Below are positions 1 to 64,000 of a DNA stretch of 64,000 bases, piece by piece. The DNA comes from a phage. Location: the sequence record PX880101.1, one strand, 5' to 3'. How positions within the stretch are numbered: position 1 is the first letter of the stretch; every line of letters starts with the position of its first letter. Under the pieces are notes generated by a model that saw only the letters and a program-made list of their open reading frames with translations, ran no database searches and was not told where the DNA came from. The position numbers were made by a program, and so were the translations under genes.

Positions 1-3
1 AAG

Positions 4-1503
4 ATGATTATGACTGTAGACCTTGTTGATGGCACAATCATCTATGTTCCTTTAGCTCAATATGCTGTCAGCATCTCAGAGGACAAGAATGTTGCAGAAA
101 TTCATATTGATTTTGAGGACTGCGTCGGGATGGACCAGAACAACAACATGATGGGTGTTGATCCTCGGCAGGTGAGAAGGATTTTAATACCGCTCATGCC
201 TAAAGACTGGGTAAGTAATAGCACAGACCCGAGAACGGAAAATGTAGAGTGTGAGTTGCGCCTAGATCTGCTCCAGCCAGACACAGGCTGGAAAATGATG
301 CAACTTAACAATATTCAGGTGAAAGAGCACGACGTTGGGATCTGCACAGCATATGACGATATGTGGAACGTATCCCCTTTAAGGGTGTTGAACAATATCA
401 AACGTCTGGGCTATACCGGAACCATAAACCATTATGTTGGTATGAGCCATTATTATGACTACACATGGTCAGGAACCCAATGGTCTATAAACAGAACAGG
501 GGCGCTAAACGCTGCAGCTTATAAATGGCATGATGATTTTATGTACAATGCCAAACGACATAACTTCGACGTTATGCAGTCTGTAAGTTTTGAGCTTTAC
601 AGCGATGCCTGTCCGTTGGAATGGACCCAAAGAGACTGGAACGATAACTACGCTAAAACAGGGTATACACCTTGTAGCTACCTCCTGTCTCCAACCATTG
701 AAGAGGGTATGAATTTCCTTACTGCAGTATTTAAGAATTTTGCATCAGCCGCTATGAGAAACAACCTGCCAGTGATTATGCAGGTTGGTGAACCGTGGTG
801 GTGGTACAATACCGATACTCGTAGACCTTGTATTTATGATTACCCTACAAAACAGGCGTTTTATGATGAGACAGGCGAGTATGCATTAGATATTGGGACT
901 ATTGACGATCCTAAAACTGGCGGTGTTTACGACAAGTATGTAGCATTTTGTCGTGGTAAGCTTGGCGCTCGTATTGCGGCTATTTCAAAGGCGATAAAAG
1001 CACACGCTGCATCAGCTCAGATGACAGCTTTGCTGTTTTTCCCAACCATTATGGAAACCGAGCTTACGCAAAAGCTGAACCTTGCTGACCAATATAAAAA
1101 GGAAGCAGGTGCTCTTGATTTCTTCTGCACTGAGTGTTACGATTGGGTGATGCAGGGAGGTATTGAAAAGGCAAAAGAGTCTGTAAACATACCTATCGTT
1201 AAGTTAGGTTGGCAACCGTCTGAAATACAATACCTTGCAGGGTTCGTTCCTAGTAAAGAGCTTGCTCCGGTATATGGCTACGACCCAACTAGGAATTACC
1301 AAGAATTTTTATGGAGATGTATTTGCGGAAACATGGCAACTATAGAATATAGATACCCTGAGGTAAAACAGTATGTGTGGGCATACCCGCAAGTAATGTC
1401 TGACAGCATCACTGTTACCGCTAGAGATTCTACCGTGCTTCATATGGGGCAGGTTGCTCTGAAAGGGTATGTAGAAGATGTTGTCCCGCCAAACTTCTCA
1501 TAA
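4..1503 (+). CDS. virion structural protein, tail/baseplate-associated (possibly 5'-truncated at window edge)
   Basis: 499-aa ORF; frame is open to the window start; sits directly upstream of the tail-fibre cluster; no catalytic motif recognised. Confidence 0.45.
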   Translation: MIMTVDLVDGTIIYVPLAQYAVSISEDKNVAEIHIDFEDCVGMDQNNNMMGVDPRQVRRILIPLMPKDWVSNSTDPRTENVECELRLDLLQPDTGWKMMQLNNIQVKEHDVGICTAYDDMWNVSPLRVLNNIKRLGYTGTINHYVGMSHYYDYTWSGTQWSINRTGALNAAAYKWHDDFMYNAKRHNFDVMQSVSFELYSDACPLEWTQRDWNDNYAKTGYTPCSYLLSPTIEEGMNFLTAVFKNFASAAMRNNLPVIMQVGEPWWWYNTDTRRPCIYDYPTKQAFYDETGEYALDIGTIDDPKTGGVYDKYVAFCRGKLGARIAAISKAIKAHAASAQMTALLFFPTIMETELTQKLNLADQYKKEAGALDFFCTECYDWVMQGGIEKAKESVNIPIVKLGWQPSEIQYLAGFVPSKELAPVYGYDPTRNYQEFLWRCICGNMATIEYRYPEVKQYVWAYPQVMSDSITVTARDSTVLHMGQVALKGYVEDVVPPNFS

Positions 1504-1515
1504 TCAGGAGATAAA

Positions 1516-2556
1516 ATGTCAAAACCTAGTTTTCCATTAGAGATTTGGGCAGAGGAGGATCAGGTTCTGCCTAACACCCACAGACAGAACAGGCTACGCC
1601 CGATTGATGATTTGTGGAGAAAAGGTTGGGATCTTGGTCAAAAGCCCTCATGTGAAGAACTTAACTATATTTTCAATATGCTCGGAACTTGGGCAAAATA
1701 CATTGCTGACGAGCAGATCCCCGCTCAAGAAGGCCGTTATCTGGTACGTGATAATAACTTGAGTGATCTTTTGAACATCCCTGTTGCCCGTAGAAACCTT
1801 GGGATTATTACTAAGGAAGAGGCAGACGCCAGGTATGTAAAAGTTACAGGTGATACAATGACAGGCCCCTTGGGGTTGCAACGTATCAACTTTAAAGCTG
1901 CCGAGACAGATAAGGCTTGGATAGAGACAACTATTGGCCCAGATAAGACAACCCTCGACTTTGGGTTAAGTGATAATACCGGGTCGTTTGATGATGGTGG
2001 TACATCTACAGTAGATGCGTTTCGTTGGAGATTCCAGCCAACTCAGCCGGATATTAATCCAGAGTTCACTTTGATGTACCTTAACGCGATCACGGCTAAT
2101 CGTGCGCTGTTGAAAGTGGTAGGCAATGTTGAAGTTGTCGATAACATGAGGTGCAATAACCTTACTATCAGCAATACAGCAACATTCACCAACTGTAATG
2201 TGGCTAGTCAGTTGACGGCTGGGTCAGTATATGTTAATGGTGGTGCAAGTTGTGACAGTATAGTTGTAAGAAGCCAGCACTGTGTTGTCGGTAACAGAAA
2301 TGTGGTGCGCTCTGTGAACGGGGTGACGGCTAACGGTAACGGTGATGTAACGATCACTATCCCGCAGACAGGTGTGCAAGACATCAGAATCGGTGCAAGA
2401 CTTGTGGACGGAGTTTCTGAATCTCCAATCCGCAACGGCTACGTTGTCACAGGCTGGCATTTCGGTGACAAAAAAGAGATGCGTGGTTCAACCTACTGGG
2501 CAGGACCTTTACAAAAACTTGTAAATGGTCAATGGATCACTGTTAATTATGCATAG
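1516..2556 (+). CDS. tail fibre protein (paralog A)
   Basis: RBS aggaga; ARRNLG and GDTMTGPL motifs typical of phage tail fibres; N- and C-termini (…FVNGQWITVNYA) shared with the 3569-4615 product. Confidence 0.6.
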   Translation: MSKPSFPLEIWAEEDQVLPNTHRQNRLRPIDDLWRKGWDLGQKPSCEELNYIFNMLGTWAKYIADEQIPAQEGRYLVRDNNLSDLLNIPVARRNLGIITKEEADARYVKVTGDTMTGPLGLQRINFKAAETDKAWIETTIGPDKTTLDFGLSDNTGSFDDGGTSTVDAFRWRFQPTQPDINPEFTLMYLNAITANRALLKVVGNVEVVDNMRCNNLTISNTATFTNCNVASQLTAGSVYVNGGASCDSIVVRSQHCVVGNRNVVRSVNGVTANGNGDVTITIPQTGVQDIRIGARLVDGVSESPIRNGYVVTGWHFGDKKEMRGSTYWAGPLQKLVNGQWITVNYA

Positions 2557-2570
2557 ATCGGAGGACTAGC

Positions 2571-3155
2571 ATGAAAATACTTCAAGAGTTTAAACTTTAC
2601 CAACCGGGATCTGGCGAATACCACGCCAACAAGGAAACCAAGGAGCTGACCCCTCAAGAGGTTGAGGACTACACCGCATACACTGGGTATTTTTTACGTA
2701 ATGATGATGGCGATTGGTATGTGCAGTCACGAACATTACGACAAGAAAATCCGGGTTGTATCTTCCTACTTGTTGACGAGAAGGGAATTCTTAAGACATC
2801 TACAGAAGAACCTGATGCCTTATGGCCTGCTCCAGGTCTTCGTGTGGTTATCGCCAAAAAAGAAGAGGTACCAGAAAACATTATGCTTCACCACGACGCT
2901 TTGCGTTTAGTTGGTGATGAATTTGTCACAGACAATGAATTCTTTGTTCAACAGGCAGAGGGTGTCATAGAGACAGAACTTGCTTGGGCTACTGCTAGAA
3001 TTGGTGCCTATCAAGACATGATTGACCTTGAATATGATCTTACTGATGACCAGAAACGCAACATCAGAGATTTGAAAATGTACAGGGTAAAACTTCTTGA
3101 AATAGATACATCTAAAGCCCCTGACATTTTCTTCCCGGAGCGACCTACCCTCTAA
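2571..3155 (+). CDS. putative tail fibre assembly/chaperone protein
   Basis: 194-aa ORF directly after a fibre gene, strong RBS; size and position fit Tfa-like chaperones; assignment is positional. Confidence 0.35.
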   Translation: MKILQEFKLYQPGSGEYHANKETKELTPQEVEDYTAYTGYFLRNDDGDWYVQSRTLRQENPGCIFLLVDEKGILKTSTEEPDALWPAPGLRVVIAKKEEVPENIMLHHDALRLVGDEFVTDNEFFVQQAEGVIETELAWATARIGAYQDMIDLEYDLTDDQKRNIRDLKMYRVKLLEIDTSKAPDIFFPERPTL

Positions 3156-3166
3156 GAGGAGGTGTT

Positions 3167-3481
3167 GTGGAGTTGGATTTGGCGGCATTGTACGGTATCT
3201 GCATGGGTACCGTTGTCCCGATCTGTGTATGGGCTTTCAACCAGTGGCACACCAAATGGAAAGGCATTTCCAAGAGGTTAGATGAGCTGGAGAAAGACCT
3301 CATTTTAGTGAAAAATAGCATGGTTACAAAAGATAGACTTGATTCCATTATCGAGACCCGGTTAAGTAAGCTAGAGGCCGATATTAACGACCTTAAGCAA
3401 GATGTCAGGACAGATGTCTCCGGTATCAGAGCTGATGTGCAAAAGATTTTACACATGCTTGTAGAGCATAGTAAAAGGTAA
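3167..3481 (+). CDS. membrane-anchored coiled-coil protein
   Basis: GTG start after RBS aagaggagg; hydrophobic N-terminus (ICMGTVVPICVWAF) followed by heptad-like charged region. Confidence 0.45.
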   Translation: MELDLAALYGICMGTVVPICVWAFNQWHTKWKGISKRLDELEKDLILVKNSMVTKDRLDSIIETRLSKLEADINDLKQDVRTDVSGIRADVQKILHMLVEHSKR

Positions 3482-3568
3482 ACAAAGGTCAGAACGGCAA
3501 GGATGCCGTTCTTGCATTTTGTTCTCTAAAGTGTTAAAATAGTCCTTAAGGAATTTTCTCAGGAGAAC

Positions 3569-4615
3569 GTGATGACTAAACCAGTTATCCCTCTTGATAT
3601 TTGGGCCAATCAGGATGTTGTGCTTGAAAATACAGGAGAGTTGAACAAATCTCAACCGAGCAAAGAAGAGAGATTGAAAGGTTGGGATATGACACAAAGG
3701 ATAGCATGTGAAGTTGTTAACTTTGAACTCCATATGCTCTCTGCGTGGCTAAAGCATTTAACAGAAGATGTTGTCCCTGGATGGGATAATAGATTCTTAA
3801 GGGTCACTAATAATCTGGCAGACGTTCCAGACAAAGCTGCTGCACGTAAAGTTCTCAATGTATACTCGCCTGAAGAAATGGATGACCTTTATGTTGACAA
3901 GACTGGAGACACAATGATCCAGACTCAAACTTTAGGTCTTCAAAGAATTGAGTTTGCATCTGCGTCAACAGACAATGCGGCGATATACACCACCATAACT
4001 CCAGACAAGACGATGATGGATTTCTGGATTATGGACAACATCGGTGGCGCTGACGGCACAGACCTTGATGATCCTTCTCACCAAATAGATGGTTTCCGTT
4101 GGAGATTTCAACCTTCTGGTGGGCAGCCTGTGTTTTCGGCTATGAAGCTCAATGCTATAACTGCCAACCGTGCAAGACTGGCTATCCAAGGAAATCTTGA
4201 ATGCAATGATGCAAAAAGCTCCTCTGCAAATGCCAATGCGGTAACGATACCAAGAGCCACTGTTAATGGACAACAATCCTGCGGCAGCGCTCAAATAGGT
4301 GGAAGAGTAGATTGTAACGATAAAACCGCCAGGGGTCAATATGCAACAGTTGGTGGGAGAAACGTGGTCCGCAGGGTAAATGGTAGTAGCGCAGATAGCA
4401 GTGGTAACCTTACTATCCCTATGCCTAGTAGAGGTGTTGAAGATGTAAGGATAGCAAACCGCTTCAGAACCACCTACAGAGAATCAAGAGTATACCCTGG
4501 GCATGTAATGTGCTCCGGCAATTACGCCTATAAACACCCGTATCAAGGCGACTATTGGACTGGTGCCATTCAAAAATTTGTAAACGGTCAATGGATCACG
4601 ATATCTTATGCTTAA
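3569..4615 (+). CDS. tail fibre protein (paralog B)
   Basis: RBS aggaga; shares N-terminal PLxIWAxxD, AARKVLNV, GDTM, FRWRFQP, LNAITANRA and C-terminal FVNGQWITISYA with the 1516-2556 product. Confidence 0.6.
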   Translation: MMTKPVIPLDIWANQDVVLENTGELNKSQPSKEERLKGWDMTQRIACEVVNFELHMLSAWLKHLTEDVVPGWDNRFLRVTNNLADVPDKAAARKVLNVYSPEEMDDLYVDKTGDTMIQTQTLGLQRIEFASASTDNAAIYTTITPDKTMMDFWIMDNIGGADGTDLDDPSHQIDGFRWRFQPSGGQPVFSAMKLNAITANRARLAIQGNLECNDAKSSSANANAVTIPRATVNGQQSCGSAQIGGRVDCNDKTARGQYATVGGRNVVRRVNGSSADSSGNLTIPMPSRGVEDVRIANRFRTTYRESRVYPGHVMCSGNYAYKHPYQGDYWTGAIQKFVNGQWITISYA

Positions 4616-4624
4616 AGAGGGTAA

Positions 4625-4891
4625 ATGAAATTAACTCAGTTTTTATGGGGGTTGGTTGCGGCATCTGATGACCCTACGAAAGTGTCCCAATCTAAGCTAT
4701 GGTCAAACATAGGCATGGCAGTGATGACTGGGGTGTTTATTCATATGGGGTATAATGATACGCTTCCTGAATGGTATGCGTGGATATACGCACCTTCGGT
4801 AGCTTGCCCCCAGCTTATTAGCAAATTCATCTCGCTCCGGTGGGGTTGCCAGCACCCTGACCACGTTAAAAACGAAGAGCAAAAAGCTTAA
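4625..4891 (+). CDS. small protein with one hydrophobic segment, tail-fibre module
   Basis: 88-aa ORF, RBS agaggg; hydrophobic stretch NIGMAVMTGVFIHMGY. Confidence 0.4.
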   Translation: MKLTQFLWGLVAASDDPTKVSQSKLWSNIGMAVMTGVFIHMGYNDTLPEWYAWIYAPSVACPQLISKFISLRWGCQHPDHVKNEEQKA

Positions 4892-4900
4892 GGAGAAATC

Positions 4901-6646
4901 ATGGCGCAAGACATGACAAGCTTCGAGCAGGCGGTAGATCAAGTAATTGTTGATTCTGAACGTTTGCACTTGATTGTCAACGGTAACGCTGTGGATGAAG
5001 TTGTCGTAGAGGATGGGACCACTATCCCTACGGTACGAAAAGCCATGCTTGACACCCTTTATTTTAAAACGCCACCAATCCCTTGGGCGTATGGTGCATC
5101 CACAACAGTTTTTAACCAGTTGTATGAGTTTAAAGGGGATACAGGCACTCAGTGGTGGTACGCCCCAGCAGCATCAAAATCTAACCCGGTTAGGATGCCA
5201 GCAGATCCTTCACAATCTCCGAACTGGAGATTATATACCGATTCTGCAGTAATGGCAAAATACTACGCAAAACTTAACAGTCCAAGGTTCGAAGGTGACC
5301 CGAGAGTACCTACACCTCCAATGGACGATAAGTCCGAATCTATAGCAAACACAGAGTTTGTTGTTGACTATGTGGATAGCATATTTAAAGCCATGGAGGG
5401 GATGAAAGTTACTGTAGGATCTTTGGTGGTAAAAGGTCTTACAGAACTTGCCAACACCATAGTTGGGGGCACCCTTACCTTACACGGACCTGTTAATGGA
5501 GCAGATTCTACTGCACGCTTCAGGAACCTAATCCTTACGGCAAATACTTCTACACTAACTTTTGCGTGGAGCGATCCTAAGCATGCAGACTGGAGAAGCA
5601 CAGAGCTGCAACCTCATGAAGTATCAACTCACAGAGTTATAGCTGACACTATAACTTCTGGGAAACCAGTGGCTAATAACAACGATGTGCATTTTGATGG
5701 TCTAGGTAATAACTTTTTTGACTACGTGTACATTCGTGGTAATGCCATGAAGGCAGCCACCGAACCGACATTGCAGGTTGATGGGACCACCAGGGTTAAG
5801 AACCTTGAGGTGACAGGCACCGTTACAGGGATAACCTACTCTGTAGATGGCACCATGATCTACCCTAGCTATATTGAAAGCACGGGAGATGCACTGATCA
5901 ATGGAGATTTAGAGGTTGGTGGATCTATAGTCATTCGTGGCACAGCATCTGTCCAGAACATATCTTTAAATACTCTGAGGGTGAATGAGCGTGCCACTTT
6001 TGAAGGAGAGGGGCTTACAGCCAACAAAGGTGTAATTACCGAGCTGACAACCACCACTCTAACTGCAACAACTGCAAACTCTGAAAACTGCAACGTTACC
6101 AGAAACTTGCAGGTAAATGGAGATGTTAGTTTAAACGCAGCAGGGACGGGCACCACCTACCTTCACAACCTTGAAATATCAGGTACAGTGACTGGGTGGC
6201 TGCCAGACTTCTCTAATGTCAACTTTGTCTGTAATGGCATTAACTCCAGTGGCAAGATAACCACCTCTCAAGAAATTGAAGCTGGTAAAACTATTACTGC
6301 CCCTGCTTTCCATGCAGGGAAGGTGGAGTTTGACTTAGAGGAGGCTGACGCATCTAGTGGGACATGGACACCTAACGGGCAGGCCAATATGTATGTTGTC
6401 CACGCGAAAGGGGATTTTACAATAGGGCAATGGCCTGGAACATCGGCTGAAGATAAACCTTACCCGTTCACTGCAATCATCTATGTCATTCAAGATGCTG
6501 TAGGCCACAACGTGACTTTACACGATAAATATGCCATACTGTCGGCTACTCCTGTTATTAACAACAAAGCCAACAGTGTCACCTTGCTACAATTGACATA
6601 TTGTGGTGTTGGTGATATTGTGGATGTGGTTATTGCACAACGTTAA
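4901..6646 (+). CDS. tail fibre protein
   Basis: RBS aaggag; N-terminal SPRFEGDPRVPTPP…SESIANTEFV resembles the conserved tail-fibre N-terminal attachment motif (PTAPT…TQIATTAFV); repetitive Thr/Gly/Asn-rich shaft. Confidence 0.6.
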   Translation: MAQDMTSFEQAVDQVIVDSERLHLIVNGNAVDEVVVEDGTTIPTVRKAMLDTLYFKTPPIPWAYGASTTVFNQLYEFKGDTGTQWWYAPAASKSNPVRMPADPSQSPNWRLYTDSAVMAKYYAKLNSPRFEGDPRVPTPPMDDKSESIANTEFVVDYVDSIFKAMEGMKVTVGSLVVKGLTELANTIVGGTLTLHGPVNGADSTARFRNLILTANTSTLTFAWSDPKHADWRSTELQPHEVSTHRVIADTITSGKPVANNNDVHFDGLGNNFFDYVYIRGNAMKAATEPTLQVDGTTRVKNLEVTGTVTGITYSVDGTMIYPSYIESTGDALINGDLEVGGSIVIRGTASVQNISLNTLRVNERATFEGEGLTANKGVITELTTTTLTATTANSENCNVTRNLQVNGDVSLNAAGTGTTYLHNLEISGTVTGWLPDFSNVNFVCNGINSSGKITTSQEIEAGKTITAPAFHAGKVEFDLEEADASSGTWTPNGQANMYVVHAKGDFTIGQWPGTSAEDKPYPFTAIIYVIQDAVGHNVTLHDKYAILSATPVINNKANSVTLLQLTYCGVGDIVDVVIAQR

Positions 6647-6655
6647 TATATCTGA

Positions 6656-6680
6656 CCGCTCCTGACGGGGCGGTTTTCTT
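6656..6680 (+). terminator. intrinsic terminator-like hairpin between fibre gene and giant gene
   Basis: ccgctcc-tgac-ggggcgg stem-loop followed by ttttctt. Confidence 0.45.
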
Positions 6681-6694
6681 ATCTGGAGAACACA

Positions 6695-9600
6695 ATGCTT
6701 CCAATCCCTTTGCTAAAACTTGGTCGTCATTTCCTCGATAAGAGGGGTGGAGTTAAGGAACTTGCTGTTCTGTCATACCCAATAGACAACAGTGACGGTA
6801 CAAGCACTACAGTAGCTTATGTAAATAGCTTAGCTATACTTTTTGACGACGGTCAGCTTAATATTACTGGCTATAACAAGTTCGGGGAGTGTCGCACTGG
6901 GGATCGTAACCCTATAAACTACCCGAGCGAGACGGCCTGGAATGTTGATCATGTGTGGAGAGCAGACCGTGCGTTTGTGATCCGGACTTTTGATAACCAG
7001 TTTTTCTACATCGGCTGCACTGCAGGTCTTATCGGATCCACTGCGGCAGGTGGTAACGATGTTTGCGTAAACGAGTGGACACCTCTTCCGGAACAGATTG
7101 TTAAAGGGTTACACCTTGACACGCACCCAGAGCGCCTTGTTGAGGTGATGGGGGGTATTAACAACACTGTTTGGGTTATTGCAGAGGCAGAAGGCACTGG
7201 CATACTGAACCTGTATGGATCTGGTAACAACACCTACGGATCTTTGCATGTAGATAAAAACCAGCATGCAACTCCTGTAAAGATTGGTGAAACATCGGAA
7301 AATCCTGAAACAGGTCCTTGGAAAAACCCAAGCATTAACTGTGAGGTGCATGATAACTCTGTTATTTTCGGTGGTCCTAGAGGTTTCTGGATTGCTGGGT
7401 ACGACTTTCTGAGAAACAATAGTAGAAACACTCTCGTTTGGCCTCCTGCTCAGATTACCCGTGACGATTTGAGAGGAATTCCTGCAGATGAGGAGTGGAA
7501 AGGGTTCATGTGCGGTCCGAATGGGGCAGTGGTTGCAACACAAAGAATGCACAGACCTGATGACCAACAACTTGTTAACGTATTTTATGGTCAAAACGTT
7601 TGGGGAGATGATACCTGGCGTGCTTTGAATATAACCTACACCCATGAGGTGATAATGGCTCGTGGGTACGGCACAAGTGGCATTTTCTTCAACAATGGTA
7701 CTAAGCAGTATCGTGGCTTCTCTCGAAACCTGTGCAACGATATTGGCGCACAATCTGCAAACAATAACCCCCGTGCCGATTTTGTTCATTACCAGGCCCT
7801 TGCTACGGCTAAATATGTTGAGCAACGTTTGCCAGTTAGCTGGACAGAGAGTGTTTATTTCCAAGGCATCCATAGAGAAGGTTTTTTAGGGACCTTTACT
7901 GTTGTTAATGGTAAACTTTGGTGGTCAGGTATCCCAAGGGGAAGTTTTGCAGGCTCTAATAACCTGTTTGGCGGCAGACTTAATAGTCAAGGGTTCACAG
8001 AGGTTCCTGAGAATTGGTATAAAAATGTCCCAGTAGATAGTTGGGGTGTTGATGATATTTTTGACGTTAACGGTGTTAGCAGCGTTAGCAATATTTACAT
8101 TGGTGACACGGTCAAGATGAAATTGAAGCCTCAGCCAGAGGGGGCTACGTTCATTATTGACAAGATTGAGCTGGTAAATGCTGCGGGTACGGTTGTTACA
8201 GATGCAAATTACCAATTCTCCACCAACTGGAACCACGGCGGGGCCAACGAAGTTGTTGTTACTCAGTATAACAGGAATGTTAACAGACGTGGCCTGTACT
8301 CTGTAAAAATAACCTATCATGACAAGCATGGCACAGGAAGAACTCACACGACAAGGACTTTGAACTGGAACACCATAGTTCCTGCGTATCCTTCTGACGG
8401 TAAGTGGCATACCGTTGGTAGAAACAAGCAGTTCCATGTTAACGATACTGTATACTTCGGGCTGAATGGGACTCAGCCTGCGGTAGAAGGAGATACATCG
8501 TATATGGTCCGACTCCACAGAATGGATGCTGGATCAGTCACCTATGATGTTACCCAAGAGATTTATGATCAGAGACGAAATACCTACAACAACTTAGTGC
8601 AGACACAGGCCGTATGGGAGTTCAACCCTAACGGCAGAGGCGGTAAAATGTTGCAGGTTAACGAGCAAAACGGAACGTCGTTGACTGTCCACGAACACCC
8701 AGACCCTTGGCCTGATCCTGGAAAACCTCACCCAGGTGCTCGTACACTGAAAATTGTCAGCCATGATGCAGGATATTTCGGAATACGCTGGGAAGCCACA
8801 GTAAGATATGCCGACGGGACAACAAACAACATAGGGATTACACTTGGAGGCACTAGTGAAGATAGCTCTCTGAAAATTGCCTACACTCCTAGAGGTATTT
8901 CTATTGATAATATGGATGTTGTTCGCAACGGTTACGGGGATGTGAACATCAAAGTTACTCTTGGTGAACATCTTGGCGGGGAAAGGATCATCATGTACGC
9001 CTTTGATCACGACCCACGCACTGACGGAACCTATGCAGACCAAGCGTGGAGCTACCTGATAAGCGCACCTGAGCCAAATACCAAAGAATTCTACTACGGT
9101 ATGAAACGGGATGTGTGCAAGAAAACAGGGACACATGACTGGATTGCAATCTGCGTTAAAGATGAACGTACCGCTTGGGACGAGCCTGTTAACAGATGGT
9201 TCATAGGAATTCCCACTCGAAGTGATAAATACGTTGAAGAATATATTGTATGCATGGGCGGCACCAACCTCAACATGTGTTGGAACGAGGATGCAAACAA
9301 ATACTCTGATTACGATTATATGAGGGATTACTCTTGCAATCAATGGTTTAACCAAACCGGGTATGCTAATCGACAGTCAAGAGTAAACCCTGCAATCTTT
9401 ACAGATACGCAGGTTTTCTTGACAAAACAGGCCAACGAGGTTCAGACCTTCAAGAACAAATACGACCCTAACAAGTGGTTTTATAACTGTTATGGCGCAT
9501 TTTTCTGGGGGCCAGGGGAACTGCCTAACGGGGGATCTTGCTTCGAGGCTGCAACTTACGCCAGTGATTACATCATGGGGCAGGTTAAGAAGTATAAGAT

Positions 9601-12328
9601 AATTCCAGGGCCTGAAACTCTTGGTAATGCCGTTGATCCTTATATCATCATGACTGCGCTGAGATCAAACATGGACGGGACATCTATGTCTATGCAGATC
9701 CCAGTAACAAATGGGTACAAACGTGTCGTGATGATTATTAAGTGTGACTTAATAGGTAAACAAGTCCTTGCAGAAAACGGGACCTCCACACATCCTTTTG
9801 AAATTGCTCTGCACTATCAGTTTGCTGACTCACCTTTTTCAGGAGATAAGCGAATATCTGATACAGATGCGCAGCGTTGTAAGAAGGTATTGTTGGGTGC
9901 AGGTTGGTGGTGGTATGAATTTGATTTAACAGACAAATTCACCGACACGTCAAAAGTTGTAACAGGACTTCGTCTAGACCTTGGCGAGAACATGCACAAA
10001 GCTGTTTGTGATGGCACCTATGGTGACCCTACAGTATATCTGAAGTATGTCTCTTTTGAGCATCCGGAAGATGTTGTTTACGGTCCAAAACTGAGATTGT
10101 TTGGCAGTTGGATTGCAAAAGACAGGGTAGGCATGGGTAAAAAGGTAAGAGGGTTCTTGGTTGATGCAGGAACAGAAGACATGCTGGTTAATGCAGTGTG
10201 GCCTGAATTACCTGGGACTCAGTGGGATAACTCAGCCAAGTCTATAAACTGGTTCAACATTCACAGAGCTATGTGGACCACTAACTGCTATTTGTGGAGA
10301 GAGCTTAACGATCAGGCTTTTGGCTTCAGTAACGGCAGAAGGATGGCGATCATTTGCTGGACAACGCTGCAAAGATGTTATGACCATGACTACGAGATTG
10401 GGGGCAGGGCATGGAAAAACATCAGGGATAGAATCATAACCAATTTTGCAGACGACAACGGCGGTGGAGCACATAACTTCGGCACAAGTAGACTTATTCA
10501 CTTGAATGGGTCATCCGCGTATAAGAAAGAGGGTTACTCCGGATCCATGATCGAGTGGGGTCTGGTGAAAGATGCTCGCGTATTGATGGGTCAACAACTT
10601 GCTGCTGCAATAGGTCCTAACGCAGTGCAGTCTGTTAAGCCAGCGTGGTTCGATATACCAATATGGTCATCTGGAACACCGGGAACTGCGGCAATCAACC
10701 CTACCACGGGGGATTTGGAAATCTCTTGGGAGGACTTAAAGCAGGTTGGTGGCTGGGATAAGACAGGGTACCAGGTACAATGGTGGAGATCTGACGGATC
10801 GTTAGCAGCTGATGAGTTTGTTAAGGACAATTTCTACACTATGTCCTCTGCAAAAGCCCAGCAATTGTTTGGTCAGGCCACTCCGTCAACAATCACCATG
10901 TCTATGTGTTGTAAAGACAACAGAACTGGAGCTTTGGGACCAAGGGTTGCTAAAGTTTTCTCAGGTATTAAATGGAATCTCCCTGTTCAAAGTGTTTCAT
11001 GGAAGCAAATAGGTGATAACAAGCTACTGGTTACTCCCGCCTGCCAGTTCAACGCAACCCTCAACGTTGATCCGGCTGTTGCAGCAAACTCAGCTAAAGC
11101 TTCTGACTTCTCTGTGTCTAACACTGCCATGGCAGATGTGAGAAAGATTGATACACTGAATGCCAGAATTACCTGTAAAAACACTTATGGCACATTCCAG
11201 ATCATCAACAACTTCACAGATTCTGATTCTAAGGTAGTGAGGACAGCAAGCCAGACTATGCAGTTGGGAACTCTGGCATACTCTGCCTTGATCACTGAAC
11301 AATCTCCTACCCTTCAGGGTGGGGGTGTTGGTAAGTTGATCACAACACCTGTGTGGAAGCCAAATGAGTGGGTTGTGTTTGATTTGACTGTAGACTTCTC
11401 CAGTGACAATAACTGGACATGGGTAAGGAATTGCTTGTCACAGTTGATGGGTGGTCCAAGCTCTGTTAGTGATAGCCACGACTCTACTGACCCGAGCGTG
11501 TTCCAGGTGGGTAAAACTCACCCAGAAACTGGGGCACAGTTGCCTGACAGGAAGTATGCTTTGGTTTGCATCTCCAACGGCAAGGCAGATGTAACCTTCT
11601 CAGGGACACACGCATATAACGGCACTTACAACTTCTCTAAAAAGTACAGCCTCAAGGCAGGTAACATTGTAGATGAAGTTGGTGCGTTGTATAATCCAGG
11701 TAACGGCATAGGGATTGTGGGCGGTAAACTGCAGATGCAGGAACCTTCTATTACCCCTTCCAATGTGCCAGGGATTAGAAAGACTTGGGAAAGTAGTAAT
11801 ACTAACATTGCAACAGTGGATGCTACCACAGGATTGGTAACATTTAAAGCCCCTGGTAATGTCACTATAAAGTTTGTAGTTACGGATGATGCAGGCCGCA
11901 AAACGTCTTCAACATCTTTCACTGTCAGACAGATGGCACCTCAGTGGAGAATGTGGATAGGCACAGCAACAAACGGGGCATACCCTAATCCGGCAGGGAC
12001 TTCTGGTATGAAGACTTTCTCTACAAGCAAGCCGATGGAGTACGGCAGCGGTCCTAAGGTAGGGCAGATGGTGTACTTTGGTGCATATATTCCTGAAATT
12101 ATAGGGCTTCCGAGAAGTCAGCTTCAGTTGCTGTTTGGAGCTGGTGTTGACGAGCTTGCCACTTTTGGGTATAGCGACAACATCGAGGCTGCAAGGAGTT
12201 CCGGATGGGTAGGGTTCAGAATGGAGTCTGGAAAGGAAGGCAGGATTCTAGGGACAGCCTCTATAGGTGTTATGTTCCCTGGTGACCAGCAGTATCGTCT
12301 GGGAGCCTACGCGACTTTCTCTCTTTAA
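6695..12328 (+). CDS. giant virion-associated protein (1877 aa) with C-terminal Ig-like (Big_2-type) domain
   Basis: Uninterrupted 5.6-kb ORF, RBS ggag; Trp/Gly/Asn-rich, not coiled-coil biased; C-terminal segment ATVDATTGLVTFKAPGNVTIKFVVTDDAGRKTSSTSFTV resembles bacterial Ig-like domains; last gene of the structural block. Confidence 0.55.
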   Translation: MLPIPLLKLGRHFLDKRGGVKELAVLSYPIDNSDGTSTTVAYVNSLAILFDDGQLNITGYNKFGECRTGDRNPINYPSETAWNVDHVWRADRAFVIRTFDNQFFYIGCTAGLIGSTAAGGNDVCVNEWTPLPEQIVKGLHLDTHPERLVEVMGGINNTVWVIAEAEGTGILNLYGSGNNTYGSLHVDKNQHATPVKIGETSENPETGPWKNPSINCEVHDNSVIFGGPRGFWIAGYDFLRNNSRNTLVWPPAQITRDDLRGIPADEEWKGFMCGPNGAVVATQRMHRPDDQQLVNVFYGQNVWGDDTWRALNITYTHEVIMARGYGTSGIFFNNGTKQYRGFSRNLCNDIGAQSANNNPRADFVHYQALATAKYVEQRLPVSWTESVYFQGIHREGFLGTFTVVNGKLWWSGIPRGSFAGSNNLFGGRLNSQGFTEVPENWYKNVPVDSWGVDDIFDVNGVSSVSNIYIGDTVKMKLKPQPEGATFIIDKIELVNAAGTVVTDANYQFSTNWNHGGANEVVVTQYNRNVNRRGLYSVKITYHDKHGTGRTHTTRTLNWNTIVPAYPSDGKWHTVGRNKQFHVNDTVYFGLNGTQPAVEGDTSYMVRLHRMDAGSVTYDVTQEIYDQRRNTYNNLVQTQAVWEFNPNGRGGKMLQVNEQNGTSLTVHEHPDPWPDPGKPHPGARTLKIVSHDAGYFGIRWEATVRYADGTTNNIGITLGGTSEDSSLKIAYTPRGISIDNMDVVRNGYGDVNIKVTLGEHLGGERIIMYAFDHDPRTDGTYADQAWSYLISAPEPNTKEFYYGMKRDVCKKTGTHDWIAICVKDERTAWDEPVNRWFIGIPTRSDKYVEEYIVCMGGTNLNMCWNEDANKYSDYDYMRDYSCNQWFNQTGYANRQSRVNPAIFTDTQVFLTKQANEVQTFKNKYDPNKWFYNCYGAFFWGPGELPNGGSCFEAATYASDYIMGQVKKYKIIPGPETLGNAVDPYIIMTALRSNMDGTSMSMQIPVTNGYKRVVMIIKCDLIGKQVLAENGTSTHPFEIALHYQFADSPFSGDKRISDTDAQRCKKVLLGAGWWWYEFDLTDKFTDTSKVVTGLRLDLGENMHKAVCDGTYGDPTVYLKYVSFEHPEDVVYGPKLRLFGSWIAKDRVGMGKKVRGFLVDAGTEDMLVNAVWPELPGTQWDNSAKSINWFNIHRAMWTTNCYLWRELNDQAFGFSNGRRMAIICWTTLQRCYDHDYEIGGRAWKNIRDRIITNFADDNGGGAHNFGTSRLIHLNGSSAYKKEGYSGSMIEWGLVKDARVLMGQQLAAAIGPNAVQSVKPAWFDIPIWSSGTPGTAAINPTTGDLEISWEDLKQVGGWDKTGYQVQWWRSDGSLAADEFVKDNFYTMSSAKAQQLFGQATPSTITMSMCCKDNRTGALGPRVAKVFSGIKWNLPVQSVSWKQIGDNKLLVTPACQFNATLNVDPAVAANSAKASDFSVSNTAMADVRKIDTLNARITCKNTYGTFQIINNFTDSDSKVVRTASQTMQLGTLAYSALITEQSPTLQGGGVGKLITTPVWKPNEWVVFDLTVDFSSDNNWTWVRNCLSQLMGGPSSVSDSHDSTDPSVFQVGKTHPETGAQLPDRKYALVCISNGKADVTFSGTHAYNGTYNFSKKYSLKAGNIVDEVGALYNPGNGIGIVGGKLQMQEPSITPSNVPGIRKTWESSNTNIATVDATTGLVTFKAPGNVTIKFVVTDDAGRKTSSTSFTVRQMAPQWRMWIGTATNGAYPNPAGTSGMKTFSTSKPMEYGSGPKVGQMVYFGAYIPEIIGLPRSQLQLLFGAGVDELATFGYSDNIEAARSSGWVGFRMESGKEGRILGTASIGVMFPGDQQYRLGAYATFSL

Positions 12329-12340
12329 CAAGTAGTAGAT

Positions 12341-12371
12341 AAAAAAGGGGCCAAATGGCCCCTTTCTTTTT
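12341..12371. terminator. bidirectional intrinsic terminator
   Basis: aaaaaa-ggggcc-aaat-ggcccc-tttcttttt: perfect GC hairpin flanked by A-run and T-run, between convergent gene blocks. Confidence 0.75.
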
Positions 12372-12375
12372 ATAG

Positions 12376-12576
12376 TTAGTAATACTCCCAACATGCCCCA
12401 TCTTCAGACGGCTTGACGCGCTTACCTTTATGGTCAACATAGGTATAGCCACAACCTTCACAAATAACAGGTGCCGCATAACCTTCCTTCCACTGGTCTT
12501 CTGTGATCAGTCCTTCCAGATCTCTGCAGTCAAAACCAAACAACTCTTCAGAACAATCTTTGCAAAAATCAGCCAT
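12376..12576 (-). CDS. zinc-ribbon protein
   Basis: 66 aa with CKDC…C…CEGC cysteine pairs; RBS gagga. Confidence 0.5.
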   Translation of the reverse strand: MADFCKDCSEELFGFDCRDLEGLITEDQWKEGYAAPVICEGCGYTYVDHKGKRVKPSEDGACWEYY

Positions 12577-12579
12577 TTC

Positions 12580-13062
12580 TCAGTCCTCGCATTTAACAAA
12601 TTTTTCTACAGATCCACCAAGCACAGCTTGTTGTTTGATGGCACTTACTTCATCATAGTGGATAGACTTATGTTCCGTACCTCCGAACTTACCTGTGTGG
12701 AAGGTGTGCACCCAAATCTCTTTGGGAAGGGATTTATTCTCTTCTTCCACCAATTCCCACATACCCCACAAGTGATCTGTGATATCTTTGATGAAATATC
12801 CCTCGCCGAGGTTTGTATTCACACTATAGGCCGATTCGTGATCTCCGCAAATATAACGGAAGGCAGTGTACTCTTTCCCAGGTGTGAAGTGGGTATCCAT
12901 CAGTATAGCTGTTAGAGAATTAGGGTCTCGAAAGCCCAAGAACTTTAGTTTAACAATTTCGACGTTCACACTTGCAAGATTATCCATGACAATCTCCTCT
13001 GCTTGGTTGATGAGATAATCATATATAAATCTGGTGTTGATGTCAAGCTTAATTTTAAGCAA
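12580..13062 (-). CDS. hypothetical protein
   Basis: 160-aa ORF in leftward array, 3-nt spacing to downstream gene. Confidence 0.5.
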   Translation of the reverse strand: MLKIKLDINTRFIYDYLINQAEEIVMDNLASVNVEIVKLKFLGFRDPNSLTAILMDTHFTPGKEYTAFRYICGDHESAYSVNTNLGEGYFIKDITDHLWGMWELVEEENKSLPKEIWVHTFHTGKFGGTEHKSIHYDEVSAIKQQAVLGGSVEKFVKCED

Positions 13063-13150
13063 TTTGAGAGGGTATTTTATTTAGAGAGGTAATCACACAG
13101 AGGTGGGCAGTTTATGAAGGCACAGGCCTCGTTTGAGGCCTTAAAACAGA

Positions 13151-13531
13151 TTATGACGATTTGACGTAGCGCTCTGACAAAGCTGGGAAGCCAAAAGCAG
13201 CACCTACACTACCGTACGCTATCCACCATTGAAGTTCATCGTGACACCATTTTCCGATCAGAAAGGTGCTGGGGTAGCGAGTCAGTATTTTGGCATAAGC
13301 TTTAGGGTCTGCATCCTCTGGGATAATGATGCTTGGAACATCTTTGTTATGACCACAGCAGCAGTTTAGAGTTTTCAATCCTGCCGCCCATAGACTCATG
13401 ATAGGTTTAGCCATGCACTTATCAAGGCACACACGTTTTTTGCCGTCACGGAGCTTTTTAGGCACATCAACGATAACATTTGGATGCTTGGCACCTTTCA
13501 CTTTCCAATTATAAGATTTACACTTGCACAT
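13151..13531 (-). CDS. cysteine-rich hypothetical protein
   Basis: 126 aa, multiple Cys clusters (CKCK, CLDKC, NCCCGHN) suggesting metal binding. Confidence 0.5.
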   Translation of the reverse strand: MCKCKSYNWKVKGAKHPNVIVDVPKKLRDGKKRVCLDKCMAKPIMSLWAAGLKTLNCCCGHNKDVPSIIIPEDADPKAYAKILTRYPSTFLIGKWCHDELQWWIAYGSVGAAFGFPALSERYVKSS

Positions 13532-13561
13532 TTAGTCAGTCTCCATCTAGAAAGCCATACT

Positions 13562-13732
13562 TTACTTAAAGTCTTTGTCACCTATTACGATTGCACGAAT
13601 CCACTCATTGTGATGCTCAATGGATGTAAGGTGTAACATAATGCAGTGATTGTCATTACCAAACACGGCTCGATAAGCCTTAGCAGCACCATGATATAAC
13701 TTCCACATCACGTAATGGTATCTTCGTTTCAT
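13562..13732 (-). CDS. small hypothetical protein (56 aa)
   Basis: Not in ORF track (<60 aa); ATG overlaps the stop of the upstream gene as ATGA, suggesting translational coupling. Confidence 0.3.
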   Translation of the reverse strand: MKRRYHYVMWKLYHGAAKAYRAVFGNDNHCIMLHLTSIEHHNEWIRAIVIGDKDFK

Positions 13733-14208
13733 GGTTCTTTCTCCGGTTCAGGATCTGGGTAATCTTCAATAATAAAGGGCCATCCGTTACGCTTAGCGTC
13801 AGACTTATACTCAATCTCCTTCATTGCAAACTCTAACTGATTCTTAGCCGGAATGCAAGCTGGAGAGTCATCAACCCAGATGTCTGGGTAGATATCAAAC
13901 TGCGCCAGATAAGCGGCCTTCTGAACGCCTCCAGTATAAAACACTCCAACATCGAGCTCCTTGCGCCAGTATTCGATGTCCACGTTGTCTTGAGTGATGA
14001 ATCGGGAAGTCACAAGATAGACTGTCCACCCTTCCTTCTTCAGGTCCTTAATAAGGCGGGAGAAGATGAAAGGGCTCGCATTAAACGTTCCATCAAAGTC
14101 AATAGCAATGATGTGTGTGCCGTGACGAGTCTCATATGGATTACTCGTGGTGAGATTGCTGTAGTTAAAAGGTACTTCTTCTCCGCAGTAGCTGTAGTCC
14201 ATATTCAC
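13729..14208 (-). CDS. HAD-superfamily phosphatase (possible 5'-deoxynucleotidase)
   Basis: HAD motif I IIAIDFDGTF (DxDGT) and motif IV-like IWVDDSP. Confidence 0.55.
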   Translation of the reverse strand: MNMDYSYCGEEVPFNYSNLTTSNPYETRHGTHIIAIDFDGTFNASPFIFSRLIKDLKKEGWTVYLVTSRFITQDNVDIEYWRKELDVGVFYTGGVQKAAYLAQFDIYPDIWVDDSPACIPAKNQLEFAMKEIEYKSDAKRNGWPFIIEDYPDPEPEKEP

Positions 14209-14480
14209 ACCTTCTCGTTGATAAATTTACGGGCGGTTTGGTGAGTTGTTTCTGCTGTCTTCAGAATGATATTAATTTTATTGTCAAGATCATTCATCTC
14301 AGCAGTTAATTCAGGAATCTCTCCCGCATGCATGGTGAAATCATACATAGACATACCCAGGATCTCATTGATGCGGCGGTTGCATTCTGCAGCACGCTGG
14401 TTCATTTTCCAAGCTAACACCAAAGCCTCCTGCGTAGCCTCCAGTGCAAAGTCTAATACGTCAGCTTCTTCTTTCGTCAT
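14205..14480 (-). CDS. hypothetical protein
   Basis: 91-aa ORF, 4-nt overlap with downstream gene. Confidence 0.5.
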   Translation of the reverse strand: MTKEEADVLDFALEATQEALVLAWKMNQRAAECNRRINEILGMSMYDFTMHAGEIPELTAEMNDLDNKINIILKTAETTHQTARKFINEKV

Positions 14481-14536
14481 CTCAGTCTCTCTTGTTGTAT
14501 TGTTGATAGGCGTATGAATGCTTTATAACTCACCTT

Positions 14537-15103
14537 TTATTCAAACTGCAATAGCAAATCCACTACCGCGCTAGGTCTGTCAACAAATTCCCCAGGCCCA
14601 CATGCCCACAGAGGGTATCCGTCTACATACCGCCAAATCCAACCTGCAGTGTGGAGTTCTAGCAGGGCAGTACCGTCCTTACTGTCAACCACTCTTTCCC
14701 ACAGTGTTGGGCAGCGAAGCTTGAGGATCGGATCCCCTCCCTTATACCCATCCATGTAGATACCCATCGCAAAGTTTAACATCATCTTTTTGTGCACTGA
14801 CCTCTTACTGAGGGTGCTCATCACTTCCTCTTTGTGAATGTTTGTAAGCTTCTCCTTGGCTACCCGCAGATCATTGCAGCCATTGTTCAGAAGATCTTCC
14901 AGACACTTGATCCGAAGGTCGTGAATATCTTTGTCGTGCACCGTTGGTACAGGGTCGTAGCGATAAAGCACCGTTGATACAAGGTTGCTCGGGTGTGGGT
15001 CTGACAGCAACCCATAACCCCAATACTCCTCTGTATCTGAAAGGACAAGACACCCAATGTCTCTGTCAAGCTTTCCTGTGTTGTAAGCCACATTGACCGC
15101 CAT
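14537..15103 (-). CDS. hypothetical protein
   Basis: 188-aa ORF in leftward array. Confidence 0.5.
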   Translation of the reverse strand: MAVNVAYNTGKLDRDIGCLVLSDTEEYWGYGLLSDPHPSNLVSTVLYRYDPVPTVHDKDIHDLRIKCLEDLLNNGCNDLRVAKEKLTNIHKEEVMSTLSKRSVHKKMMLNFAMGIYMDGYKGGDPILKLRCPTLWERVVDSKDGTALLELHTAGWIWRYVDGYPLWACGPGEFVDRPSAVVDLLLQFE

Positions 15104-15105
15104 AA

Positions 15106-15351
15106 TTATAGCTCCACTAGCAAAGTGCTCTCAAAATGCCTCTCATGCAGACCGTTATAAGGAACCACTTCCACAACACCGTCGCGGATGTATGGAGTCA
15201 TCATGGTGACATAATCACCGAACGGGTTGACATTATCACTAACCACGACCACATGCTGTCCCTCCTTGGCAGAGTGCCAGATAGATCTGCACTTCATCAT
15301 GTGTTCGAGAGCGCCAGGTAAAATCTTGTTACGTTCTTTACGGGTCTTCAT
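15106..15351 (-). CDS. hypothetical protein
   Basis: 81-aa ORF, tight spacing. Confidence 0.45.
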   Translation of the reverse strand: MKTRKERNKILPGALEHMMKCRSIWHSAKEGQHVVVVSDNVNPFGDYVTMMTPYIRDGVVEVVPYNGLHERHFESTLLVEL

Positions 15352-15797
15352 AACAGATATAGCTCCTTATGAAAGTGGGCTTTCAATTTCTCACCGAGAA
15401 ACTTCTTGATACCTTCCTCTAAAGTGTTTTCGATGTAGTCCAACTTAACTGCTTCGATGGACATATCATAGATCGCCAGCTCTAAGCTGTCAAGTCCCAT
15501 CATAGCATGAACCATAAGATTTTCATCTTCAGATACATTCAGGGGACTTCCTATAACATCTGGAGGCAGAATAGTTTCCCAATTATTCTGGGCGGTAGAT
15601 CTCCCGCCATCCACCTTACGTCTCAGCTCGAATGTATTCTTAGTGTAGAACACTTCATAAGAAACGATACGACTGTCACTCTCATAATAGACGAAGTTCA
15701 AGTAGGAGCCCAGCCGTAGTCGGCAAACTTCTACCCCAAACCATTGTTTCTTATAAGAATTCAGGCTAATGCTGTCGCATTCACGTTTGCTCAACAC
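15348..15797 (-). CDS. hypothetical protein
   Basis: 149-aa ORF, 4-nt overlap with next gene. Confidence 0.5.
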   Translation of the reverse strand: MLSKRECDSISLNSYKKQWFGVEVCRLRLGSYLNFVYYESDSRIVSYEVFYTKNTFELRRKVDGGRSTAQNNWETILPPDVIGSPLNVSEDENLMVHAMMGLDSLELAIYDMSIEAVKLDYIENTLEEGIKKFLGEKLKAHFHKELYLL

Positions 15798-15813
15798 GGC
15801 TCTCTCCTTCTTG

Positions 15814-16047
15814 TTAATCTTCGTAAATAATGATTTCTGCTTTAGGTTTTCGTGCTTTCAGGTCCAGCTCTATCCAGTGCACCATCGCTGTTTCAAGAAA
15901 AACAGCCTGGATGCATCCGTCTTCAGCGTGCCCTACCAGCATAACAAGATCTTCACATTCATCATCTGCATCACGGACATACAAGATCTCTCCAGATTCA
16001 AAGTCTTTCACAACCTGATTGCTGGATAATTTACGAATTTTTGCCAT
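15814..16047 (-). CDS. hypothetical protein
   Basis: 77-aa ORF. Confidence 0.45.
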   Translation of the reverse strand: MAKIRKLSSNQVVKDFESGEILYVRDADDECEDLVMLVGHAEDGCIQAVFLETAMVHWIELDLKARKPKAEIIIYED

Positions 16048-16048
16048 A

Positions 16049-16312
16049 TCAGAAACCCTCTAAAAAGCTCTTGTAGAAAATAATCTCAGTATCCACACCA
16101 GTCACGATCTTGTCGTTCCTGATTTCATCTGTAAGATAGGTGTCAAAACGCAGCACCTGTGTGGTATTGTCACACATCCACTCGGCTGTGACCATGGCAA
16201 AAATCTTGGCATCTTCATTATCTGGTGTGAATGTTACCACCTCACCGCATTTAAACTTTTCGATAGGTTGCGTGTTAGCTTTTGGTTCTGCAATGGTGAT
16301 TTTTGTAGTCAT
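16049..16312 (-). CDS. hypothetical protein
   Basis: 87-aa ORF. Confidence 0.45.
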   Translation of the reverse strand: MTTKITIAEPKANTQPIEKFKCGEVVTFTPDNEDAKIFAMVTAEWMCDNTTQVLRFDTYLTDEIRNDKIVTGVDTEIIFYKSFLEGF

Positions 16313-16578
16313 TACTCTTCCTCCATAGTTTCACCAAATACTTCGATACGAGCGTCAAGCTCTGTTGCTTTCAGCTCCCCGACAAAATCTTTCAGTTCTT
16401 TCTCGTCAAGATCATATGCCCACACACAAGATGAGCATGCAGATTTCACGATTAGCAGTGTAGATACACGGCCTGACTCTGTAATCATGCTCACAATGGT
16501 TCCTACAGGGAACGTGTTGATAGCTTTTTTAACTGGGCGTTCAGCTTTAATTACTACCTCTGTTGCCATAAATACCAT
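16312..16578 (-). CDS. hypothetical protein
   Basis: 88-aa ORF, 1-nt overlap with the adjacent gene. Confidence 0.45.
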   Translation of the reverse strand: MVFMATEVVIKAERPVKKAINTFPVGTIVSMITESGRVSTLLIVKSACSSCVWAYDLDEKELKDFVGELKATELDARIEVFGETMEEE

Positions 16579-16584
16579 CCTCTC

Positions 16585-18066
16585 TTACTTAGCATACTCG
16601 ATTAATTCCACAGTTTTCCCAAAGCTCGGGATATAATTTTTATTATACCCTTCGGTGAGAACCCATAAAGTATCGTACTTTTTCCACTTGTTGTCAACAG
16701 CCTTTTGTTCAAAGTTATGCTCAAAGTATAGGTCGGTAAGGACGATGACATCTTTTGCATTCGGTATGTTAGCATCCAGATACTCGAACACGCAGGCGGC
16801 TGTTGTGCCCCATGTTGAGTGGACCTCATAGTTGATCATCTCATCGATGTTACCGCGAGTGTATACTTTAACCTCTCCAACCTCGGTTGACCAACAGAAC
16901 ATCGTAACCTTAAACTCTTTATACAAATTGCACAACCCGGTGATCTCATTGAACATTTTCTTTAAAGTTCTTTGCGAGATCGATCCAGAAACGTCCAAAG
17001 CCACTACAATATCTATGGTGTTTTCCGGATTACGACCAGGAACAATAACGTGTTGATTCTTGTTTATAGCTCCAACTTTTCGCATTGTGGTGGTCAAAGA
17101 CCCAGATCGGCGACCAGGTTTTCTGTAGGTTAGCTCGGCCTTTCGTTTAGACAACATACGTTGCTTAATAATATCTATATAGTTGATTACAGGCTTGCCT
17201 CTGTTTTTGACAAACTCGCGCACCGCCTCAGGGCAACGACCTCCTGAAGCTTGCATTGCTGCTTCCAACATGTCACCAGAGTCCTGCATGGCCTGATCTT
17301 TATCAGATTGACTGATTACTGGTTGCGGCTGATCATACCCCATAGCCTTTCCAAGATCATCACTAGTGCCACCGTTCCCGCTCATGTGATCATCGGTTTG
17401 TCGTTTATCTCCTTGGGAGTTCTCGCCTTTACCGTTCTTACTTTTACCGCTATTCTGATCTCTTTGTTTATCAAGAACTGCATAGACGTTTTCAGCAATC
17501 CATCCATGAAACTTCATGTCGCAGTAGCAACTAGCTAAGAAGCCAAAAGGCTTACCTTTTACGAACTCAGTGCTTTTCCCCTTCGGGAAGAAAACACAAG
17601 GAGGCTTGCTAAAGTCAACCACAAGACCTGTGTTGATAACGTGATCACAAGCAATATTGAACAGTTCCGGCTCAAAGCTTTTACCACGGACCAGATGATC
17701 ACAGATAATATGCCCCACCTCATGTGACAGAAGAAAGGCCACCTCTTTCACAGATTTTGGGGAATAGAAAACCTCAGCCATCTCAAACTGCTTGTCAGTC
17801 AGAGATGCTTTAAGAATGGTTTTACGCTCATCTGCCAACCCCATAATGAACTCAGGGCTGTAGTAGATGCGTTTATGGTCTGTTGCCATAGTGGAGCACC
17901 ATGTGTGGTTTTCTACGAACTGCAACCCTGACAACAGTGTGCCATAAAACGGCAGCTTTTCAAGAAGGTACATGCGAGCGGCCTGCAGCATTCGCAAGGC
18001 ATCATCTTTTTGTGCGGTAATGATTTCTGAACTTCTGCTATCCATTAAAACTCCAGAAGGGGCCAT
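16585..18066 (-). CDS. VWA-domain protein with N-terminal HExxH metallopeptidase-like domain (DUF2201-like, MoxR-partner type)
   Basis: HEVGHIICDH (HExxH) in N-terminal half; MIDAS-like DVSGSIS (DxSxS) in C-terminal half; annotated ATG lies inside a GC hairpin, an ATG at 18045 with RBS ggag is an alternative start. Confidence 0.6.
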   Translation of the reverse strand: MAPSGVLMDSRSSEIITAQKDDALRMLQAARMYLLEKLPFYGTLLSGLQFVENHTWCSTMATDHKRIYYSPEFIMGLADERKTILKASLTDKQFEMAEVFYSPKSVKEVAFLLSHEVGHIICDHLVRGKSFEPELFNIACDHVINTGLVVDFSKPPCVFFPKGKSTEFVKGKPFGFLASCYCDMKFHGWIAENVYAVLDKQRDQNSGKSKNGKGENSQGDKRQTDDHMSGNGGTSDDLGKAMGYDQPQPVISQSDKDQAMQDSGDMLEAAMQASGGRCPEAVREFVKNRGKPVINYIDIIKQRMLSKRKAELTYRKPGRRSGSLTTTMRKVGAINKNQHVIVPGRNPENTIDIVVALDVSGSISQRTLKKMFNEITGLCNLYKEFKVTMFCWSTEVGEVKVYTRGNIDEMINYEVHSTWGTTAACVFEYLDANIPNAKDVIVLTDLYFEHNFEQKAVDNKWKKYDTLWVLTEGYNKNYIPSFGKTVELIEYAK

Positions 18067-18073
18067 TGGCCCC
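18059..18073. other. intercistronic GC hairpin (ggggcc-att-ggcccc)
   Basis: Near-identical stem to the bidirectional terminator at 12341; lies between two leftward genes. Confidence 0.4.
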
Positions 18074-18078
18074 TGTCA

Positions 18079-19068
18079 TTATTTAACGTGCTTGAAAATA
18101 CCAGCCAACTCGGTCATTGTCATGCGAGTGGTCTTCATAAGGTCTGTCATAGCCTTCTCCATGATTGGAGACACTACCATGAAGTTACCTTTGGTGAAAC
18201 CTTTGTTCCAGTCGGTAACTAATAGGGGTTTAAGTCCGGCACCGAGACGTTCACCAGTTAAAGCACAACATTTTCGAATGTATGTGCTCTTAAACTGGCT
18301 GAATGACAGATCAACTTTCATACCTGCATCGTAGAACGTCTGGCAATAGAAAGTGTAAGCTTTGGCAATCTCAACATCGTCAGGCAGTGCAGGAACCTCT
18401 TCTGTAAGCTCTTCTTCGACTCCTTGAGGCTCTTTTTCCTCTTCGTAAGCCTGTTGCGTCATCTCTTCAATCTCCTCTACTACAGGCTCGTTTACAATGT
18501 CAGAAATGTGCTTGTTGGCTCCACGATTAGCCATGAAGTTTTTAAAATCCTGCATTGGTGACATATCTTCCTCCCATTCTTCGTCAAAGAGTGCTAGTTT
18601 ATCCTCTTCCGTTCCATATTGCAAGATGAAATCTTCAAAAGTGTAATCACCTTTCAATTTCTCCATACGCTCTTCGCTCAGGTGGAGCATCATCTGCTGG
18701 ACAATTTTTCGATCAGTTTTGTCTTTAATCAAGACTGCGGTCTTTTTATCTACCAGACAGTCCTTTAGGGAGTTGCATCTCAATCCCACCACACAACAAT
18801 TATCAACCGCATAAGGACCTTCATCATCTATCCGCTCCAGAGATGGGTAGAAAGGATTTCCCAGTCCGTTTTCATCTGTGTGCATGTCGAAAGGTATAAG
18901 GGTATAGTCGCATACTCCCTCTCCTAAAAGTTTTTTACCAAATAGGAGATATTCTTCCCATGACAGGTTGAACTCTATATCCCGTTTCCGTGCGTTATTC
19001 TGTTTGCGTCTGTATTTTTTGAGCAAGCGCTCTAACTCTTCTGGTGTATAATATTTTTCAAGATTCAT
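18079..19068 (-). CDS. hypothetical protein
   Basis: ORF is open to 19128 (TTG), but ATG at 19068 lies downstream of the leftward promoter at 19100-19129; acidic C-terminal half. Confidence 0.5.
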   Translation of the reverse strand: MNLEKYYTPEELERLLKKYRRKQNNARKRDIEFNLSWEEYLLFGKKLLGEGVCDYTLIPFDMHTDENGLGNPFYPSLERIDDEGPYAVDNCCVVGLRCNSLKDCLVDKKTAVLIKDKTDRKIVQQMMLHLSEERMEKLKGDYTFEDFILQYGTEEDKLALFDEEWEEDMSPMQDFKNFMANRGANKHISDIVNEPVVEEIEEMTQQAYEEEKEPQGVEEELTEEVPALPDDVEIAKAYTFYCQTFYDAGMKVDLSFSQFKSTYIRKCCALTGERLGAGLKPLLVTDWNKGFTKGNFMVVSPIMEKAMTDLMKTTRMTMTELAGIFKHVK

Positions 19069-19099
19069 GAGTTGTCTCTTGTTCTCTGTGGGTGGAGAA

Positions 19100-19129
19100 A
19101 TCTTACCAAGTGCCTGAGAAGATGTCAAC
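19100..19129 (-). promoter_or_regulatory. sigma70-like promoter for the leftward block
   Basis: On the minus strand: TTGACA (19129-19124), 18-nt spacer, TAAGAT (19105-19100). Confidence 0.45.
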
Positions 19130-19141
19130 CTGAAAAACGTG

Positions 19142-19170
19142 TTGACTTTACTCTAAATCCACGATATAGT
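19142..19170 (+). promoter_or_regulatory. sigma70-like promoter for the rightward replication block
   Basis: TTGACT-17 nt-TATAGT, 40 nt upstream of the first rightward gene; back-to-back with the leftward promoter. Confidence 0.5.
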
Positions 19171-19210
19171 GCACCCATTCAAAAGAAAACTAACATAGGA
19201 GCACTTACTC

Positions 19211-20110
19211 ATGGCAAATCTTAACAGTTTTAGCACCAGGTGGAAACAAGATATCACAACCAATCTCTCAGCAGGTGATATCCTTTCTGCAATTTACGAG
19301 GCTTTGGATGATAAAGCTACTTCAAAATCGGTTTGTACTAATCCGCTAATCCCTGTAGTGATGAAGGTAATTGAGCGGAGGTTGGTATCTGGGTCAGATA
19401 AGTGGACATACCTTGATAATGGAGGGCATACTTACTCCAACGGATATGTTGATATAAAAGTGGAACACGCAGTATCATACCGCCGGAGCGGTTCTGTAAC
19501 TTTCAACTTCTCTGGAGGTTTCCGATCTCTGGCAACTTCACCTTTTGTTTCCTCAGAGGAGAAGTATGAGCTGCCATTTCTTTGGATGATGGCTAACGCG
19601 ACAGGAAAAACCCCCGTTAGCATCCGAGTAAAATACAACTACAACGGATCTAGTAAGATCTATGCCGAGAGTGTCTCAGCAAGTTTTTATTTTGTGATGG
19701 GGGATGGAATCCTCAAACATATAAAGATGTGCGATATGCATGATGTTATAAATGAAGTGACTGATAAGAATGTCCTAGTGAAAGACCTCAATAATTTTTA
19801 TACACCTGGAGACTATTACGTCAACCGCCCACTGTGCATCTTTAATGCCGCACACCCTTTAGGTGAGTATTTGATCGCCAATAGCGATATTGCCAATAAT
19901 CGCTTCGAGGTAGCAAGAGTACAGAATGAGGTGTTGACATCTTGCAAGAGCGGTGATAAGTTTACCGAAGAAGAGATGGGTGTTTTAGAGATGATGGGAT
20001 ATAAGTGTAGCCTTTGGGTAGATGAGGTGTTTAATGACGGCATCTATGGACAGGATATTTACCCACTAAAGAAGTATACTGATTCCAGTTTAATTTACGC
20101 GGAGATTTGA
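19211..20110 (+). CDS. hypothetical protein
   Basis: 299-aa ORF, RBS aggag; first gene after the divergent promoters. Confidence 0.55.
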   Translation: MANLNSFSTRWKQDITTNLSAGDILSAIYEALDDKATSKSVCTNPLIPVVMKVIERRLVSGSDKWTYLDNGGHTYSNGYVDIKVEHAVSYRRSGSVTFNFSGGFRSLATSPFVSSEEKYELPFLWMMANATGKTPVSIRVKYNYNGSSKIYAESVSASFYFVMGDGILKHIKMCDMHDVINEVTDKNVLVKDLNNFYTPGDYYVNRPLCIFNAAHPLGEYLIANSDIANNRFEVARVQNEVLTSCKSGDKFTEEEMGVLEMMGYKCSLWVDEVFNDGIYGQDIYPLKKYTDSSLIYAEI

Positions 20111-20385
20111 CTATGATGAAGTCATGTGGTAGTGTATATTATGTTGGTGAGAATGTTCAGGCAGATAGTGTGTGGAAATCCATTAAGTCCACCACCGATG
20201 ATGCCTTCTTGAGCGGGTTATGTTTCCCCAATCCTGGGGACATTCTCCCTCACCCTGGGGATTTTGTTGTCAACAAGACAGACGGTTATACCGTGTGCCT
20301 GATGGTTGAAAAAATCTTTTTAGACACTAGACACAATCACCGTCTTGTGCTAAAATTTCAAGAATGTAAAATGACAGTTGCCTAA
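20107..20385 (+). CDS. hypothetical protein
   Basis: 92-aa ORF, 4-nt overlap with upstream gene. Confidence 0.45.
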   Translation: MTMMKSCGSVYYVGENVQADSVWKSIKSTTDDAFLSGLCFPNPGDILPHPGDFVVNKTDGYTVCLMVEKIFLDTRHNHRLVLKFQECKMTVA

Positions 20386-20397
20386 GGAGGCCTATCA

Positions 20398-20754
20398 ATG
20401 TCTAAAGTTACTTATCGTGCAGCTATTTACTGCAATGAGCAACCAATCAATAGTGATGGTCACTGCTTTTTTAAAGAAAATCAGTTGGGCTGTATTGCCC
20501 TCCCTGATGAAGGGGAAGGTTATATGATTGCATTGACAGGGTTTGAGCCTGAAGCCTTGGAAGCCAATCTGGACTACCTGGTAGAGAAGGGTGCTGCAGA
20601 CTTGGTTGCCAATGGCCTCTCCATAAGCCTTGAAGAAGTGGAGCGCTTCATGGGCAATTACCGTGTAGTGCGTGAGTTTACTGTCGAGGTGGAAACTCCA
20701 GAGTGGGGTGGTACTGAAACTAATGCCGAAGAAAAAGAAGAGGAGGCAGAATAA
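20398..20754 (+). CDS. acidic hypothetical protein
   Basis: 118 aa, RBS aaggagg; strongly acidic C-terminal tail (EEKEEEAE). Confidence 0.5.
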   Translation: MSKVTYRAAIYCNEQPINSDGHCFFKENQLGCIALPDEGEGYMIALTGFEPEALEANLDYLVEKGAADLVANGLSISLEEVERFMGNYRVVREFTVEVETPEWGGTETNAEEKEEEAE

Positions 20755-21011
20755 TGAAAGTGCAAATCTTAACTAATGCCGAGAAGATGTTTATCGAAGA
20801 TACGCCTTTTGAAACTGGTGAGCTACAGTTTGTATATTTTGTTGACTTAGATAAGGTTTTTCCTGCGCTGAATTTGGGTTTGGAGAAAGTACCTTATAAA
20901 ACTCTATGCCAGGTTGTCCGTGCCTTAGCGGCAGATGGAGAGTTCCACACCTTTGAAGATATCCAGACCTATGGGTATCTTGAACTGCAACGAGAAGAAG
21001 AGGTAGACTGA
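20754..21011 (+). CDS. hypothetical protein
   Basis: 85-aa ORF, RBS gaggagg, start overlaps upstream stop. Confidence 0.5.
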   Translation: MKVQILTNAEKMFIEDTPFETGELQFVYFVDLDKVFPALNLGLEKVPYKTLCQVVRALAADGEFHTFEDIQTYGYLELQREEEVD

Positions 21012-21013
21012 TA

Positions 21014-21394
21014 ATGGCCCAGTGGAAGACAACAGTTGACCTTCATGATCAGTGGTTAGGACGCATAACTGAAGACGGGAAACTGGTAGAGTGGGACAAC
21101 AAACATGTTAGCGAGTTGGCAAGTATTGTGGCTGGCAAGTTACGCTCCAAGTTCCCTGAACAGCTGGATCCTGATAGTTCAAAGTTCGATCCTGAGTTGG
21201 AGGATGTTGTATACTACTTCGATACCGTTGATGACTACGACGCGTGGTTTGCAGCACGGGAGCTTTACCCACAAGGCTCTGCTATGCGCAAGATGGAAGA
21301 AGATTATCCTCCGTGTGAGCAATTCAATAGTGCAATGACTTGCCTCTATGATTGGGCAGATAAGAACCTTGTCTGGATTCGGACTGCATTTTAG
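21014..21394 (+). CDS. hypothetical protein
   Basis: 126-aa ORF, RBS agagg. Confidence 0.5.
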   Translation: MAQWKTTVDLHDQWLGRITEDGKLVEWDNKHVSELASIVAGKLRSKFPEQLDPDSSKFDPELEDVVYYFDTVDDYDAWFAARELYPQGSAMRKMEEDYPPCEQFNSAMTCLYDWADKNLVWIRTAF

Positions 21395-21438
21395 TGGGTA
21401 GGGATGGCGGCAAGGATGCTGCTTAAGGAGCAGTAGAG

Positions 21439-21708
21439 ATGTTATACCAGCAGTACGAACTTCGTGCAGAAAAAGAATTAAATTTTGACAAAGATATTCA
21501 CAGATATTATTATGGGAAAGTTAGAGGGCAAGCAAGAAAGTGTACTCCAACACTCTTTTATGCCAGCAGACGACTAGCGCCAGAAGAGGCAACAGCAGAA
21601 AGGGTTGCATATGGCTGGAGAGTTGCGTATGATATTGACAGATCCGATGTGATGTCTGTTTTGGAAAACTTTGAAAACACTTACACACAAGTAGAGGACT
21701 TTTACTAA
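21439..21708 (+). CDS. hypothetical protein
   Basis: 89-aa ORF, RBS aaggag. Confidence 0.5.
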   Translation: MLYQQYELRAEKELNFDKDIHRYYYGKVRGQARKCTPTLFYASRRLAPEEATAERVAYGWRVAYDIDRSDVMSVLENFENTYTQVEDFY

Positions 21709-22892
21709 TGTCAAGAAACGTATTCGAAAGTGGTCAAATCACTGTCCGCGAGTTGCCAGCTATTATTCAATTTGCCCAGCGTCATAACCGATCTGTCCTG
21801 ATTTTAGGACCGATGGGCGTGGGGAAGAGCCAGGTGATGAAGCAGATTGCTGATAATATGTTCGGTGAGCGAGATGACAACCTGGTTGACGTGCGGTTGT
21901 CAGATAAAGATCCTGCTGACTTATCTGGGCTACCTATCCCTGTAGAGTCGGATGGGACTACACGCACAGTGTTTGCAATTCCAGAATTTTGGCCTGCAGA
22001 TCCGGACTGGAGCGGAATTATCTTTCTAGATGAGCTTACTCATGCAGATAACTACCTGCAGAAGGTTGCAATGCAAATTATGCTCGACCACAAGTGCGGC
22101 ACCTATGCATTTCCTAAGGGCTCTGTTTTTGTAGCTGCAGGTAACCGTGCTACAGACGGTGCTGTTCTTTCGGCGCTCGAAGCTCCTCTAGCTAACCGCT
22201 TTATCATTGTAGAAGTTACAAGCAGTGCAGAGGTGTTTATTGAGGACTATGCATTCCTTAATGGGGTGCACTCCTCGGTAATTGGATATCTGAAAAGAGT
22301 CCCATCAGCCATCGATAATTATGAGGCCATGGCTGAGATTAATTGTCCATCTTTTGCTACACCGCGATCTTGGGTTGCTGCATCTGACATCCTGCACGAT
22401 TTTGACAGCGGTATTATTTCTGACGCTATGACCCGTGTCCTTCTACAAGGTGCAATTGGTCACACTGCAGCGGTAGAAATTTGGACCTACCACACCAAGA
22501 AACGAAACTTGCCAGAAATCGGTCGGATTATGGCAGGAGGCTGCAAAGAATATGTAGGTCCTAAGCAGCCAGACATCTTGTGGATTCTGGGGTCTGAAGG
22601 TTGTATCGCTATTCGTAATATGATGGAAAATGCAAGTATCTCCGACGAAGATCTCGTCAGCTGTGTGGCAAACTTCCTTGATTTCCTTTGGGAAAATTTC
22701 AAGGATGAGAACCGAGACTTTGTATTCTCAGTCTTTATGGCGATGATGAAACCTAACGCCTTAGGAAATGCCTTGCTTATTGGTAAAGGCAGGGACAAGA
22801 TCGTTGCTCAGCTGATCAAAGCATACCCAAACCTGATGAAGATTGTAAAAGAGTTTGGTGAAGAGTTTAGCGCCATTTTAGCTAAAGCTTGA
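21708..22892 (+). CDS. MoxR/AAA_5-like AAA+ ATPase
   Basis: Walker A ILGPMGVGKSQ, Walker B IIFLDELTHA, sensor-1-like AAGNRATDG; 394 aa. Confidence 0.65.
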   Translation: MSRNVFESGQITVRELPAIIQFAQRHNRSVLILGPMGVGKSQVMKQIADNMFGERDDNLVDVRLSDKDPADLSGLPIPVESDGTTRTVFAIPEFWPADPDWSGIIFLDELTHADNYLQKVAMQIMLDHKCGTYAFPKGSVFVAAGNRATDGAVLSALEAPLANRFIIVEVTSSAEVFIEDYAFLNGVHSSVIGYLKRVPSAIDNYEAMAEINCPSFATPRSWVAASDILHDFDSGIISDAMTRVLLQGAIGHTAAVEIWTYHTKKRNLPEIGRIMAGGCKEYVGPKQPDILWILGSEGCIAIRNMMENASISDEDLVSCVANFLDFLWENFKDENRDFVFSVFMAMMKPNALGNALLIGKGRDKIVAQLIKAYPNLMKIVKEFGEEFSAILAKA

Positions 22893-22901
22893 GGAGGTTG
22901 T

Positions 22902-23282
22902 ATGGCTAAAGTAGGTAAGCGGGGAAACTACTTGGTGGTATTGACCGAGGAGCCGGAGAAGGAGTACGAATGCAGCTCCACTTGTGTGATCGATATCCGA
23001 GAAAAAGATGTGGATGAAATCTGGTTTAAAATACTGGACGCTTGCGACAGCAGTGACTATTTCTTCATCTATGTCAACGATAAAGCGGGGTTCTTCCATG
23101 ACGATGGGGAATTACCGTATGAAATCTATGAACTTGTAGAGGCTTGCCATCGTGGAGATGCGGAGTTGTTTGGTCTACGGCTGAAAAGCGGTAAATTCTT
23201 CTATCAAGATGAATGCATGAATCTTCACAACTTCGTAGAGGGGACTTGCAACGATGGAGAGATTTTGGCACACTACGATTAA
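22902..23282 (+). CDS. hypothetical protein
   Basis: 126-aa ORF, RBS gaggagg. Confidence 0.5.
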   Translation: MAKVGKRGNYLVVLTEEPEKEYECSSTCVIDIREKDVDEIWFKILDACDSSDYFFIYVNDKAGFFHDDGELPYEIYELVEACHRGDAELFGLRLKSGKFFYQDECMNLHNFVEGTCNDGEILAHYD

Positions 23283-23295
23283 TTTCTAAGACACA

Positions 23296-23322
23296 CCCCG
23301 CTTCGGCGGGGATTTTCTATTT
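23296..23322 (+). terminator. intrinsic terminator
   Basis: ccccg-cttcgg-cgggg hairpin followed by attttctattt. Confidence 0.6.
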
Positions 23323-23331
23323 GGAGCTATT

Positions 23332-23832
23332 GTGAAAATTAAAATCTTTGCTATTATTTTGAGCGCATTTTTATCGCTGCCTGTTGTTGCAGCACCAAAA
23401 CAAAAAGTATATCACACTTGCAAGCCGTCGGATACTAAGGAAAACATTCTAGCATGCAATATCTACAGGGAGGCTAGAGGGGATGGCACGATGGGTATGC
23501 TGGCATCCGGATTTGCCACACTAAACAGGAAATCTCACCCCAAATACCCAGACACTATAAGAAAGATTGTCTACCAACCTAACCAGTTTTCGTGGACAAA
23601 CCACGGCAAAACTTTTAAGGTGACAGAAAAAGATTCATGGGATCACGCTAAAAGTCTTGCAAAGATGCTTCTAAAGGTCTATAATAACAACCATGTTGCA
23701 TACATGGCTATGGATATAACAGGCGGAGCAACACACTACCATACAACAAAAGTACGACCGAAATGGGCAAAAAAGATGCAGAGGACAGCTCAATTCGGGA
23801 GCCATATCTACTACAAGGAGCGCAATAAATGA
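23332..23832 (+). CDS. secreted cell-wall hydrolase (SleB/Hydrolase_2-like)
   Basis: GTG start; N-terminal signal peptide KIKIFAIILSAFLSLPVVAAP; motifs NIYREARGDG, ATLNRK, NQFSWTN, GGATHYH resemble the SleB cell-wall hydrolase family. Confidence 0.6.
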   Translation: MKIKIFAIILSAFLSLPVVAAPKQKVYHTCKPSDTKENILACNIYREARGDGTMGMLASGFATLNRKSHPKYPDTIRKIVYQPNQFSWTNHGKTFKVTEKDSWDHAKSLAKMLLKVYNNNHVAYMAMDITGGATHYHTTKVRPKWAKKMQRTAQFGSHIYYKERNK

Positions 23833-25811
23833 TTGTAAACAGCAATGAAATTAAAGCGGTGCTAACTGGGAACATGGAGGTCACCAGGGGCTCAATTTCT
23901 CTGAACAAAGAGACTTTTGGGCTAATCATTAAAGGGATTTACGAAGATAAGGTGCTGGCAAGCTGCCGTGAACCAATCTTCAATGCTGTGGACTCCCATG
24001 TTGAGTCTGGACGGGGTGATGTACCGATCATCATTCACTCCCCTACAGACCTTGAACCATACTTCTTTGTGCAGGACGTTGGATTGGGTATGTCAGAAGA
24101 GATGGTCCGCAACACTTTCATGAACCTCGGGGAGTCAACCAAGCGCAACAGCAACGCTCTGGTAGGTAATAAAGGTGTAGGTTCAAAGGCCCCGTTCAGC
24201 ATGGTGGACACTTTCGATGTGATTAGTGTGCACAACGGTGTTGAAAGCACATATCTATTGTTCTTGGATCAGGGTATCCCAAACGTTACCAAGATCCGCG
24301 AGCGGAAGACTGAAGAGCACAACGGGGTAAAAGTTCAGTTCCATGTTAAGAAAGAGCATGTTCTGAAATATCGCACTGCTATTGCGTCATGCCTACGCTA
24401 TGCAAAGTTTCCGTTTACCGTTACCGACCCTATGACCAGTAAGATGCTGGAAGGTGACAAGGTTGAGGCGCAGTATTGCTACGAGAAAGATGGTTGGAAA
24501 ATGACTATCCTGAAAGGTTATACCAGCTCTGATGAGAGCCGTGTTGTGATGGGTCACCAACCTTACCGCTCTAAGTTCCTGGAGACATTGACCGATTACC
24601 CTGCAATCTGCGTGGAAATTCCTATTGGGGATTGCAATATTAACCCTGGGCGTGAATGGACCATAGAGGGCCATGACGACGGTGGATTCCAGGATCGCCT
24701 GGAGGCCTTTGTCAAAGAAGGTATACGTCTTCGCGGGGCAGAAGTTGTTGCAGAACTGGAGACGGCAAAAACCTCCGCAGAAGCACGTGAAATGATGAAG
24801 AATAGTGGGGTGTTCGGACACATCTTCGGCAAAAACTTTATGTGGAACCGTTGGGAAGAAACAGGACTTGGAGACTTAGGCGATTGTGAAATTTTCGCTG
24901 GCGGCTTAAATAAAGGCCGCATAGGCTATGCTCGTTATGGAAAGTCAGAGTTCTTACGGGGAGTCTATTTAGTATTTAACGACGGAGACGGCAAATATAA
25001 CCGAAATAAGTGTAACTACTTAAGCGAGATCACCGGACGCAACGTTTTCTATTGCCGTAACACGGATCTGGTGGAAGAGTTTAAAGAAGCGGCACACCAC
25101 CCGTTCTTTGCAGATACGGTCAAATTGTTATCAGAGCTCCCTCGCCGACCTGTCAAGAAAGGTGAAACAAAAACTCGTTATGAGCCAGGCTATTGGGTTA
25201 AAAAACTTGAGAAGGATGGTTACTTCCGCCGTGAGCGTATTACTAAGGCAGAGTTCCGGAAGATTAAACACTGCATCCCTTATGAGGGTGATATCCAACG
25301 TGGAAGTTGTTGGCTGGGGCAGATGAGTAACATCTACCAGCAAGATTATGACCGTGTACGTGCGGCACTTCAGATTCCTGAAGGTGAAGATCTGTATCTG
25401 GTATCTGAATCTCGTCTGCTTTGGACTGATCCTGATTGCCAGTATGTTACAGAGAAGAATGTGGAGCACCTGTTGAAAGAGGATGCTTGGAAATTCTTAC
25501 TGACCCGTGCAGCAAATGAGACTTCTTATGACAACCTGTATAGACAATTAGGGAAAATTATTCCCATGCAAGATTTTGGAAATTATCGGCCACATTTCCA
25601 CAAGTGGGAAGGTAACACCACGTGGAAGCACAGTGAGCTAAATCATCGTGCCAAAATCTTAATCGCCAACCGAGTTAAGTGCGGGAAGGCCTATATTGCA
25701 AGATTGGAAAAGAAATACCCACTTTTGAAGCATGTAGGCTTGAAATATTGGGACACCCCTGCTATGATTGAATACCGTGAGCTGATTGATACAAAGAATA
25801 ACACCAAATAA
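23829..25811 (+). CDS. GHKL (Bergerat-fold) ATPase-domain protein
   Basis: N-box EPIFNAVD (ExxxNxxD), G1 box QDVGLGM (DxGxG), G2 box GNKGVGSKA (GxxGxG) in canonical order and spacing in the N-terminal 120 aa; no Toprim motif seen. Confidence 0.55.
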   Translation: MIVNSNEIKAVLTGNMEVTRGSISLNKETFGLIIKGIYEDKVLASCREPIFNAVDSHVESGRGDVPIIIHSPTDLEPYFFVQDVGLGMSEEMVRNTFMNLGESTKRNSNALVGNKGVGSKAPFSMVDTFDVISVHNGVESTYLLFLDQGIPNVTKIRERKTEEHNGVKVQFHVKKEHVLKYRTAIASCLRYAKFPFTVTDPMTSKMLEGDKVEAQYCYEKDGWKMTILKGYTSSDESRVVMGHQPYRSKFLETLTDYPAICVEIPIGDCNINPGREWTIEGHDDGGFQDRLEAFVKEGIRLRGAEVVAELETAKTSAEAREMMKNSGVFGHIFGKNFMWNRWEETGLGDLGDCEIFAGGLNKGRIGYARYGKSEFLRGVYLVFNDGDGKYNRNKCNYLSEITGRNVFYCRNTDLVEEFKEAAHHPFFADTVKLLSELPRRPVKKGETKTRYEPGYWVKKLEKDGYFRRERITKAEFRKIKHCIPYEGDIQRGSCWLGQMSNIYQQDYDRVRAALQIPEGEDLYLVSESRLLWTDPDCQYVTEKNVEHLLKEDAWKFLLTRAANETSYDNLYRQLGKIIPMQDFGNYRPHFHKWEGNTTWKHSELNHRAKILIANRVKCGKAYIARLEKKYPLLKHVGLKYWDTPAMIEYRELIDTKNNTK

Positions 25812-25821
25812 GGAGACAGTT

Positions 25822-27027
25822 ATGATTTTCATCTACGAACACTTCAAGACTCGTAAAGAAGCACGCGACCGCCGTGCAGAACTTGAGAAGAAGGGTTTCA
25901 CATGTGCCATTGAGAAAGGCGACACAACCTGGACACTGGCAGTTGGTGCCCCAGAGTTGTTCGATCCTGACCGTGACAGCGTCTGCTACACCCGTGAGGA
26001 TTTTGAAACCCGCGAAGAGGCCCGTTTATTTCGATACGGTCTGGAAGATAACGGTAAGTACGCTATGATCTTAGACTTAGGCGAAGGTTCCGTTAAACGT
26101 TGGGGCGTGGTATACCCACTGTGTGTTGTTCACGGTGTGGGGTTCACTGGGGTGGCAATCAAGTCAGAAGAACCTTTAGTAGAAGTCAAAGACCCGGTGC
26201 TGGAGGTGGTGAGCAGTGTGTCTGAGCAACAGACTCGAAGCATCGAGCCTTTAGTAGTTATTTGTGGGGAACTCCTCCAGATCACCTGCAACGAAGGCAT
26301 TTTTGAAATTCGCCGCAGCGAAAGTGAGGAAGTTTACCAGAAAGTCTTCGACCATATCTCTGTTCAGGAATATGATGAGGCAATTGGTGAAATCCTTGTC
26401 TGGCTGGAACGCAAGAATGAGTTCACCACACTTGCAGACAACCTGATCATGAAAGATGGTAAGCTCTACTACTACGGTGTAGAGATGCGATCCACCATCG
26501 CAAAGAAAATTGAGAAAGATTATGCAGACGGAACACTGGATGACCGCTATGTGAAATTCCTCGTTCGCCTGCTACGCAATCCTTCTGCAAAATCTGTAAA
26601 CATGCTCTACGGTTTTATGCAGGCCAATGATATTCAGATTGCAGAAGATGGTCGAATCATTTGCTACAAAGGGGTTCAGTTTAACGGCAGCAAGTGGGTG
26701 GATTGGCACAGTGGTAAAGTCCCACAATACCAAGGTGCTTTTGTATCCATGCCTCGTAACTTTGTAGAGGATGATCCTGAAGCTGCGTGCTCCTATGGCT
26801 TACACTGCGCCAGCAAAGAGTATGCGAAGAGCTACGGCACTGTAATGACTGTTATGGTTGACCCTGCAGATGTGGTTAGTGTGCCATACCAACACAATAG
26901 CGCTAAGTGCCGTGCATGCCGCTATGAGATTGTGGTAGCTCCGGAAGCACGCAAGGACGGAGACCCGATTGAATACGTGGTTGACCGAGACGGTAACACT
27001 ATCGACATTCTTTACGAGGAGGCGTAA
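25822..27027 (+). CDS. hypothetical protein (possible partner of the GHKL ATPase)
   Basis: ORF is open from 25786, but ATG at 25822 follows RBS aaggaga; 401 aa. Confidence 0.5.
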   Translation: MIFIYEHFKTRKEARDRRAELEKKGFTCAIEKGDTTWTLAVGAPELFDPDRDSVCYTREDFETREEARLFRYGLEDNGKYAMILDLGEGSVKRWGVVYPLCVVHGVGFTGVAIKSEEPLVEVKDPVLEVVSSVSEQQTRSIEPLVVICGELLQITCNEGIFEIRRSESEEVYQKVFDHISVQEYDEAIGEILVWLERKNEFTTLADNLIMKDGKLYYYGVEMRSTIAKKIEKDYADGTLDDRYVKFLVRLLRNPSAKSVNMLYGFMQANDIQIAEDGRIICYKGVQFNGSKWVDWHSGKVPQYQGAFVSMPRNFVEDDPEAACSYGLHCASKEYAKSYGTVMTVMVDPADVVSVPYQHNSAKCRACRYEIVVAPEARKDGDPIEYVVDRDGNTIDILYEEA

Positions 27028-28397
27028 TGGAAAAAGGGCAGTATGATGTAGGCACAGATGCTGCCCTTGTTGCAATCATGAGTGGGGAGAATGTCTTCGT
27101 TTCAGGACCCGCAGGTTGTGGGAAGACGTACCTCATCAACATGATCCAGTCAATGTATGGAGACTCTTGCATAACGGTTGCCCCGACAGGGGTAGCCGCT
27201 TTAAACGTTAATGGAGCAACAGCACACCGAACCTTCGATCTTGCAGCAGGTGTGAGCATGGAGTCTGACTGGACTGCAATAAGGGCAAAAACAGCAAAGC
27301 CTTTGAAAAGCAAGGCATTTACCATCCTAATTATCGATGAAATCTCTATGATCCGTGCTGATAAGTTTATAGAGATGGATAGGAAACTCCGCTTCCTTCG
27401 AAAAAATGACAAACCTTTCGGAGGCATACAGGTCATATTGTTTGGCGATTTTTACCAGGCACCTCCTGTTGTCTCTTCTATGGAGAAGGAGGCCTACTTC
27501 AACTTCTACCACACAGACCTATGTTGCTATACCGAATCTTGGAAAGAGTTGGACCTTCACAACATAGCCCTAATAGACCAGTTCCGACAGGAGTCTATTC
27601 GATTTGCCACAATGCTCAACTGTGTTCGTGAGGGTCGTCGCATAAAAGAGGTTGTAGCAGAACTTAATGCTCGCTGTTACAAAGGCGGTGTACCAACAGA
27701 CGCTCTCACAATTTGCGCCACCAACAAACAAGCAGAGGAAGTGAACAGAAGGTTCTATGATGCCATCAACGCCCCAGAGAAGGTATACACTGGTGAAATG
27801 AAGGGTAAGTTTCCCTCCACCCTGCCAGTTGAGCAGGAGATGAAGTTGAAAATTGGCATGAAAGTTATGATAACCGCCAACGATGTTGACCCGACGCACA
27901 AAGTACCTTATTATGTTAACGGAACACGTGCCACAATTGTTAAATTTAAGAACAAGGCGGTGGTGGTAGAGCTTGAAGATGGAACACAGGTTGACATAGA
28001 GCAGAGGTTGTGGGAAAATAACGAGTATAAGCCATCTCAGAGATACAACATTGCAGAAAGGAAGATGGAGAAGTTTATAGAGAGGGTAGTGATTGGATCA
28101 TACAAGCAACTTCCTCTGAAATCTGGGTACGCCGTAACATCTCATAAAAGTCAAGGACTTACGCTAGATTGTTACAACCTAGACCTTGGAAAGAACGGAG
28201 CTTTCTCTCCTGGGATGACGTATGTCGCTTTGAGTAGAGTTAAGACAATACAAGGAATAAACTTGTTGCGTCCACTAAGAGAGGTTGACATTATTGTTGA
28301 CCCGCGAGTCGTAGAGTTTTACAATACAACATTCCCTGACTTAGACAAAATTGTCAGGAAAGATTTTGAAACCAGAGCAGAAGAGGGGGACGTATGA
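27027..28397 (+). CDS. Dda/RecD-like superfamily-1 DNA helicase
   Basis: Walker A GPAGCGKTYL, Walker B ILIIDEISM, conserved AVTSHKSQGLTLD motif. Confidence 0.7.
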   Translation: MEKGQYDVGTDAALVAIMSGENVFVSGPAGCGKTYLINMIQSMYGDSCITVAPTGVAALNVNGATAHRTFDLAAGVSMESDWTAIRAKTAKPLKSKAFTILIIDEISMIRADKFIEMDRKLRFLRKNDKPFGGIQVILFGDFYQAPPVVSSMEKEAYFNFYHTDLCCYTESWKELDLHNIALIDQFRQESIRFATMLNCVREGRRIKEVVAELNARCYKGGVPTDALTICATNKQAEEVNRRFYDAINAPEKVYTGEMKGKFPSTLPVEQEMKLKIGMKVMITANDVDPTHKVPYYVNGTRATIVKFKNKAVVVELEDGTQVDIEQRLWENNEYKPSQRYNIAERKMEKFIERVVIGSYKQLPLKSGYAVTSHKSQGLTLDCYNLDLGKNGAFSPGMTYVALSRVKTIQGINLLRPLREVDIIVDPRVVEFYNTTFPDLDKIVRKDFETRAEEGDV

Positions 28398-28735
28398 GTT
28401 TGTGGAGAAATATCGTTAACTACGTGTGCGGCAATCCAACTCCTGAAGAGAAGGATGTTGTGATTCACGATTTTACTAAAAGATCTCGTGAAAAAGATCT
28501 ACTGCTAACAAAGGTGACTGATAAAGATCCTGCAGTAGGGGACTGGGCAGGTTTTGCGTTTACATCGGACAAATACACCTTTAACAAAGGTGACTACCTT
28601 GTTGTGGATTTTAACGAAGACATTGAGGGTGCTGAACCTTACTATCAAACCCTTATTGTTGCAGGGTGTGTTGATCTCTCTGCAGGCATGCACAGTTTGA
28701 TTCTTTTTGAGCTTGACTCTGAAGACCTTGAGTAG
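28394..28735 (+). CDS. hypothetical protein
   Basis: 113-aa ORF, 4-nt overlap with the helicase gene. Confidence 0.5.
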   Translation: MSLWRNIVNYVCGNPTPEEKDVVIHDFTKRSREKDLLLTKVTDKDPAVGDWAGFAFTSDKYTFNKGDYLVVDFNEDIEGAEPYYQTLIVAGCVDLSAGMHSLILFELDSEDLE

Positions 28736-28795
28736 TAAGATGTGAGTATAAAGGGGAGGCACTCCTCCCCACAAAAACTAAGGAAGCACTAAACG

Positions 28796-29098
28796 ATGAA
28801 ACGTTATAAACCATACACTTTTGAAATCGATTTCGAACTTGACGATATGTTTACTGTGGAAGCTCAGGCAGTTGTCCAGTTGCCAGACTCGGAGTGCCGT
28901 GACTCTGATGTTGACTATTACGGGTTTAGACAAATTACCGATGTGCGTGTTTACCACAACGGTGAAGAGGTGGACTTCCACCAACTGCCAAACGATATGC
29001 GCCACTCAATTTACAAACGTGCAGCCCGTGAACTAGAGTCCTATCTGGATGCAGCGACGACAGCAGCTGCATTTGCTGAAGAAGTGGGAGGTTTCTGA
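28796..29098 (+). CDS. hypothetical protein
   Basis: 100-aa ORF, RBS aagga, preceded by a GC hairpin. Confidence 0.5.
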   Translation: MKRYKPYTFEIDFELDDMFTVEAQAVVQLPDSECRDSDVDYYGFRQITDVRVYHNGEEVDFHQLPNDMRHSIYKRAARELESYLDAATTAAAFAEEVGGF

Positions 29099-29493
29099 TG
29101 ATTACAGGTGTGAAGATTATCCAATACCACTTAACCAAATTGGAAGATGCTGAAAAAGAGCTTGCAGAAGTTCTGAATAGTGGATATACTTTGCTATCAT
29201 GCGCCTGCTCAGACACATACGCTGTGTGGACACTTATCCGGAAGGAAGAGCCTGCGGGGATCTTGGTGCCAAACCCTAAGATCATTAGTGAGGTGGATGA
29301 CTACGCTCAGGACGGCCTGCCAGAAGGCTGGGAAGTATGGGAAGGTGGTGAAAACCCTGCACCAGGTAAGTGGGTAAAATACAAACTGCGTAGTGGCGCA
29401 CAGTACGCTGACTATTCTGATGACCTGGACTGGAGTCATTCTTCACCAGAATCATCTGCAAGTTCCTATGATATCATAGCTTTTAAGGAATAA
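29098..29493 (+). CDS. hypothetical protein
   Basis: 131-aa ORF, start overlaps upstream stop. Confidence 0.5.
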   Translation: MITGVKIIQYHLTKLEDAEKELAEVLNSGYTLLSCACSDTYAVWTLIRKEEPAGILVPNPKIISEVDDYAQDGLPEGWEVWEGGENPAPGKWVKYKLRSGAQYADYSDDLDWSHSSPESSASSYDIIAFKE

Positions 29494-29505
29494 GGAGAAG
29501 GTGGT

Positions 29506-29988
29506 ATGTCAGATTTTATGTGGAAAGTTGGTTATTCCTCCCCTGAAATGTGTAAGGCCTGTTTTGTGAAAATAGGTCGCGAGGATATCGACAAAGTGAT
29601 TCTTAAGTTTCGTGATGTGGCTGTAATCGGCAACCGAGTGCTTAAGCACTTAAAGAATCTGAAGCTCACCAAAAAGAAGTTCTTTGGACTTTTCGAAGAG
29701 AAGGTTGATGCTTGGACCCATTGCATTCAGGAAGCTAAATCTCACTACAGTGCTATCATTACCCCAGAACGGGTAGCCAAGATGGAAGGATTCATCAACA
29801 GCACAGAGTTTGAGTGCCTGAAAGCTGCACTTGATAGTTATCCGAAATGCCTCAAGCACTTGGACAAGTATGTAGAAAAGGATGGGGAAATGTACCTAAC
29901 CCTGGACGCATATTATGAGATGCAAGAAATTTTAAATTTAGATTTGACATTGGTATCCACCGAGTATACAATAGGTATCCGGGTTTAA
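29506..29988 (+). CDS. hypothetical protein
   Basis: 160-aa ORF, RBS aaggaga. Confidence 0.5.
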   Translation: MSDFMWKVGYSSPEMCKACFVKIGREDIDKVILKFRDVAVIGNRVLKHLKNLKLTKKKFFGLFEEKVDAWTHCIQEAKSHYSAIITPERVAKMEGFINSTEFECLKAALDSYPKCLKHLDKYVEKDGEMYLTLDAYYEMQEILNLDLTLVSTEYTIGIRV

Positions 29989-29994
29989 CACTAG

Positions 29995-30021
29995 GCCCTG
30001 CCCGAAAGGGTGGGGCTTTTT
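29995..30021 (+). terminator. intrinsic terminator (repeated element, copy 1)
   Basis: gccctgccc-gaaa-gggtggggc plus T5; the same 22-nt hairpin recurs at 41057. Confidence 0.6.
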
Positions 30022-30039
30022 GCATTAGGAGACAGCAAA

Positions 30040-30804
30040 TTGAAATTCATCTACAAAGAACACTACCACAAAGGTGTTGTGTGGAGTCTATTTGACGGGT
30101 CTGGTGGTGCAGTTATTGACTGGGCAAAAGCTGGGTACCTGTGCCTGTGCTTTAATGCAGAAGGTGCTGACCACGGCAGTTATGCAGAGGTGATAACCGA
30201 TCATCCTAACATTCACTATGTGGATTATTGGATTGACCCATGGTTCCCTCAGGAAACTTTTTGCATGTATCCAGCTCCAGACTTTATTCTTGCATTTCCT
30301 CCGTGCACGCATTTAGCGGTATCAGGTGCTGCACATTTTAAGAAAAAGCTGGCTAAGGATCCTTTGATCCAAATTAATGCTGTAAAGGATGCTCGGGTTG
30401 CGGAAGAGTTGGGAGAGATTTACGATTGCCCGTGGCATGTAGAGAATCCTGTAGGGGTTATGTCCACACTGTGGCGAAAACCTGATTACCGTTTTCATCC
30501 TTCGGATTATGGTGGGTATTTACCGGAGGATGATGTAAACCCCTGGTTTCCTGAATTTATAGCTCCACGTGATGCCTATCCAAAAATAACTTGCGGCTGG
30601 ATAGGCAATGGATTTATAATCCCGGCCACAAAACCTGTCCCGCAAATAGTTGACGCGGTTAGCGGGTATTCCATGCAACACGCCAAGCTGGGTGGAAAGA
30701 GTGCAAGAACGAAGATGATCCGAAGCCTCACGCCACGTGGCTGGGCAAAAGCCGTATTCTTAGCAAACGAGCCTGTAGTAAGGAGCAGAATTAATGGGAA
30801 GTAA
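30040..30804 (+). CDS. divergent DNA (cytosine-5)-methyltransferase-like protein
   Basis: ORF track starts at GTG 30010 inside the terminator hairpin; TTG at 30040 after RBS aggaga is more plausible. Motif I SLFDGSGG, motif IV-like FPPCT (PC-Q with T for Q), motif VI HVENP. Confidence 0.4.
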   Translation: MKFIYKEHYHKGVVWSLFDGSGGAVIDWAKAGYLCLCFNAEGADHGSYAEVITDHPNIHYVDYWIDPWFPQETFCMYPAPDFILAFPPCTHLAVSGAAHFKKKLAKDPLIQINAVKDARVAEELGEIYDCPWHVENPVGVMSTLWRKPDYRFHPSDYGGYLPEDDVNPWFPEFIAPRDAYPKITCGWIGNGFIIPATKPVPQIVDAVSGYSMQHAKLGGKSARTKMIRSLTPRGWAKAVFLANEPVVRSRINGK

Positions 30805-32872
30805 ATTTATGGCATCTGCATACAACCGTTTCGGTGAGCCAAACCCGAAAGCAACTAAGTATAAAAGTGGGGGAAGTGTGAAACGAGACTATCGTGATGA
30901 AAAAGAGGTTGAAACTGTAGAGACTGTTTTAGAAAATACTAAAATTGTCCCTGTCCCACAACAAAATATCGGTCTGATGGCTGCACAATATTTTGGTGTG
31001 CGATCAGCATTGTCACAAGAAGACGGTGTGACAGTCACTGCAACATATTTCCCATATTACGACCGCTACGGAAATCTGTCCGGTTTCAAAAAGCGTGACT
31101 GGGCTATTCCTAAAGAACAAAGGGGCCACTTCTCCGTTGTTGGCATCGTAAAGGCCAACTCCCAGATGTTTGGTCAAAAGCTGTGTGCATCTTCCAACAA
31201 CCGTAAGCAGATTAACGTTTGTGAGGGAGAAGGTGATGTTATTGCAGCATGGCAGGCTGCATATCAGATACAAGTAAAAGGGATTCTCACCAACGCTAAA
31301 GCCCCGGCAAAGGTGAAGCAGTGGGCTAAAGAGGTCCAGGACGGGATCGACGCAGTTATCAACGGTGGTGATCTGGCAGGAAAACCCTGCCTGCCTTTTG
31401 TTGGAATTAACTGTGGATGTGCAAACGCAGTAGATACTTTTGCAAACAATGAGAAGTTTATCCGTAGCTATGGAACAGTTGTGCTGGCAATGGATAACGA
31501 TGCAGCTAACGAGGTAGAGAAGCAAAAACACGTCATTAAAGGTGTTGAGGCCACGCACAATATCGCAGCATTTTTGATGGCTGATAACGTTTACCACGTA
31601 GAATACCCTGGTGAAGTAAATGACCCTGACGGGGTAAAAGATATCCGTGACATGCTGAAGGCTAAAAAGCTGGAAGATATTGTCAACATGTTCCGGCACC
31701 CTGTTAAATATGTGCCTGATGCTGTGTCGGATTTAGAAGACTTCTCTATCGAGTCTTTGCGGAAAAAGACTTCCAACGGGGTAGATATCAGCGCAGAGTT
31801 CCCAAAACTGCAAAAAATGCTAAAAGGCTTGCACAAAGGGACACTCGTAATGCTTACAGGGCCATCAGGGGGCGGTAAAACAACTGTAGCTAAAAAACTG
31901 GAACATTGTATTGCAAGATACCTAATGGACCCGACATGCCCGAAGGCTGATGACTATGAAGAGGATGATCGTCTATGTATGATCCATCTTGAGGAGGACC
32001 CAGAGGAAGCAATTAACTCCTTGTATGCAAACCAGTTAGGGTTTGATGTTAAAGAGTTTGTTGAAGATCCTAGCCAGTTTTTAACTGATCAAGAACACGC
32101 AGAGATTCACCAATCATGGGCAAAAGCTGGAAAAATCAAAGTGTTCAAACATTTCGGATCTATTCCGGTGGACGAGTTGATTACCAAGCTTAAGCAAATG
32201 GTTTGCCTGTACCATTGCCGTTATATTGTGCTGGATCACCTGTCCATGGTAATTTCAGGGCTTAATGTTAAGGATGAGCGAAAAGAACTGGACATGGCTA
32301 TGACTCAGCTGGCTGCGTTTTGTAAGCAGTTTAACGTGTTTATCTTGGTGATCGCTCACCTCAAACGTACAGAGATTGTGCCTCCTAAGGACAAGGATGG
32401 TAACCCGTTACCTTTCTGGTATCCTGTGCGAAAAGAGAATTTGCGAGGATCGGCGGGGCTTGAACAGTTGAGTTGGGTAGTCATAGGTGTCGAGGCCGAA
32501 GAAATGGTGGATCGTTCTCGTGGACGTGTCCGTCTGGTAGGTCTTAAAAACCGTCCAGCAAAAACTCTAGGTATTGCTGACACTTTGGTTATGGACCCGC
32601 ACACAGGTAAGTTCCATGATGCCAGTAATTGGTACTGGGACAAAGAAATGCAAATGTTTACAGACGGAGAAGGTGGGGAGGTTGTTTGGAGACCTCAGGC
32701 TATGTTTGAGGATCAGGAGCATGCAGTTGTAGAAACACCTATGGGCAAGGTTGTGGCTGATAAGGTTGTAACTCCTACTGTTAAGCCTGTTGACACGCAG
32801 GAAGACCTCCAGTACGATGATCCATCCTCTGACCAGGTCCCTGGTTTTGAGGATGATGAAACGCCTTTTTAA
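30794..32872 (+). CDS. primase-helicase (T7 gp4-like: TOPRIM primase plus DnaB-family helicase)
   Basis: TOPRIM-like VCEGEGDVIAAW and AMDNDAANE; helicase Walker A LTGPSGGGKTT and Walker B IVLDHL; acidic C-terminus ending in Phe (FEDDETPF). Confidence 0.65.
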   Translation: MGSKFMASAYNRFGEPNPKATKYKSGGSVKRDYRDEKEVETVETVLENTKIVPVPQQNIGLMAAQYFGVRSALSQEDGVTVTATYFPYYDRYGNLSGFKKRDWAIPKEQRGHFSVVGIVKANSQMFGQKLCASSNNRKQINVCEGEGDVIAAWQAAYQIQVKGILTNAKAPAKVKQWAKEVQDGIDAVINGGDLAGKPCLPFVGINCGCANAVDTFANNEKFIRSYGTVVLAMDNDAANEVEKQKHVIKGVEATHNIAAFLMADNVYHVEYPGEVNDPDGVKDIRDMLKAKKLEDIVNMFRHPVKYVPDAVSDLEDFSIESLRKKTSNGVDISAEFPKLQKMLKGLHKGTLVMLTGPSGGGKTTVAKKLEHCIARYLMDPTCPKADDYEEDDRLCMIHLEEDPEEAINSLYANQLGFDVKEFVEDPSQFLTDQEHAEIHQSWAKAGKIKVFKHFGSIPVDELITKLKQMVCLYHCRYIVLDHLSMVISGLNVKDERKELDMAMTQLAAFCKQFNVFILVIAHLKRTEIVPPKDKDGNPLPFWYPVRKENLRGSAGLEQLSWVVIGVEAEEMVDRSRGRVRLVGLKNRPAKTLGIADTLVMDPHTGKFHDASNWYWDKEMQMFTDGEGGEVVWRPQAMFEDQEHAVVETPMGKVVADKVVTPTVKPVDTQEDLQYDDPSSDQVPGFEDDETPF

Positions 32873-32930
32873 TGTTTAACAAAGAGTGGGAGGGGTAGTA
32901 CAACCGCCTCCCCTTTAAGGAGAACTGTAT

Positions 32931-35360
32931 ATGAGCATGTGGTCGTTCGATTTTGAGTCATCCGGTTTGCTGGAAGACCCAGATCTTTATTATCACTGCG
33001 GTCTGTTTAAAGAGCTGAATAAGAACCGTTTTATGCTGTTCCTTCCTCTAAATGACCGCACACACTACTCCGAGGAGGATATAGAAAAGGCTAAGAACTT
33101 CATTCTGGCAAAGAAAACTCTTTATAAAGATTTTGAAGTTCGCATAGCAGATTTTTCGGAGTTGGAAGGTTGGCTTACAGGCAATTCCGACTGGTCACCA
33201 ACAGCTTTGAACTGCCATAACTGCTACAGTTATGACTTTATGCTGATGGAGAGATTGTCCGGTATTCATTTTGATATGTTCCGTGATCCTAAATGCATGG
33301 GGACTATCAACGACCACCAGGTTAACCTGTTTGATACGTTGGCGATGAGCCGAATTTTGTGGCCTGATCGCCCTCTACCAAAAGGTTGTCCGGACGCTGT
33401 ATTCAACCCGGTTACTAAGAAAATGCAGCCTGTTGGTCCTCACGGCCTTATGGCATGGGGCTACGCCCTTGGTAACCAGAAAGTTCAAATTGATGACTGG
33501 CGCGATCTTCCGTTGTGGAAGTATGTGGATCGTGTATTCGAGGACGTTATCATCCAGGAGCTGCTCTGGAAAGAGCTGGTAGCGGAATCAAAAGGTGTAT
33601 TCTACGGCAAATCTGACATGCAGAACTTTATGTACGATCCTGCCAAAGAGAAGCCGAAAGGGTTCAAGAAGATCACCTGGAAGAACGCATTACGCCGGGG
33701 TATGCTGCAGCACTTCCTGATGGAGCTGCAGGCCCGTCAGGGTGTATATTTCGACATAGATGGAGCTATTGCTTTACGTGACCGTTGTGATGCGTGGATG
33801 AAAGAGATCGCTGATCGTGTTGAACCTCAACTTCCTTTAAAAGAGTTGTCAATGTCTCAGCGGCCCAAGTTCCCTGAAAAGCCGTTTAACCAAGATGGGA
33901 CAATCTCCAATAATGGTTGGAAATGGTTAAAAGATAAGCTTGGCTATCCTGTGGACATGAGCGCTTTAGAGTTCAAAGCCCCACCTAAGCGAGCATTTAC
34001 CTCCACAGGGGATGTCAGTAAGATGGGGATAAAATGGTGTGAAGAGATGGGCTGTAAAGACCCTGATAAGATGGCTGATTTCTTGAGGGGCTATATTAAG
34101 GGCACCTCCACACCACAACCTTTACCTAAAGAGCTAATGGATCAGGCAATAAGTGATCTACAGCAGAAGCGAATGCCTGACTGCAAGATACCTATGAAAA
34201 TCAGCAATCAGGACGACATTAAGCGATACCTGATCAGTGCTGGTTGGCTTCCGACAATGTGGAGAACTAAGGATGTAACTAAAGACAGCAAGAAGAAAGC
34301 TCTACCTGATGCAGATGTTGATGCACGAGTATATGCATATATGGACGAGCTTTTAGAGTCAGAGTATTGTGACCTGATTATCAACTTCTGGAACAAAACT
34401 GATGCTAAGTTCCAGACAACCGTGCACAAGTTCCGAAGCTTTCCTAACTCCGAAAGGATTAAAAAGGAAGTATTCGGGAAAATACGTAGAAAAGCCAGGG
34501 CACTTATTACTTCTCCGCAACTGAAAGATACGTTTGGACACCTATGTCCGAATCTTGAAAAATTGAACGGAGAGATGGCTAAAGATATCGTCTTGTGGTT
34601 ATCCTTGCGAAACCGCAGATCGGTCCTTGATCCAATCAAGGAGGATAAGGTTGATACTGGTCTTCTTAATCACCCACGTTTGAAGATTGACCATAAGCTT
34701 CCTGCTAAAAGTTCTGGATTAACAAACACTTCCCGACAGAAACACAGTATTTGTGCGAACATGCCTAAACCATCTCCTAAAGTGGTTATGGGTAAAGAGA
34801 TGCGTAGTCTGTGGGGTGTTCCTCCAGGATACTTTGAGATTGGTATTGACGGGTCCAACTTAGAGCAGCTTATCGGGGCTTGGGGTGCCTTTGAGTTCGA
34901 CAACGGCTTGTATTATGATGTTGTAAGTAACGGGGACGCACACCAAAACAATGCTGAGGCATATACAAAAGTAGCAGGTAGAGAGGTGTCTCGTAACGAC
35001 GGTAAACCTATCACGTATGGGGTTATGTATGGGGCACAAAAAGATAAAGTTGCAGATATGCTGGACATCTCTCCAGAGTTGGGACAAAGGGTAATCGATG
35101 CACTCTGGGATGCCAACCCAGGTCTTAAGGGGCGCAAAGAGGATCTGGAGAAATTCTGGGAAGCAACAGGTAAGAAGTTTATCTACTCTTTTGATGGTCA
35201 TGCTATCTGGACCCGATCTAAACACTCTTTACTTAATGCATACCAACAAAATGGCGGTGCATCGTTGTGTGACTTAGTTGGAATACTCATGCACCACCAG
35301 ATGGTGAAGCGTGGGTGGTACGATGAAGGTGTTCGTCGTATTATTTATTACCATAAATAA
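32931..35360 (+). CDS. family-A DNA polymerase, 5' exon with 3'-5' exonuclease and polymerase motifs A and B (inferred splice donor after 35354)
   Basis: Exo I FDFESSGL; motif A IGIDGSNLEQL; O-helix region RNDGKPITYGVMYG; the ORF stops at …RRIIYYHK* exactly where motif C (HDE) should follow. Confidence 0.75.
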   Translation: MSMWSFDFESSGLLEDPDLYYHCGLFKELNKNRFMLFLPLNDRTHYSEEDIEKAKNFILAKKTLYKDFEVRIADFSELEGWLTGNSDWSPTALNCHNCYSYDFMLMERLSGIHFDMFRDPKCMGTINDHQVNLFDTLAMSRILWPDRPLPKGCPDAVFNPVTKKMQPVGPHGLMAWGYALGNQKVQIDDWRDLPLWKYVDRVFEDVIIQELLWKELVAESKGVFYGKSDMQNFMYDPAKEKPKGFKKITWKNALRRGMLQHFLMELQARQGVYFDIDGAIALRDRCDAWMKEIADRVEPQLPLKELSMSQRPKFPEKPFNQDGTISNNGWKWLKDKLGYPVDMSALEFKAPPKRAFTSTGDVSKMGIKWCEEMGCKDPDKMADFLRGYIKGTSTPQPLPKELMDQAISDLQQKRMPDCKIPMKISNQDDIKRYLISAGWLPTMWRTKDVTKDSKKKALPDADVDARVYAYMDELLESEYCDLIINFWNKTDAKFQTTVHKFRSFPNSERIKKEVFGKIRRKARALITSPQLKDTFGHLCPNLEKLNGEMAKDIVLWLSLRNRRSVLDPIKEDKVDTGLLNHPRLKIDHKLPAKSSGLTNTSRQKHSICANMPKPSPKVVMGKEMRSLWGVPPGYFEIGIDGSNLEQLIGAWGAFEFDNGLYYDVVSNGDAHQNNAEAYTKVAGREVSRNDGKPITYGVMYGAQKDKVADMLDISPELGQRVIDALWDANPGLKGRKEDLEKFWEATGKKFIYSFDGHAIWTRSKHSLLNAYQQNGGASLCDLVGILMHHQMVKRGWYDEGVRRIIYYHK

Positions 35361-35630
35361 CATTGTGGCTTCATAGAGTAATCTATGTCGAATAACCTCT
35401 TTAACTGCGGGAAGCCTAAACCTTATGGCAAGGTAATCCGCAACGAAGCGCTCAAAAGAGCGAACGCTCAGAGGCCATTCCGAAAGGAAGTAGACCAGCA
35501 AGTGCGGTCGAAATGGGAGGATTCCTGTGGTTGCTTATCATAGGAATATGAGATGGTCCGATCCTACGTGAAAACGTATGGCTATGCACGTAAAGGTGCG
35601 GGGTAGCTTAACGACCTACCTGAACTATTG
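35355..35630 (+). ncRNA. group I self-splicing intron (276 nt, no internal ORF) within the DNA polymerase gene
   Basis: 5' exon ends in U (35354), intron ends in G (35630); guide sequence CAUU|GUGG (35361-35368) pairs with both exon ends; P-like CUGCGGGAAG (35405-14), Q-like AAUCCGCAACG (35435-45), P7 GACCA (35493-97) with UGGUC (35554-58); splicing restores …YYH-DEYQLQV…. Confidence 0.7.
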
Positions 35631-35984
35631 GATGAGTACCAACTTCAAGTCCCTGACACACCGAAGTATAAGACTGTGTACACCTTCGACACAATCGAAG
35701 AACTGGAAGCATTTAAGGCAGAGCAGGAGGCCAAACTTCATGTGTTCGACGGTCATAAGTACAAAAAGGCACGCAAGGATGAGGACGGAAACGAAGTGGT
35801 TGACAGAGACGGAAACACGGTGTACGATCCTATCCTGAATGATGACGGAAAGCTTGAACTTATCTGGAGCCCTGTGGGTGAAATGGTGGTGCATTGCTTC
35901 TGGCAAGCTTCTAAAATGATGGGCGTCCCGTTCCAGATCACAGGTGAATACTTGTGTGGTCGTAATTGGGGTGATTGTCACTAA
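35628..35984 (+). CDS. family-A DNA polymerase, 3' exon with motif C and C-terminus (coding sequence inferred to begin at 35631)
   Basis: Begins DEYQLQV (motif C HDE after joining to exon 1) and ends …GRNWGDCH, resembling the T7 DNA polymerase C-terminus …GPNWAICH. Confidence 0.7.
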   Translation: MDEYQLQVPDTPKYKTVYTFDTIEELEAFKAEQEAKLHVFDGHKYKKARKDEDGNEVVDRDGNTVYDPILNDDGKLELIWSPVGEMVVHCFWQASKMMGVPFQITGEYLCGRNWGDCH

Positions 35985-36033
35985 TGTAAACTATCAACAC
36001 ATGGAAGTGTTGTTGAGCAAAGAGGAGACTTTT

Positions 36034-36318
36034 ATGGTAGTAGAACCAACAAAAACATTTACATCCATGACTATCCCTGTTATTATGCAGGTGGAGTGTG
36101 TTCAGGTATCTCAAGTGTGGCCAGGCACTAAAATCCCAACAGGGCCTGATTTCTTTCAGGTTGGGAAAGTGTACAATGTCTGGAAGGCACCAGATTGTCA
36201 CCCTTTCATTAAAGATGACCGTGGAATGCTGTGGTATCTTGGAAATGATTTGACACTGCACCTTGGGAATGCTATTATTGCAGTATTCAGACTTAACAAG
36301 AAGGAGACCGATCAATGA
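36034..36318 (+). CDS. hypothetical protein
   Basis: ORF is open from 35944 overlapping the polymerase 3' exon; ATG at 36034 follows RBS agaggag. Confidence 0.45.
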   Translation: MVVEPTKTFTSMTIPVIMQVECVQVSQVWPGTKIPTGPDFFQVGKVYNVWKAPDCHPFIKDDRGMLWYLGNDLTLHLGNAIIAVFRLNKKETDQ

Positions 36319-36542
36319 CGACTTTGGTTAAAGCTACCTTTGTAGAAGAAAAGATGACAGACATGTCATTCTTTAAAGAAGGAAAGACCTACGAGGTTTA
36401 TTACGATAAAGCTCGTGCAAACAAAATGATTAAAGACGAGGAAGGGGTTGACTGGTATATCTCTCACCTGGCAAACGGTGAGTATCATATCTACGGAACC
36501 ACTTTGCTTGCCAAGTTTGTAGTTGTTGAAGAGGACCTATGA
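36315..36542 (+). CDS. hypothetical protein
   Basis: 75-aa ORF, RBS aaggaga. Confidence 0.5.
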   Translation: MTTLVKATFVEEKMTDMSFFKEGKTYEVYYDKARANKMIKDEEGVDWYISHLANGEYHIYGTTLLAKFVVVEEDL

Positions 36543-36733
36543 AAGTAAAGTATCTTGCTGAAGGTATGAATAGGTATTTTACCCTTGGTGAAGAATATTG
36601 GCCCTTTACAAACAACGGCGATGTCTACGTGAAAGATAATTTCGGCACGCCGTGGTTTCTGCACTCTAATGGGCTGGGATACTCCATTTACTGCGGTGCA
36701 GTGAACAACACAACTCTTGCAGAGTTCGTTTAG
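36539..36733 (+). CDS. hypothetical protein
   Basis: 64-aa ORF, RBS agagga. Confidence 0.45.
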   Translation: MKVKYLAEGMNRYFTLGEEYWPFTNNGDVYVKDNFGTPWFLHSNGLGYSIYCGAVNNTTLAEFV

Positions 36734-36743
36734 AGGAGGTAGG

Positions 36744-37115
36744 ATGTTAGTAAAAGGTACCCACACAGTCAAACAACGTATTGAAGTTGAGATTGATGAT
36801 TGTGAGCTGAAGCATATTTTACGGTCATGCTCCAACGTTTTGCTCCTTAGTATTCTTCAGGAGCGAGCGGAGAACGAGTTCTTAAATGCATTGGCAGGCC
36901 GTCCCGGTGACTTCTGTGTGCGTAAGCGTGGTGACAACAAGTCGTGGTTGTGGGAGATCGATGCCGACTGGGATTACCACAAAAATGAGGGTATAGATGG
37001 GCCTATTCGTGAACTGACGGACAAAGAGATTCAGATGTACAATGAAGTTTGTCATTGGGCAACACGCCAACAAATTTACCTAGACCCTGTGTGGCTGATT
37101 GAAAATAGTCGTTGA
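36744..37115 (+). CDS. hypothetical protein
   Basis: ATG at 36744 follows RBS agaggagg (ORF open from 36717). Confidence 0.5.
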   Translation: MLVKGTHTVKQRIEVEIDDCELKHILRSCSNVLLLSILQERAENEFLNALAGRPGDFCVRKRGDNKSWLWEIDADWDYHKNEGIDGPIRELTDKEIQMYNEVCHWATRQQIYLDPVWLIENSR

Positions 37116-37191
37116 CAAGAAGTAAGGCTAGATGTAAGATACTCCCCACAAACAGAGTATTGATTGTTAAATAATTAAGGAGACCTCTAAG

Positions 37192-37446
37192 ATGAAAATC
37201 ATGTTGAAACCAGAATGCGTTGCAAACGACCGAGCTTTTAAAGATTGCACACTTGGCGCTACTTATGAAGCAGAGTTTTGTGAGAACCCTTTGGTAAAAG
37301 CCCTTCTGGAAGAAGGGGCCCCTTTATCACAAGAAGAGATTGATGAGCTGGAAAACTCAGCACAGTGCCTTACCTTTAAAGATGATGAAGGAGACTCTGT
37401 CTGGTGCACTGTTAATGAAGTAGTTTTTGTAAAACCTGAACATTAA
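37192..37446 (+). CDS. small hypothetical protein (tandem paralog 1)
   Basis: 84 aa, RBS aaggaga; resembles the next gene (DRAFKDCT…EGDSVWCT versus DSAFRDCT…QGDYVCCT). Confidence 0.5.
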   Translation: MKIMLKPECVANDRAFKDCTLGATYEAEFCENPLVKALLEEGAPLSQEEIDELENSAQCLTFKDDEGDSVWCTVNEVVFVKPEH

Positions 37447-37509
37447 TACTTGACAACAGTGATGGGGCCTAATATAATGGCCCTATCAAAACGAAAGGGG
37501 ACCACAGCA

Positions 37510-37782
37510 ATGACCAAACAATATCAACGAATTAAAGCCAAGGTTAAGCCAGACTATCTGGAGAAGGACTCTGCTTTTCGGGACTGCACAGCTGACAAAG
37601 TTTATACAGGGGCCGTCCTGTTGAACGATGAACTTGAAGTAGATATTCTGGGTAAAGAGGCAACTATTAAGGACGACCAAGGCGATTATGTTTGCTGCAC
37701 CACACGTGAGCTAGAAATCTTAGAATACTTCGGTGAAATCTTCACCTCTCTTGATGATTACTTAGATGATGAGGAAGCGTGA
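37510..37782 (+). CDS. small hypothetical protein (tandem paralog 2)
   Basis: ATG at 37510 after RBS aagggga (ORF open from 37450); paralogous to the 37192-37446 product. Confidence 0.45.
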   Translation: MTKQYQRIKAKVKPDYLEKDSAFRDCTADKVYTGAVLLNDELEVDILGKEATIKDDQGDYVCCTTRELEILEYFGEIFTSLDDYLDDEEA

Positions 37783-38171
37783 TGAAAAATATTTGGGATA
37801 TCGATATCTTTGAAGCCTCTAAGCTTGATGGTGCTGATGGAGTGATTATGGTGTCTGATGGCAAGGCAACACTAACTTCCGGAGATATCATCTATGCCTT
37901 GGACGAGCTGGCGCTTCTGAAATCTACCGGTAACACTTTGGAGGAGCGTCTTCAGGGATTCGCTTTCAAAGAAGGTACAAATACAGCCATGATGTGCACC
38001 ACACGGACAGTTCAGGTTGGTAACGGTGTCTATATGATTATTGCTGTGTGTCCTAAATTCAGCAACGTCAACAAAGATGATGCTGACGCGGTCAACGATG
38101 TGGTTGTTCTCTTCGTGGGTGACGCTATGGCAGATCTGATGAATGCAGGAGAAGCAGCAAATGAAGACTGA
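37779..38171 (+). CDS. hypothetical protein
   Basis: 130-aa ORF, RBS gaggaag. Confidence 0.5.
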   Translation: MMKNIWDIDIFEASKLDGADGVIMVSDGKATLTSGDIIYALDELALLKSTGNTLEERLQGFAFKEGTNTAMMCTTRTVQVGNGVYMIIAVCPKFSNVNKDDADAVNDVVVLFVGDAMADLMNAGEAANED

Positions 38172-38463
38172 AAACATCACCCCAGCAGGGTTCTTAAAAG
38201 TATACCGTGAACTGCTATATACTACAGAGGACAGTGTTCTAGAGTATCCAGAATATCTTTTGCTGTATAAGTATCTGCAGGAGGCTGGTGAAAATCTGCC
38301 AGTTAGTGCAGAAGGTGGTCCAAACTGGATATACAGCGCATGGAGAAAGGTTGACATTCTCCCAGACCCAGGTAAAGATATGGTAGTTTGGCAGCTTATC
38401 AACAACATCGGGATTCCAATCTTTGATGAAGCTGTTAAAATCTATTTTGAACTTGACGATTAA
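38161..38463 (+). CDS. hypothetical protein
   Basis: ORF open from 38143; ATG 38161 preferred by RBS spacing. Confidence 0.45.
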   Translation: MKTENITPAGFLKVYRELLYTTEDSVLEYPEYLLLYKYLQEAGENLPVSAEGGPNWIYSAWRKVDILPDPGKDMVVWQLINNIGIPIFDEAVKIYFELDD

Positions 38464-38480
38464 TATCAGGAGACCTTAAG

Positions 38481-38726
38481 ATGACTGAAGCAGTTGCTCG
38501 CGCAGGACAGAAAGTACGTTGTGTTGAAGTGGGTTTTGGTGGCAAAGGGTGTCAAAACTTGACTCAAGGCAAGGAATATGCTGTTATCTCTGGTGGTGGC
38601 GACGAAAGTATTGTGTTCGAGGGCCACATCCTGGATGCTGAAAACTTTGAAATCTTTGACGACGATGGGGATCCGATCACCTGCCTGCTGGACGGGAATT
38701 GGGGAACTTTCGAAGTGATTGGCTAA
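38481..38726 (+). CDS. hypothetical protein
   Basis: 81-aa ORF, RBS aggaga. Confidence 0.5.
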   Translation: MTEAVARAGQKVRCVEVGFGGKGCQNLTQGKEYAVISGGGDESIVFEGHILDAENFEIFDDDGDPITCLLDGNWGTFEVIG

Positions 38727-38809
38727 CAAATACCTATTGTAATTTACAGAAGGGGATGCTAAAATAGTATCTCCTTCTATGTTGTTCAAATAAAATCGGA
38801 GATTCCATA

Positions 38810-39178
38810 ATGGAACAAATGAACGATCAAGAGTCGGTTGCGATGAACGAGCAAGAACAACCTCAAGAATTTTTCTTAGGGTTAAGTAAAGATCAAGTGT
38901 CTCTTTTGCTAGTGCTTTCTTCTTTCATGGGAAGACTTCAGGAGCTCACACAACAACCGGAGGCTGAACAATTATTTCAGGCTCTGCGTGAAGAAGAAAA
39001 ATATCGTCGTTTGGACTATGCCTTAGGTTGGGTAGCTCAACAACGAGATATGTTGATGGCCCTCTCTGGGACCACAAGTTTTGCAATGGGCCTGTTGGCT
39101 CAAGTTCAGGACAAATTAATTCAAGCAGGGTTTGCACACACGGCAAACACTAACGAAGAACAAGGAGACAAAGAATGA
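38810..39178 (+). CDS. hypothetical protein
   Basis: 122-aa ORF, RBS ggaga; preceded by a hairpin. Confidence 0.5.
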   Translation: MEQMNDQESVAMNEQEQPQEFFLGLSKDQVSLLLVLSSFMGRLQELTQQPEAEQLFQALREEEKYRRLDYALGWVAQQRDMLMALSGTTSFAMGLLAQVQDKLIQAGFAHTANTNEEQGDKE

Positions 39179-40446
39179 GCGTTATTCAACAATTCGCTAA
39201 CCCGATGAATCCGCGTGAAACTGTTTTACTGGCTCACGGCATGATTAAACGCGTCAGCATCAAGCCTATCAAAGGTGCTGATCCTACAACAGGTATTAAA
39301 ACCACTGTGTGGCAAGGTAAGAAAATTGAGTCCAGCCACACCATCTCTTTACTGATTTCTGAACTGGATTCCTCTGATAACCTACTTCAAGGTGGTGAAG
39401 AAGTTTGGATCAGTATGGGCGATAAGCTGCTTAAACCGGGTCATCAAGACTCTGTCTCTGTTAAAATTGATGACAAGTGGGAAACCGTAACGCCAGGATG
39501 GATCGTAAATATCCCTTTGAAGGCAAACGAGCATAACGGTAAGACCTACTACAAAGGCTCACTGGCTAAGATGGTTAAGCTGGGTGCAGGAGAGACTCCA
39601 GCAGCGACTCAGCAGCAAAAACCGCAACAAGGTGCACAATCACAAGGCCAGAAGCAGAAACCTCAGCAGAATGCCAATCAGGACGTTTTACGCATCTATG
39701 GTGATGTGACTCAGATTGTTGGCAACGTGGTTACTGTTAATGACCACAAGATTGGCGAAGGTGCTATGGTTGTAACTGATGAGCAGCTTAAAGACCTGGT
39801 GGTAGGTGGTCGTGTTGCAGCCATTGTTGACAAAGACACCGGAAACATTATCAGTGGTTTCAAAGCCTATCCTCCTAAGGCAGAGAACGGTACTCAAGGC
39901 TCTGGTGGCAAGCGTAAATCCTCTTACGACCCTATCGGTGTGGAAACGGGGCATAGCATCAATGCGTTGCAAATCATCCTGGATCGCGGGTTTAAGGTAG
40001 ACGACCCACTAGGAGTGGCTAAAACACTACACGTAGTCACTATTGAGCTTAAGAAAGAGTATGCTCAAGCCACCAACCGAACTGAAGATGAAGTAGGTGC
40101 CAGTGTCGGTAATGCGGTGTTGAACGCTTGTCGCCGTATTGACAAGAAAACGAAAGTTGATGATTTTGCAGCGGCAATTACTGCAGAAGCAAAAGATGTC
40201 TTGACTAATCTGGCTGAGCCGTTGTACGATTGGATCAAGAACGGTGCTGGGTCAACTGACCATCAAGAACCTCAGGCTGCCAAACAGGAAGCAGCTCCAC
40301 AGCAAAACACTGTAGACGCTCCTCCTGTAAATGATGGGGAAGATGACCCGATGGATCAGAATCCAGCACAGTATGACTTCTGTGATGACATACCTTTCGC
40401 TCCGGTAGGTCTGCAATATGGTAAAAGTAGAATCTACGCATTGTAA
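39175..40446 (+). CDS. putative ssDNA-binding/replisome accessory protein with Gln-rich linker
   Basis: 423 aa; low-complexity [26 protein letters not shown] linker; acidic …DFCDDIPF motif near the C-terminus recalls acidic-Phe tails of T7 replisome proteins; function unproven. Confidence 0.3.
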
Positions 40447-41041
40447 GAGGTGCATCAAGTGCGGAGAGGTGAAAAACCTCTCCGAGTTCTACAAACATCC
40501 AAAGATGGCTGACGGTCATCTTAATAAGTGCAAAGAGTGCTGTAAGAAGGCCAGCAGAGAGGCTGACCAGTTTTCCCACGACTCTTCAGAAAAAGGTGTA
40601 ATACGCGTGCTGTACAAGGCTCAAAAGTGCAACAGCAAGCAAAGAGGTCACCCTCCTCCGACTTACACCAAAAAAGAGTTTAAGGAGTGGCTATACCTGA
40701 ACGGTTACAAAGAGTTGTATGATCAGTGGGTAGCCAGCGGATACGACAAAAGGAAAAAGCCTTCTTGTGACAGGATAGATGATTTCAAAGGGTACTCTTT
40801 TGATAATATCCGTTTAACAACCTGGGGAGAAAATAAAGACAAGCAGACGGAGGATATTCTGTTGCATAGAAGCACCAGCGGTAGACGGTGTAAAAATGTA
40901 AGGAGGCTGGACATGAATGGCAACGTTCTTAAAGAATGGGTATCCCACAATTCTTGTAGAAGAGAAACCGGAATATGTGTTGATTACTACATTCATGAAA
41001 AAATTCCAGCTCCCGATGGATACCTCTATGAATACTTTTAG
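40418..41041 (+). CDS. HNH/zinc-finger homing-endonuclease-like protein
   Basis: N-terminal [19 protein letters not shown]…[11 protein letters not shown] zinc ribbon; later [26 protein letters not shown] resembling HNH-type nuclease motifs; overlaps the upstream gene by 29 nt. Confidence 0.45.
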
Positions 41042-41056
41042 CACCTAACTGACATA

Positions 41057-41085
41057 GCCCTGCCCGAAAGGGTGGGGCATTTTTG
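41057..41085 (+). terminator. intrinsic terminator (repeated element, copy 2)
   Basis: Identical gccctgcccgaaagggtggggc hairpin plus T5, directly after the HNH gene. Confidence 0.6.
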
Positions 41086-41103
41086 TATAAGGAGATCTGA
41101 AAA

Positions 41104-41520
41104 ATGACATTAGAAGATATCATTGTTAAACCTGAGAACTATGACCAATACAACCTGTCAACTCAATCTGTAGACCTTGGATGCGCCACGGTCAGTGCGT
41201 GGATGGTTAACGGAAAAGAGCTGGATAAATGCTTAGAAGCTCACATGTCTATTAACAAGTTTCTGGATGAAAATACTCACTGGCTTGAGGGTGCAGGTGT
41301 ATATGCTTCATGGTTGGAGAGTATGGGATTCGACTACCAATCTGAAGAGGGGTGGTGGAGCTATTTAGCTATCTGCCCAGAGACGCTGCAATGCTTCATG
41401 AAATATTCTGAAGATTTGGAGTACCGGGCGGTGGTTGATAGTGCTATTGCCCGTTATAGCCGTAAACCTTTTTCCCACGACATTAAAACTGTGGAAGAAT
41501 TTGTTGAAGTTTTCTGTTGA
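41104..41520 (+). CDS. hypothetical protein
   Basis: 138-aa ORF, RBS aaggaga. Confidence 0.5.
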   Translation: MTLEDIIVKPENYDQYNLSTQSVDLGCATVSAWMVNGKELDKCLEAHMSINKFLDENTHWLEGAGVYASWLESMGFDYQSEEGWWSYLAICPETLQCFMKYSEDLEYRAVVDSAIARYSRKPFSHDIKTVEEFVEVFC

Positions 41521-41616
41521 CACAAGTTGAAAGGTGTGCAATTATAACTTCATAGAACGGGAGGACGTGATGAACGAAGAAAACTGGGATGTATAACTAA
41601 CAGGAGGCCACTGCCC

Positions 41617-41814
41617 ATGATTTATCGAATCCGTGTAAGAGAAGATGCACCAGGCTGTTACTTTGACTGGCGTGGGTGGTGGTTTCTCCACCCAATGGAT
41701 GGACTCACAGATAGAATGCTGGAGGCTGCCCTTTATACAGATACCGACATAGAATATAATCTTTATCTGAAGGACGGTATAGATAACGGCCTGTTTGAAG
41801 CAATTCCTGTGTAA
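41617..41814 (+). CDS. hypothetical protein
   Basis: 65-aa ORF, RBS aggagg. Confidence 0.45.
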   Translation: MIYRIRVREDAPGCYFDWRGWWFLHPMDGLTDRMLEAALYTDTDIEYNLYLKDGIDNGLFEAIPV

Positions 41815-41882
41815 GAGACTATGATAGCCATGTTTTATGATCTTCCTGTAGCACCACCACCTGTTGAACCCGGAGAACTAAG

Positions 41883-42308
41883 ATGATCTATGAAATGCCA
41901 AAACTGATTCGCGACGATGCCCAAAACGCCCACACCTTTATCATGGGCAAGCGCATGGATATTATTTGTCATAAAGACTTCTGGGAAGGGAGTTACTTCA
42001 CAGAGTATTTTGGTAAACTGGACAATGGTCTGCTGATCCAGTTCTACACCGATGCGGAAAACAACATTCACTGGGAGTTCGAAACTGAAGATATCCATAA
42101 ACTTTTCACCTTCCTCGGTATTAAGGTTGAGGCCAAGTTTGAAGAAGGTGAGTGCGACGATTGTGGATTCTATGAGGTAACAGATTTCTACCTTCCAAGT
42201 GGTAAAAATCTCTACTACGAAAGCCACTTCGGCAACTCAAATATGCCACAGTGTTGGGATGAGTTTTTGGAAATTGCAGAAGAGGAGCTGGAATACCGTG
42301 ATTATTGA
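41883..42308 (+). CDS. hypothetical protein
   Basis: 141-aa ORF, RBS ggaga. Confidence 0.5.
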   Translation: MIYEMPKLIRDDAQNAHTFIMGKRMDIICHKDFWEGSYFTEYFGKLDNGLLIQFYTDAENNIHWEFETEDIHKLFTFLGIKVEAKFEEGECDDCGFYEVTDFYLPSGKNLYYESHFGNSNMPQCWDEFLEIAEEELEYRDY

Positions 42309-42756
42309 TACTGTAGAGGGAGATCTAATCTCCCTTTTCAAGAAAGGGGCAGGACACATGATCCACGGTTGCAACTGCTTTCACACAATGGGTGCAGGCA
42401 TAGCGAAAGATATTGCCCGTGAGTTCCCTCAAGCATTGGCAGCAGACAAAGAGACTGCTTATGGTAATCTAGACAAGCTGGGTATGTTTTCTTGTTGGGA
42501 GCATTTTGCCAAGAACAAGGTTGTATATGGAATCAACCTATATACTCAGTTCTACCCAGGACCTAATGCTGAATACTTCTCAATCATGAAAGGCTTTGAG
42601 CGAGTCAACGAGGTATTCAAAGGTATGTCATTACCGTTCTACATTCCTAAAATCGGATGCGGTATTGGTGGTCTAAAGTGGGAACACGTGGAAGACGTCA
42701 TTAATCTTGCCACCACCGACATCGATGTGATCGTGGTGGAGTACAAAAAGTGTTGA
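42296..42756 (+). CDS. macro-domain protein (ADP-ribose binding/processing)
   Basis: GTG start overlapping the upstream stop; VIIDTVEGDL…MIHGCNCFHTMGAGIAKDIAREFP and later IPKIGCGIGGL match the macro-domain glycine-rich loops; ORF open from 42199 upstream. Confidence 0.5.
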
Positions 42757-42810
42757 CGACCATCTTCTGAGGTGATATAGTTTCCACAACAACTAAGAGA
42801 GGAGAGCACT

Positions 42811-42981
42811 GTGGAGACTAAAATCTTAATTCTTGCTGTGGTAGATACAACCGAAGGAGCTATATTCGAATCTGCAGGAGGGTATTTCTACCTACCATAC
42901 GGAAAAAGAACTTCCGAGCCAAGTAAAGATTCAATCCTCAAAGTGTTCCCGTGTGCTTTCTGGCTGGAGATTTTGGTATAA
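42811..42981 (+). CDS. small hypothetical protein (56 aa)
   Basis: Not in ORF track; GTG start after RBS agaggagag. Confidence 0.25.
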   Translation: METKILILAVVDTTEGAIFESAGGYFYLPYGKRTSEPSKDSILKVFPCAFWLEILV

Positions 42982-43007
42982 GATTGCAGAGGATTTTGGA
43001 GAGAATT

Positions 43008-43202
43008 ATGAGAAACAAGAAAGAGCTTTACTCTGGCGAGTGGATTAACGATCAACAGATCGGAGAGGTAACCTGCTTCCGATGTTTTACCAGGTACAAT
43101 ATTAAAACTGCACCAAAAAGTGTTCCAAAGACTGACGGTTATTACATAAAAGAACCTCATTGCCCAAAATGTAAATGCCGATTGTACTGGAGCAATCTGT
43201 AA
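43008..43202 (+). CDS. small zinc-ribbon protein
   Basis: ATG 43008 after RBS ggagaga; CFRCF…CPKCKC cysteine pairs. Confidence 0.45.
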   Translation: MRNKKELYSGEWINDQQIGEVTCFRCFTRYNIKTAPKSVPKTDGYYIKEPHCPKCKCRLYWSNL

Positions 43203-43265
43203 GAGGTTGACATCTGAAAACTGCAGTGTATAATATACGCATAAACTAACAGAGAGTGATGTATT

Positions 43266-43457
43266 ATGGTAATTTTTAACCGGGATGGTATCATAGTTAG
43301 ACAGCACCCGTTCCTTGAATACTATCAAATTGAGCAATGGTGCTACGGGGATTGCAGTCACTCCTATGGGCAAAGTTGGGGATATCGCACAGTTTTTGAA
43401 TCAACAGACCTTGACAAAGTAAGACAGAAAGTTTTAGAACTTATTAACAACAAGTGA
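43266..43457 (+). CDS. hypothetical protein
   Basis: 63-aa ORF. Confidence 0.4.
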   Translation: MVIFNRDGIIVRQHPFLEYYQIEQWCYGDCSHSYGQSWGYRTVFESTDLDKVRQKVLELINNK

Positions 43458-43466
43458 GTATGATAT

Positions 43467-43799
43467 ATGGTAACATTAGAAAGACGTAAAGCTATCGCCG
43501 CCACACTGGCAGACATCTTTTGGGATTGCAACTTAAAAGATACCAGAAATTGTGGCGCATCTGTAGATGTATTATTCCCACGGCCCACCATTGTTGCAAT
43601 GGGAAACCTGTTAAACGTAGTGTACGGAGCATGGGACAAAGAAGGTGGATTCTATATCTGGCAACCTGACTACAGAGCCTGGAAAGAGGTAAGGGGTGCG
43701 GTTGACTTTGGGCCTGCAAGTGCTAAGATGGATGGCTGGGAAATTTATGTTGGAAACGACATGAAGCTGAAAGGCGAGATTGTTTACTGGTTACCTTAA
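43467..43799 (+). CDS. hypothetical protein
   Basis: 110-aa ORF. Confidence 0.45.
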   Translation: MVTLERRKAIAATLADIFWDCNLKDTRNCGASVDVLFPRPTIVAMGNLLNVVYGAWDKEGGFYIWQPDYRAWKEVRGAVDFGPASAKMDGWEIYVGNDMKLKGEIVYWLP

Positions 43800-43819
43800 G
43801 AAAGTGCAGGAGATAAAGT

Positions 43820-44065
43820 ATGAACAAAGGGTGGACATTTGTAGACGGAGTTAAAAACATGCCTCTAGGAAAGTATATCGTAGCCATGGCTGATGAGGAT
43901 GGCAATGTAGATTTCGGAGCTTGCGAGGTTGTTCTTGCAGGATCTGGTAACTATGTGAGTAAAACCGGGATAATTAACGGTCAGTTCTACTTTGATCACA
44001 ACCCTGTTGTAGCGTATATGGCTATGCCAGAGTTCAAGTTCCCAAAGGAGGGTGCAGATGTTTAA
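43820..44065 (+). CDS. hypothetical protein
   Basis: 81-aa ORF, RBS aggaga. Confidence 0.5.
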   Translation: MNKGWTFVDGVKNMPLGKYIVAMADEDGNVDFGACEVVLAGSGNYVSKTGIINGQFYFDHNPVVAYMAMPEFKFPKEGADV

Positions 44066-44255
44066 GCTTAAATCTGCATGGAACATCGCTGTGGGGGACG
44101 AGATCCGTATCCCAGGTGGAAAGACCATTATGAAGATATCTCGTATTGAGTACGAAGGTGACCGTGTATTCCACATCTTCGCAGAAGATGGTCGAGAAAT
44201 TTATATACAGGCAGGTTCTCACATTTATATCCGTAAGAAAGGGGACGACAAATGA
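44052..44255 (+). CDS. hypothetical protein
   Basis: 67-aa ORF, RBS aaggagg. Confidence 0.45.
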   Translation: MQMFKLKSAWNIAVGDEIRIPGGKTIMKISRIEYEGDRVFHIFAEDGREIYIQAGSHIYIRKKGDDK

Positions 44256-44581
44256 CAGAGATCATCATTTCAACTGCAGGGTATGTGTTCCTGACAATCA
44301 TTGCACTGACTATTTTGGTGACAGTGTATGGGTTTGTTATCCTTCCTATCCTTGAGACATTTAGTTTGTGTCGGTGTTGGAGAAAAGCTTACGGTCCACA
44401 ACCATGGAAGGACTGGCCCCACCTGGTGCGCTTAGCGTTCTCTTATGCTTACGATCACTCCAGTAGTGCATGCATAACCGGATACCACGCCCACAACTGG
44501 AGCTGGGAAGGATTGAGGAAATGGAATGTTACAAAGACCATACCTCTACGCATGTACAAACCTAAAAACAAAGACAGCTGA
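44252..44581 (+). CDS. membrane protein
   Basis: 109 aa; N-terminal TM segment IIISTAGYVFLTIIALTILVTVYGFVILPIL; last gene of the replication block. Confidence 0.5.
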   Translation: MTEIIISTAGYVFLTIIALTILVTVYGFVILPILETFSLCRCWRKAYGPQPWKDWPHLVRLAFSYAYDHSSSACITGYHAHNWSWEGLRKWNVTKTIPLRMYKPKNKDS

Positions 44582-44892
44582 TACTTGAAAATTCCTGGCA
44601 TATCAAGTGTAAGGGGGATTTCTAAAATGGATTTCCTCCTTTTGATATTTCACCGGGCTGGATATTTTAAAATTCTTAGAAAATCAGAAAATGGATCGAA
44701 AACTAAAATGGATTTTTCAGAGTAGGCGCGACAAGCTGAATAACTCATCCTATCGTTTGCACCATATTCCAGGCCACCATTATAGATTTCCCACACATGC
44801 TAACCTCCCTCTACTAGAACTTCCTCCACTTGCCCTTAACCTTCTATGGTAACAATCTAACCACTATCTTGAAGTTGCGGTGCAGCTTTCCA

Positions 44893-45025
44893 AGTACTCG
44901 ATCTACTTTTCATTTCATGGCTTGGATTTTCTGAAAATTTTTCTCGATAAATTTCTCAGTACTCGATCTGTTTTTCGTTTTCTGAATCGGATTTTCTGGA
45001 AATCGTTCCGGATCTCGACCTGAAA
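44893..45025. repeat. imperfect tandem direct repeat, two 65-bp units
   Basis: agtactcgatct…ggattttctg…ttctc occurs at 44893 and 44958 in the same order and spacing. Confidence 0.6.
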
Positions 45026-45130
45026 TTTTTGGGGACGAAATCGATTTTTCGTTTTCAGAAATGGATTTTTAAAATTTCTATATGGGAATATTTTATGGGA
45101 TACTGTTTTATAGGAAATTGTTACGGAGGG

Positions 45131-45148
45131 TAATTAGCATGCTAATTA
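45131..45148. repeat. 18-bp perfect palindrome taattagcatgctaatta
   Basis: Exact inverted symmetry seen directly; possible protein-binding site. Confidence 0.6.
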
Positions 45149-45216
45149 AATTTATTAAATGCGAGGAGTTCTCATTTAGAATTTTGAATGATAATCATTC
45201 TCGTTTGCAGAATAAC

Positions 45217-45258
45217 GGGCAGGCCCGGTGATTGTCTCCCGGCCCCTGTTGCCCCGGC
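45217..45258 (+). repeat. GC-rich repeated element, copy 1
   Basis: gggcaggcccggtgattgtctcccggcccctgttgcc; GC-rich island in AT-rich DNA; near-identical inverted copy at 54969-55013. Confidence 0.55.
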
Positions 45259-45356
45259 TTGTTATTATAGTATCACACAGGACAAAGAAAGCAAGGATTT
45301 TTTGCATAAATTTTTAAATGATAATGATAACCGTTCTCATTTTATGCAGCGCCCAT

Positions 45357-45396
45357 CCCCGGTGGTTGTCTCCCCCGTCACCGGTGCCTGCCGTCC
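45357..45396 (+). repeat. GC-rich repeated element, copy 2 (diverged)
   Basis: ccccggtggttgtctcccccgtcaccggtgcctgccgtcc shares the ggtgRttgtctccc core; the preceding aatgataat…tgcag is also duplicated at 45183 and 45315. Confidence 0.45.
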
Positions 45397-45598
45397 TTTC
45401 GATAGGTATATTTTGCCACCTGGCGGGGCCGCTGTCAACACTTTTCAAAAAAAAATTTCTAACCTGATGCGCTGACCGCTGCAACCTGGCGGGGCCAGCC
45501 TGGCAGGGCCTAACTGACCAGGTAGGAGATAATGAAGGCTTGCAAACCTGGTGGGCCTATGCTATAGGATAGGTAACAATTGAAGAGGAGGTACAAAA

Positions 45599-45775
45599 AT
45601 GGAAGGTAATATGATCCCCCTGGAAAATGTAGCTATTAATGACACTGAGGCTATCGCCCTGGTTGAAAAGGCTATGGCGGGAGCGTTGGAACATAAAGAA
45701 GAGTACGAAAAAATGATGGTTAACCTGGCAGGGGCGGCGGCTGGAGAATTCTACCCAAAAAATAATTTTAACTAA
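45599..45775 (+). CDS. small hypothetical protein (58 aa), first gene of the early array
   Basis: Not in ORF track; ATG follows strong RBS gaagaggagg at 7-nt spacing. Confidence 0.45.
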   Translation: MEGNMIPLENVAINDTEAIALVEKAMAGALEHKEEYEKMMVNLAGAAAGEFYPKNNFN

Positions 45776-45778
45776 TGG

Positions 45779-45807
45779 TTGACAGCTCGGACAGTTCTTG
45801 TTATTCT
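45779..45807 (+). promoter_or_regulatory. sigma70-like early promoter
   Basis: TTGACA-17 nt-TATTCT. Confidence 0.45.
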
Positions 45808-45860
45808 TATCCTCGCAAGGTGAACAACACCACACCAATTAACAGAGAGGATAAAAAATC

Positions 45861-46058
45861 ATGAACGCCTACGGAATTAAAGTACGTCGCAACACTCGCC
45901 AGGTGGTCACCAATCAAGTGATTTGCCGGGTGGATGTAACCATCAACAACGGGCAAGGCCTTTATAAATTTCGTCGCGGTCATAGCTATACCCTGCAGCA
46001 GCTTAACCGTTGCGCCCTGACAAAAGGTCAGATCAACCACTGGTTTAATAAAAAATAA
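45861..46058 (+). CDS. small basic hypothetical protein
   Basis: 65-aa ORF, RBS agagagga. Confidence 0.5.
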   Translation: MNAYGIKVRRNTRQVVTNQVICRVDVTINNGQGLYKFRRGHSYTLQQLNRCALTKGQINHWFNKK

Positions 46059-46061
46059 ATA

Positions 46062-46090
46062 TTGACACGTAGTCTGACACAAAATATACT
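46062..46090 (+). promoter_or_regulatory. sigma70-like early promoter
   Basis: TTGACA-17 nt-TATACT. Confidence 0.55.
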
Positions 46091-46122
46091 TAAATCACAA
46101 AAGACACTAAGAGGATAAAATC

Positions 46123-46521
46123 ATGAAAACTACAACCTTTAATTTTGACAATGCCGACTTCTCTTTTTCTGATGTTAAGAATTGCCGCCGTGATCGTGGA
46201 TTTTACAAGGCTTATAATCTGGTTGGCCTAGACGATGATAATAATTTGCACGAAGTAGCGGAGATCCGGTACTATGCCGCCGCCAGCGGTAACACTAACT
46301 ACTGCGTTTTTTGGATACACGACAACAAGAATAATAAGTACGGTTATACTGGTGGCAAGGCGAGCGGTCACGGTTATGATAAGGCCAATGCAGCACTTGA
46401 GAGCGCGTTAAATGCTATGGGGATCACTGCCAACGGCTGGATCTATGAAGATGAGTTTTTGTCAGCACTTGCTGCCCACCTGGGGTATAAAAAGCACATT
46501 GTGACATGCGCCCACGAATAA
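46123..46521 (+). CDS. hypothetical protein
   Basis: 132-aa ORF, RBS aagagga. Confidence 0.55.
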   Translation: MKTTTFNFDNADFSFSDVKNCRRDRGFYKAYNLVGLDDDNNLHEVAEIRYYAAASGNTNYCVFWIHDNKNNKYGYTGGKASGHGYDKANAALESALNAMGITANGWIYEDEFLSALAAHLGYKKHIVTCAHE

Positions 46522-46531
46522 AAAAAAATTA

Positions 46532-46560
46532 TTGACACGCTGCAAAATTAAAGTAAACTA
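46532..46560 (+). promoter_or_regulatory. sigma70-like early promoter
   Basis: TTGACA-17 nt-TAAACT, followed by leader hairpin ggcggg-aatgttt-cccgcc. Confidence 0.5.
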
Positions 46561-46608
46561 GACACAAAAGGCGGGAATGTTTCCCGCCAACACAAAGGAA
46601 AAAAGATC

Positions 46609-47004
46609 ATGAATAAGAACGTACGCCGCATCATGAACGAACTGGCAAACGATGAAAAAATTATTGATATGCATTTGGTAAACATTTGCCGCCGTTGTGT
46701 AACATATAACAACCGCGCCGCAAAAGCGCGTGAGATGAACGCAAAAGGCACCTTAAAGCCCTTTCAGGTGGTTGTAAAATCTATAACCAGTGCAGCAGAC
46801 CAGGCGCATGACCACAACAACGGGAGCACTAATATTGATCCGTCTTACGTAATGAAACGGATCCGGACTTGCAAGAATAAAGAGCAGGTGTATAACGTCA
46901 TAGATTGGTTGGACTCCCTGGGCGATGTGGTTTATAATAGGTTTTCTGCAGCTATCGAGATCCAGCTTGACAGACTGGACGGGAAAGTACTGAAAACTTA
47001 CTAA
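46609..47004 (+). CDS. hypothetical protein
   Basis: 131-aa ORF, RBS aaggaaaa. Confidence 0.55.
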   Translation: MNKNVRRIMNELANDEKIIDMHLVNICRRCVTYNNRAAKAREMNAKGTLKPFQVVVKSITSAADQAHDHNNGSTNIDPSYVMKRIRTCKNKEQVYNVIDWLDSLGDVVYNRFSAAIEIQLDRLDGKVLKTY

Positions 47005-47052
47005 GTTTATTTTTAGATGGCCTTGACGCCAGGGCCATCAATAAAGTAAACT
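47005..47052 (+). repeat. promoter-stem-loop cassette (PeSL-like), copy A
   Basis: ttatttttagatggccTTGACgccagggccatcaataaagTAAACT: 7-bp stem gatggcc/ggccatc with the -35 hexamer in the loop, -10 18 nt downstream. Confidence 0.6.
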
Positions 47053-47083
47053 AATCCCAGTTAAGCTAAAAGGAGGCTTGAAG

Positions 47084-47203
47084 ATGAGCACTACACGCCA
47101 GCACACAAAGGTAACTATTATCGTTTGCATCATTGGTTATATCCTGGCGCAAATGTTGATGGGTAGCGCCAACGGTGTCGCAAAATTTTTCTTAAACTTT
47201 TAA
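47084..47203 (+). CDS. small membrane peptide (39 aa)
   Basis: Not in ORF track; strong RBS aaaggagg; hydrophobic core IIVCIIGYILAQMLMG. Confidence 0.4.
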   Translation: MSTTRQHTKVTIIVCIIGYILAQMLMGSANGVAKFFLNF

Positions 47204-47231
47204 TTGACAAGCTAACTTAGATCGGTATACT
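47204..47231 (+). promoter_or_regulatory. sigma70-like early promoter
   Basis: TTGACA-16 nt-TATACT, then leader hairpin gggaaaacttccc. Confidence 0.55.
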
Positions 47232-47281
47232 AAACACATCAACGGGAAAACTTCCCAGAACACACAAAAGGAGAAAACACC

Positions 47282-47623
47282 ATGACCACTATGACCGCCG
47301 CAGAAAAAGCTATTCAGATCGCTGCCCTGAAAAAACAGATCGCAGACCTTGAGAATAAGATCGATAACTTTGAAATCGACGAGGACAAGTACGACGAAAA
47401 CTATGATGAATGGTTAGACGAGATCTACGGCGAAATTATGATCGGAAACATTTCTTTTCTTCCGTCGCGTATCCTCAAGGAGCTAGATCCTATCGCTTAC
47501 CGCTGCGGATTTAGCGACTACATCGACAGCCTGGATATTGAGGACGATGAAGAATACCAGGAATTACAGACAGAGTTGGAAGAAGCAAAAGAAGAGCTTG
47601 CGGAGCTGGAAGAAAACGAGTAA
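47282..47623 (+). CDS. highly acidic protein; candidate DNA-mimic/anti-restriction factor
   Basis: 113 aa with very high Asp/Glu content (…DIEDDEEYQELQTELEEAKEELAELEENE); RBS aaaggag. Confidence 0.5.
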   Translation: MTTMTAAEKAIQIAALKKQIADLENKIDNFEIDEDKYDENYDEWLDEIYGEIMIGNISFLPSRILKELDPIAYRCGFSDYIDSLDIEDDEEYQELQTELEEAKEELAELEENE

Positions 47624-47671
47624 GATTATTTTTAGATGGCCTTGACTCCAGGGCCATCAATAAAGTAAACT
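47624..47671 (+). repeat. promoter-stem-loop cassette (PeSL-like), copy B
   Basis: gattatttttagatggccTTGACTccagggccatcaataaagTAAACT; one mismatch to copy A. Confidence 0.6.
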
Positions 47672-47712
47672 TTATACTGTTAACACTGAACTAATGCATA
47701 GGAGTTAAAACC

Positions 47713-47958
47713 ATGGCAGCACTAATCACTAAATATTACGCCCCTACCAACACCAAAAGCGCCCGTATCATGGTAAAAGGCTTCGGACGTAAAAAGGTTT
47801 ACACCTGGGATTATGCCTTAGACACGGAAGACAACTACACCAACGCGATGACAGATTTTATTAATGAGCTGAACACGCGGATCTTGACAAATTATAAAAT
47901 TACCGATATTGCCTATATAGGGGAAGGCGGGATCTGTTTTGTCGGTATCGTCAAATAA
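47713..47958 (+). CDS. hypothetical protein
   Basis: 81-aa ORF, RBS aggag. Confidence 0.5.
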   Translation: MAALITKYYAPTNTKSARIMVKGFGRKKVYTWDYALDTEDNYTNAMTDFINELNTRILTNYKITDIAYIGEGGICFVGIVK

Positions 47959-48016
47959 ACTGTTTTTTCGGTGGTCCTGGTAGCAGGGCCATCTATAAAG
48001 ATAGTTTATCAATACA

Positions 48017-48388
48017 ATGAAAGGAGAAAGTAACATGATCAGTGGGGCAAGTTTTATTATTGGCGCTATTGCTACGGCTTTAATTGTAAACAAGATCCAA
48101 TCTAAAAACGAAAAAGAGAGCAACGCGCTCACAGAATACCCATTTTGGATATTCAACGACAATGAAGACTACATTATCAAGTACAAGAATGAGAAGGGCG
48201 ACCAGGTAACACCGCGACCGATCCCGGCCTACAAGATGCAAGAAACACTATACCGCCTAAAGGCTGGAGGCGCAAAAATCGTAGACTTTTGGGGATATGA
48301 TTGCAAGGATCAGGAGGTTATAAAACGGCGTATCCGGGCTATTCAGGCCAATATTGAAGTTAGCAAGGGGGGAATATATGAAGATTAA
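48017..48388 (+). CDS. hypothetical protein with N-terminal hydrophobic segment
   Basis: 123 aa, RBS aaaggag; preceded by a degenerate PeSL-like hairpin (47971-48000). Confidence 0.5.
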   Translation: MKGESNMISGASFIIGAIATALIVNKIQSKNEKESNALTEYPFWIFNDNEDYIIKYKNEKGDQVTPRPIPAYKMQETLYRLKAGGAKIVDFWGYDCKDQEVIKRRIRAIQANIEVSKGGIYED

Positions 48389-48575
48389 TTTTGAGAAGAT
48401 TGTAAAGCGATCTCATGATTCCGAAGAGCTGCCGGAACGCCGCCAGCGTAACAATAAACTGAATAAGCCAAAAAGATTTGGGAAGATCTGGCGGAATCAT
48501 TATGATCGTAAATTGCCGGGCCTCCTTTTGGAACGTGAACGGCAGGCGGAACGATACCGCCACAAAGGCAACTAA
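48378..48575 (+). CDS. small basic hypothetical protein
   Basis: ATG 48378 after RBS aagggggg (ORF open from 48354). Confidence 0.4.
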   Translation: MKINFEKIVKRSHDSEELPERRQRNNKLNKPKRFGKIWRNHYDRKLPGLLLERERQAERYRHKGN

Positions 48576-48583
48576 CAACCAAC

Positions 48584-48612
48584 GCCCCGCCATCGTGCGG
48601 GGCTTTTTATTT
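48584..48612 (+). terminator. intrinsic terminator
   Basis: gccccgc-catcgt-gcggggc followed by tttttattt. Confidence 0.65.
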
Positions 48613-48755
48613 CTACCCTACGAATAGCGCCCCTGGTTGGCCCTGTAAGCGCCAAAAAGGCCCCACCTATGCAATCGCCCCCTTTAACCTGAAAACATCG
48701 CTTAGGGCCGTTTTATGGCGTTAAAAATATCATTGACAGTGATTTTATTTAAAGC

Positions 48756-48783
48756 TTGACATCTTAAACAGGTTAGCTATACT
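48756..48783 (+). promoter_or_regulatory. sigma70-like early promoter
   Basis: TTGACA-16 nt-TATACT; a second TTGACA lies 23 nt upstream. Confidence 0.55.
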
Positions 48784-48815
48784 AACCACATCAAAGAGAG
48801 AAAGGAGTAAACGCC

Positions 48816-49076
48816 ATGCGTAAATTAAAAAATTTTGATAAAGTTGATGTTGTCCTGAATAATTTTTACTACTGCAACAACAAGGCCATTTGGTGGCGTG
48901 ATAGTTCCACCGATAAAGTCAAGGCGCGCTTTCTCCAGGGGCACTGGCAAGGCCGCCCAGTGATTAAAATCATGGGGCAATTGGTAGCGTTTAAAAATTG
49001 CCGCCGTGTTGATGACGTTGAGGAGATTTTAAACATTTTGCGCCACAATAATTTAAAAAATAGTGTTGACAAGTAA
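48816..49076 (+). CDS. hypothetical protein
   Basis: 86-aa ORF, RBS aaaggag. Confidence 0.5.
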   Translation: MRKLKNFDKVDVVLNNFYYCNNKAIWWRDSSTDKVKARFLQGHWQGRPVIKIMGQLVAFKNCRRVDDVEEILNILRHNNLKNSVDK

Positions 49077-49093
49077 ATCTCAATAAGTATAAT
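49066..49093 (+). promoter_or_regulatory. sigma70-like early promoter
   Basis: TTGACA-16 nt-TATAAT overlapping the stop of the upstream gene; leader hairpin ggcgggaaaacttaccgcc. Confidence 0.55.
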
Positions 49094-49150
49094 TAAACAC
49101 ACAGGCGGGAAAACTTACCGCCACTAACAAAGAAAACAGGAGAAAATATC

Positions 49151-49774
49151 ATGACCACCGTTAACATTACCACAGGTTACAATTTATCTTTCGACGTGCT
49201 GACCGACGAACAAAAAGAAAAAGCCATTGAAATGGTACGCGAAAGAGAAGAACACAGCGGGGATGACTTTTTTGCAGAAAGTGTAATTGAACACTACAAA
49301 GAATATATCTTTCCAGAGTACGGCCTTGAAGATACCGAAGTACATTGGTCCGGCTTTTGGTGCCAGGGTGACGGCGCGTCAATCAGTGCTGAAAACGTGG
49401 ATTTAGAAAAATTTTTGCGTAAAGTAAAGGCCCTGACCAAGTTCCGATCAATTCGTCACTTGTTCGGCACAATGCACGATGGCGAGTTATCAGCCAGTGT
49501 TGAACGCGACAAGTACAGCCATTACAGCCATGAAAACACTGTAAGCGGATACATTGATACCACCTGGCTAGATCTGACCGCCAAACAAGAAAACAAAGTG
49601 GAAGACCTGGAAGAGCTGATCACCGAGACGGTACGGGAGCTATCCCGCAAGGTTTACGTAGACCTGGAGGAGGCCTATCTAGAACAGTTCACTACCGAAA
49701 ACCTGATCGGCCTTATTGAGGCCAATGATTGGCGGTTTGATGTGGATGAATATGGAGAGATGAGTTTTTCATAA
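49151..49774 (+). CDS. acidic hypothetical protein
   Basis: 207-aa ORF, RBS caggaga; net acidic. Confidence 0.55.
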   Translation: MTTVNITTGYNLSFDVLTDEQKEKAIEMVREREEHSGDDFFAESVIEHYKEYIFPEYGLEDTEVHWSGFWCQGDGASISAENVDLEKFLRKVKALTKFRSIRHLFGTMHDGELSASVERDKYSHYSHENTVSGYIDTTWLDLTAKQENKVEDLEELITETVRELSRKVYVDLEEAYLEQFTTENLIGLIEANDWRFDVDEYGEMSFS

Positions 49775-49782
49775 ATAAAGTG

Positions 49783-49810
49783 TTGCAATAATCTAAAAAC
49801 CTGCTATATT
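49783..49810 (+). promoter_or_regulatory. sigma70-like early promoter
   Basis: TTGCAA-16 nt-TATATT, then leader hairpin ggggcaagacgtttgcccc. Confidence 0.45.
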
Positions 49811-49865
49811 AAAACTCAAGGGGGGGCAAGACGTTTGCCCCACACAAAACAAAGAGGAAAACATT

Positions 49866-50246
49866 ATGAAAAACACTACTAAAGCTATTGACACCGTTAT
49901 GTTTAACCTGGTTACCTTTCGCGAGGATATGAAAGATCTTCCACGTGAAACAGTGTGCGATCACATTGAAAACTATCGCAAACTAATCAAAGAGTTGCCT
50001 TTAAAACGTGACCAGTATGCGGCTAACGCTATGCTCAACGCCATGATCAAAAAGATGATTCAGTGTGATTTAACCCTGGCCTATGATTATGCAGGTGGTC
50101 GTTTTGCAGTATACAATCAGCCCGTGCCTGGTATGAGCACCACCGAAGAATTGCACGCGTTAAATCTGAAACAAGATGTATGGGATAACATGCCCCGCGT
50201 GGTGGTGTGGGCAGAAAGCGGAAAGATTTACGGCGATAATTTTTAA
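49866..50246 (+). CDS. hypothetical protein
   Basis: 126-aa ORF, RBS agaggaaaa. Confidence 0.55.
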   Translation: MKNTTKAIDTVMFNLVTFREDMKDLPRETVCDHIENYRKLIKELPLKRDQYAANAMLNAMIKKMIQCDLTLAYDYAGGRFAVYNQPVPGMSTTEELHALNLKQDVWDNMPRVVVWAESGKIYGDNF

Positions 50247-50256
50247 TCAGGTAACA

Positions 50257-50284
50257 GGCGGCATATTTGCCGCCTTATTGTTAA
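50257..50284 (+). terminator. intrinsic terminator/attenuator
   Basis: ggcggc-atattt-gccgcc followed by ttattgtt. Confidence 0.5.
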
Positions 50285-50310
50285 ACAGAACTGCAAAAGA
50301 GGTACATAGA

Positions 50311-50682
50311 ATGGAATTTATTATTTTGGCTGTAGTAGTTGCCTTGTTCAACGCCTGGATCGCTGGCAAGATAGGTAGATCCGCTTTTCTATGGTTTGTT
50401 ATATCTATTTTCCTGGGAGTGGTTGCAACTATTGTATTGGTTATCCTTGCAATTGTTGACAAGGGCGATAATAGAAAGGGTAAAGTGTTTTCCGACCTGT
50501 ATGACGCACAAACGTTTGTCAACGCCTATTATAGTGATCTTCCAGTCTCCCTACGCTGCAGCCTGGCACAACAGGTTTTTGATGAGGCTAAAACCAGAGA
50601 CCAAGCCCATGAGATATGTTTAACTGAAGCGGATCGCCTATTTGAGAGGAATAGAAAATATGTGGACCAGCCGTTTAAATAA
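50311..50682 (+). CDS. membrane protein with two predicted TM helices
   Basis: ATG 50311 after RBS aaagagg (ORF open from 50176); MEFIILAVVVALFNAWIAG and FLWFVISIFLGVVATIVLVILAIV. Confidence 0.5.
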   Translation: MEFIILAVVVALFNAWIAGKIGRSAFLWFVISIFLGVVATIVLVILAIVDKGDNRKGKVFSDLYDAQTFVNAYYSDLPVSLRCSLAQQVFDEAKTRDQAHEICLTEADRLFERNRKYVDQPFK

Positions 50683-50792
50683 CGCCACGTTAATTAATCC
50701 CTTTAGTGAAGATTTGAAGCCAGCCGCCTGGCGTGACGGATTCAATAACGAACGCTTTATTTTCAGGCCTGATCTTGAGGAATTTTATAACA

Positions 50793-50918
50793 ATGGATCG
50801 AACAACAGCGGAGATAATTTTTCTTGTGGTGTGCGTGGTGATAGGACTCCTGGGGGCCATTGTAAACCACGTCACTACTAACAGGAGGGAAGGGGGAGAC
50901 GATGACAACCAAGGATAA
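50793..50918 (+). CDS. small membrane peptide (41 aa)
   Basis: Hydrophobic core IIFLVVCVVIGLLGAIV; an alternative overlapping frame (50660-50881) cannot be excluded. Confidence 0.25.
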   Translation: MDRTTAEIIFLVVCVVIGLLGAIVNHVTTNRREGGDDDNQG

Positions 50919-51021
50919 GCCATGCGCTGATAAGGTGCGCCGTGTTATGGTATGGCTTGAGATTATCGCCCTTGAAATATTGTTAGGCGTAGGGATGTAC
51001 TTTATCGCTGTAAGTAACTAA
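50902..51021 (+). CDS. small membrane peptide (39 aa)
   Basis: Not in ORF track; RBS aggagggaaggggga; hydrophobic core VMVWLEIIALEILLGVGMYFIAV. Confidence 0.3.
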   Translation: MTTKDKPCADKVRRVMVWLEIIALEILLGVGMYFIAVSN

Positions 51022-51025
51022 GAGC

Positions 51026-51053
51026 GGCCCCCGATCATGGGGGCCTATCTTTT
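51026..51053 (+). terminator. intrinsic terminator
   Basis: ggccccc-gatcat-gggggcc followed by tatctttt. Confidence 0.65.
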
Positions 51054-51075
51054 AAAAAATTTTTCTTCCGGGGTG

Positions 51076-51103
51076 TTGCAATCCGGTCCGGAATGTGGAT
51101 AAT
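51076..51103 (+). promoter_or_regulatory. sigma70-like early promoter
   Basis: TTGCAA-16 nt-GATAAT, then leader hairpin ggggagctaatcccc. Confidence 0.45.
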
Positions 51104-51159
51104 AACAATCAACGGGGAGCTAATCCCCACCACCACAAAAACCAGAAAGGAGAAACAAA

Positions 51160-51360
51160 ATGAGCAACAATATCCGCGTTATTAACTTCAAAAAAGAAGA
51201 AAAAATTGCCGTGCTGATTGACGGTCAAGAAATCTTCAAGGGCGACTATGAAGATCATCAAACGGCGATTAGTATCACTCGCGTGATTGGTTATCATAAT
51301 TTCTACCCCCAAGGCGCTGAGGCAGCAGTTAAACGAATCAAAGAGATTGTAGGCCTGTAA
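51160..51360 (+). CDS. hypothetical protein
   Basis: 66-aa ORF, RBS aaaggaga. Confidence 0.5.
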   Translation: MSNNIRVINFKKEEKIAVLIDGQEIFKGDYEDHQTAISITRVIGYHNFYPQGAEAAVKRIKEIVGL

Positions 51361-51362
51361 AA

Positions 51363-51409
51363 TTTATTTTTAGATGGCCTTGACTTCAGGGCCATCGATA
51401 AAGTAAATT
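51363..51409 (+). repeat. promoter-stem-loop cassette (PeSL-like), copy C
   Basis: tttatttttagatggccTTGACTtcagggccatcgataaagTAAATT; same architecture as copies A and B. Confidence 0.6.
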
Positions 51410-51444
51410 TAAACCCTGTTAAAATACCACGCAGTTAACAAGGA

Positions 51445-51753
51445 GTGATAGACATGTTTATCCAGGCTAATAATCTTTATTTCTTTGATGGTCAGATCGT
51501 AGATGGTGTGGAAGTGGAGATCACCGGGTGCCCTGGCGGTCAGGCTATGACTTTTCGGAATAATGCCTTTGATGATTCTCATATCGTTATGAGAATGGAA
51601 GTTACGAAGCTGGACGACAAGAAAACACTTATTGACTATTCTGTGAAAGATCATCCAGACTACCGCATGATCCATGGTGATTTGTGCATTGTTGACCGTG
51701 ACAAGGTGGGCGGCATTGTGATCGCTATTGTGAACGATGTTTTCTCAAACTAA
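51445..51753 (+). CDS. hypothetical protein
   Basis: 102-aa ORF, RBS aaggag. Confidence 0.5.
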   Translation: MIDMFIQANNLYFFDGQIVDGVEVEITGCPGGQAMTFRNNAFDDSHIVMRMEVTKLDDKKTLIDYSVKDHPDYRMIHGDLCIVDRDKVGGIVIAIVNDVFSN

Positions 51754-51930
51754 TTTCAGCAGGCGATTTTATGAAAGTCAAACTATATTACCTTAATGAG
51801 CTTAACCCCCTTGCCCAGGTCCGCGCCCTAGCTAATACCTTGATTTGTGAGAAATCTGTATATTGTGTTGAGCTTAACACGTCTCAAAGGTGGTTACTTT
51901 GACATCCATGCTGCAATCAACGGCCTGAAT

Positions 51931-52110
51931 ATGGAATTTATACGCTTACGTAACAGCCGCCGGAATCTGGCAAGAATGGAACAAGATCCGGCCCACCTTC
52001 GCAAGCTGGTTATTGAAAATCATCTGATGTTTAATGCCGAGGGGGATTATTACCATTTTCACCGCAAACGCTGGTACCGTGGCGGCAATACAGGCAAGAA
52101 TGCAAAATAA
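51931..52110 (+). CDS. small basic hypothetical protein
   Basis: In frame with ORF 51847-52110; start ambiguous (ATG 51847 or 51931); a 43-aa ORF at 51771-51902 is an alternative neighbour. Confidence 0.35.
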   Translation: MEFIRLRNSRRNLARMEQDPAHLRKLVIENHLMFNAEGDYYHFHRKRWYRGGNTGKNAK

Positions 52111-52147
52111 GGCCCCTAGCAGGGCCTGCAGCAATATAATCACATAA

Positions 52148-52179
52148 AGGCCATGCGGTTGCATGGCCTTTATTATTTT
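52148..52179 (+). terminator. intrinsic terminator
   Basis: aggccatgc-ggtt-gcatggcct followed by ttattatttt; preceded by a second hairpin ggcccctagcagggcc. Confidence 0.65.
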
Positions 52180-52227
52180 GGCGTTACAACGGCATACGGG
52201 GCGCTTAAAAAATTTTTAAAGAAGTAC

Positions 52228-52256
52228 TTGCATCATTCCCGACAATATGGATAATA
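52228..52256 (+). promoter_or_regulatory. sigma70-like early promoter
   Basis: TTGCAT-17 nt-ATAATA, then leader hairpin gggggaggccccc. Confidence 0.45.
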
Positions 52257-52312
52257 AGAGTTGTCGAGGGGGAGGCCCCCAATCGTTGACCAGATAGATA
52301 GGAGTTAAAATC

Positions 52313-52597
52313 ATGGCTATTGTTACCGCTGGCGATGTAGTAGAAATGGAAGCAAAATACTTAAAAGCGGGTATGCACATCCTACGGAATGATCAAGAGT
52401 TATTATTAACGATGGTTGACTATAATCACGGCCAGGATTATCCAAGCATCGACTACTTTTTTGAGTATGTTGATGAAGAGTTGAAAGAGGATGAGGCCTA
52501 TTGCGGTGAGTTCTGCAACTTCTTTTGTCCTGATGAGGTTGTAAAGGTTATTTATCAACCTGGCGTAGCTTTCCCGCTGCACGCTATCAATAAATAA
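52313..52597 (+). CDS. hypothetical protein
   Basis: 94-aa ORF, RBS taggag. Confidence 0.5.
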   Translation: MAIVTAGDVVEMEAKYLKAGMHILRNDQELLLTMVDYNHGQDYPSIDYFFEYVDEELKEDEAYCGEFCNFFCPDEVVKVIYQPGVAFPLHAINK

Positions 52598-52652
52598 ACC
52601 TGGCGGGGCCGAAAAGGCCCCCAATTATGAAAATAAAGAGAGGCAAATCATC

Positions 52653-52886
52653 ATGATGGAACAAATTAAACGCGCCGAGGCTATTAATGGCAACGTGATC
52701 TATTTTGTCAGCAAAAACGAAAAAGGCGTACCATATGCGGCAGTAATAGTACAACCTGACGGCGATTATTGGTTTACTGTGTACGGCGCTTATTCTTTTG
52801 GGCGTCCAGTGCATGATAAAATTTTGAAAGTAGCGAACCCTACCGGGAAGAATATCACAGCAGAAAAATTTTTTGAAAATAGTTGA
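52653..52886 (+). CDS. hypothetical protein
   Basis: 77-aa ORF, RBS agagagg; leader hairpin ggggccgaaaaggcccc. Confidence 0.5.
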   Translation: MMEQIKRAEAINGNVIYFVSKNEKGVPYAAVIVQPDGDYWFTVYGAYSFGRPVHDKILKVANPTGKNITAEKFFENS

Positions 52887-52910
52887 CATGACCATATAAG
52901 ACTGTAATAT
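52883..52910 (+). promoter_or_regulatory. sigma70-like early promoter
   Basis: TTGACA-16 nt-TAATAT; the -35 overlaps the stop codon of the upstream gene. Confidence 0.5.
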
Positions 52911-52961
52911 ATAAATCAAAGGGGGCAACGAACCCCACCAACTACAAAGAGGATAAAAATC

Positions 52962-53141
52962 ATGGCTATTATTGCAAAGACTGAGATCGTAGGCTTAGAT
53001 TCTATTCTCCTCGCATATGAGGAAGCTATAGAAATGTATGTGGTTTCCTATGGTGAGTATATCCGTGAATATAAATCTATTGATCTGGCTTTTGAATGTT
53101 ATATCCGCCAGGTTAATAAAGCGTACGATGATTATCGTTAA
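52962..53141 (+). CDS. small hypothetical protein (59 aa)
   Basis: Not in ORF track; RBS aagagga; downstream of promoter and leader hairpin gggggcaacgaacccc. Confidence 0.45.
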   Translation: MAIIAKTEIVGLDSILLAYEEAIEMYVVSYGEYIREYKSIDLAFECYIRQVNKAYDDYR

Positions 53142-53147
53142 AATAGT

Positions 53148-53177
53148 TTGACAACAGCCATCTTACAAAGCATAATA
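53148..53177 (+). promoter_or_regulatory. sigma70-like early promoter
   Basis: TTGACA-18 nt-ATAATA, then leader hairpin ggcggtggaatggtccgcc. Confidence 0.5.
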
Positions 53178-53228
53178 CATAAGGCGGTGGAATGGTCCGC
53201 CACCTGGAACAAAGAAGAGGTAAACACC

Positions 53229-53474
53229 ATGAAAAGCAATAAAGGTTATAACGGTTACAAAAACAAAACTCATTGGAATGTAAGCCTTTGGATTAATAAC
53301 GATGAGTCATTGTACCGGTTGGCCCAAGGCTTTATTAACGCCAATGCTAATCGTAATGATGCGGCGCGGGATATGATGCTTTTTCTGGAGCTAACCGGAC
53401 AAGATAAGACCCCGGACGGCTTCAAGTACAGCACTACGGCGATCCGTGCCGCGATGGTTGGAATGAAACACTAA
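53229..53474 (+). CDS. hypothetical protein
   Basis: ATG 53229 after RBS aagaggtaa (ORF open from 53148, which would overlap the promoter). Confidence 0.5.
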   Translation: MKSNKGYNGYKNKTHWNVSLWINNDESLYRLAQGFINANANRNDAARDMMLFLELTGQDKTPDGFKYSTTAIRAAMVGMKH

Positions 53475-53665
53475 AAGCACATAGCTGCCTTACCCTGGGG
53501 CTGTGGTAGCGGCCCCATGAATAAGGTTACTAACAGAAGAGAATAAACACCGTGAAACAGAAATTAATCGATGCAGTGATCTTGGTTATTGCCCTGGGTA
53601 TTGGCCTGATTGCAACCATGTCTAATATGATCTTGTCTTCCAACGGTATCTGGTGAGGTTGGCAA

Positions 53666-53881
53666 ATGATCACTAACAAAACAGGCAAAACGGAATTTTT
53701 ACGCAACTTACAGATCGGCAAGCCTGAGATCTGGTACTGCACTAAAACACCGCGTGACGAAATGAAAGACTTCACCGCCACGCTGCAACGGGTAAAGATA
53801 TCTATCACGCAGAAAAAGGCCTTACTAGTGGTGGAAGGGGAGATCCCCCAAACCGTTGTTATAGTTGAGCGTACAGCATAG
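53666..53881 (+). CDS. hypothetical protein
   Basis: 71-aa ORF, RBS gaggttgg; a 34-aa hydrophobic peptide ORF (53551-53655, GTG start) may precede it. Confidence 0.45.
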   Translation: MITNKTGKTEFLRNLQIGKPEIWYCTKTPRDEMKDFTATLQRVKISITQKKALLVVEGEIPQTVVIVERTA

Positions 53882-53972
53882 TTTAATTTATACAGATACC
53901 TGAAAATTAACCAACAAAGCATAAACAGGCGGTTACCGCCGCCTTAAACGTAGCAGAAAGAGGATAGACACA

Positions 53973-54257
53973 ATGAAAAAGATGATCGCAGTGGTTACCC
54001 TGGTTGTTGGACTTAATGCGCCTGTAATGGCTAAAGAGCTGGCAAAAGAGGTTAATCTAACGGATATTCATGCCGTCAATCAAATCGGGGTTACTTATCG
54101 CTTATGCCTTGCCGCTAAAACTTTTAAGGACGGCACAACAGAGTACTACGGATTCGAGGGTATCCGGTGCGGTGAGCTTGCTCGCGACCTTAAGGAAGAT
54201 CCAGACCTGGAGGAACTGCCCATAACCGTGAACGGGAAAACTTACGTGAACCGTTAA
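53973..54257 (+). CDS. secreted/periplasmic small protein
   Basis: 94 aa; signal-peptide-like N-terminus MKKMIAVVTLVVGLNAPVMA; RBS aagagga. Confidence 0.5.
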   Translation: MKKMIAVVTLVVGLNAPVMAKELAKEVNLTDIHAVNQIGVTYRLCLAAKTFKDGTTEYYGFEGIRCGELARDLKEDPDLEELPITVNGKTYVNR

Positions 54258-54259
54258 CC

Positions 54260-54394
54260 ATGAGAAAGATAATTATTACCATGGGGATCGTGGCGGCAAT
54301 GTTGGCGATCTTTCCCTTTATGGTTAGGTATGTGCTGATTAATGTTGTCCTGGTAGTCAGCGATCTGGTGTTATATATTAACTCATTGTTTTAG
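54260..54394 (+). CDS. small membrane peptide (44 aa)
   Basis: Not in ORF track; hydrophobic MGIVAAMLAIFPFMVRYVLINVVLVVSDLVLYI; 2 nt after the upstream stop. Confidence 0.3.
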   Translation: MRKIIITMGIVAAMLAIFPFMVRYVLINVVLVVSDLVLYINSLF

Positions 54395-54402
54395 GCGCGA
54401 TA

Positions 54403-54594
54403 ATGACAGCGGAAGAAGTTAAAAAAGTACTGGCGGTACTGCGTTATCATAATCATTGCAAGGTGAAGAATGATCCTGATTATCTTGATTCATCCCTTGA
54501 AGAGGATACACTACAAGCCATAAGCAACATGCAAGAATTGCTTAAGCGTATGACAGAGAAAAACCGACCGGACTACATAGGGGGTAAAATATGA
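54403..54594 (+). CDS. hypothetical protein
   Basis: 63-aa ORF. Confidence 0.4.
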   Translation: MTAEEVKKVLAVLRYHNHCKVKNDPDYLDSSLEEDTLQAISNMQELLKRMTEKNRPDYIGGKI

Positions 54595-54902
54595 TCGCTA
54601 TTACGCCAACCGTTTTAGATTGGTATCGGCAACGCATAGCGCCTCCGCTGGCTATCTTCAAAGATGCGGAAGCAAAACAACGCCGGATCTCAATACATGA
54701 GATCATCAACCTTAACGCTGGAGGCACACCATACCGCCCAGGACCTGGCCGTGAGATGGACAATACATTGGCGATCCTGAAGATACGCCGTAAACGGTCC
54801 TCCCTTACGCTGGATTCATTACACACAATGCAGTCTCCGTTCCAGGTGACTGGGAAACGGATCGCCAGGTCCTGGACAAAGGCCAATGACCGGACCGTAT
54901 AA
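54591..54902 (+). CDS. basic hypothetical protein
   Basis: 103-aa ORF, 4-nt overlap with upstream gene. Confidence 0.45.
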   Translation: MIAITPTVLDWYRQRIAPPLAIFKDAEAKQRRISIHEIINLNAGGTPYRPGPGREMDNTLAILKIRRKRSSLTLDSLHTMQSPFQVTGKRIARSWTKANDRTV

Positions 54903-54968
54903 ATAAAAAGTGTTTTGGTACTGATTTTGGGGTTGACTTGTTCGGCCCCTTTTGCTATTCTTATTAAA

Positions 54969-55013
54969 CGGGCGGCACTTGGGAACAGGGGGAGACAATC
55001 ACCAGGCCTGCCT
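54969..55013 (-). repeat. GC-rich repeated element, copy 3 (inverted relative to copy 1)
   Basis: Reverse complement reads caggcaggcctggtgattgtctccccctgttcccaag, about 30 of 34 identical to copy 1 at 45217. Confidence 0.55.
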
Positions 55014-55037
55014 GTCATATAAGAACTATAAAAACCG

Positions 55038-55067
55038 TTGACATCTGCCAGGGGGGTGGGGTAACAT
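55038..55067 (+). promoter_or_regulatory. sigma70-like early promoter
   Basis: TTGACA-18 nt-TAACAT, then leader hairpin gggcaaaggtgccc. Confidence 0.4.
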
Positions 55068-55121
55068 TTATCTTGAAGGGGCAAAGGTGCCCACACAACA
55101 ACCAGAAGAGAGGAAAACACT

Positions 55122-55394
55122 ATGTCAAGCTGGATTAATCAAGAAGTCGAATCACGTTTTAATGCTATTTGGGATCTCATCGAAAAAGAAGACGGCACAT
55201 CAAGCCCCTACCTCAACAATTTGGAATTCCATTTTGTGGAAGCGATGAACGCAGAACATGATCACGAAGGTGGTGCGGACGAGTTCGCTAAAGGGTATGG
55301 CTTCAATAATGCCAACGAAATGATCGAGGCGGTTGTACTCCAGGCTGAGGAAGATTATCAATTAAAAACGCTTGAATTCTGCCGCCGTAAGTAA
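55122..55394 (+). CDS. acidic hypothetical protein
   Basis: 90-aa ORF, RBS agagagga. Confidence 0.5.
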   Translation: MSSWINQEVESRFNAIWDLIEKEDGTSSPYLNNLEFHFVEAMNAEHDHEGGADEFAKGYGFNNANEMIEAVVLQAEEDYQLKTLEFCRRK

Positions 55395-55454
55395 TAGGAT
55401 AATGACACGGGCCGGGAGGCCCACTAATCAGAACCACACAAAGAGGTAAACATC

Positions 55455-55718
55455 ATGAAACGTCTTGATCAGCTTAAACTAGTTCAGTACATGGCCTACA
55501 AAGTTCTTGAAGTCCAAAAAGGTAGCAAAAAAGAGGTTTGCGAGAAAGCATATAAGATCTTTACCCGTAAAAAAGATGATTGGATGTTACGCCAGACCAA
55601 AAAAGCCGATATCCTGGGATACCTGGAAGAAGAGATCCGACTTGAAGAACAAGAAGAGATCCGCCGTAGTGAGGCAGATTATCAGGCAGCTTGGGAAAAC
55701 TGGATGAGTAACAAATAA
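55455..55718 (+). CDS. hypothetical protein
   Basis: 87-aa ORF, RBS aagaggtaa; leader hairpin gggccgggaggccc. Confidence 0.5.
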   Translation: MKRLDQLKLVQYMAYKVLEVQKGSKKEVCEKAYKIFTRKKDDWMLRQTKKADILGYLEEEIRLEEQEEIRRSEADYQAAWENWMSNK

Positions 55719-55785
55719 TACAACAAGTTACATGGTCAGGGGCAATAAAGCCCCTTGATCGCATAAAAAATTATGCTATCCTTGG

Positions 55786-55814
55786 TTGACAAGGATCGTC
55801 AGTTTTGCTATATT
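55786..55814 (+). promoter_or_regulatory. sigma70-like early promoter
   Basis: TTGACA-17 nt-TATATT. Confidence 0.55.
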
Positions 55815-55862
55815 CTTTTTGAAGGGAAGTTGTAAGAAAATTAACTAAGAGGTAAAAACACC

Positions 55863-56282
55863 ATGAACATTAAATCTAATAATCCGGCATATAGCTTTGA
55901 TAACGCTTTTTGTCACGGTCCGGCGGCGAAAGGATTCGAAATCGATGGTAAACTAATTATTGTCAATGTTGACGGGGAAGAGGTTGCAGTATATCCGGTG
56001 GCAGACGTAAAAAGCCGTTTACAATGCCGCATTGATGTTACCGCCTATCAGCTTGATCCGGTCCGCATAGTTGCCCTGGTCCTGGAAGAAGAAATTAAAG
56101 CCATGCACCATAGCAACAGATTTATTGGTGACGCGCAGGATAATATGAAAGTATGCCGCCATAAAGTTAATGAAGTGCTTAAAGAGTACGGCTATAAAGA
56201 TCTTATGATCAAACGTGAGGAAAAATTCCGCTACCGTAACGACCTGGCAAATCGAATCTATGAAATATACGAATCATTATAA
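55863..56282 (+). CDS. hypothetical protein, last gene of the rightward early array
   Basis: 139-aa ORF, RBS aagaggtaa; followed by a terminator. Confidence 0.55.
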   Translation: MNIKSNNPAYSFDNAFCHGPAAKGFEIDGKLIIVNVDGEEVAVYPVADVKSRLQCRIDVTAYQLDPVRIVALVLEEEIKAMHHSNRFIGDAQDNMKVCRHKVNEVLKEYGYKDLMIKREEKFRYRNDLANRIYEIYESL

Positions 56283-56300
56283 TTTCTTAACTAAACTATC

Positions 56301-56328
56301 AGGGGCTTTAAAAGGCCCCTTTCTTTTT
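56301..56328 (+). terminator. intrinsic terminator closing the early array
   Basis: aggggc-tttaaaag-gcccct followed by ttcttttt. Confidence 0.65.
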
Positions 56329-58805
56329 GTCTGTATTTCTCCTACCACAAACGGCCCAGCCTGGCAAGTGGAATAATTGACTAGCCATCAATCCCACACA
56401 CTGTACAAATATACATGGAAAATAACTATTGCATAATTTTTCATTGTGTGGTAGCAAGTCCATTTTTACCCGTTTTCTCTCTCAAAATTGCACGTAATGC
56501 CGCTATTGCACAAATTTTAACCTGATGCACATCTCCAATATCTTGTCAACAACTAAAAATCTTTATAAGTCATACACTTACACAGCATCGAAAGCGTGTT
56601 CTACGCGAAAAATCGAGTATAACTATAGCCGCCAGATCTCAGAATTCACGTACGCACGCCATTCTATAGCCTGCAAAGTATTTATTCCAACCACAGAATA
56701 ACGGAATAGTCAATACCTGCATAAAATAATTATTCGTGTAAACTGCATAACATAAATCAGCTCAGGTGTCAACATTTTTCGTAAACAGTCCGAAATTATC
56801 ACGATGAGTTATCATAAACAGAGAAATCTTTAGTCGTCTAATGTTTACTGTACATTACTATACTGACTGGAATCATTAGATGACTAAGAGAAAGATAAGA
56901 AATAATTAATAATGTAATTATTTTACCTGTAACAATAAGGCAACTATGCAAACGAATGGCATGGCGCGACGGAGTCGCGACATAATATAAAAGCAGTAAC
57001 CATCACCCCCGTGATAGTTTGTCTGCAATCTATTAATCAGATCATAGTTGCCTTGTATTCAGTTAATCATGACATAATAAGCAAGGCAACTATAGATCTG
57101 CTAATAGTTGCCCTGCTTTTATATTATGTCATAGAAACACCCGAAGGGGTGACCAAAGGTCACCTGGCATGGCCAGTGAAAGATTATTAACTTGTTAATT
57201 GTTAACTTGCTAATTGTTTTCATGCAAACGAATGTCATGGCTTATCCTATCTGTGTAAACAGTTAAGGTGTAAACTATCCAGGCGTAAACAGTCTATGCG
57301 GGAACAATCTATACGTGAACAGTGAAACATGAAATAATAACAATCGTTATTGTGTCGAAAGTGTATAAGGTGTCATAGTATGTCAGACAAGTTTTTCTCC
57401 TCTTTGTCAAGTGCTGCATGAAAATTTACAAACTGGTATGGTAGCATTTTTGCGGCCCTGTTTACATTCAGTTGTGTATGTATAACCCTTGTTGTGTGGG
57501 CGTTTAGACGTCTGGACGGTTGGAAGTCTACAGGTCAATATCTAATCTATTGGCTGCTAACTATATCCCACACAAATAGTAAGAAATACAATTGTTATGT
57601 GAGTAAACGGTAACTCATGTTATCAATCCCTGTATGGATCGCCAGTGGTGCGCATAATGGGTATTATGTTAAATTGCCCGTAATGATAACTATTCTCACA
57701 ATGATAGGTATTCTCATTCACTCCCACAAGATAGGTTGCAAATGTTGTGCCACTGTGTGAACGGCCTCACCTATTAATTTGCCTCACTGCCTCGATATTT
57801 GAGAATTGTTATAAGAATGAGAAGTATTCCCATTTCGTCCGCCTGGCAGCACTCCAGTCGCTACCGCTCATGACAGGGCAGAACTGGGTCCATTCAGATA
57901 TTTCTGGCTGACTCTTCAGGTCTGTGTGGGAAAAGCCAACCTCTCCGGCGGGGCAGGGGTAGGTCAATTAAAAAATTTACGTGGTGTATGAAGAGCCCTT
58001 CAGGTAAGGCATGTATTATGGGATGAAACACCCTTCAGGCAATGATATTTGTGGGTGGGATATTTGCTGGAAAGCCAGATATGACGGGACTCCTGGCGGG
58101 GCAGGGGTAGTACAGACAGGGGAAATATGGTGGATGTAGTTGGGTGGATTGATCAGGCAGGTAGAGTATGGAATATGTTACAAGTATGTTAAATATGGAG
58201 GATGAATATCTGTAGGATTTGTGTGTAAAATCAAAGACTTAAGTGGTGTTGTGGTATTTTCTATAAATAATTCAAGTTTAATAGGTAATATTTGTCTCTA
58301 TCCGCTTTGTGTGGTAAACAAATTCAGATGGTGTTGGTTTACAAGTGTATACATAATATACAAATTAAAGATACAAGAAACCCCCCTCCCCCTTCGGCTA
58401 CCATTCACCTTTTCCTCTGACTGGTACTTAAACACTTATTCAGACTCTTCAGGTTATCACCCATATATCATATGGCAGTGACTGGTGTCCTCCGGCCCCT
58501 CTTTCGTCACCCGTCCGCTTCGCCATGCTAATGCCATAGCCAACGGTTCGGTTGTTCACCCTGTTCACTCAGGTGTATCTCCATACCCCTTCAAACCGAA
58601 GAGAACAGAAAACCCGAATTACTCGGTAAAAGAAAAGAGAAGAACTTAATTTTATCAGGATAGGCAAGAATGTCAAGGCATGACTGCTCACTAAACAAGC
58701 AAACAGTCATGTGTGGAAGGTAAGTGATTGTGGTGGTAGGAAATTTAGTTGAAAGATGTGTTATAGGTGCGCTTCCAGCACTTTAGCCGGGCAGCTAATT
58801 GTGTG
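56329..58805. other. 2.5-kb ORF-free, repeat-dense region between convergent gene blocks
   Basis: No ORF with an RBS. 18-bp inverted repeat gacataatataaaagcag (56979-56996 and 57113-57130); hairpins cgcgac-gga-gtcgcg (56965) and ggtgacc-aaa-ggtcacc (57148); direct repeats atgcaaacgaatgNcatggc (56946, 57231); gtaaacagt-like iterons (57252-57325); ctggcggggcaggggtag twice (57935, 58093). Confidence 0.5.
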
Positions 58806-59021
58806 TCAGTCCAGCGGTTCATCCTCTACTTCACTGAAATCAATGTTCATGGTCTCTTCCCAACCATCGATCTCAGCACAAGAGTGGAGTTCTTTAGGGT
58901 TTACTCCCAAAGCCTCAGCAACAGAGTCTATATTTAACACCTCTGGCAGGTATGATTCATCGAATTCAAGGTAAATCAGGCCACGAGTGTTGTCAGCTCC
59001 ACCAAATATTTCTATCTTCAT
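58806..59021 (-). CDS. small acidic hypothetical protein
   Basis: 71-aa ORF; last gene of the leftward array. Confidence 0.45.
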   Translation of the reverse strand: MKIEIFGGADNTRGLIYLEFDESYLPEVLNIDSVAEALGVNPKELHSCAEIDGWEETMNIDFSEVEDEPLD

Positions 59022-59142
59022 AAAATCTCCTCTGGAAATGAGAGTGTGAACAGGGTTTTATACGTTCTAATGCACAGGAATTATACACGTTTTCCTCTTC
59101 AGGCCATGCTTTAGCATGAGGAACCTGTGTGGGCTCGGTGCT

Positions 59143-59355
59143 TCATAGTCTACCACCCCTGAACTCTTCGTGCTCAGGCATAATAGAGAACCAGATATCT
59201 ACGATGTCTTCCCACGTTAGGTCATCAGCCTCAGGATCTACCTGGAGCGAAGATGGAGAATCTTCAGAATCGAAGTTTTCCTCTTTCACTGGCTCAGCCA
59301 AGGGACATATAGTCACTCCTTTGGATGTCTCTTCAGATGCATGTGTGTTTATCAT
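59143..59355 (-). CDS. small acidic hypothetical protein
   Basis: 70-aa ORF. Confidence 0.45.
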   Translation of the reverse strand: MINTHASEETSKGVTICPLAEPVKEENFDSEDSPSSLQVDPEADDLTWEDIVDIWFSIMPEHEEFRGGRL

Positions 59356-59453
59356 GTTCCACCCGTGAGTATTCCGGCAACAGCCGCTATGGACGTAATG
59401 ATCATCAGGATCACCACTAAAACTTCGGACAATGTTCTCATTGTGTACCTCAT
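59352..59453 (-). CDS. small membrane peptide (33 aa)
   Basis: Not in ORF track; RBS ggaga; hydrophobic LVVILMIITSIAAVAGIL; stop overlaps the next ATG as ATGA. Confidence 0.25.
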   Translation of the reverse strand: MRYTMRTLSEVLVVILMIITSIAAVAGILTGGT

Positions 59454-59660
59454 ATTCTCCAAACTATGTGTGGATACTATCACGAGAGTGGCAATGTGTC
59501 AACAGAAACGCCGCGAGGGTTTGGTTAAAATCCGAGCGTATGGTGATTTGGGTCAAAACGGACGTGCGTTCTCGCTACGCTCGAAATATGGAGTTGTTTG
59601 TAGGAAGCTCTTAAACGCTCTGTAATGAGATTATCTGTCCAAGGTATGCAATCGTGCACC

Positions 59661-59690
59661 AGATAAAGAAAAGGACGCCACAGAGCGTCC
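59661..59690 (-). terminator. intrinsic terminator (minus strand)
   Basis: On the minus strand: ggacgc-tctgtg-gcgtcc followed by ttttctttat. Confidence 0.55.
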
Positions 59691-59715
59691 TAGGTGTCTT
59701 AAATTTGATATTTTG

Positions 59716-60027
59716 CTATACCCATGAGGGCTTATCAAGGTTGGAGTAGCTGAAAGGTGTCAAAAGGTGACTGTCAAAATCCCTCAAACTATCCAAATCT
59801 TTTTCCTCGTCCTGACACCATCTGTGCCTACATTTATTGTTGTAGTGCATGGAATGCATGGCGTTCTGCAACTTAACAGGCACAAGTGATTCAGGAGTAG
59901 ATAGTATTGTTGGGTATGCCAGAACCACCTCAAACAGTGGAAACACATCGAAACTAAAGTCTACCTCTGCAGAGGTTGATGGCATATAGGAGTATTTAGC
60001 CGCCTTTGTAGACATAATCCACCTCAC
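59716..60027 (-). CDS. hypothetical protein
   Basis: 103-aa ORF, 4-nt overlap with upstream gene. Confidence 0.45.
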   Translation of the reverse strand: MRWIMSTKAAKYSYMPSTSAEVDFSFDVFPLFEVVLAYPTILSTPESLVPVKLQNAMHSMHYNNKCRHRWCQDEEKDLDSLRDFDSHLLTPFSYSNLDKPSWV

Positions 60028-60356
60028 ACAGGTTTGATAATACCTTTACCGAATAACTCTTCGTATCTAATCTTGTCCGGATCCCACTCCTGGATAATTT
60101 CGAAGACAATATCCAACCCAGGAACAATCACTTCTCCAGTGTCAAGCTTAGCAAGAACAAAACCGGAAGGTTGAATGGTTTCCCAGTTACGGCGATCAGA
60201 ATAAAATACTTCGAAAATATCACCAACCTCAATCCGTTTCTGTTGCTCAAGATGCTCAAGGTTCTCTTTCATACGGATGCAACGGATTTTTCGTACAGGC
60301 CATAGACCACCTGCATCACGTTCATTCAATTCTTTTACAGTGATCGGCATACCCAT
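60024..60356 (-). CDS. hypothetical protein
   Basis: 110-aa ORF, RBS aaggaga. Confidence 0.5.
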   Translation of the reverse strand: MGMPITVKELNERDAGGLWPVRKIRCIRMKENLEHLEQQKRIEVGDIFEVFYSDRRNWETIQPSGFVLAKLDTGEVIVPGLDIVFEIIQEWDPDKIRYEELFGKGIIKPV

Positions 60357-60375
60357 CTCAAATCTCCTTCATAGA

Positions 60376-60405
60376 TAGTAAAAAGAGGGGCCTAAGCCCC
60401 CCTCT
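60376..60405 (-). terminator. intrinsic terminator/attenuator (minus strand)
   Basis: On the minus strand: agagggggg-cttagg-cccctct followed by ttttt, then the RBS of the next gene. Confidence 0.55.
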
Positions 60406-60411
60406 TTGTCA

Positions 60412-60717
60412 TTATTCTACAGAGCGTTTGAACAGAATGTCTGCCTCAGACATGTGCTCAACCTCTTCTTCGATTTTAGCTCGACGTTTTTCAGCCTCAT
60501 ATCGAATATCGAACTCGGTAGCCACCAAAGATTTGATGAATTTAGGAGAATACAGATGATCCTGCTTCTCAACAAGAATGATATCCTTGATGGCATCTTT
60601 CAGATCTTTAATCTGAAGCTGGAGTTCCACCAGTTCTTCGATTGTTTTGCGAAGGCGATCACGTTCTGCAGTGTCAGAAGGAAGAGAGGTGAACAGTTCA
60701 ACTTTAGATTTAGCCAT
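60412..60717 (-). CDS. coiled-coil hypothetical protein
   Basis: 101 aa, charged heptad-like sequence (ELVELQLQIKDLKDAIKD). Confidence 0.5.
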   Translation of the reverse strand: MAKSKVELFTSLPSDTAERDRLRKTIEELVELQLQIKDLKDAIKDIILVEKQDHLYSPKFIKSLVATEFDIRYEAEKRRAKIEEEVEHMSEADILFKRSVE

Positions 60718-60745
60718 AGTAAGAGTCTCCTTATGTTGTTTTAAA

Positions 60746-61063
60746 TTAACGTTCTACAAAAATACCGTTCAGTTCAATAACCAGGAATTTCTGGTCTTCA
60801 CTATCGTCTCGTGCCAGCACCTCACAGACGTATCGGTCATCCCCATCATCATCGCAGTCAAATACAAGACTGAGGACTTTATCATGATAAACCTTCGCCA
60901 CTACCGCCTCATAAGTATTGCCGATTGTGAATCCAAGATAATCTCCGATGCATTTGACAACAACATGGTCGCCAGCATTCAAGTCAATCTTCGTCATTAC
61001 TGCGCTCCTTGGGTAATAATACTGTATGTAAAACTTTAACCAGAGATGTGAATAACGCCCCAA
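60746..61063 (-). CDS. hypothetical protein
   Basis: 105-aa ORF. Confidence 0.5.
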   Translation of the reverse strand: MGRYSHLWLKFYIQYYYPRSAVMTKIDLNAGDHVVVKCIGDYLGFTIGNTYEAVVAKVYHDKVLSLVFDCDDDGDDRYVCEVLARDDSEDQKFLVIELNGIFVER

Positions 61064-61152
61064 AACACACCGATAGCGCTAAAACAGACAAGGCCATCAT
61101 TAAAGCTTCAGTAAAATCAGTCACTCCTCACCTCTTGTTAGTCACTATACTG

Positions 61153-61416
61153 TCATTTATCCTTGCCGTCAAGAACTTTTTTAAATCTTTCAGGAATATC
61201 ACCTGTTCTTAGATAGTTCATGACCTCACAAGGTTCCCACTTGAATTTCTTACAAAGCAGGGCGGCTGAGATTGTTTCATTGCGAAAAGAAAGGATATTA
61301 ATATCCCATTCTGAGAACCCCAACTTCCGAAGGGTAGCTACAGAAATCCTCACCGCAACCCAGCAGCAAAAACATGCAACAAACGCCACTGCTATAACCC
61401 ACATCAGGATGTTCAT
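61153..61416 (-). CDS. membrane-anchored hypothetical protein
   Basis: 87 aa; N-terminal TM segment ILMWVIAVAFVACFCCWVAV. Confidence 0.5.
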   Translation of the reverse strand: MNILMWVIAVAFVACFCCWVAVRISVATLRKLGFSEWDINILSFRNETISAALLCKKFKWEPCEVMNYLRTGDIPERFKKVLDGKDK

Positions 61417-61505
61417 ACAAGCACCTCACTGAAATACAAGACACAGTGTTAAGGTTACTGACCAGCAAATAATTAACAGTACCGTTGCAACCTTGGCAAG
61501 ATTTA

Positions 61506-61793
61506 TCATAGTGCCTCTAAGATTTCATATCCTTCGGGTCGGAATACAAGCCACTCCGTGGCTCCGTTTGGTCGATACGCTTTATACAGAACAACCTGGT
61601 CTCGGCACATGCACATGGCTACATAGTTTTCATCCACACCTGCAGCCTGCATTGCATCTTCTTCTCCGGCAACTGCTTTGCTTACAACTTCCTTGGTAGG
61701 CAGGTGTGCGATCAGCTCGTCACCATCATTAATTCCAAAATGGCTGAGTTCGCCGTTGGTATCTTTAATCTTAATCTTAACCAGATCTTTCAT
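61506..61793 (-). CDS. hypothetical protein
   Basis: 95-aa ORF. Confidence 0.5.
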   Translation of the reverse strand: MKDLVKIKIKDTNGELSHFGINDGDELIAHLPTKEVVSKAVAGEEDAMQAAGVDENYVAMCMCRDQVVLYKAYRPNGATEWLVFRPEGYEILEAL

Positions 61794-62122
61794 TAGTCTT
61801 CCCCCAGGTTCAAAGGTCCTAAGATTTCATATGCCAGATTAGAAGTTACAAGAGGGTCTTCTGCGTCTTTAGTATTATACCACCCGTGAATAACCAGAGT
61901 CCCACTTTGTTTCATGTCCAACTGGAACTCTTCTGCCGTTTCCTCATCCAGCTCCAAGATTTCCATAAGGTATTTGATGTTAGGGAGGTATGCAGCTGTT
62001 ACAGTCCCCTCTACCAGACCTTCAGGCCAACCTACATCTGGATGACAAGTAGGAACCAGGTTGGTCAGCTTAATGGTGTACGCTTTTTCTGCACGAGCCT
62101 TCAGTAACGGGTCAATCTTCAT
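61793..62122 (-). CDS. hypothetical protein
   Basis: 109-aa ORF, 1-nt overlap. Confidence 0.5.
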   Translation of the reverse strand: MKIDPLLKARAEKAYTIKLTNLVPTCHPDVGWPEGLVEGTVTAAYLPNIKYLMEILELDEETAEEFQLDMKQSGTLVIHGWYNTKDAEDPLVTSNLAYEILGPLNLGED

Positions 62123-62472
62123 TATTCGTCCTCCTCTTCGGTACCTGCTTCCAGTAATAAGTTAAGAATATCTTCTGCACAAGGCTCATAGAACTCTTGG
62201 CCTTCATTATCGATGATTTTATAGTCATCTCCACGAATAATCAGGGGATCACTCTCAAAATTATCGAGACCTTTAACAACGACAACACGATCGATTGCCA
62301 TCATTGTAAGAACTTTATCGACATCTTCCTCTGCTACACCATACTGCAGCAGAATGTCTTTGGTAGGAGGAACAGCATCCACCACAACACCGTTACCAAA
62401 ACCTTCCGGGAGTTTAGCTAAAATATCTTCCGGAACCACATTCACATCAAAACCAGTAATTTCTACTTTCAT
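62122..62472 (-). CDS. acidic hypothetical protein
   Basis: 116-aa ORF. Confidence 0.5.
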   Translation of the reverse strand: MKVEITGFDVNVVPEDILAKLPEGFGNGVVVDAVPPTKDILLQYGVAEEDVDKVLTMMAIDRVVVVKGLDNFESDPLIIRGDDYKIIDNEGQEFYEPCAEDILNLLLEAGTEEEDE

Positions 62473-62733
62473 TTACAGCACCTCTTCGTCAACTACTTCA
62501 TAAAAATGGCTTGGGATTGCAATAGCGTTCTCACCTTCACCCAAGAACACTGTCCCACTAACGATTAACATTAGAAGAACGTCTGCGATACCTTCCTCGG
62601 GGACGTTGCCAAAACCTTTGATCAGCTCGTAGGTTGGAATATTTACCTCTAAGATGTCACCATCTTTAGAACGGAAATCAACACCGTCCTGAATCTCTGC
62701 CGTTTCAAGGTTTTTCAATTTAATCTTCATCAA
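62473..62733 (-). CDS. hypothetical protein
   Basis: 86-aa ORF, RBS aggaga. Confidence 0.5.
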   Translation of the reverse strand: MMKIKLKNLETAEIQDGVDFRSKDGDILEVNIPTYELIKGFGNVPEEGIADVLLMLIVSGTVFLGEGENAIAIPSHFYEVVDEEVL

Positions 62734-62761
62734 TCGGTCTCCTGTCTTGTTAAGATGAAGG

Positions 62762-62792
62762 TATTATTTCACACAGGGTTGGCGTTGTCAAC
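62762..62792 (-). promoter_or_regulatory. sigma70-like promoter (minus strand) with overlapping imperfect palindrome
   Basis: On the minus strand: TTGACA-18/19 nt-ATAATA/AATAAT, about 25 nt upstream of the gene starting at 62733; -35 sits in the near-palindrome cacaggtgttgacaacgccaaccctgtgtg. Confidence 0.4.
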
Positions 62793-62809
62793 ACCTGTGT
62801 GCAAGAAAA

Positions 62810-63205
62810 TTACTGAAACAGTGCAGATAAATTACCTTCTGGTGGGAACTTATCTGCCAAAAACGGTGTTAGCACAGTAGCCTTCTGAAGATCTGGGGTC
62901 CACTCGTTGTTCAGAACATCCCAGTAGTACGCAATATTGCTGTGTGGGTGCCGCATTACGAACTTTTTCCCTTCGTAGTCATCTGAAACCTCTACAGAAG
63001 AAATAACAACAGAATCTTCAAGGGTTTCTTCATAGAAAGATCCACCTTCAAATTTCCAACGAGATGCAAGAGCCCCTGCCTTGAACGCTGCAGATAACGG
63101 ACTGTCGGCAAGAACATACATTTCTTGCACTCTGTCGCTGCGATCTTTGCTTCTTACGTTGTATACAGTATCTGAGCTATACTCAACACGGTATAGGCTT
63201 ACCAT
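62810..63205 (-). CDS. hypothetical protein
   Basis: 131-aa ORF. Confidence 0.5.
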   Translation of the reverse strand: MVSLYRVEYSSDTVYNVRSKDRSDRVQEMYVLADSPLSAAFKAGALASRWKFEGGSFYEETLEDSVVISSVEVSDDYEGKKFVMRHPHSNIAYYWDVLNNEWTPDLQKATVLTPFLADKFPPEGNLSALFQ

Positions 63206-63564
63206 TACCGCACCTCCTCAATAACTTCCACATCTGAACCTACCACAAATGCAAAAGGACAGGTTTCATGAAAGATATCCGGATCGCCGCCAAGCTTGCT
63301 AACAATTTCTCCACCACTAATAAACACAAGCTCACCGATATTCATCAGATTGCTGAAATAGTACCCATAATGATTAAAGAATGCAGCAGGGTCAGGTAGA
63401 CTAGTAGCCTCAAGCACTACATCGGTTGAGGTTACTTTCTTATCATAACCTCTCGCCTTTTGAGATGCAAGATCTGCAGAATCCTCAGGAGACCGGAGAT
63501 GCACAGGAATTGTTTCACCAATAAAGCGTACTTTCATATTATCACCCAACAACCATAGCTTCAA
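63205..63564 (-). CDS. hypothetical protein
   Basis: 119-aa ORF, 1-nt overlap. Confidence 0.5.
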   Translation of the reverse strand: MKLWLLGDNMKVRFIGETIPVHLRSPEDSADLASQKARGYDKKVTSTDVVLEATSLPDPAAFFNHYGYYFSNLMNIGELVFISGGEIVSKLGGDPDIFHETCPFAFVVGSDVEVIEEVR

Positions 63565-63805
63565 AAGGAGTCATGAACGAATAAACGGCATCATCATCTG
63601 CTTCAGGGAATGCTCCCAAAGACTTCATGTCTGAGCCCTTGACAAATACAAGGTTTTGATCAAAAGCTTCTTGGGGGTCAATCCGATACATATTTCGTAG
63701 AATATCGCTTACCTCCTCATCAAGAGGTGAGTATGCTGTGCACGTTTTTCCGATCAAGCTTTGAGAATCAGGGTAGCCACCTGAAGTTTTAAAATAAACA
63801 ATCAT
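63542..63805 (-). CDS. hypothetical protein
   Basis: 87-aa ORF overlapping the downstream gene by 23 nt. Confidence 0.45.
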   Translation of the reverse strand: MIVYFKTSGGYPDSQSLIGKTCTAYSPLDEEVSDILRNMYRIDPQEAFDQNLVFVKGSDMKSLGAFPEADDDAVYSFMTPFEAMVVG

Positions 63806-63896
63806 ATAGTATCACCTCTGGTAAGAGATTGGGATTCCTTTCCCATAAATAATTACAAATCTTCCTTAGCGAGGAAGTATGCTAATCCAAGCAGGA

Positions 63897-64000
63897 TTAT
63901 TCCTCTACAATCTCATACACATCAGGAGTTACAATCAACTCTTCTCCATTACCAGGTGCAACAAACACCACCAAACCCTCAGGTGTGTGCTTTTTAGCCA
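63897..64000 (-). CDS. hypothetical protein (3' end only; gene starts beyond the window)
   Basis: Minus-strand frame open from the window edge to a stop at 63897-63899. Confidence 0.3.
   Translation of the reverse strand, partial: AKKHTPEGLVVFVAPGNGEELIVTPDVYEIVEE

Follow-up and report, generated by a model that had tools for sequence, protein, structure and literature searches.

A pair of paralogous short tail fiber genes has been known since 2013 and is an ordinary, published feature of the rV5-like phages of E. coli, which are among the commonest isolates on this host and candidate agents in phage therapy and biocontrol. The two rV5 proteins, gp30 and gp33, were reported to share 42% identity and to give HHpred matches to 1PDI, and two LPS chemotypes were suggested as their targets (Kropinski 2013, PMC3606486). 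The main text of that study counts gp30, gp32 and gp33 among the detected virion proteins; all three are absent from the mass spectrometry list of 19 proteins in its Table S5. The two paralogous short tail fibers and their chaperone were later described as homologous to GpS/GpU of phage Mu and as being without allelic variation in the short fibers, with the phi92-like phages having a single copy (Maffei 2021, PMC8594841). In phi92 this single short fiber (gp147, or fiber III) is attached to the bottom of the wedge protein gp145, and the virion has six sites for it (PMC13450770). Cryo-EM maps of the phages Bas49 and Bas54 at 7–9.5 Å contain short fiber density in which the paralogs are indistinguishable, and the short fiber density of Vequintavirinae has been described with a Mu-like C-terminus (RBPseg, PMC12143355). 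The rV5-like phage LL12 requires the outer-core glucose I of LPS, so that K-12 genetics has revealed one LPS requirement for this phage and not two (PMC7229145).

The DNA analyzed here, a stretch of 64,000 nt (sequence record PX880101.1; called the window below), belongs to a Vequintavirus, an rV5-like myophage, and is 95–98% identical to more than 100 phages in GenBank; rV5, FV3, S127 and others show 95–97.5% identity to it across 8 kb. The locus order gp34 - gp33 - Tfa - gp31 - gp30 - gp29 - gp28 is conserved, with the same gene sizes in rV5_ev147, FV3 and DrSchubert, and the product lengths along the cassette (346, 194, 104, 347 and 88 aa) are those of rV5. The annotations of rV5, FV3 and DrSchubert label both fiber genes 'short tail fiber protein', with a 'tail fiber chaperone' gene in the interval. 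The features of the region are the following:

4..1503, + strand: upstream lateral fiber, C-terminal part (rV5 gp34 type), with an N4 gp65-like TIM barrel (Pfam PF23845, E = 6.4e-80)
1516..2556, + strand: short tail fiber paralog 1, the ortholog of rV5 gp33, 346 aa (ORF, PHROG 4465, synteny)
1516..1839, + strand: predicted N-terminal baseplate-docking domain of paralog 1, aa 1–108 (phmmer match to 9cuy_c residues 1–111, E = 1.5e-19)
2131..2265, + strand: low-identity central stretch of paralog 1, aa ~206–250, a putative variable-length shaft (21% identity to paralog 2)
2371..2553, + strand: C-terminal head of paralog 1, aa 286–346, a Mu GpS-like tip, predicted to be receptor-binding and chaperone-dependent (phmmer, Foldseek)
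2571..3155, + strand: tail fiber assembly chaperone (rV5 gp32), 194 aa, the only one in the cassette (Pfam PF02413 Caudo_TAP, residues 121–192, E = 8.4e-12)
3167..3481, + strand: 104-aa protein (rV5 gp31) with a transmembrane segment at aa 3–24 and a coiled coil (PHROG 5345, function unknown)
3491..3512, + strand: terminator-like hairpin between gp31 and gp30, with a 9-pair stem (5 G-C), a loop of 4 and a T-rich tail, TGCATTTTGT
3532..3541, + strand: TGTTAAAATA, matching the late-promoter motif of rV5, TggTAaAAtA, at all but one position and lying 30 nt before ATG 3572
3572..4615, + strand: short tail fiber paralog 2, the ortholog of rV5 gp30, 347 aa (ORF, PHROG 4465)
4625..4891, + strand: 88-aa small membrane protein (rV5 gp29; PHROG 1322, 'membrane protein')
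4901..6646, + strand: next lateral tail fiber gene (rV5 gp28 type), 581 aa (PHROG 4549, E = 2.6e-250; annotations of relatives)

Searches of the fibers and small ORFs against Pfam and NCBIfam gave nothing above threshold beyond Caudo_TAP and the upstream TIM barrel. The gp34-type lateral fiber ORF carries a GMSHY motif at 439–453, a motif that has been named as a predictor of NGR binding (preprint 10.64898/2026.04.02.716166).

Both fiber genes are present in about 116–117 phage records. The gp33-type protein has at least 99% aa identity in 94 of these records, and the gp30-type protein 95–100% in 113; the gp30 allele of the window is that of phage S127 BCL3 (100%) and has 15 scattered differences from the rV5 allele. 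Since both proteins are nearly invariant within the genus, host-range differences between isolates are not explained by the short fibers. A scan of IMG/VR for further orthologs found only four loci, and a metagenomic relative with a 73% identical gp33-type protein has the same two-fiber layout.

BLASTP aligns the two products at 43% identity (152/356) with 58% positives (E = 5e-95), a similarity far beyond chance, and both match PHROG 4465 ('tail fiber protein', 342 profile positions) from end to end (aa 1–346, E = 3.9e-171, and aa 2–348, E = 4.8e-163), which upholds the description of these genes as paralogous tail fibers in an earlier note made from the sequence. At 52% identity of the codon-aligned DNA, the duplication is an old one. 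Neither a tandem duplication of recent date nor gene conversion fits this value, and the best common tract is 63 nt at 75% identity, at the 3' ends. The common sequence blocks listed in the earlier note are largely as described, with PL[ED]IWA..D.VL.NT, GDTM, FRWRFQP, LNAITANRA and [LF]VNGQWIT[VI].YA found in both proteins, but AARxxLN is exact in copy 2 only, copy 1 having VARRNLG in its place. Two further details need correction. The start of the second gene had been placed at GTG 3569, but ATG 3572 is likelier since it lies 6 nt downstream of an AGGAG box, gives a product with the length of rV5 gp30 (347 aa) and is the start used in every annotated relative. Divergence had been assigned to the middle of the proteins alone, but 30-aa windows drop to about 27–30% identity in three places, around aa 40–100, 205–250 and 290–330.

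By homology, the N-terminal ~100 aa are assigned as the baseplate-docking domain of both fibers, so that the common attachment domain proposed earlier is retained: besides the gp33 match given above, aa 2–83 of gp30 also match the phiTE short tail fiber 9cuy_c (phmmer, E = 1.4e-8), and in phiTE the N-terminal segment of this fiber (modeled residues 3–92) sits on baseplate wedge protein 1 (PMC11972413). Both copies are also homologs of the short fiber of the phi92 gp147 type, which the docking domain matches as well. The central segments, previously thought to be the receptor-recognition modules, look more like a shaft, because the stretch at aa ~205–250 shows large length differences among family members, with insertions of shaft-like repeats; in the AF2 model of paralog 1 it has pLDDT values of 84–93 and is without globular secondary structure. 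The predicted receptor-binding, chaperone-dependent domain is instead the C-terminal head of ~60 aa, the most variable part of the family, which lies between the conserved motifs VQDIR and QKLVNGxW. Residues 286–343 of gp33 align to residues 440–501 of the Mu tail fiber protein S (5yvq_A; phmmer, whole-sequence E = 1.7e-6), and a phmmer search of gp30 against PDB chains gave no sequence-level match to Mu GpS. For the models of both proteins, 5yvq_A (the Mu fiber with its chaperone) was the top Foldseek match and the sole significant one in the PDB (E = 6.3e-8 for gp33 and 1.6e-6 for gp30). Confidence in the AF2 monomer models is low (pLDDT 64 and 59, pTM ~0.3), and with TM-scores to 5yvq of 0.15–0.16 the fold evidence depends on the local 3Di alignment. 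The tip also occurs as a separate module in unrelated Salmonella phages of ~52 kb, with 58% identity over aa 287–344. Docking domain, shaft and Mu-like head would provide the module boundaries for the design of fiber swaps.

Copy 1 is followed by the Caudo_TAP chaperone and the 104-aa gp31, and copy 2 only by the 88-aa membrane protein. The chaperone, gp32, belongs to PHROG 136 and is 33% identical to Tfa of phage Av-05; Tfa proteins contact the distal end of the fiber via a variable N-terminal domain (PMC9608196). Small accessory ORFs had been noted after each fiber gene, but there is one chaperone gene only, and the membrane-protein genes are also found in single-copy relatives: Av-05 has a homolog of gp31 (33% identity, E = 1e-21), and its gp104 is 51% identical to gp29 (E = 4e-32). 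Copy-specific accessory genes are ruled out by the synteny with Av-05 and GAP31, and gp31 and gp29 are, on the same comparison, seen to be ancestral neighbors that would predate the second fiber copy and are not specific to either fiber. At the gp30 position, both of these single-copy phages have a gene for a 157-aa membrane protein, while gp33 is the positional ortholog of the single short fiber in Av-05, GAP31 and phi92 (gp147). Its synteny, its docking domain and its tip all mark gp33 as the copy of ancestral type, and gp30 appears as an extra copy that was inserted between two ancestral membrane-protein genes.

Relative-rate tests with five outgroups counted 57–74 unique changes in gp30 and 20–41 in gp33, and 43 versus 22 with a phi92-like outgroup, the excess in gp30 lying mostly in aa 1–65 and 292–346. 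It may therefore be the faster-evolving copy, at its docking end and tip, although an older split, or the gain of the gene from another phage, could account for the excess instead, since gp30 and gp33 group as sisters in only 49% of neighbor-joining bootstraps overall (0% for the N-terminal part, 64% for aa 111–205 and 19% for the C-terminal part). The second gene probably has a late promoter of its own; the motif was taken from PMC3606486, and a pattern search found 15 matches in the window against 6.6 expected, so that the match is weak evidence alone. The faster evolution of gp30, together with its terminator-like and late-promoter-like signals, makes up the small additions to the published description.

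The region is the short tail fiber cassette of rV5-like phages, with two old paralogous genes and one chaperone, in which gp30 is an extra copy that probably brings an added specificity. Most likely it would extend binding to a second target, a conserved surface structure, rather than serve as an alternative, switchable fiber. Both gp33 and gp30 would form homotrimers, the N-terminal ~100 aa plugging into the baseplate wedge, the middle forming the shaft, and the C-terminal head of ~60 aa, folded with the help of gp32, binding the LPS core. The lateral fibers would engage surface glycans first, and the short fibers, pointing downward, would then help to rearrange the baseplate and trigger contraction of the sheath, a role that was proposed earlier for fiber III of phi92. 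The short fibers would probably make the last contact, with the LPS core, and so commit the tail to contraction.

An alternative that we consider unlikely, but of some weight, is that gp30 is not bound to the wedge, and that its remodeled N-terminal domain docks to another fiber or baseplate site, so that the paralogs occupy different positions. In aa 1–62, gp33 keeps 31 of 33 family-conserved columns and gp30 only 17 of 33 (Fisher p = 2e-4), the otherwise nearly invariant RPIDDLW stretch being replaced by QPxKEER in gp30, and the N-terminal regions of the two proteins group in 0 of 100 neighbor-joining bootstraps. The wedge gene of the two-copy genus is not lengthened, being about 1.49 kb in the rV5-like phages and in single-copy PaulScherrer and GAP31 (the annotated wedge-region gene of single-copy Av-05 is shorter, at 1191 nt), and phi92 has just six short fiber sites. 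Contacts between fibers and unassigned densities, both reported in Bas49 and Bas54 (RBPseg, PMC12143355), would also suit a separate position. However, the match of gp30 to the phiTE docking domain persists, and gp30 retains all 12 of the fully invariant N-terminal residues (P4, P7, W11, A12, L18, N25, P29, G37, D39, E47, N50 and W59). It is likewise doubtful that gp30 is an old additional copy that has been neofunctionalized, with a late promoter of its own, a docking site distinct from that of gp33 and a tip for a second conserved structure; if it were, the short fibers of rV5-like phages would fall into two sets that differ in position and in ligand.

In an improbable scenario, gp30 and gp33 either compete for one set of six wedge sites or assemble into heterotrimers, and the virions are mosaics whose fiber mix depends on relative expression. 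The docking domains are homologous, the C-terminal motif common to both fibers suits a single chaperone, and the separate promoter-like and terminator-like signals before gp30 could set a different dose. Given 43% identity and the shaft indels, in-register heterotrimers are unlikely, as inferred from the alignment. A switch that allows just one of the fibers to be made at any time, as for S/S' of Mu or in P1, is very improbable despite the homology of tip and chaperone to Mu GpS/GpU: the fibers had earlier been called possible alternatives, but the two genes share the + strand, the longest of the inverted repeats found in 1300–5000 measure 14–19 nt with 78–86% complementarity and none flanks a cassette, as an inversion switch of the Mu/P1 type would need, the fiber segment is collinear in 114 phage records, and a second chaperone gene is absent. 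Both fiber genes are under strong purifying selection, with dN/dS values (dS ~0.2) of 0.022 for gp33 and 0.062 for gp30, compared with 0.055 for gp32, 0.026 for gp31 and 0.015 for gp29. No fiber copy examined has an internal stop, and the ORFs are full-length in every genome examined, so that neither copy is a pseudogene, one of the two points on which the dual-fiber proposal, with its conjectural broadened or dual host range, had been made to depend. A decaying or redundant duplicate, in favor of which there is the duplication itself and nothing more, is hardly credible against these values and the retention of both copies in the relative with the 73% identical gp33-type protein.

Among the known systems, the short fiber gp12 of T4 is a functional analog of the cassette proteins, in that it is baseplate-bound and binds the LPS core as a secondary-receptor fiber, but no chain of it (1PDI/1H6W) was found among the phmmer matches at E<=1 or in the Foldseek PDB lists of either copy. 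The chaperone of the T4 short fiber is gp57A, whereas that of the window is a Tfa. The Pectobacterium phage phiTE (PDB 9CUY/9MJN) has a fiber that is homologous over the N-terminal ~108 aa but otherwise differs, being 554 aa long with a long coiled coil and Ig-like distal domains, and belonging to a flagellotropic phage. Mu GpS/GpU (PDB 5YVQ) resembles the cassette in the head, to which that of gp33 aligns, and in the Caudo_TAP-type chaperone downstream of copy 1. Unlike Mu, the window lacks an invertible G segment and an alternative S'/U' pair, has one chaperone for two fibers, copy 2 being without a chaperone gene of its own, and has an N-terminal docking domain of the phiTE/phi92 type. Identity to Mu GpS is about 16%. 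The phi92-type locus is arranged as in the window, with wedge genes upstream and a chaperone (gp148) and a protein of ~110 aa downstream. The short fiber gene of PaulScherrer and phi92 gene 147 share 98.1% DNA identity, and the PaulScherrer product is 30% and 23% identical to copies 1 and 2 of the window, the tip being 56% identical to that of gp33. The phi92-like phages differ in having one copy and a shaft that is largely unalignable (tblastn covers 38% of the query). With the gp33/gp30 pair and gp32 of rV5, as described by Kropinski 2013 and Maffei 2021, the window agrees in genes, order and lengths, without substantial difference.

The first 6646 nt of the window (positions 1-6646, + strand) consist of tightly packed late structural genes, which are listed here together with the signals in the spacer ahead of the second short fibre gene.

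4-1503, + strand: 3' part of a large fibre gene
1516-2556, + strand: 346-aa ORF, gp33 of phage rV5
2571-3155, + strand: 194-aa ORF, chaperone gp32
3167-3481, + strand: 104-aa ORF, gp31
3491-3512: terminator-like hairpin with a T-rich tail, in the spacer ahead of gp30
3532-3541: TGTTAAAATA, one mismatch to the published rV5 late-promoter motif
Ahead of the ATG at 3572: AGGAG box, well spaced
3569/3572-4615, + strand: 347/348-aa ORF, gp30 of rV5
4625-4891, + strand: 88-aa ORF, gp29
4901-6646, + strand: 581-aa ORF

Gene content and order are the same in rV5_ev147, FV3 and DrSchubert, the last of which labels the genes, in order, short tail fiber protein, tail fiber chaperone, hypothetical protein, short tail fiber protein and hypothetical protein. 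The rV5 genome paper (PMC3606486) lists gp30 to gp33, in its supplementary gene table, with the sizes seen in the window and, since order and sizes are both as in rV5-type phages, 1516-2556 corresponds to rV5 gp33 and 3572-4615 to gp30. Positions 1-8000 share 95-97.5% identity with more than 100 GenBank Vequintavirus phages, including rV5, FV3, S127 BCL3, Murica and the BASEL phages. Sixteen records named 'Campylobacter phage' (host Campylobacter jejuni, e.g., MG065662 and MG065672) are about 95% identical to the same region, and others reach 98% with the phi92-like short fibre gene; the hosts given in these records look doubtful. GC skew is negative at 12000-20000 and 60000-64000, suggesting minus-strand gene blocks there, and in annotated relatives minus-strand genes directly follow the gene for a 1877-aa Ig-like fibre. 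No tRNA genes were found across the whole window.

Protein comparison of the two ~347-aa products gave 43% identity over their full length (E 5e-95), far above chance, which bears out the similarity described in the earlier note. The gp33 and gp30 genes are just 52% identical as DNA, their best common tract being 63 nt at 75% near the 3' ends, and because of this low identity the duplication is considered old and not a recent repeat. Kropinski et al. 2013 (PMC3606486) had already singled out gp30 and gp33, and Maffei et al. 2021 (PMC8594841) described the Vequintavirinae sensu stricto as carrying two paralogous short tail fibre proteins with a chaperone, at a locus with homology to the one that phi92-like phages have in single copy, and ultimately to Mu GpS/GpU, and without considerable allelic variation in the paralogues. 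The feature is real and correctly located, in a very well sampled genus, and both the pair and the core of its interpretation were thus already in the literature.

Decay of one copy to a pseudogene had been named in the earlier note as a finding that would count against it. Neither copy is one, and that reading is ruled out by full-length ORFs, low dN/dS and wide retention. Among 5-8 orthologues per gene (from the window, rV5_ev147, FV3, DrSchubert and IMG/VR contigs) all were full length with 0 internal stops, and gp33 had a dN/dS of 0.022 and gp30 one of 0.062, at a dS of about 0.2, with similar constraint on the chaperone and the two small ORFs. In tblastn searches 94 records had the gp33 type at ≥99% identity and another 22 at 95-99%, and 113 had the gp30 type at 95-100%; the entire cassette is collinear in 114 records, and the two-fibre layout is kept even in a metagenomic relative with a gp33-type protein of just 73% identity. 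A gp30-type database protein, P0004, 77% identical to the window copy, is entered at NCBI under Escherichia coli as a 'hypothetical protein' (contig of 136,793 bp), and probably derives from a Vequintavirus-like genome co-assembled with a bacterial isolate.

Direct virion evidence for both paralogues is weaker than the literature suggests. The main text of PMC3606486 names gp30, gp32 and gp33 among the proteins detected by proteomics, but the 19 proteins of its MS table, Additional file 5 (61, 60, 64, 53, 52, 133, 79, 152, 82, 34, 237, 41, 62, 235, 106, 37, 1, 27 and 228), do not include these three, so that the presence of both paralogues in virions is not documented there. In cryo-EM of Bas49 and Bas54 at low resolution, density for a short fibre with a Mu-like C-terminus is visible, but the paralogues are indistinguishable in it (PMC12143355).

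Judged by position and sequence, gp33 is the ancestral-type copy, the positional argument being that the tail fibre assembly (Tfa) chaperone gene lies directly after it. Its aa 1-65 share 57-64% identity with single-copy fibres from other genera, 39% with the phi92-like fibre, which is more distant than those of the other genera, and just 42% with gp30, while its tip is 56% identical to the tips of Av-05 and phi92-like phages. Of the N-terminal columns with ≥85% conservation in 27 single-copy fibres, the gp33 type keeps 31/33 and the gp30 type 17/33 (Fisher p 2e-4; for example, RPIDDLW has become QPxKEER in gp30, and residues 30-34 read IDDLW in gp33 and SKEER in gp30); beyond the N-terminus the numbers are similar (52/70 vs 49/70). 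Relative-rate tests with five outgroups from other genera gave 57-74 unique changes in gp30 and 20-41 in gp33 (p 2e-5 to 0.13), and with the phi92-like PaulScherrer as outgroup 43 and 22 (p 0.013). The excess was always in gp30, with p < 0.02 for five of the six outgroups. It is concentrated in aa 1-65 and aa 292-346, and gp30 has thus diverged at both functional ends. Its origin may lie in duplication within the lineage or in acquisition from a relative; a sister grouping of gp30 with gp33 has a bootstrap value of just 49%.

The signals in the 90 nt spacer upstream of gp30 (3482-3571) suggest separate transcriptional control, and gp30 may form its own transcription unit inside the late operon. 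The promoter-like motif is only a hint, since such motifs are common in the window (15 matches vs 6.6 expected).

The ORF at 2571-3155 has a conserved C-terminal Caudo_TAP domain (PF02413, E 8.4e-12). Tfa proteins bind the distal fibre end through their variable N-terminal domain and trimerise via conserved C-terminal helices (PMC9608196). There is a single Tfa gene for two fibres, and both fibres have YW.G..QK.VNGQWIT..YA as a common C-terminal motif, where DNA conservation is also highest; this fits a chaperone that would be shared by gp33 and gp30. Two relatives with a single copy, Av-05 (Avunavirus) and GAP31 (Seunavirus), encode in this order a fibre, Tfa, a 104-aa protein, a 157-aa polytopic membrane protein, an ~88-aa protein and the next fibre (small-protein gene stretches in relatives lie at 6638-7701 of locus L005 and 6650-7719 of locus L006). 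Window gp31 and gp29 have their homologues in the 104-aa and ~88-aa proteins (E 1e-21 and 4e-32), which places gp30 exactly at the position of the 157-aa membrane-protein gene. With homologues present beside a single fibre, the small ORFs are not paired accessories of the two fibres, as had been proposed. Small membrane-protein genes (104-aa, TM plus coiled-coil; 88-aa) are conserved within the tail-fibre cluster of the Vequintavirinae and are under strong purifying selection.

The fragment of the upstream fibre (4-1503) contains an N4 gp65-like TIM barrel (PF23845, E 6e-80) and, at 439-453, the exact k-mer GMSHY, which a 2026 preprint gives as the predictor of N4 glycan receptor (NGR) binding. 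In the mechanism proposed here, gp33 and gp30 would each trimerise with the assistance of gp32, and the N-terminus of each would dock beneath the baseplate wedge with the fibre directed downward. Lateral fibres would engage surface glycans first, and the short fibres would next bind the LPS core, helping to set off rearrangement of the baseplate and contraction. The rV5-like phage LL12 requires outer-core glucose I, with an EOP of ~1e-6 on waaG and a milder defect on waaP (PMC7229145), and waaC and waaG mutants resist all BASEL Vequintavirinae (PMC8594841); the conserved gp33 tip, shared with phi92-like phages, is the natural candidate for the glucose I requirement. An inverted-repeat search of the fibre region found no inversion switch, so the suggestion of alternative fibres does not hold, and for a dual host range support is limited to the 2013 proposal that gp30 and gp33 might recognise two LPS chemotypes. 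The near-invariance of gp33 and gp30 across the genus argues that both would target conserved structures and would not set strain range.

A match to residues 1-111 of the short tail fibre from phiTE (PDB 9CUY) extends over the N-terminal ~108 aa of gp33 (E 1.5e-19) and ~83 aa of gp30 (E 1.4e-8); in the phiTE structure residues 1-111 form a joint seated on wedge protein 1. An alignment of 26 family members shows conservation of the N-terminal ~200 aa and of a motif, VxGRNVVRxVNGxxADxxGN, repeat-like sequence of strongly differing length in the region equivalent to gp33 aa ~205-250, and the highest sequence variability in the segment between VQDIR and QKLVNGxW. AF2 monomer models were of low confidence (mean pLDDT 64 for gp33 and 59 for gp30), as is to be expected of single chains from a trimeric fibre, and the sole significant Foldseek match of each in the PDB was 5yvq_A (E 6.3e-8 and 1.6e-6). 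The last ~58 aa of gp33 (aa 287-344; 2371-2553) are 57-59% identical to fibre tips of unrelated Salmonella/E. coli phages with genomes of ~47-53 kb (SPLA2, brunost, birk, rivia and PEA2-3), suggesting that the Mu-like head has been exchanged horizontally as a module. From the Mu-tip match, the family variation and the occurrence of the tip in unrelated phages, the receptor-binding, chaperone-dependent module is predicted to be the C-terminal ~60 aa. The central divergent stretch, taken in the earlier note for the recognition module, is instead read as a shaft of variable length. In phage Mu, the counterpart of gp33 286-343 is residues 440-501 of tail fibre protein S, in complex with the chaperone GpU (5YVQ; whole-sequence E 1.7e-6). 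The single short fibre of PaulScherrer, whose gene matches phi92 gene 147 at 98.1% identity, is a homologue with 30% and 23% overall identity to gp33 and gp30, and its tip is 56% identical to that of gp33.

Follow-up and report, generated by a model that had tools for sequence, protein, structure and literature searches.

The tail-fibre locus of rV5-like phages ends in a single very large gene, which raises the question of what a protein of this size contributes to the virion, or whether it belongs to the virion at all. We addressed it in a 64,000-nucleotide stretch of phage DNA (sequence record PX880101.1; hereafter the window), whose source is an rV5-like E. coli myovirus (Vequintavirus). 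The first-pass annotation had described an uninterrupted 5.6-kb ORF closing the fibre module, and this description holds: the ORF is open from its ATG to its stop and is the last plus-strand gene of the tail-fibre locus, with the next genes lying on the minus strand (Table 1). It is the ortholog of rV5 ORF 27 (gp27; 1878 aa, 208 kDa), shows 98.4% identity in DNA and 99.4% in protein to its counterpart in Escherichia phage ECP32, and is matched along its full length by phrog_15684 (4458.7 bits; residues 1-1876 align to positions 1-1877 of the 1878-position profile). The BASEL orthologs bas49_0041 and bas54_0041, the latter with its orthology to the 1877-aa ORF checked and confirmed, are annotated as 'lateral tail fiber protein with intimin domain'; the NCBIfam intimin model NF033627 itself, which has a cut-off of 1400, reaches 21.7 bits and matches only 39 residues of one Ig domain. 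Because the gene has been catalogued since 2013 as rV5 gp27 and is already annotated, the discovery is modest; new here are its fold composition, its selection pattern and a two-gene cassette with a candidate docking interface.

The upstream ORFs match PHROG families of tail fibre, fibre assembly and short fibre proteins, and the order of a gp28-like fibre gene, the 1877-aa ORF, a terminator and a strand switch recurs in the synteny shared with EmilHeitz, MaxBurger, rV5 and one divergent metagenomic relative. Two terminator-like hairpins flank the ORF. The upstream one, a predicted terminator, has a 9-bp stem with 6 GC pairs and a T-rich tail in the consensus scan, and at the site matching the downstream one the rV5 record annotates rho-independent terminators. 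A promoter-like site at 6593-6621 was discarded, since the scan that yielded it returned 19 sites against 15.2 expected from shuffles, which is not above chance.

Table 1. Features of the 1877-aa ORF and its immediate surroundings in the window.
Feature	Residues	Position in window	Strand	Basis or remark
C-terminal domain of upstream fibre (rV5 gp28 ortholog)	C-terminal ~130 aa	6254..6646	+	Candidate docking partner; putative role
Terminator-like hairpin between upstream fibre gene and 1877-aa ORF		6654..6675	+	Consensus scan
Shine-Dalgarno GGAG		6685..6688	+	6 nt 5' of ATG; read from sequence
ORF, 1877 aa	1-1877	6695..12328	+	ATG 6695 to stop 12328; rV5 gp27 ortholog
N-terminal peptide MLPIPLLKL... 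(M-x-P-I-P motif)		6695..6751	+	Candidate docking element; putative role
RCC1-like beta-propeller	~20-440	6752..8014	+	WD40_RLD, hhalign and Foldseek signals; seven blades by eye
Ig-like beta-sandwich array	441-841	8015..9217	+	AF2 all-beta; homolog and Foldseek matches
Unmodelled stretch	842-935	9218..9499	+	pLDDT <50
CBM-like beta jelly-roll	~936-1124	9500..10066	+	Fold match; provisional
Predicted helical stretch	1125-1329	10067..10681	+	pLDDT <50; within the part without outside homologs
Beta-sandwich	1330-1424	10682..10966	+	pLDDT 56-78
Module swapped in distant homologs	1433-1583	10991..11443	+	BLASTP break
Ig-like domains including Pfam Big_2 (aa 1685-1732, nt 11747-11890)		11465..11944	+	
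Exchangeable C-terminal domain, two alleles	1751-1877	11945..12325	+	Ortholog variability
Terminator-like hairpin directly 3' of ORF stop		12344..12365	+	Consensus scan

The evidence points to an architecture that runs from a short M-x-P-I-P peptide through a propeller, an Ig-like chain, one CBM-like jelly-roll and the Big_2 domain to a C-terminal domain of ~125 aa, i.e., a predicted all-beta, beads-on-a-string arrangement. The residues of the M-x-P-I-P motif are invariant across the family alignment, and the motif occurs a single time in all six frames of the window. The region that follows is likely an RCC1-like propeller, and aa 1-440 as a whole form the best conserved part of the protein across the family. 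Pfam WD40_RLD (PF25390) matches aa 44-199 with an E-value of 3.7e-5 (9.4e-6 with a sub-fragment) and is seen in 12 of 20 family members; in the query itself it scores 23.7-25.6 bits, far below its gathering threshold of 150, and RCC1_2 likewise stays below threshold (13.6-15.7 bits against 22, E 0.013-0.06), so that the assignment is provisional. The gathering score of the RCC1 model (PF00415; 21.7) is passed by PVP-SE1 gp40 (36.1 bits) and by the 891-aa Phapecoctavirus homolog (24.3 bits), and the family profile aligns to the latter over aa 1-497 (hhalign probability 99.6%, E 1e-24). Foldseek searches with the low-confidence model of aa 1-440 returned HERC1, HERC2, UVR8 and RCC1 among the top matches (E 5e-4, probability 1.0), and seven blade-like repeats can be traced by eye from aa 43 to 429; self-hhalign of aa 1-450 gave one weak repeat pair only (E 0.14). 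The AF2 prediction of aa 1-860 has a mean pLDDT of 44.5, with aa 1-440 mostly below 50, and the propeller is therefore without a confident model. In relation to RCC1, the RLDs of HERC1/2 and UVR8, the query shares the repeat signature and the fold-level matches, but only ~150 of its residues match the profile and these score far below gathering.

The Ig-like array after the propeller finds Ig-string adhesins in Foldseek, contains the region matched by Bact_surface_Ig-like in homologs (aa ~506-560) and concentrates the indels of the family; its last part, aa 735-841, is predicted by AF2 at a pLDDT of 60-80. Further downstream, the beta-sandwich at aa 1330-1424 coincides with a faint fn3 match in the P0002 homolog. 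In the AF2 prediction of aa 735-1877 (mean pLDDT 58.2), aa 842-935, 1125-1329 and 1428-1526 are without a resolved fold. Across these monomer predictions ~60% of the chain has a pLDDT below 50, which keeps both the propeller and the CBM-like assignments provisional. Neither the protein nor the family profile found more than weak Ig-domain matches in the PDB. Word-indexed searches for homologs, started from the first 210 aa or from an alignment of the C-terminal part, yielded near-identical fragments and two proteins rich in Big_2 but nothing else, and so made the alignments no deeper. When aa 200-1399 were searched exhaustively with HMMER against 1.84 billion representative proteins, family members alone were recovered, so that by sequence the central 1200 residues are an orphan.

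At the other end of the protein, the Big_2-like Ig segment reported by the first-pass annotation is genuine (PF02368 at aa 1685-1732, 33 bits against a gathering score of 22.8, E 5.8e-8), but its placement at the C-terminus needs correction, as ~145 residues follow the match and the last ~125 of these form a separate domain; Big_2 is, moreover, one among many beta-sandwich domains in the 1877-aa protein. Precomputed annotations place PF26918 on the C-terminal part of close homologs. Among eight Vequintavirus orthologs, aa 1751-1877 are the most variable part of the gene (identity 0.61-0.80 against a gene mean of 0.94), followed by the propeller segments aa 151-175 and 251-275 and then by aa 976-1000. 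The identity of aa 1590-1877 across phage records, for which a DNA probe was also used, is bimodal: 74 records are at least 90% identical to the version in the window (allele A), and 37 fall at 60-80% (~78%), with MaxBurger, AlexBoehm and FFH2 carrying the latter version (allele B). Between the two alleles dN reaches 0.31 and dS is saturated, whereas within allele A the C-terminal domain has a dS of 0.09 as against 0.3-0.9 elsewhere in the gene. As judged from these alignments, the tip is exchanged as a cassette, which is usual for host-recognition modules.

The gene is present at no less than 80% coverage in 108 phage records, and in a set of 50,697 phage records the protein occurs at full length in Vequintavirus alone, with at least 89% identity. 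A collection of 5.8 billion proteins yielded 15 clusters. One of these is 74% identical over the full length; 13 others (P0003-P0015) are 45-59% identical over aa 1-1432 and then diverge through aa 1433-1583, where BLASTP identity breaks off and falls to 0.22-0.28. Similarity returns at aa 1584 (36-38%) in 11 of the 13, while P0008 and P0014 are devoid of the C-terminal module. The most divergent cluster sits in a fully syntenic fibre locus. The eight Vequintavirus orthologs have a mean identity of 94%. Nei-Gojobori estimates give a dN/dS of 0.04-0.06 in every region at a dS of 0.3-1.1, so the whole protein is kept by purifying selection. Interrupted copies of the ORF occur in phita32, DrSchubert and other deposited genomes.

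The last gene of the fibre locus has counterparts in other genera, which differ in length: phi92 gp152 (Justusliebigvirus) has 202 aa, PVP-SE1 gp40 (Seunavirus) 604 aa, the Phapecoctavirus protein 891 aa, and the Vequintavirus-like proteins 1877-1976 aa. All share the position of the gp27-type gene, begin with M-x-P-I-P and contain Big_2, and the Seunavirus, Phapecoctavirus and phi92 genes (for 'tail proteins') are homologs or remnants of it. The likely RCC1-like propeller is common to the Vequintavirus protein, PVP-SE1 gp40 and the Phapecoctavirus protein; it has been lost from phi92 gp152. This last protein is linked to the family through PVP-SE1 gp40 and through the short motif at its N-terminus, since its direct hhalign comparison with the family gave a non-significant probability of 1.9%. 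The Vequintavirus protein is 2-9 times longer than these counterparts, and its extra ~1400 residues, which include the CBM-like and allelic C-terminal domains, are without homologs outside the family. A second conserved element lies just upstream. The C-terminal domain of the preceding fibre (~100-130 aa) is 49-51% identical to the fibre C-termini of Phapecoctavirus (E 6e-28) and phi92 gp151 (E 1e-29) and is also found in PVP-SE1 gp41, on fibres that are otherwise unrelated, being gp28-like in one subfamily and of a Tail_spike_N plus collagen-repeat type in the other. PF26208/PF26209 are assigned to this upstream gene; a scan with a Pfam copy that lacks these two models gave no match for its protein. 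A conserved upstream C-terminus next to a conserved downstream N-terminus, with the remainder of both proteins variable, suggests a docking pair as far as sequence conservation can indicate one. The conserved domains at the junction could alternatively be a recombination junction or linkers, or a shared receptor or receptor-binding head, with no part in docking.

Published data on orthologs bear on whether the protein is on the virion and whether it is needed. In mass spectrometry of rV5 virions, gp27 was recorded at 3.1% coverage from 9 spectra of 3 peptides. Not one of these is a fully tryptic peptide, and for two of them the preliminary rank is poor, which makes this weak evidence. RCC1-like proteins are MS-detected virion components in related genera, confirmed in phage W70, and the stand-alone RCC1-like virion proteins of W70 (W70_237-239, phrog_4219) and CB7 can be likened to the present protein by domain type. 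Transposon mapping by HIDEN-SEQ in Bas54 found disruptive insertions tolerated in bas54_0041, so this ortholog is dispensable for growth on K-12 and for the production of infective virions. Set beside the dN/dS values, this shows that the gene is kept by strong selection in nature, yet is dispensable in culture. A gp27-type gene, bas51_0041, is, by position, most likely also the one removed in an 8.5-kb laboratory deletion of Bas51 published in the Aionostat study, for which the paper gives no gene name; if so, the gene can be a net cost. Our search for direct repeats that might mediate this deletion found chance-level matches of 14-23 nt only. Of the nine annotated fibres of Bas49 and Bas54, three were resolved by cryo-EM, near the baseplate, and the gp27-type protein was not reported; extra density that fits no modelled fibre touches the head of one fibre class. 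Fibre II of phi92 has no gene assigned, and the BASEL authors describe it as unclear which genes build which fibres.

Given these observations, we propose, with about as much confidence as doubt, that the 1877-aa protein is a non-essential, low-copy accessory adhesin on the tail-fibre network that binds glycans, its location, docking and ligands being putative; glycan binding as such is plausible. The M-x-P-I-P peptide, with or without the propeller, would dock the protein to the upstream fibre at its conserved C-terminal head, and the Ig-like chain would be a flexible spacer of considerable length. Weak multivalent contacts with surface polysaccharides might then come from the CBM-like domain, the variable loops of the propeller and the exchangeable C-terminal domain. 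Adsorption would thereby be raised on some hosts or in some environments, with baseplate triggering and DNA delivery proceeding independently of the adhesin.

A broader version of this idea, which we offer tentatively and consider possible rather than probable, is that rV5-like and phi92-like phages share a plug-in system, so far undescribed, which sits on the tip of one of the lateral fibres. The C-terminal fibre head of ~100-130 aa (in rV5 gp28, PVP-SE1 gp41 and phi92 gp151) would accept M-x-P-I-P proteins, whose cargo would have expanded, from a pair of Ig domains in a 202-aa protein up to a probably monomeric adhesin of ~1900 aa, the largest cargo combining the RCC1-like propeller, ~10 beta-sandwiches, the CBM-like domain and the swappable tip. 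The unassigned density noted above might find its explanation in such a system.

The adhesin proposal has to be weighed against a decoration resembling Hoc, located on the capsid, neck or sheath, which would bind environmental glycans, as in gut mucus or a biofilm matrix, and take no part in host recognition. Ig-like decorations such as T4 Hoc bind mucin glycans, and the string of Ig-like domains in the present protein resembles non-essential phage decorations; that the gene is not needed under laboratory conditions and that several deposited isolates have an interrupted copy, that phrog_215, which matches the C-terminal part of the protein, belongs to the category 'head and packaging', and that none of the cryo-EM fibre densities is assigned to a gp27-type protein would all fit. 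However, the gene is always the last of a tail-fibre operon and is paired in four genera with a fibre gene bearing a conserved C-terminal domain, the two-allele exchange at its C-terminus is typical of host-recognition modules, and curated records call the product a lateral tail fibre. We regard the decoration as rather improbable on this balance.

The protein might instead act in or on the infected cell and not be part of the virion, or be the product of a decaying passenger gene. The weak MS evidence from rV5, the terminator-like hairpin directly upstream and the interrupted ORFs, as in phita32 and DrSchubert, are compatible with this. Decay in nature is nevertheless excluded by a dN/dS of ~0.05 over 1877 codons at high dS, and a late structural operon position, a good Shine-Dalgarno sequence, domain types like those of extracellular adhesins, and an N-terminus that on inspection has no signal peptide-like hydrophobic core all speak against a non-virion product. 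Accordingly, we hold this reading to be quite unlikely.

The first-pass annotation had interpreted the protein as a giant tail spike or central fibre, possibly with a depolymerase. Its membership of the fibre module stands; the more specific part does not. The very large size of the protein within a fibre locus, the glycosidase and deacetylase domains of neighbouring fibre genes in this phage group, and ~300 unmodelled residues (aa 842-935 and 1125-1329) that could hide an enzyme lend a homotrimeric spike or central fibre with depolymerase activity some appeal. Against it, Pfam, PHROG, PDB, NCBIfam and Foldseek gave no profile or fold match to a beta-helix, TIM-barrel, sialidase, lyase or peptidase-S74, and the structure prediction of segments that had been suggested for finding beta-helix or hydrolase folds found neither. 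No coiled-coil signal is seen in the composition or in the AF2 monomer predictions, propeller, Ig and CBM folds are usually monomeric, and the ortholog is dispensable, unlike what would be expected of a central spike, leaving this a very unlikely identity. Length alone recalls a tape measure protein, a reading that has next to no probability and was rejected by Pfam and PHROG profile searches: as the first-pass annotation had recognized, the protein is Trp/Gly/Asn-rich and not Ala/Glu/Lys-rich (G 9.9%, N 6.9%, W 3.0% against A 6.6%, E 3.8%, K 4.8%), it is predicted to be all-beta, no TMP profile matches it, and the phage group's own tape measure, rV5 gp49, is encoded at the opposite end of the locus.

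The accessory adhesin that we favor has several points of comparison among known systems. To rV5 gp27 and its BASEL orthologs there is no essential difference, these being the same gene (89-99% protein identity, equal length, last in the fibre locus) with another C-terminal allele in some. Intimin/invasin, Bacillus Sap and EA1, MpIBP and GhpA share the Ig-like beads-on-a-string organization and the Big_2 type, with the similarity to such bacterial Ig-string adhesins confined to single domains; the 1877-aa protein has neither an outer-membrane anchor nor a C-type lectin tip. The non-contractile sheath gp65 of N4, the 'Megatron' of R4C, the surface protein of SU10 and T4 Hoc are likewise Ig-rich appendages, to which no sequence homology was detected.

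Phages of the rV5 type have a broad host range and are common candidates for therapy and biocontrol. For the largest protein of their fibre locus, the present analysis assigns folds and proposes a specific docking partner, turning an annotation label into a model that can be tested with existing knockouts and cryo-EM maps (EMD-51869 and EMD-51868). Should defined glycans prove to be ligands of the CBM-like domain and the C-terminal alleles, the gene would offer a handle for engineering host range or mucus retention. If the plug-in reading is true, it would account for the unassigned density on Vequintavirus fibres, and gp27 would be a receptor-binding protein of unusual size and atypical architecture.

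The fibre locus of the window repeats the layout described for Vequintavirus, namely a paralogous pair of short-tail-fibre genes with a chaperone gene and a small ORF between them (see table). The fibre protein encoded just upstream of gp27 (the rV5 gp28 ortholog) ends in ~130 aa that show 49-51% identity to the C-termini of fibre proteins from Phapecoctavirus and of phi92 gp151, which are unrelated to it outside this shared segment. The hairpin that follows this gene might reduce expression of the gp27 gene relative to the other fibres. Downstream of gp27, the 161-aa ORF is probably not a gene, because it has no PHROG match and its region holds small minus-strand genes in related annotated genomes.

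Features of the fibre locus and of gp27 counterparts
Feature	Location	Remarks
Short-tail-fibre genes (two paralogs)	window 1516-2556, 3569-4615	both phrog_4465
Fibre-assembly chaperone	window 2571-3155	between the phrog_4465 genes
Upstream fibre protein, C-terminal ~130 aa	window 6254-6646	end of ORF 4901-6646
Terminator-like hairpin	window 6654-6675	directly between upstream fibre and gp27 genes
161-aa ORF	window 12430-12915 (+)	
phita32 gp27 ortholog (PQ758395)	L018 151-5787	stop at codon 1439; annotated as two CDS
DrSchubert gp27 ortholog (MZ501060)	L016 78-5800	stop at codon 1819
phi92 gp152 and next ORF (NC_023693)	L019 11321-12983	

Among the counterparts of gp27, phi92 gp152 (202 aa) has retained two Big_2 domains of PVP-SE1 gp40 and still begins, as that protein does, with MYPIP, but it lacks the RCC1-like propeller; the record of the following ORF, gp153, flags an absent RBS and weak gene-call statistics. 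The gp27 gene is also present, at 88-96% protein identity to window 6695-12328, in 15-16 unannotated GenBank records named 'Campylobacter phage' (MG0656xx, e.g., MG065644, MG065682). Given that these genomes are Vequintavirus-like and of 128-143 kb, their stated host, C. jejuni, looks doubtful.

The gp27 ortholog is broken in some isolates, viz., phita32 and DrSchubert, and two CDS also lie beneath the gp27 match in ECP26, naswa, Alma, and APECc02. These interrupted copies are consistent either with gp27 being dispensable in laboratory propagation or with sequencing errors.

Follow-up and report, generated by a model that had tools for sequence, protein, structure and literature searches.

The rV5-like E. 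coli phage analysed here (a 136-kb, non-jumbo myovirus, of which a 64-kb stretch, the window, was studied) carries one copy each of two genes predicted to encode a known two-protein machine, an ATP-driven ring and a partner with VWA and zinc-protease-like domains, whose role is a prediction. The identification is carried by family membership, by intact and invariant catalytic residues, by conserved pairing of the genes and by their genomic position. We consider it rather probable that the genes encode two halves of one machine of the N4 gp24/gp25 type, acting by remodelling and cleavage of a target. The module is already known, as gene names stand in GenBank records and Iyer et al. 2021 (PMC7824862) described, in group 2.2 jumbo phages, a MoxR-vWA pair carrying an N-terminal metallopeptidase. 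It is distributed across N4-like phages, jumbo phages, cyanophages and bacteria; a literature search found no experiment on any family member, and mentions of DUF2201 were never functional.

An earlier, sequence-only reading of this DNA had proposed a MoxR-type ATPase at 21708-22892 (plus strand) and an HExxH/VWA partner at 16585-18066 (minus strand), its observations being partly confirmed and its interpretation partly supported here. Both open reading frames exist, the start at 18066 being probably 21 nt too long, and translation recovered all of the quoted motifs (Walker A, Walker B, AAGN, HEVGHIICDH and DVSGSIS), far above chance expectation.

The ATPase gene

The ATPase gene (21708-22892, plus strand; 394 aa), a homologue of N4 gp24, begins with an ATG overlapping the stop of the preceding open reading frame (TAATG) and matched PHROG 1297, 'ATPase', at 2.4e-110. 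Pfam searching, which had been suggested as a check, left it under every gathering score (AAA_5 16.9 bits, cut-off 22; bpMoxR 15.7 bits, cut-off 27), so the MoxR assignment rests on its relatives and on predicted structure. Among 60 relatives, AAA_5 and bpMoxR were each found in 36 and AAA_3 in 33, and the family profile matched the AAA domains of midasin at 7e-12. The AlphaFold model (pLDDT 88) gave NorQ and CbbQ as best Foldseek matches (E about 1e-8, sequence identity 16-21%), and together these data support membership of the MoxR class.

The motifs of the class are intact, with key residues invariant in the diverged relatives. On the plus strand these are Walker A, GPMGVGKSQ (21807-21833; G37, G39, K40 and S41 invariant), Walker B, IIFLDELTHA (22017-22046; D108 and E109), sensor 1, AAGNR (22134-22148; N146 and R147), PLANRF (22185-22202), whose invariant R164 is the putative arginine finger, and TPRSW (22359-22373; P219 and R220 invariant), whose R220 is the putative sensor 2 arginine. 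The position of PLANRF agrees with the placement of the MoxR arginine finger N-terminal to strand 5 (PMC7159879). The model shows a pre-sensor-1 hairpin and a helix-2 insert with a beta-hairpin (residues 63-90, 21894-21977; DSSP assigns strands to residues 75-81 and 84-90; R63, L64, D71 and G74 invariant), which, by analogy with NorQ (PMC13036017), would be the pore element touching the VWA partner. An all-helical C-terminal extension (residues 271-394, 22518-22889) lies beyond the fold alignments with NorQ and CbbQ (about 270 columns), giving the phage protein an additional helical tail of 120 aa relative to them. N4 gp24 (28% identity, E 3e-29) aligned as far as residue 360, including part of this helical domain, and relatives ranked P0039 and below covered only about 85% of the query.

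The peptidase-like VWA partner gene

The partner gene, a homologue of N4 gp25 on the minus strand, most likely starts at 18045 (16585-18045; 486 aa) within a frame open to 18066. The ATG at 18066 is disfavoured because it sits in a perfect hairpin and lacks a Shine-Dalgarno sequence, whereas that at 18045 is preceded by GGAG 5 nt upstream and agrees with the start in those annotated public records that were inspected and in the closest protein cluster (486 aa each). This GC-rich hairpin, AGGGGCCAATGGCCCCT (18074-18058; local fold -18 kcal/mol, z -1.8), separates the stop codon of the preceding gene (18079) from the Shine-Dalgarno sequence and ATG of the partner.

The proposed HExxH and VWA combination was borne out, as the protein exceeded the Pfam gathering scores for DUF2201_N (E 1.7e-28) and the VWA-like DUF2201 (E 3.6e-11), matched PHROG 1314 at 7e-123 and was modelled with a pLDDT of 87. 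N4 gp25 aligned with it at 21% identity (E 3e-20) and itself matched DUF2201_N (3e-87) and DUF2201 (1.4e-46), with the rV5-type protein about 100 aa longer and bearing, at about residues 205-250, a Gly/acidic-rich insert modelled with low confidence. The zinc site, HEVGHIICDH (HExxHxxxxH; 17695-17724), has H115, E116, H119 and H124 invariant in 57 partner sequences, as is D141 (17646-17644). The N-terminal domain had no solved-structure relative among the matches listed; its assignment as a putative peptidase rests on its Pfam family and motif, together with weak HMM links of the HExxH helix to Peptidase_M48, SprT-like and M78 families. A linker with near-invariant R319 and R320 (17107-17112; family consensus RPxRR) leads to a minimal VWA domain of about 143 aa (16588-17016) with a complete MIDAS, D358-x-S360-x-S362 (DVSGSIS, 16995-16975), T421 and D445, all invariant.

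Conserved pairing and the divergent gene arms

The ATPase and the DUF2201 partner form a conserved gene pair, in keeping with the MoxR-VWA partnership that had been put forward: of the 146 loci that could be tested, drawn from viral contigs and bacterial genomes, 131 have a co-oriented DUF2201 gene as the next gene after the ATPase homologue. IMG/VR gave 64 such adjacent, co-oriented loci (12 further loci, where the contig ends at that point, fall outside the testable set), and GTDB genomes gave 67 adjacent pairs and another 8 in the same orientation with at most 9 kb between the genes. Adjacent pairs were also found in a Sulfurivermis chromosome, a Sulfitobacter N4-like phage, N4, cyanophage S-TIM66 and Asteriusvirus A4, where tblastn placed both homologues side by side (ATPase 24.9%, partner 27.7% identity). 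No ATPase-partner fusion was present among 184 proteins examined.

The split layout was seen only in the analysed phage and in a Klebsiella-phage relative, L009 (ATPase 53% identical, 147-kb contig). The ancestral layout is an operon of ATPase followed by partner; the lineages of rV5 and of the Klebsiella BIS47-like phages have the partner gene relocated to the other strand, and this splitting could have loosened the coupling of the pair. N4 has the two genes side by side in one orientation (9938-10996 and 11164-12306), whereas here they lie on opposite strands, 3.6 kb apart; N4 and the analysed phage are alike in having rIIA/rIIB a few kb downstream of the ATPase.

Between the two genes lie back-to-back sigma-70-like promoter matches (19100-19170), TTGACA-17-TAAGAT, which has an extended-10 TG, at 19128-19100 (minus strand) and TTGACT-17-TATAGT at 19142-19170 (plus strand), each agreeing with the consensus at 10 of 12 positions. 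In this region 20 consensus matches were found against 14 ± 4 expected by chance, and the hexamers are kept in four close relatives that are too alike to inform. These candidate promoters likely drive both arms. The sites claimed to be flanked by the pair are present, but the genes next to them are 18079-19068 (minus strand) and 19211-20110 (plus strand), the partner being the second gene of the left arm and the ATPase the seventh of the right. The first gene of the left arm, an 'anti-sigma factor' in public records (PHROG 3118), had no Pfam match and had homologues only in Vequintavirus loci and L009, and stands outside the conserved module. The right arm opens with six lineage-specific genes (19211-21708), the last of which (21439-21708) is translationally coupled to the ATPase gene, and continues into rIIA/rIIB, a RecD-like helicase, methyltransferases, a primase-helicase and a DNA polymerase. 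Hung off one such promoter region, the two genes are probably still co-expressed, early in infection.

Proposed mechanism and known relatives

We infer ring formation, ATPase-partner contact, peptidase activity and early timing, taking NorQ-NorD, CbbQ-CbbO and midasin as templates by analogy. The ATPase would form a hexameric ring, onto which the VWA partner would dock, touching the helix-2 inserts; the MIDAS would capture an acidic residue of the target protein, and ATP hydrolysis would twist or pull the partner. This would remodel the target and bring it to the zincin site, or would switch that site on, and the target would be cleaved. For NorQD, cryo-EM led to a 'finger-in-pore' model, which the authors of that work presume to hold generally for AAA+/VWA pairs (PMC13036017).

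NorQ-NorD and CbbQ-CbbO are CGN-subfamily MoxR ATPases with VWA partners, to which the phage ATPase is only 16-21% identical. NorD and CbbO are large, lack a zincin domain and have a 'finger' inserted in the VWA domain (PMC13036017), whereas the phage partner has a VWA domain fused to the HExxH domain and so small that there is no obvious room for such a finger. Midasin (Rea1), matched by the ATPase family profile, likewise has an AAA ring with its own MIDAS domain. It is a eukaryotic giant in which six AAA domains are fused in a single chain; it acts in ribosome assembly and has no peptidase. The ternary conflict systems (Kaur et al. 2020, PMC7159879), proposed to use a MoxR-vWA couple as an ATP-dependent switch in multicellular bacteria, are similar in fusing the vWA to an effector, sometimes a peptidase, but are defined by a third component (VMAP, iSTAND, FtsH or beta-propeller). 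No conserved third gene was found near the pair in the compared loci, and in a PADLOC scan the partner matched no defence system, while the P-loop matches of the ATPase were only marginal.

Weighing of alternative functions

It is quite unlikely, in our judgement, that the pair would serve as a virion-assembly chaperone and processing protease for head, tail or ejection proteins. Virion assembly was proposed for the jumbo-phage pair, which has equal domain composition and an inferred chaperone-cochaperone logic (PMC7824862), and a MoxR-VWA pair of Acidianus two-tailed virus is a precedent (cited in PMC7159879 and PMC9964418); structural genes flank the Asteriusvirus A4 pair, which directly follows a block annotated as structural, and roseophage virion-protein genes lie near gp24/gp25 homologues (PMC4193335). 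Here, however, in a non-jumbo phage, the pair is split and lies outside any morphogenesis block, in early and replication arms with sigma-70-like promoters, the ATPase arm running into rII and replication genes. N4 gp24/gp25, two of the 14 genes that make up the core of the N4-like phages (Schitoviridae), are middle rather than late transcripts (PMC4193335). The operon is moreover common in bacterial chromosomes that have no virion, beside NifQ-like, LRV-repeat and GGDEF genes, and its neighbours in S-TIM66, N4, loci L003-L007 and many IMG/VR contigs belong to nucleotide metabolism. In other phages the pair stands between a 5'-3' exonuclease and a thymidylate synthase or dUTPase gene. In the analysed phage nothing favours virion or tail maturation, which the earlier reading had raised, and gene context makes it somewhat more likely that the pair acts inside the cell at an early or middle stage, in taking over the host or in processing proteins of the replication phase.

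Such neighbours bear also on an unlikely reading of the pair as a chaperone for metal-cofactor insertion or enzyme activation, in which the HExxH..H motif might hold or hand over a metal instead of cleaving peptide bonds, and would do so for a metalloenzyme of the phage or its host, for instance one of nucleotide metabolism. NorQ-NorD inserts iron into NO reductase, CbbQ-CbbO activates Rubisco, and CoxD-CoxE is of the same metal or activation type; NorQ and CbbQ are the closest solved folds, and VWA_CoxE was matched by 32 of the 57 partner relatives. In Campylobacterota, the open reading frame immediately preceding the ATPase is NifQ-like (PF04891, 2.1e-19) in 26 of 80 loci, with an LRV-repeat protein in 38, while Sulfurivermis has a thioredoxin gene upstream of the ATPase and a ferrochelatase gene about 1.2 kb downstream of the partner (one gene between). 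In other phages the pair recurs near thymidylate synthase or ThyX genes. A single phage lineage and a single bacterial phylum, however, supply most of these neighbourhood counts; no metalloenzyme was found common to all phage groups with the pair, and the 64-kb window holds no thyA, thyX or dUTPase homologue. The glutamate of HExxH, in zincins the general base and not a metal ligand, is invariant in 57 of 57 sequences, which argues for catalysis.

That the genes no longer cooperate in this phage, having taken separate functions after the split so that their shared ancestry is only historical, seems very improbable. The opposite strands and the seven lineage-specific genes that separate them would fit such decoupling, but both genes are retained as single copies in the window with all catalytic residues intact, and the divergent layout is shared with the 53%-identical L009 lineage. 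Phage records by genus are near-equal for ATPase and partner (Escherichia 214/214, Pectobacterium 26/26, Cronobacter 17/17), and the two proteins diverge roughly in parallel, with nearest-cluster identities of 87, 72, 59 and 53% for the ATPase and 82, 62 and 47-48% for the partner.

The ATPase is a divergent member of the MoxR class

The ORF at 21708-22892 (+; 394 aa) was confirmed by translation as real, with all the motifs quoted in the sequence-only reading at their expected positions. That reading had assigned the product to the MoxR/AAA_5 ATPases, and the HMM searches run on this point gave a divided answer: direct matches to Pfam fell below the gathering scores (AAA_5, PF07728, 16.9 bits against a cut-off of 22; bpMoxR, 15.7 against 27), whereas relatives, family profile and predicted fold all indicated MoxR. 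Searches of Pfam, NCBIfam and PADLOC gave sub-threshold P-loop matches only, and phmmer against PDB sequences found P-loop matches to ClpB/ClpC only, so that these three further lines were needed to class the protein. Database searching found relatives with AAA_3 and AAA_5 domains at approximately 35% identity (E ~1e-45), and 60 aligned relatives, at E<=0.01, matched AAA_5 in 36 cases (best E 5.8e-10), bpMoxR in 36 and AAA_3 (PF07726) in 33. The ATPase also matched PHROG 1297 (E 2.4e-110), and the best PDB sequence match of its family profile was the midasin AAA ring (E 7e-12). With the predicted model, the top Foldseek matches in the PDB were NorQ (9qhg, 9qh4, 9qh7 and others) and CbbQ (6l1q, 5c3c), at E values of 9e-9 to 4e-6 and spanning about 270 residues, with MoxR-like CHU_0153 (2r44) likewise among the matches.

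Walker A (GxxGxGKS), Walker B (hhhhDE, D108/E109), sensor 1 (AAGN, N146), a putative arginine finger (R164 in PLANRF, N-terminal to strand 5), a putative sensor 2 (R220 in TPR) and four residues of the helix-2 insert region (R63, L64, D71 and G74) were all present and invariant in the 60 sequences. In the AlphaFold model (pLDDT 88), strand 2 and the Walker B strand are separated by a beta-hairpin that follows helix 2 (strands 75-81 and 84-90), and a pre-sensor-1 hairpin of two short strands (129-130 and 133-134) comes immediately ahead of the sensor-1 strand, both hairpins being read off predicted secondary structure alone. Helix-2-insert and pre-sensor-1 hairpins are hallmarks of the MoxR/dynein/McrB clade. 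A C-terminal helical extension of about 120 residues lies beyond the NorQ/CbbQ fold alignments (~270 columns), and the alignment with gp24 of phage N4 enters it, up to residue 360. We therefore accept the protein as a MoxR-class ATPase of a divergent subfamily.

Immediately upstream, an 89-aa ORF (21439-21708, +) ends in a TAATG that overlaps the ATPase start codon, an arrangement suggesting that the two may be translationally coupled. This ORF is itself named 'ATPase' or 'MoxR ATPase' in some records; it had no match in Pfam, and its homologues among the fetched loci were in Vequintavirus loci only.

The partner combines a zincin-like domain with a VWA domain

The partner gene lies on the opposite strand. 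Its frame, first proposed to span 16585-18066, is real, but the 5' end was corrected from 18066 to an ATG at 18045, the more likely start, giving a gene of 16585-18045 (-; 486 aa). The ATG at 18045 has a GGAG ahead of it and agrees with the start given in those annotated public records that were inspected as well as with the closest protein cluster, whose length is 486 aa; the ATG at 18066 is without a ribosome-binding site and falls in a hairpin loop. The hairpin is formed by a perfect 7-bp GC-rich palindrome (AGGGGCCAATGGCCCCT, 18058-18074; local fold -18 kcal/mol, z -1.8) that includes the in-frame ATG 18066, lies between the stop codon of the upstream gene and the partner's ribosome-binding site, and may have a part in mRNA processing, stability or attenuation.

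Translation upheld the HExxH and MIDAS-type motifs on which the sequence-only reading had relied, and the DUF2201 family it had named was recovered by HMM search, with both Pfam domains passing their gathering scores in N-to-C order: DUF2201_N (PF13203; E 1.7e-28, 100.4 bits against 23.2) and DUF2201 (PF09967; E 3.6e-11, 43.7 bits against 26.4). Both were matched in 57/57 aligned relatives, and the family as a whole comprises 27,005 clusters at 50% identity (E<=1e-10). In the predicted model (pLDDT 87) the N-terminal domain is helical, the C-terminal VWA domain is compact and has the Rossmann-like fold, and a Gly/acidic insert of low confidence occupies approximately residues 205-250.

The metal-ion-dependent adhesion site (MIDAS; DxSxS...T...D) is complete, D358, S360, S362, T421 and D445 being invariant in all 57 sequences, and is predicted to coordinate metal. 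In the N-terminal domain the HExxHxxxxH...D site is equally conserved (H115, E116, H119, H124 and D141 all invariant) among the 57 relatives, across which mean column identity is 29%; H124 and D141 are both candidates for the third zinc ligand. As the invariant residues include E116, the general-base glutamate of zincins, conservation argues for a working peptidase. Weak sequence links at the motif helix connect the partner to M48, SprT-like, M78 and minigluzincin-type proteins. VWA matches took up both lists in structure searches, leaving the N-terminal fold unplaced against solved structures among the matches listed; phmmer against PDB sequences gave no match. No biochemical data on DUF2201 members were found in the literature.

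The pair is an operon almost everywhere and is split in rV5-like phages

The expectation that the MoxR ATPase would be paired with a VWA partner was examined in 80 IMG/VR and 80 GTDB genome loci, fetched via the ATPase alignment, whose six-frame ORFs were scanned with HMMs from both alignments. The pairing was borne out, with the VWA partner adjacent and co-oriented in 131/146 testable loci. Among the viral (IMG/VR) loci the partner was directly downstream on the same strand in 64; a further 12 were untestable owing to contig ends, and 2 had no partner within the limited 1-1.6 kb available. The pair stood on opposite strands in exactly two viral loci: that of this phage and that of a Klebsiella BIS47-like relative (147-kb contig, ATPase 53% identical), which keeps the divergent layout. 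The GTDB loci, mostly Campylobacterota, had the partner adjacent in 67 cases, on the same strand within 9 kb in 8 and lacking in 1. Separate look-ups found the operon also in a Sulfurivermis chromosome, a Sulfitobacter N4-like phage, N4, Asteriusvirus A4 and cyanophage S-TIM66. Since the operon is so widespread, and the pair is still adjacent in a third viral locus (146-kb contig, ATPase 36% identical), the operon is the ancestral arrangement, and the split arose in the rV5 and BIS47-like lineages. No ATPase-partner (Rosetta-stone) fusion was present among the 184 fetched proteins; the 819-aa P0145 is no fusion and consists of the partner with a long low-complexity insert and an N-terminal extension. 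No gene family beside the pair was kept across lineages as a third component.

In the window, the two genes had been described as flanking a divergent promoter. Back-to-back sigma-70-like sites are indeed present (19128-19100, -, and 19142-19170, +; consensus matches only), and both the left and the right gene arms begin at these candidate promoters, but the direct flanks are other genes, the partner being second on the left arm and the ATPase seventh on the right. The flanking genes, 18079-19068 (-; public name 'anti-sigma factor') and 19211-20110 (+; 'putative alpha 1-3 fucosyltransferase'), both lacked a match in Pfam; PHROGs labelled HNH, endonuclease VII or Srd match the N-terminal ~100-210 residues only of the former. 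Genes between ATPase and partner are lineage-specific (Vequintavirus), as are the small ORFs around both, which had no match in Pfam. From the ATPase onward the right arm carries a cell-wall hydrolase, rIIA, rIIB, a RecD-like helicase, methyltransferases, a primase-helicase and DNA polymerase.

The pair belongs to one module with N4 gp24/gp25

N4 gp24 aligned with the ATPase at 28% identity (E 3e-29) and gp25 with the partner at 21% (E 3e-20), and in both phages the ATPase is followed, a few kb on, by rIIA and rIIB. The rV5-type genes, N4 gp24/gp25, the jumbo-phage pair and a cyanophage pair are one module. In N4, gp24 and gp25 are 2 of the 14 N4-like core genes, are given as 'unknown' and 'vWFA domain', and belong to the middle transcripts (PMC4193335; PMC2784036).

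The neighbours of the pair in other phages are genes of nucleotide metabolism and replication. A 5'-3' exonuclease lies upstream of the pair in 57/80 viral loci and thymidylate synthase 2.4-3.5 kb downstream in 26 of the 37 with enough sequence, both counts coming mostly from one lineage; N4, A4, S-TIM66 and one further fetched locus (L007) have neighbours of the same kind. We treat the thymidylate synthase link as context only, given this lineage bias and a window without such a gene. The S-TIM66 locus (156331-158966) reads Hsp20, 'MoxR-like ATPase' and an overlapping 'hypothetical protein', with ThyX 1.5 kb beyond; the overlapping protein, unannotated in the record, is a clear DUF2201_N plus DUF2201 partner (9.7e-28 and 9.2e-9).

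Possible mechanism and role of the module

By analogy, NorQ-NorD would be the best mechanistic template for the pair. In that complex the opening of the ring is occupied by the VWA domain, with a finger reaching the helix-2 inserts; ATP hydrolysis turns the domain relative to the rest of NorD, stretching a linker, and the authors presume that AAA+/VWA pairs work this way in general (PMC13036017). Building on the intact motifs, family assignments and gene pairing observed here, we infer a scheme of ring formation, contact and proteolysis of a client, in which the ATPase would form a hexameric ring and dock the partner, and the partner's MIDAS would grip a client protein by an acidic residue. 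Movement powered by ATP might then remodel the client, or expose and activate the zincin site, which would cut it.

A role in virion (tail or head) maturation, one of the options raised from sequence, has been proposed in print for the pair of jumbo phages (PMC7824862), and in A4 the pair comes after structural genes. We consider it less likely than an early or middle intracellular role, because of the nucleotide-metabolism and replication context and the occurrence of the operon in bacterial chromosomes. Metal insertion is a serious rival. In Campylobacterota (Sulfuricurvum, Sulfurimonas, Aliarcobacter) a NifQ-like ORF is directly upstream in 26/80 loci and an LRV-repeat protein (513 aa) further upstream in 38/80, and in Sulfurivermis thioredoxin is encoded upstream of the ATPase, and a single gene separates the partner from a downstream ferrochelatase gene. 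A dCache/PAS/GGDEF protein is also found downstream in 41/80 of the Campylobacterota loci, some of which have a second copy of the pair. The MoxR-vWA ternary conflict systems (VMAP/iSTAND/FtsH/beta-propeller) differ in having a third component, none being conserved here; a PADLOC scan of the partner gave no match, leaving a defence or counter-defence identity unsupported by this route.

Within the early or middle intracellular role, we put forward tentatively, and as rather improbable, that the gp24/gp25-type module is a novel two-component ATP-dependent protease, with the protease on a MIDAS-bearing VWA adaptor and not on the AAA+ ring or in a separate chamber. Early in infection, it would serve large lytic phages (N4-like, rV5-like, jumbo, T4-like cyanophages) in cleaving particular host proteins, defence or regulatory factors for example, or in processing phage proteins of the replication phase. 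If true, this would account for the place of the module among the few N4-like core genes.

Existing annotation of the module

Over the 7.5 kb around the pair, identity is 99.1% to Escherichia phage S127 BCL3 and 93-99% to more than 100 rV5-like phages (Vequintavirus). Deposited genes 99% identical to the ATPase and partner are already named 'MoxR ATPase', 'putative metallopeptidase domain', 'metal-dependent peptidase' and 'VWA-like domain-containing protein' in several records. Other records name the partner 'hypothetical protein', 'HNH endonuclease' (PHROG 1314 and RefSeq phage records, including N4 gp25), 'anti-sigma factor' (ECP32, S127 BCL3) or 'DNA repair ATPase' (Salmonella phage GEC_vB_MG). 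The last three labels are without domain support, the HNH and anti-sigma names deriving from PHROG 1314 and database propagation, and such widespread mislabelling hides the pair from annotation-based surveys. Sixteen records within MG065644-MG065677 ('Campylobacter phage A13b, A140-A147'), approximately 93% identical over the 7.5 kb, give Campylobacter jejuni as host, an odd one for an rV5-like coliphage.

Literature searches found no functional study of any module member, nothing linking rV5 and MoxR and no Vequintavirus time-course transcriptome; the CRISPRi-ART study was genome-wide for SUSP1, T4, T5 and PTXU04, with N4 and Vequintavirus not covered. Databases or print already contain the domain assignments, the pairing and the idea of virion assembly, and the sequence-only reading was a correct one of a known, uncharacterised module. 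The present analysis adds the unification with N4 gp24/gp25, the near-universal operon with the rV5-like lineage as its exception, the corrected start codon and the misleading partner labels. With about 27,000 partner clusters, almost always in an ATPase-then-partner operon, experiments in N4 or an rV5-like phage would give a very large family a function.

Other features of the window

A GC-skew strand switch at about 12-20 kb agrees with the divergent arms, and a search for tRNA genes across the 64-kb window was negative. A complete group I intron (RF00028; 35345-35580, +; Rfam 64.7 bits, E 4e-14) lies at the 3' end of the family-A DNA polymerase ORF (32931-35360; 809 aa), and a 118-aa ORF just downstream of it (35628-35984) may be a second DNA polymerase exon. 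Conservation of the intron region is 98-99% in rV5 and relatives; RefSeq gives two 'DNA polymerase' features for these phages.
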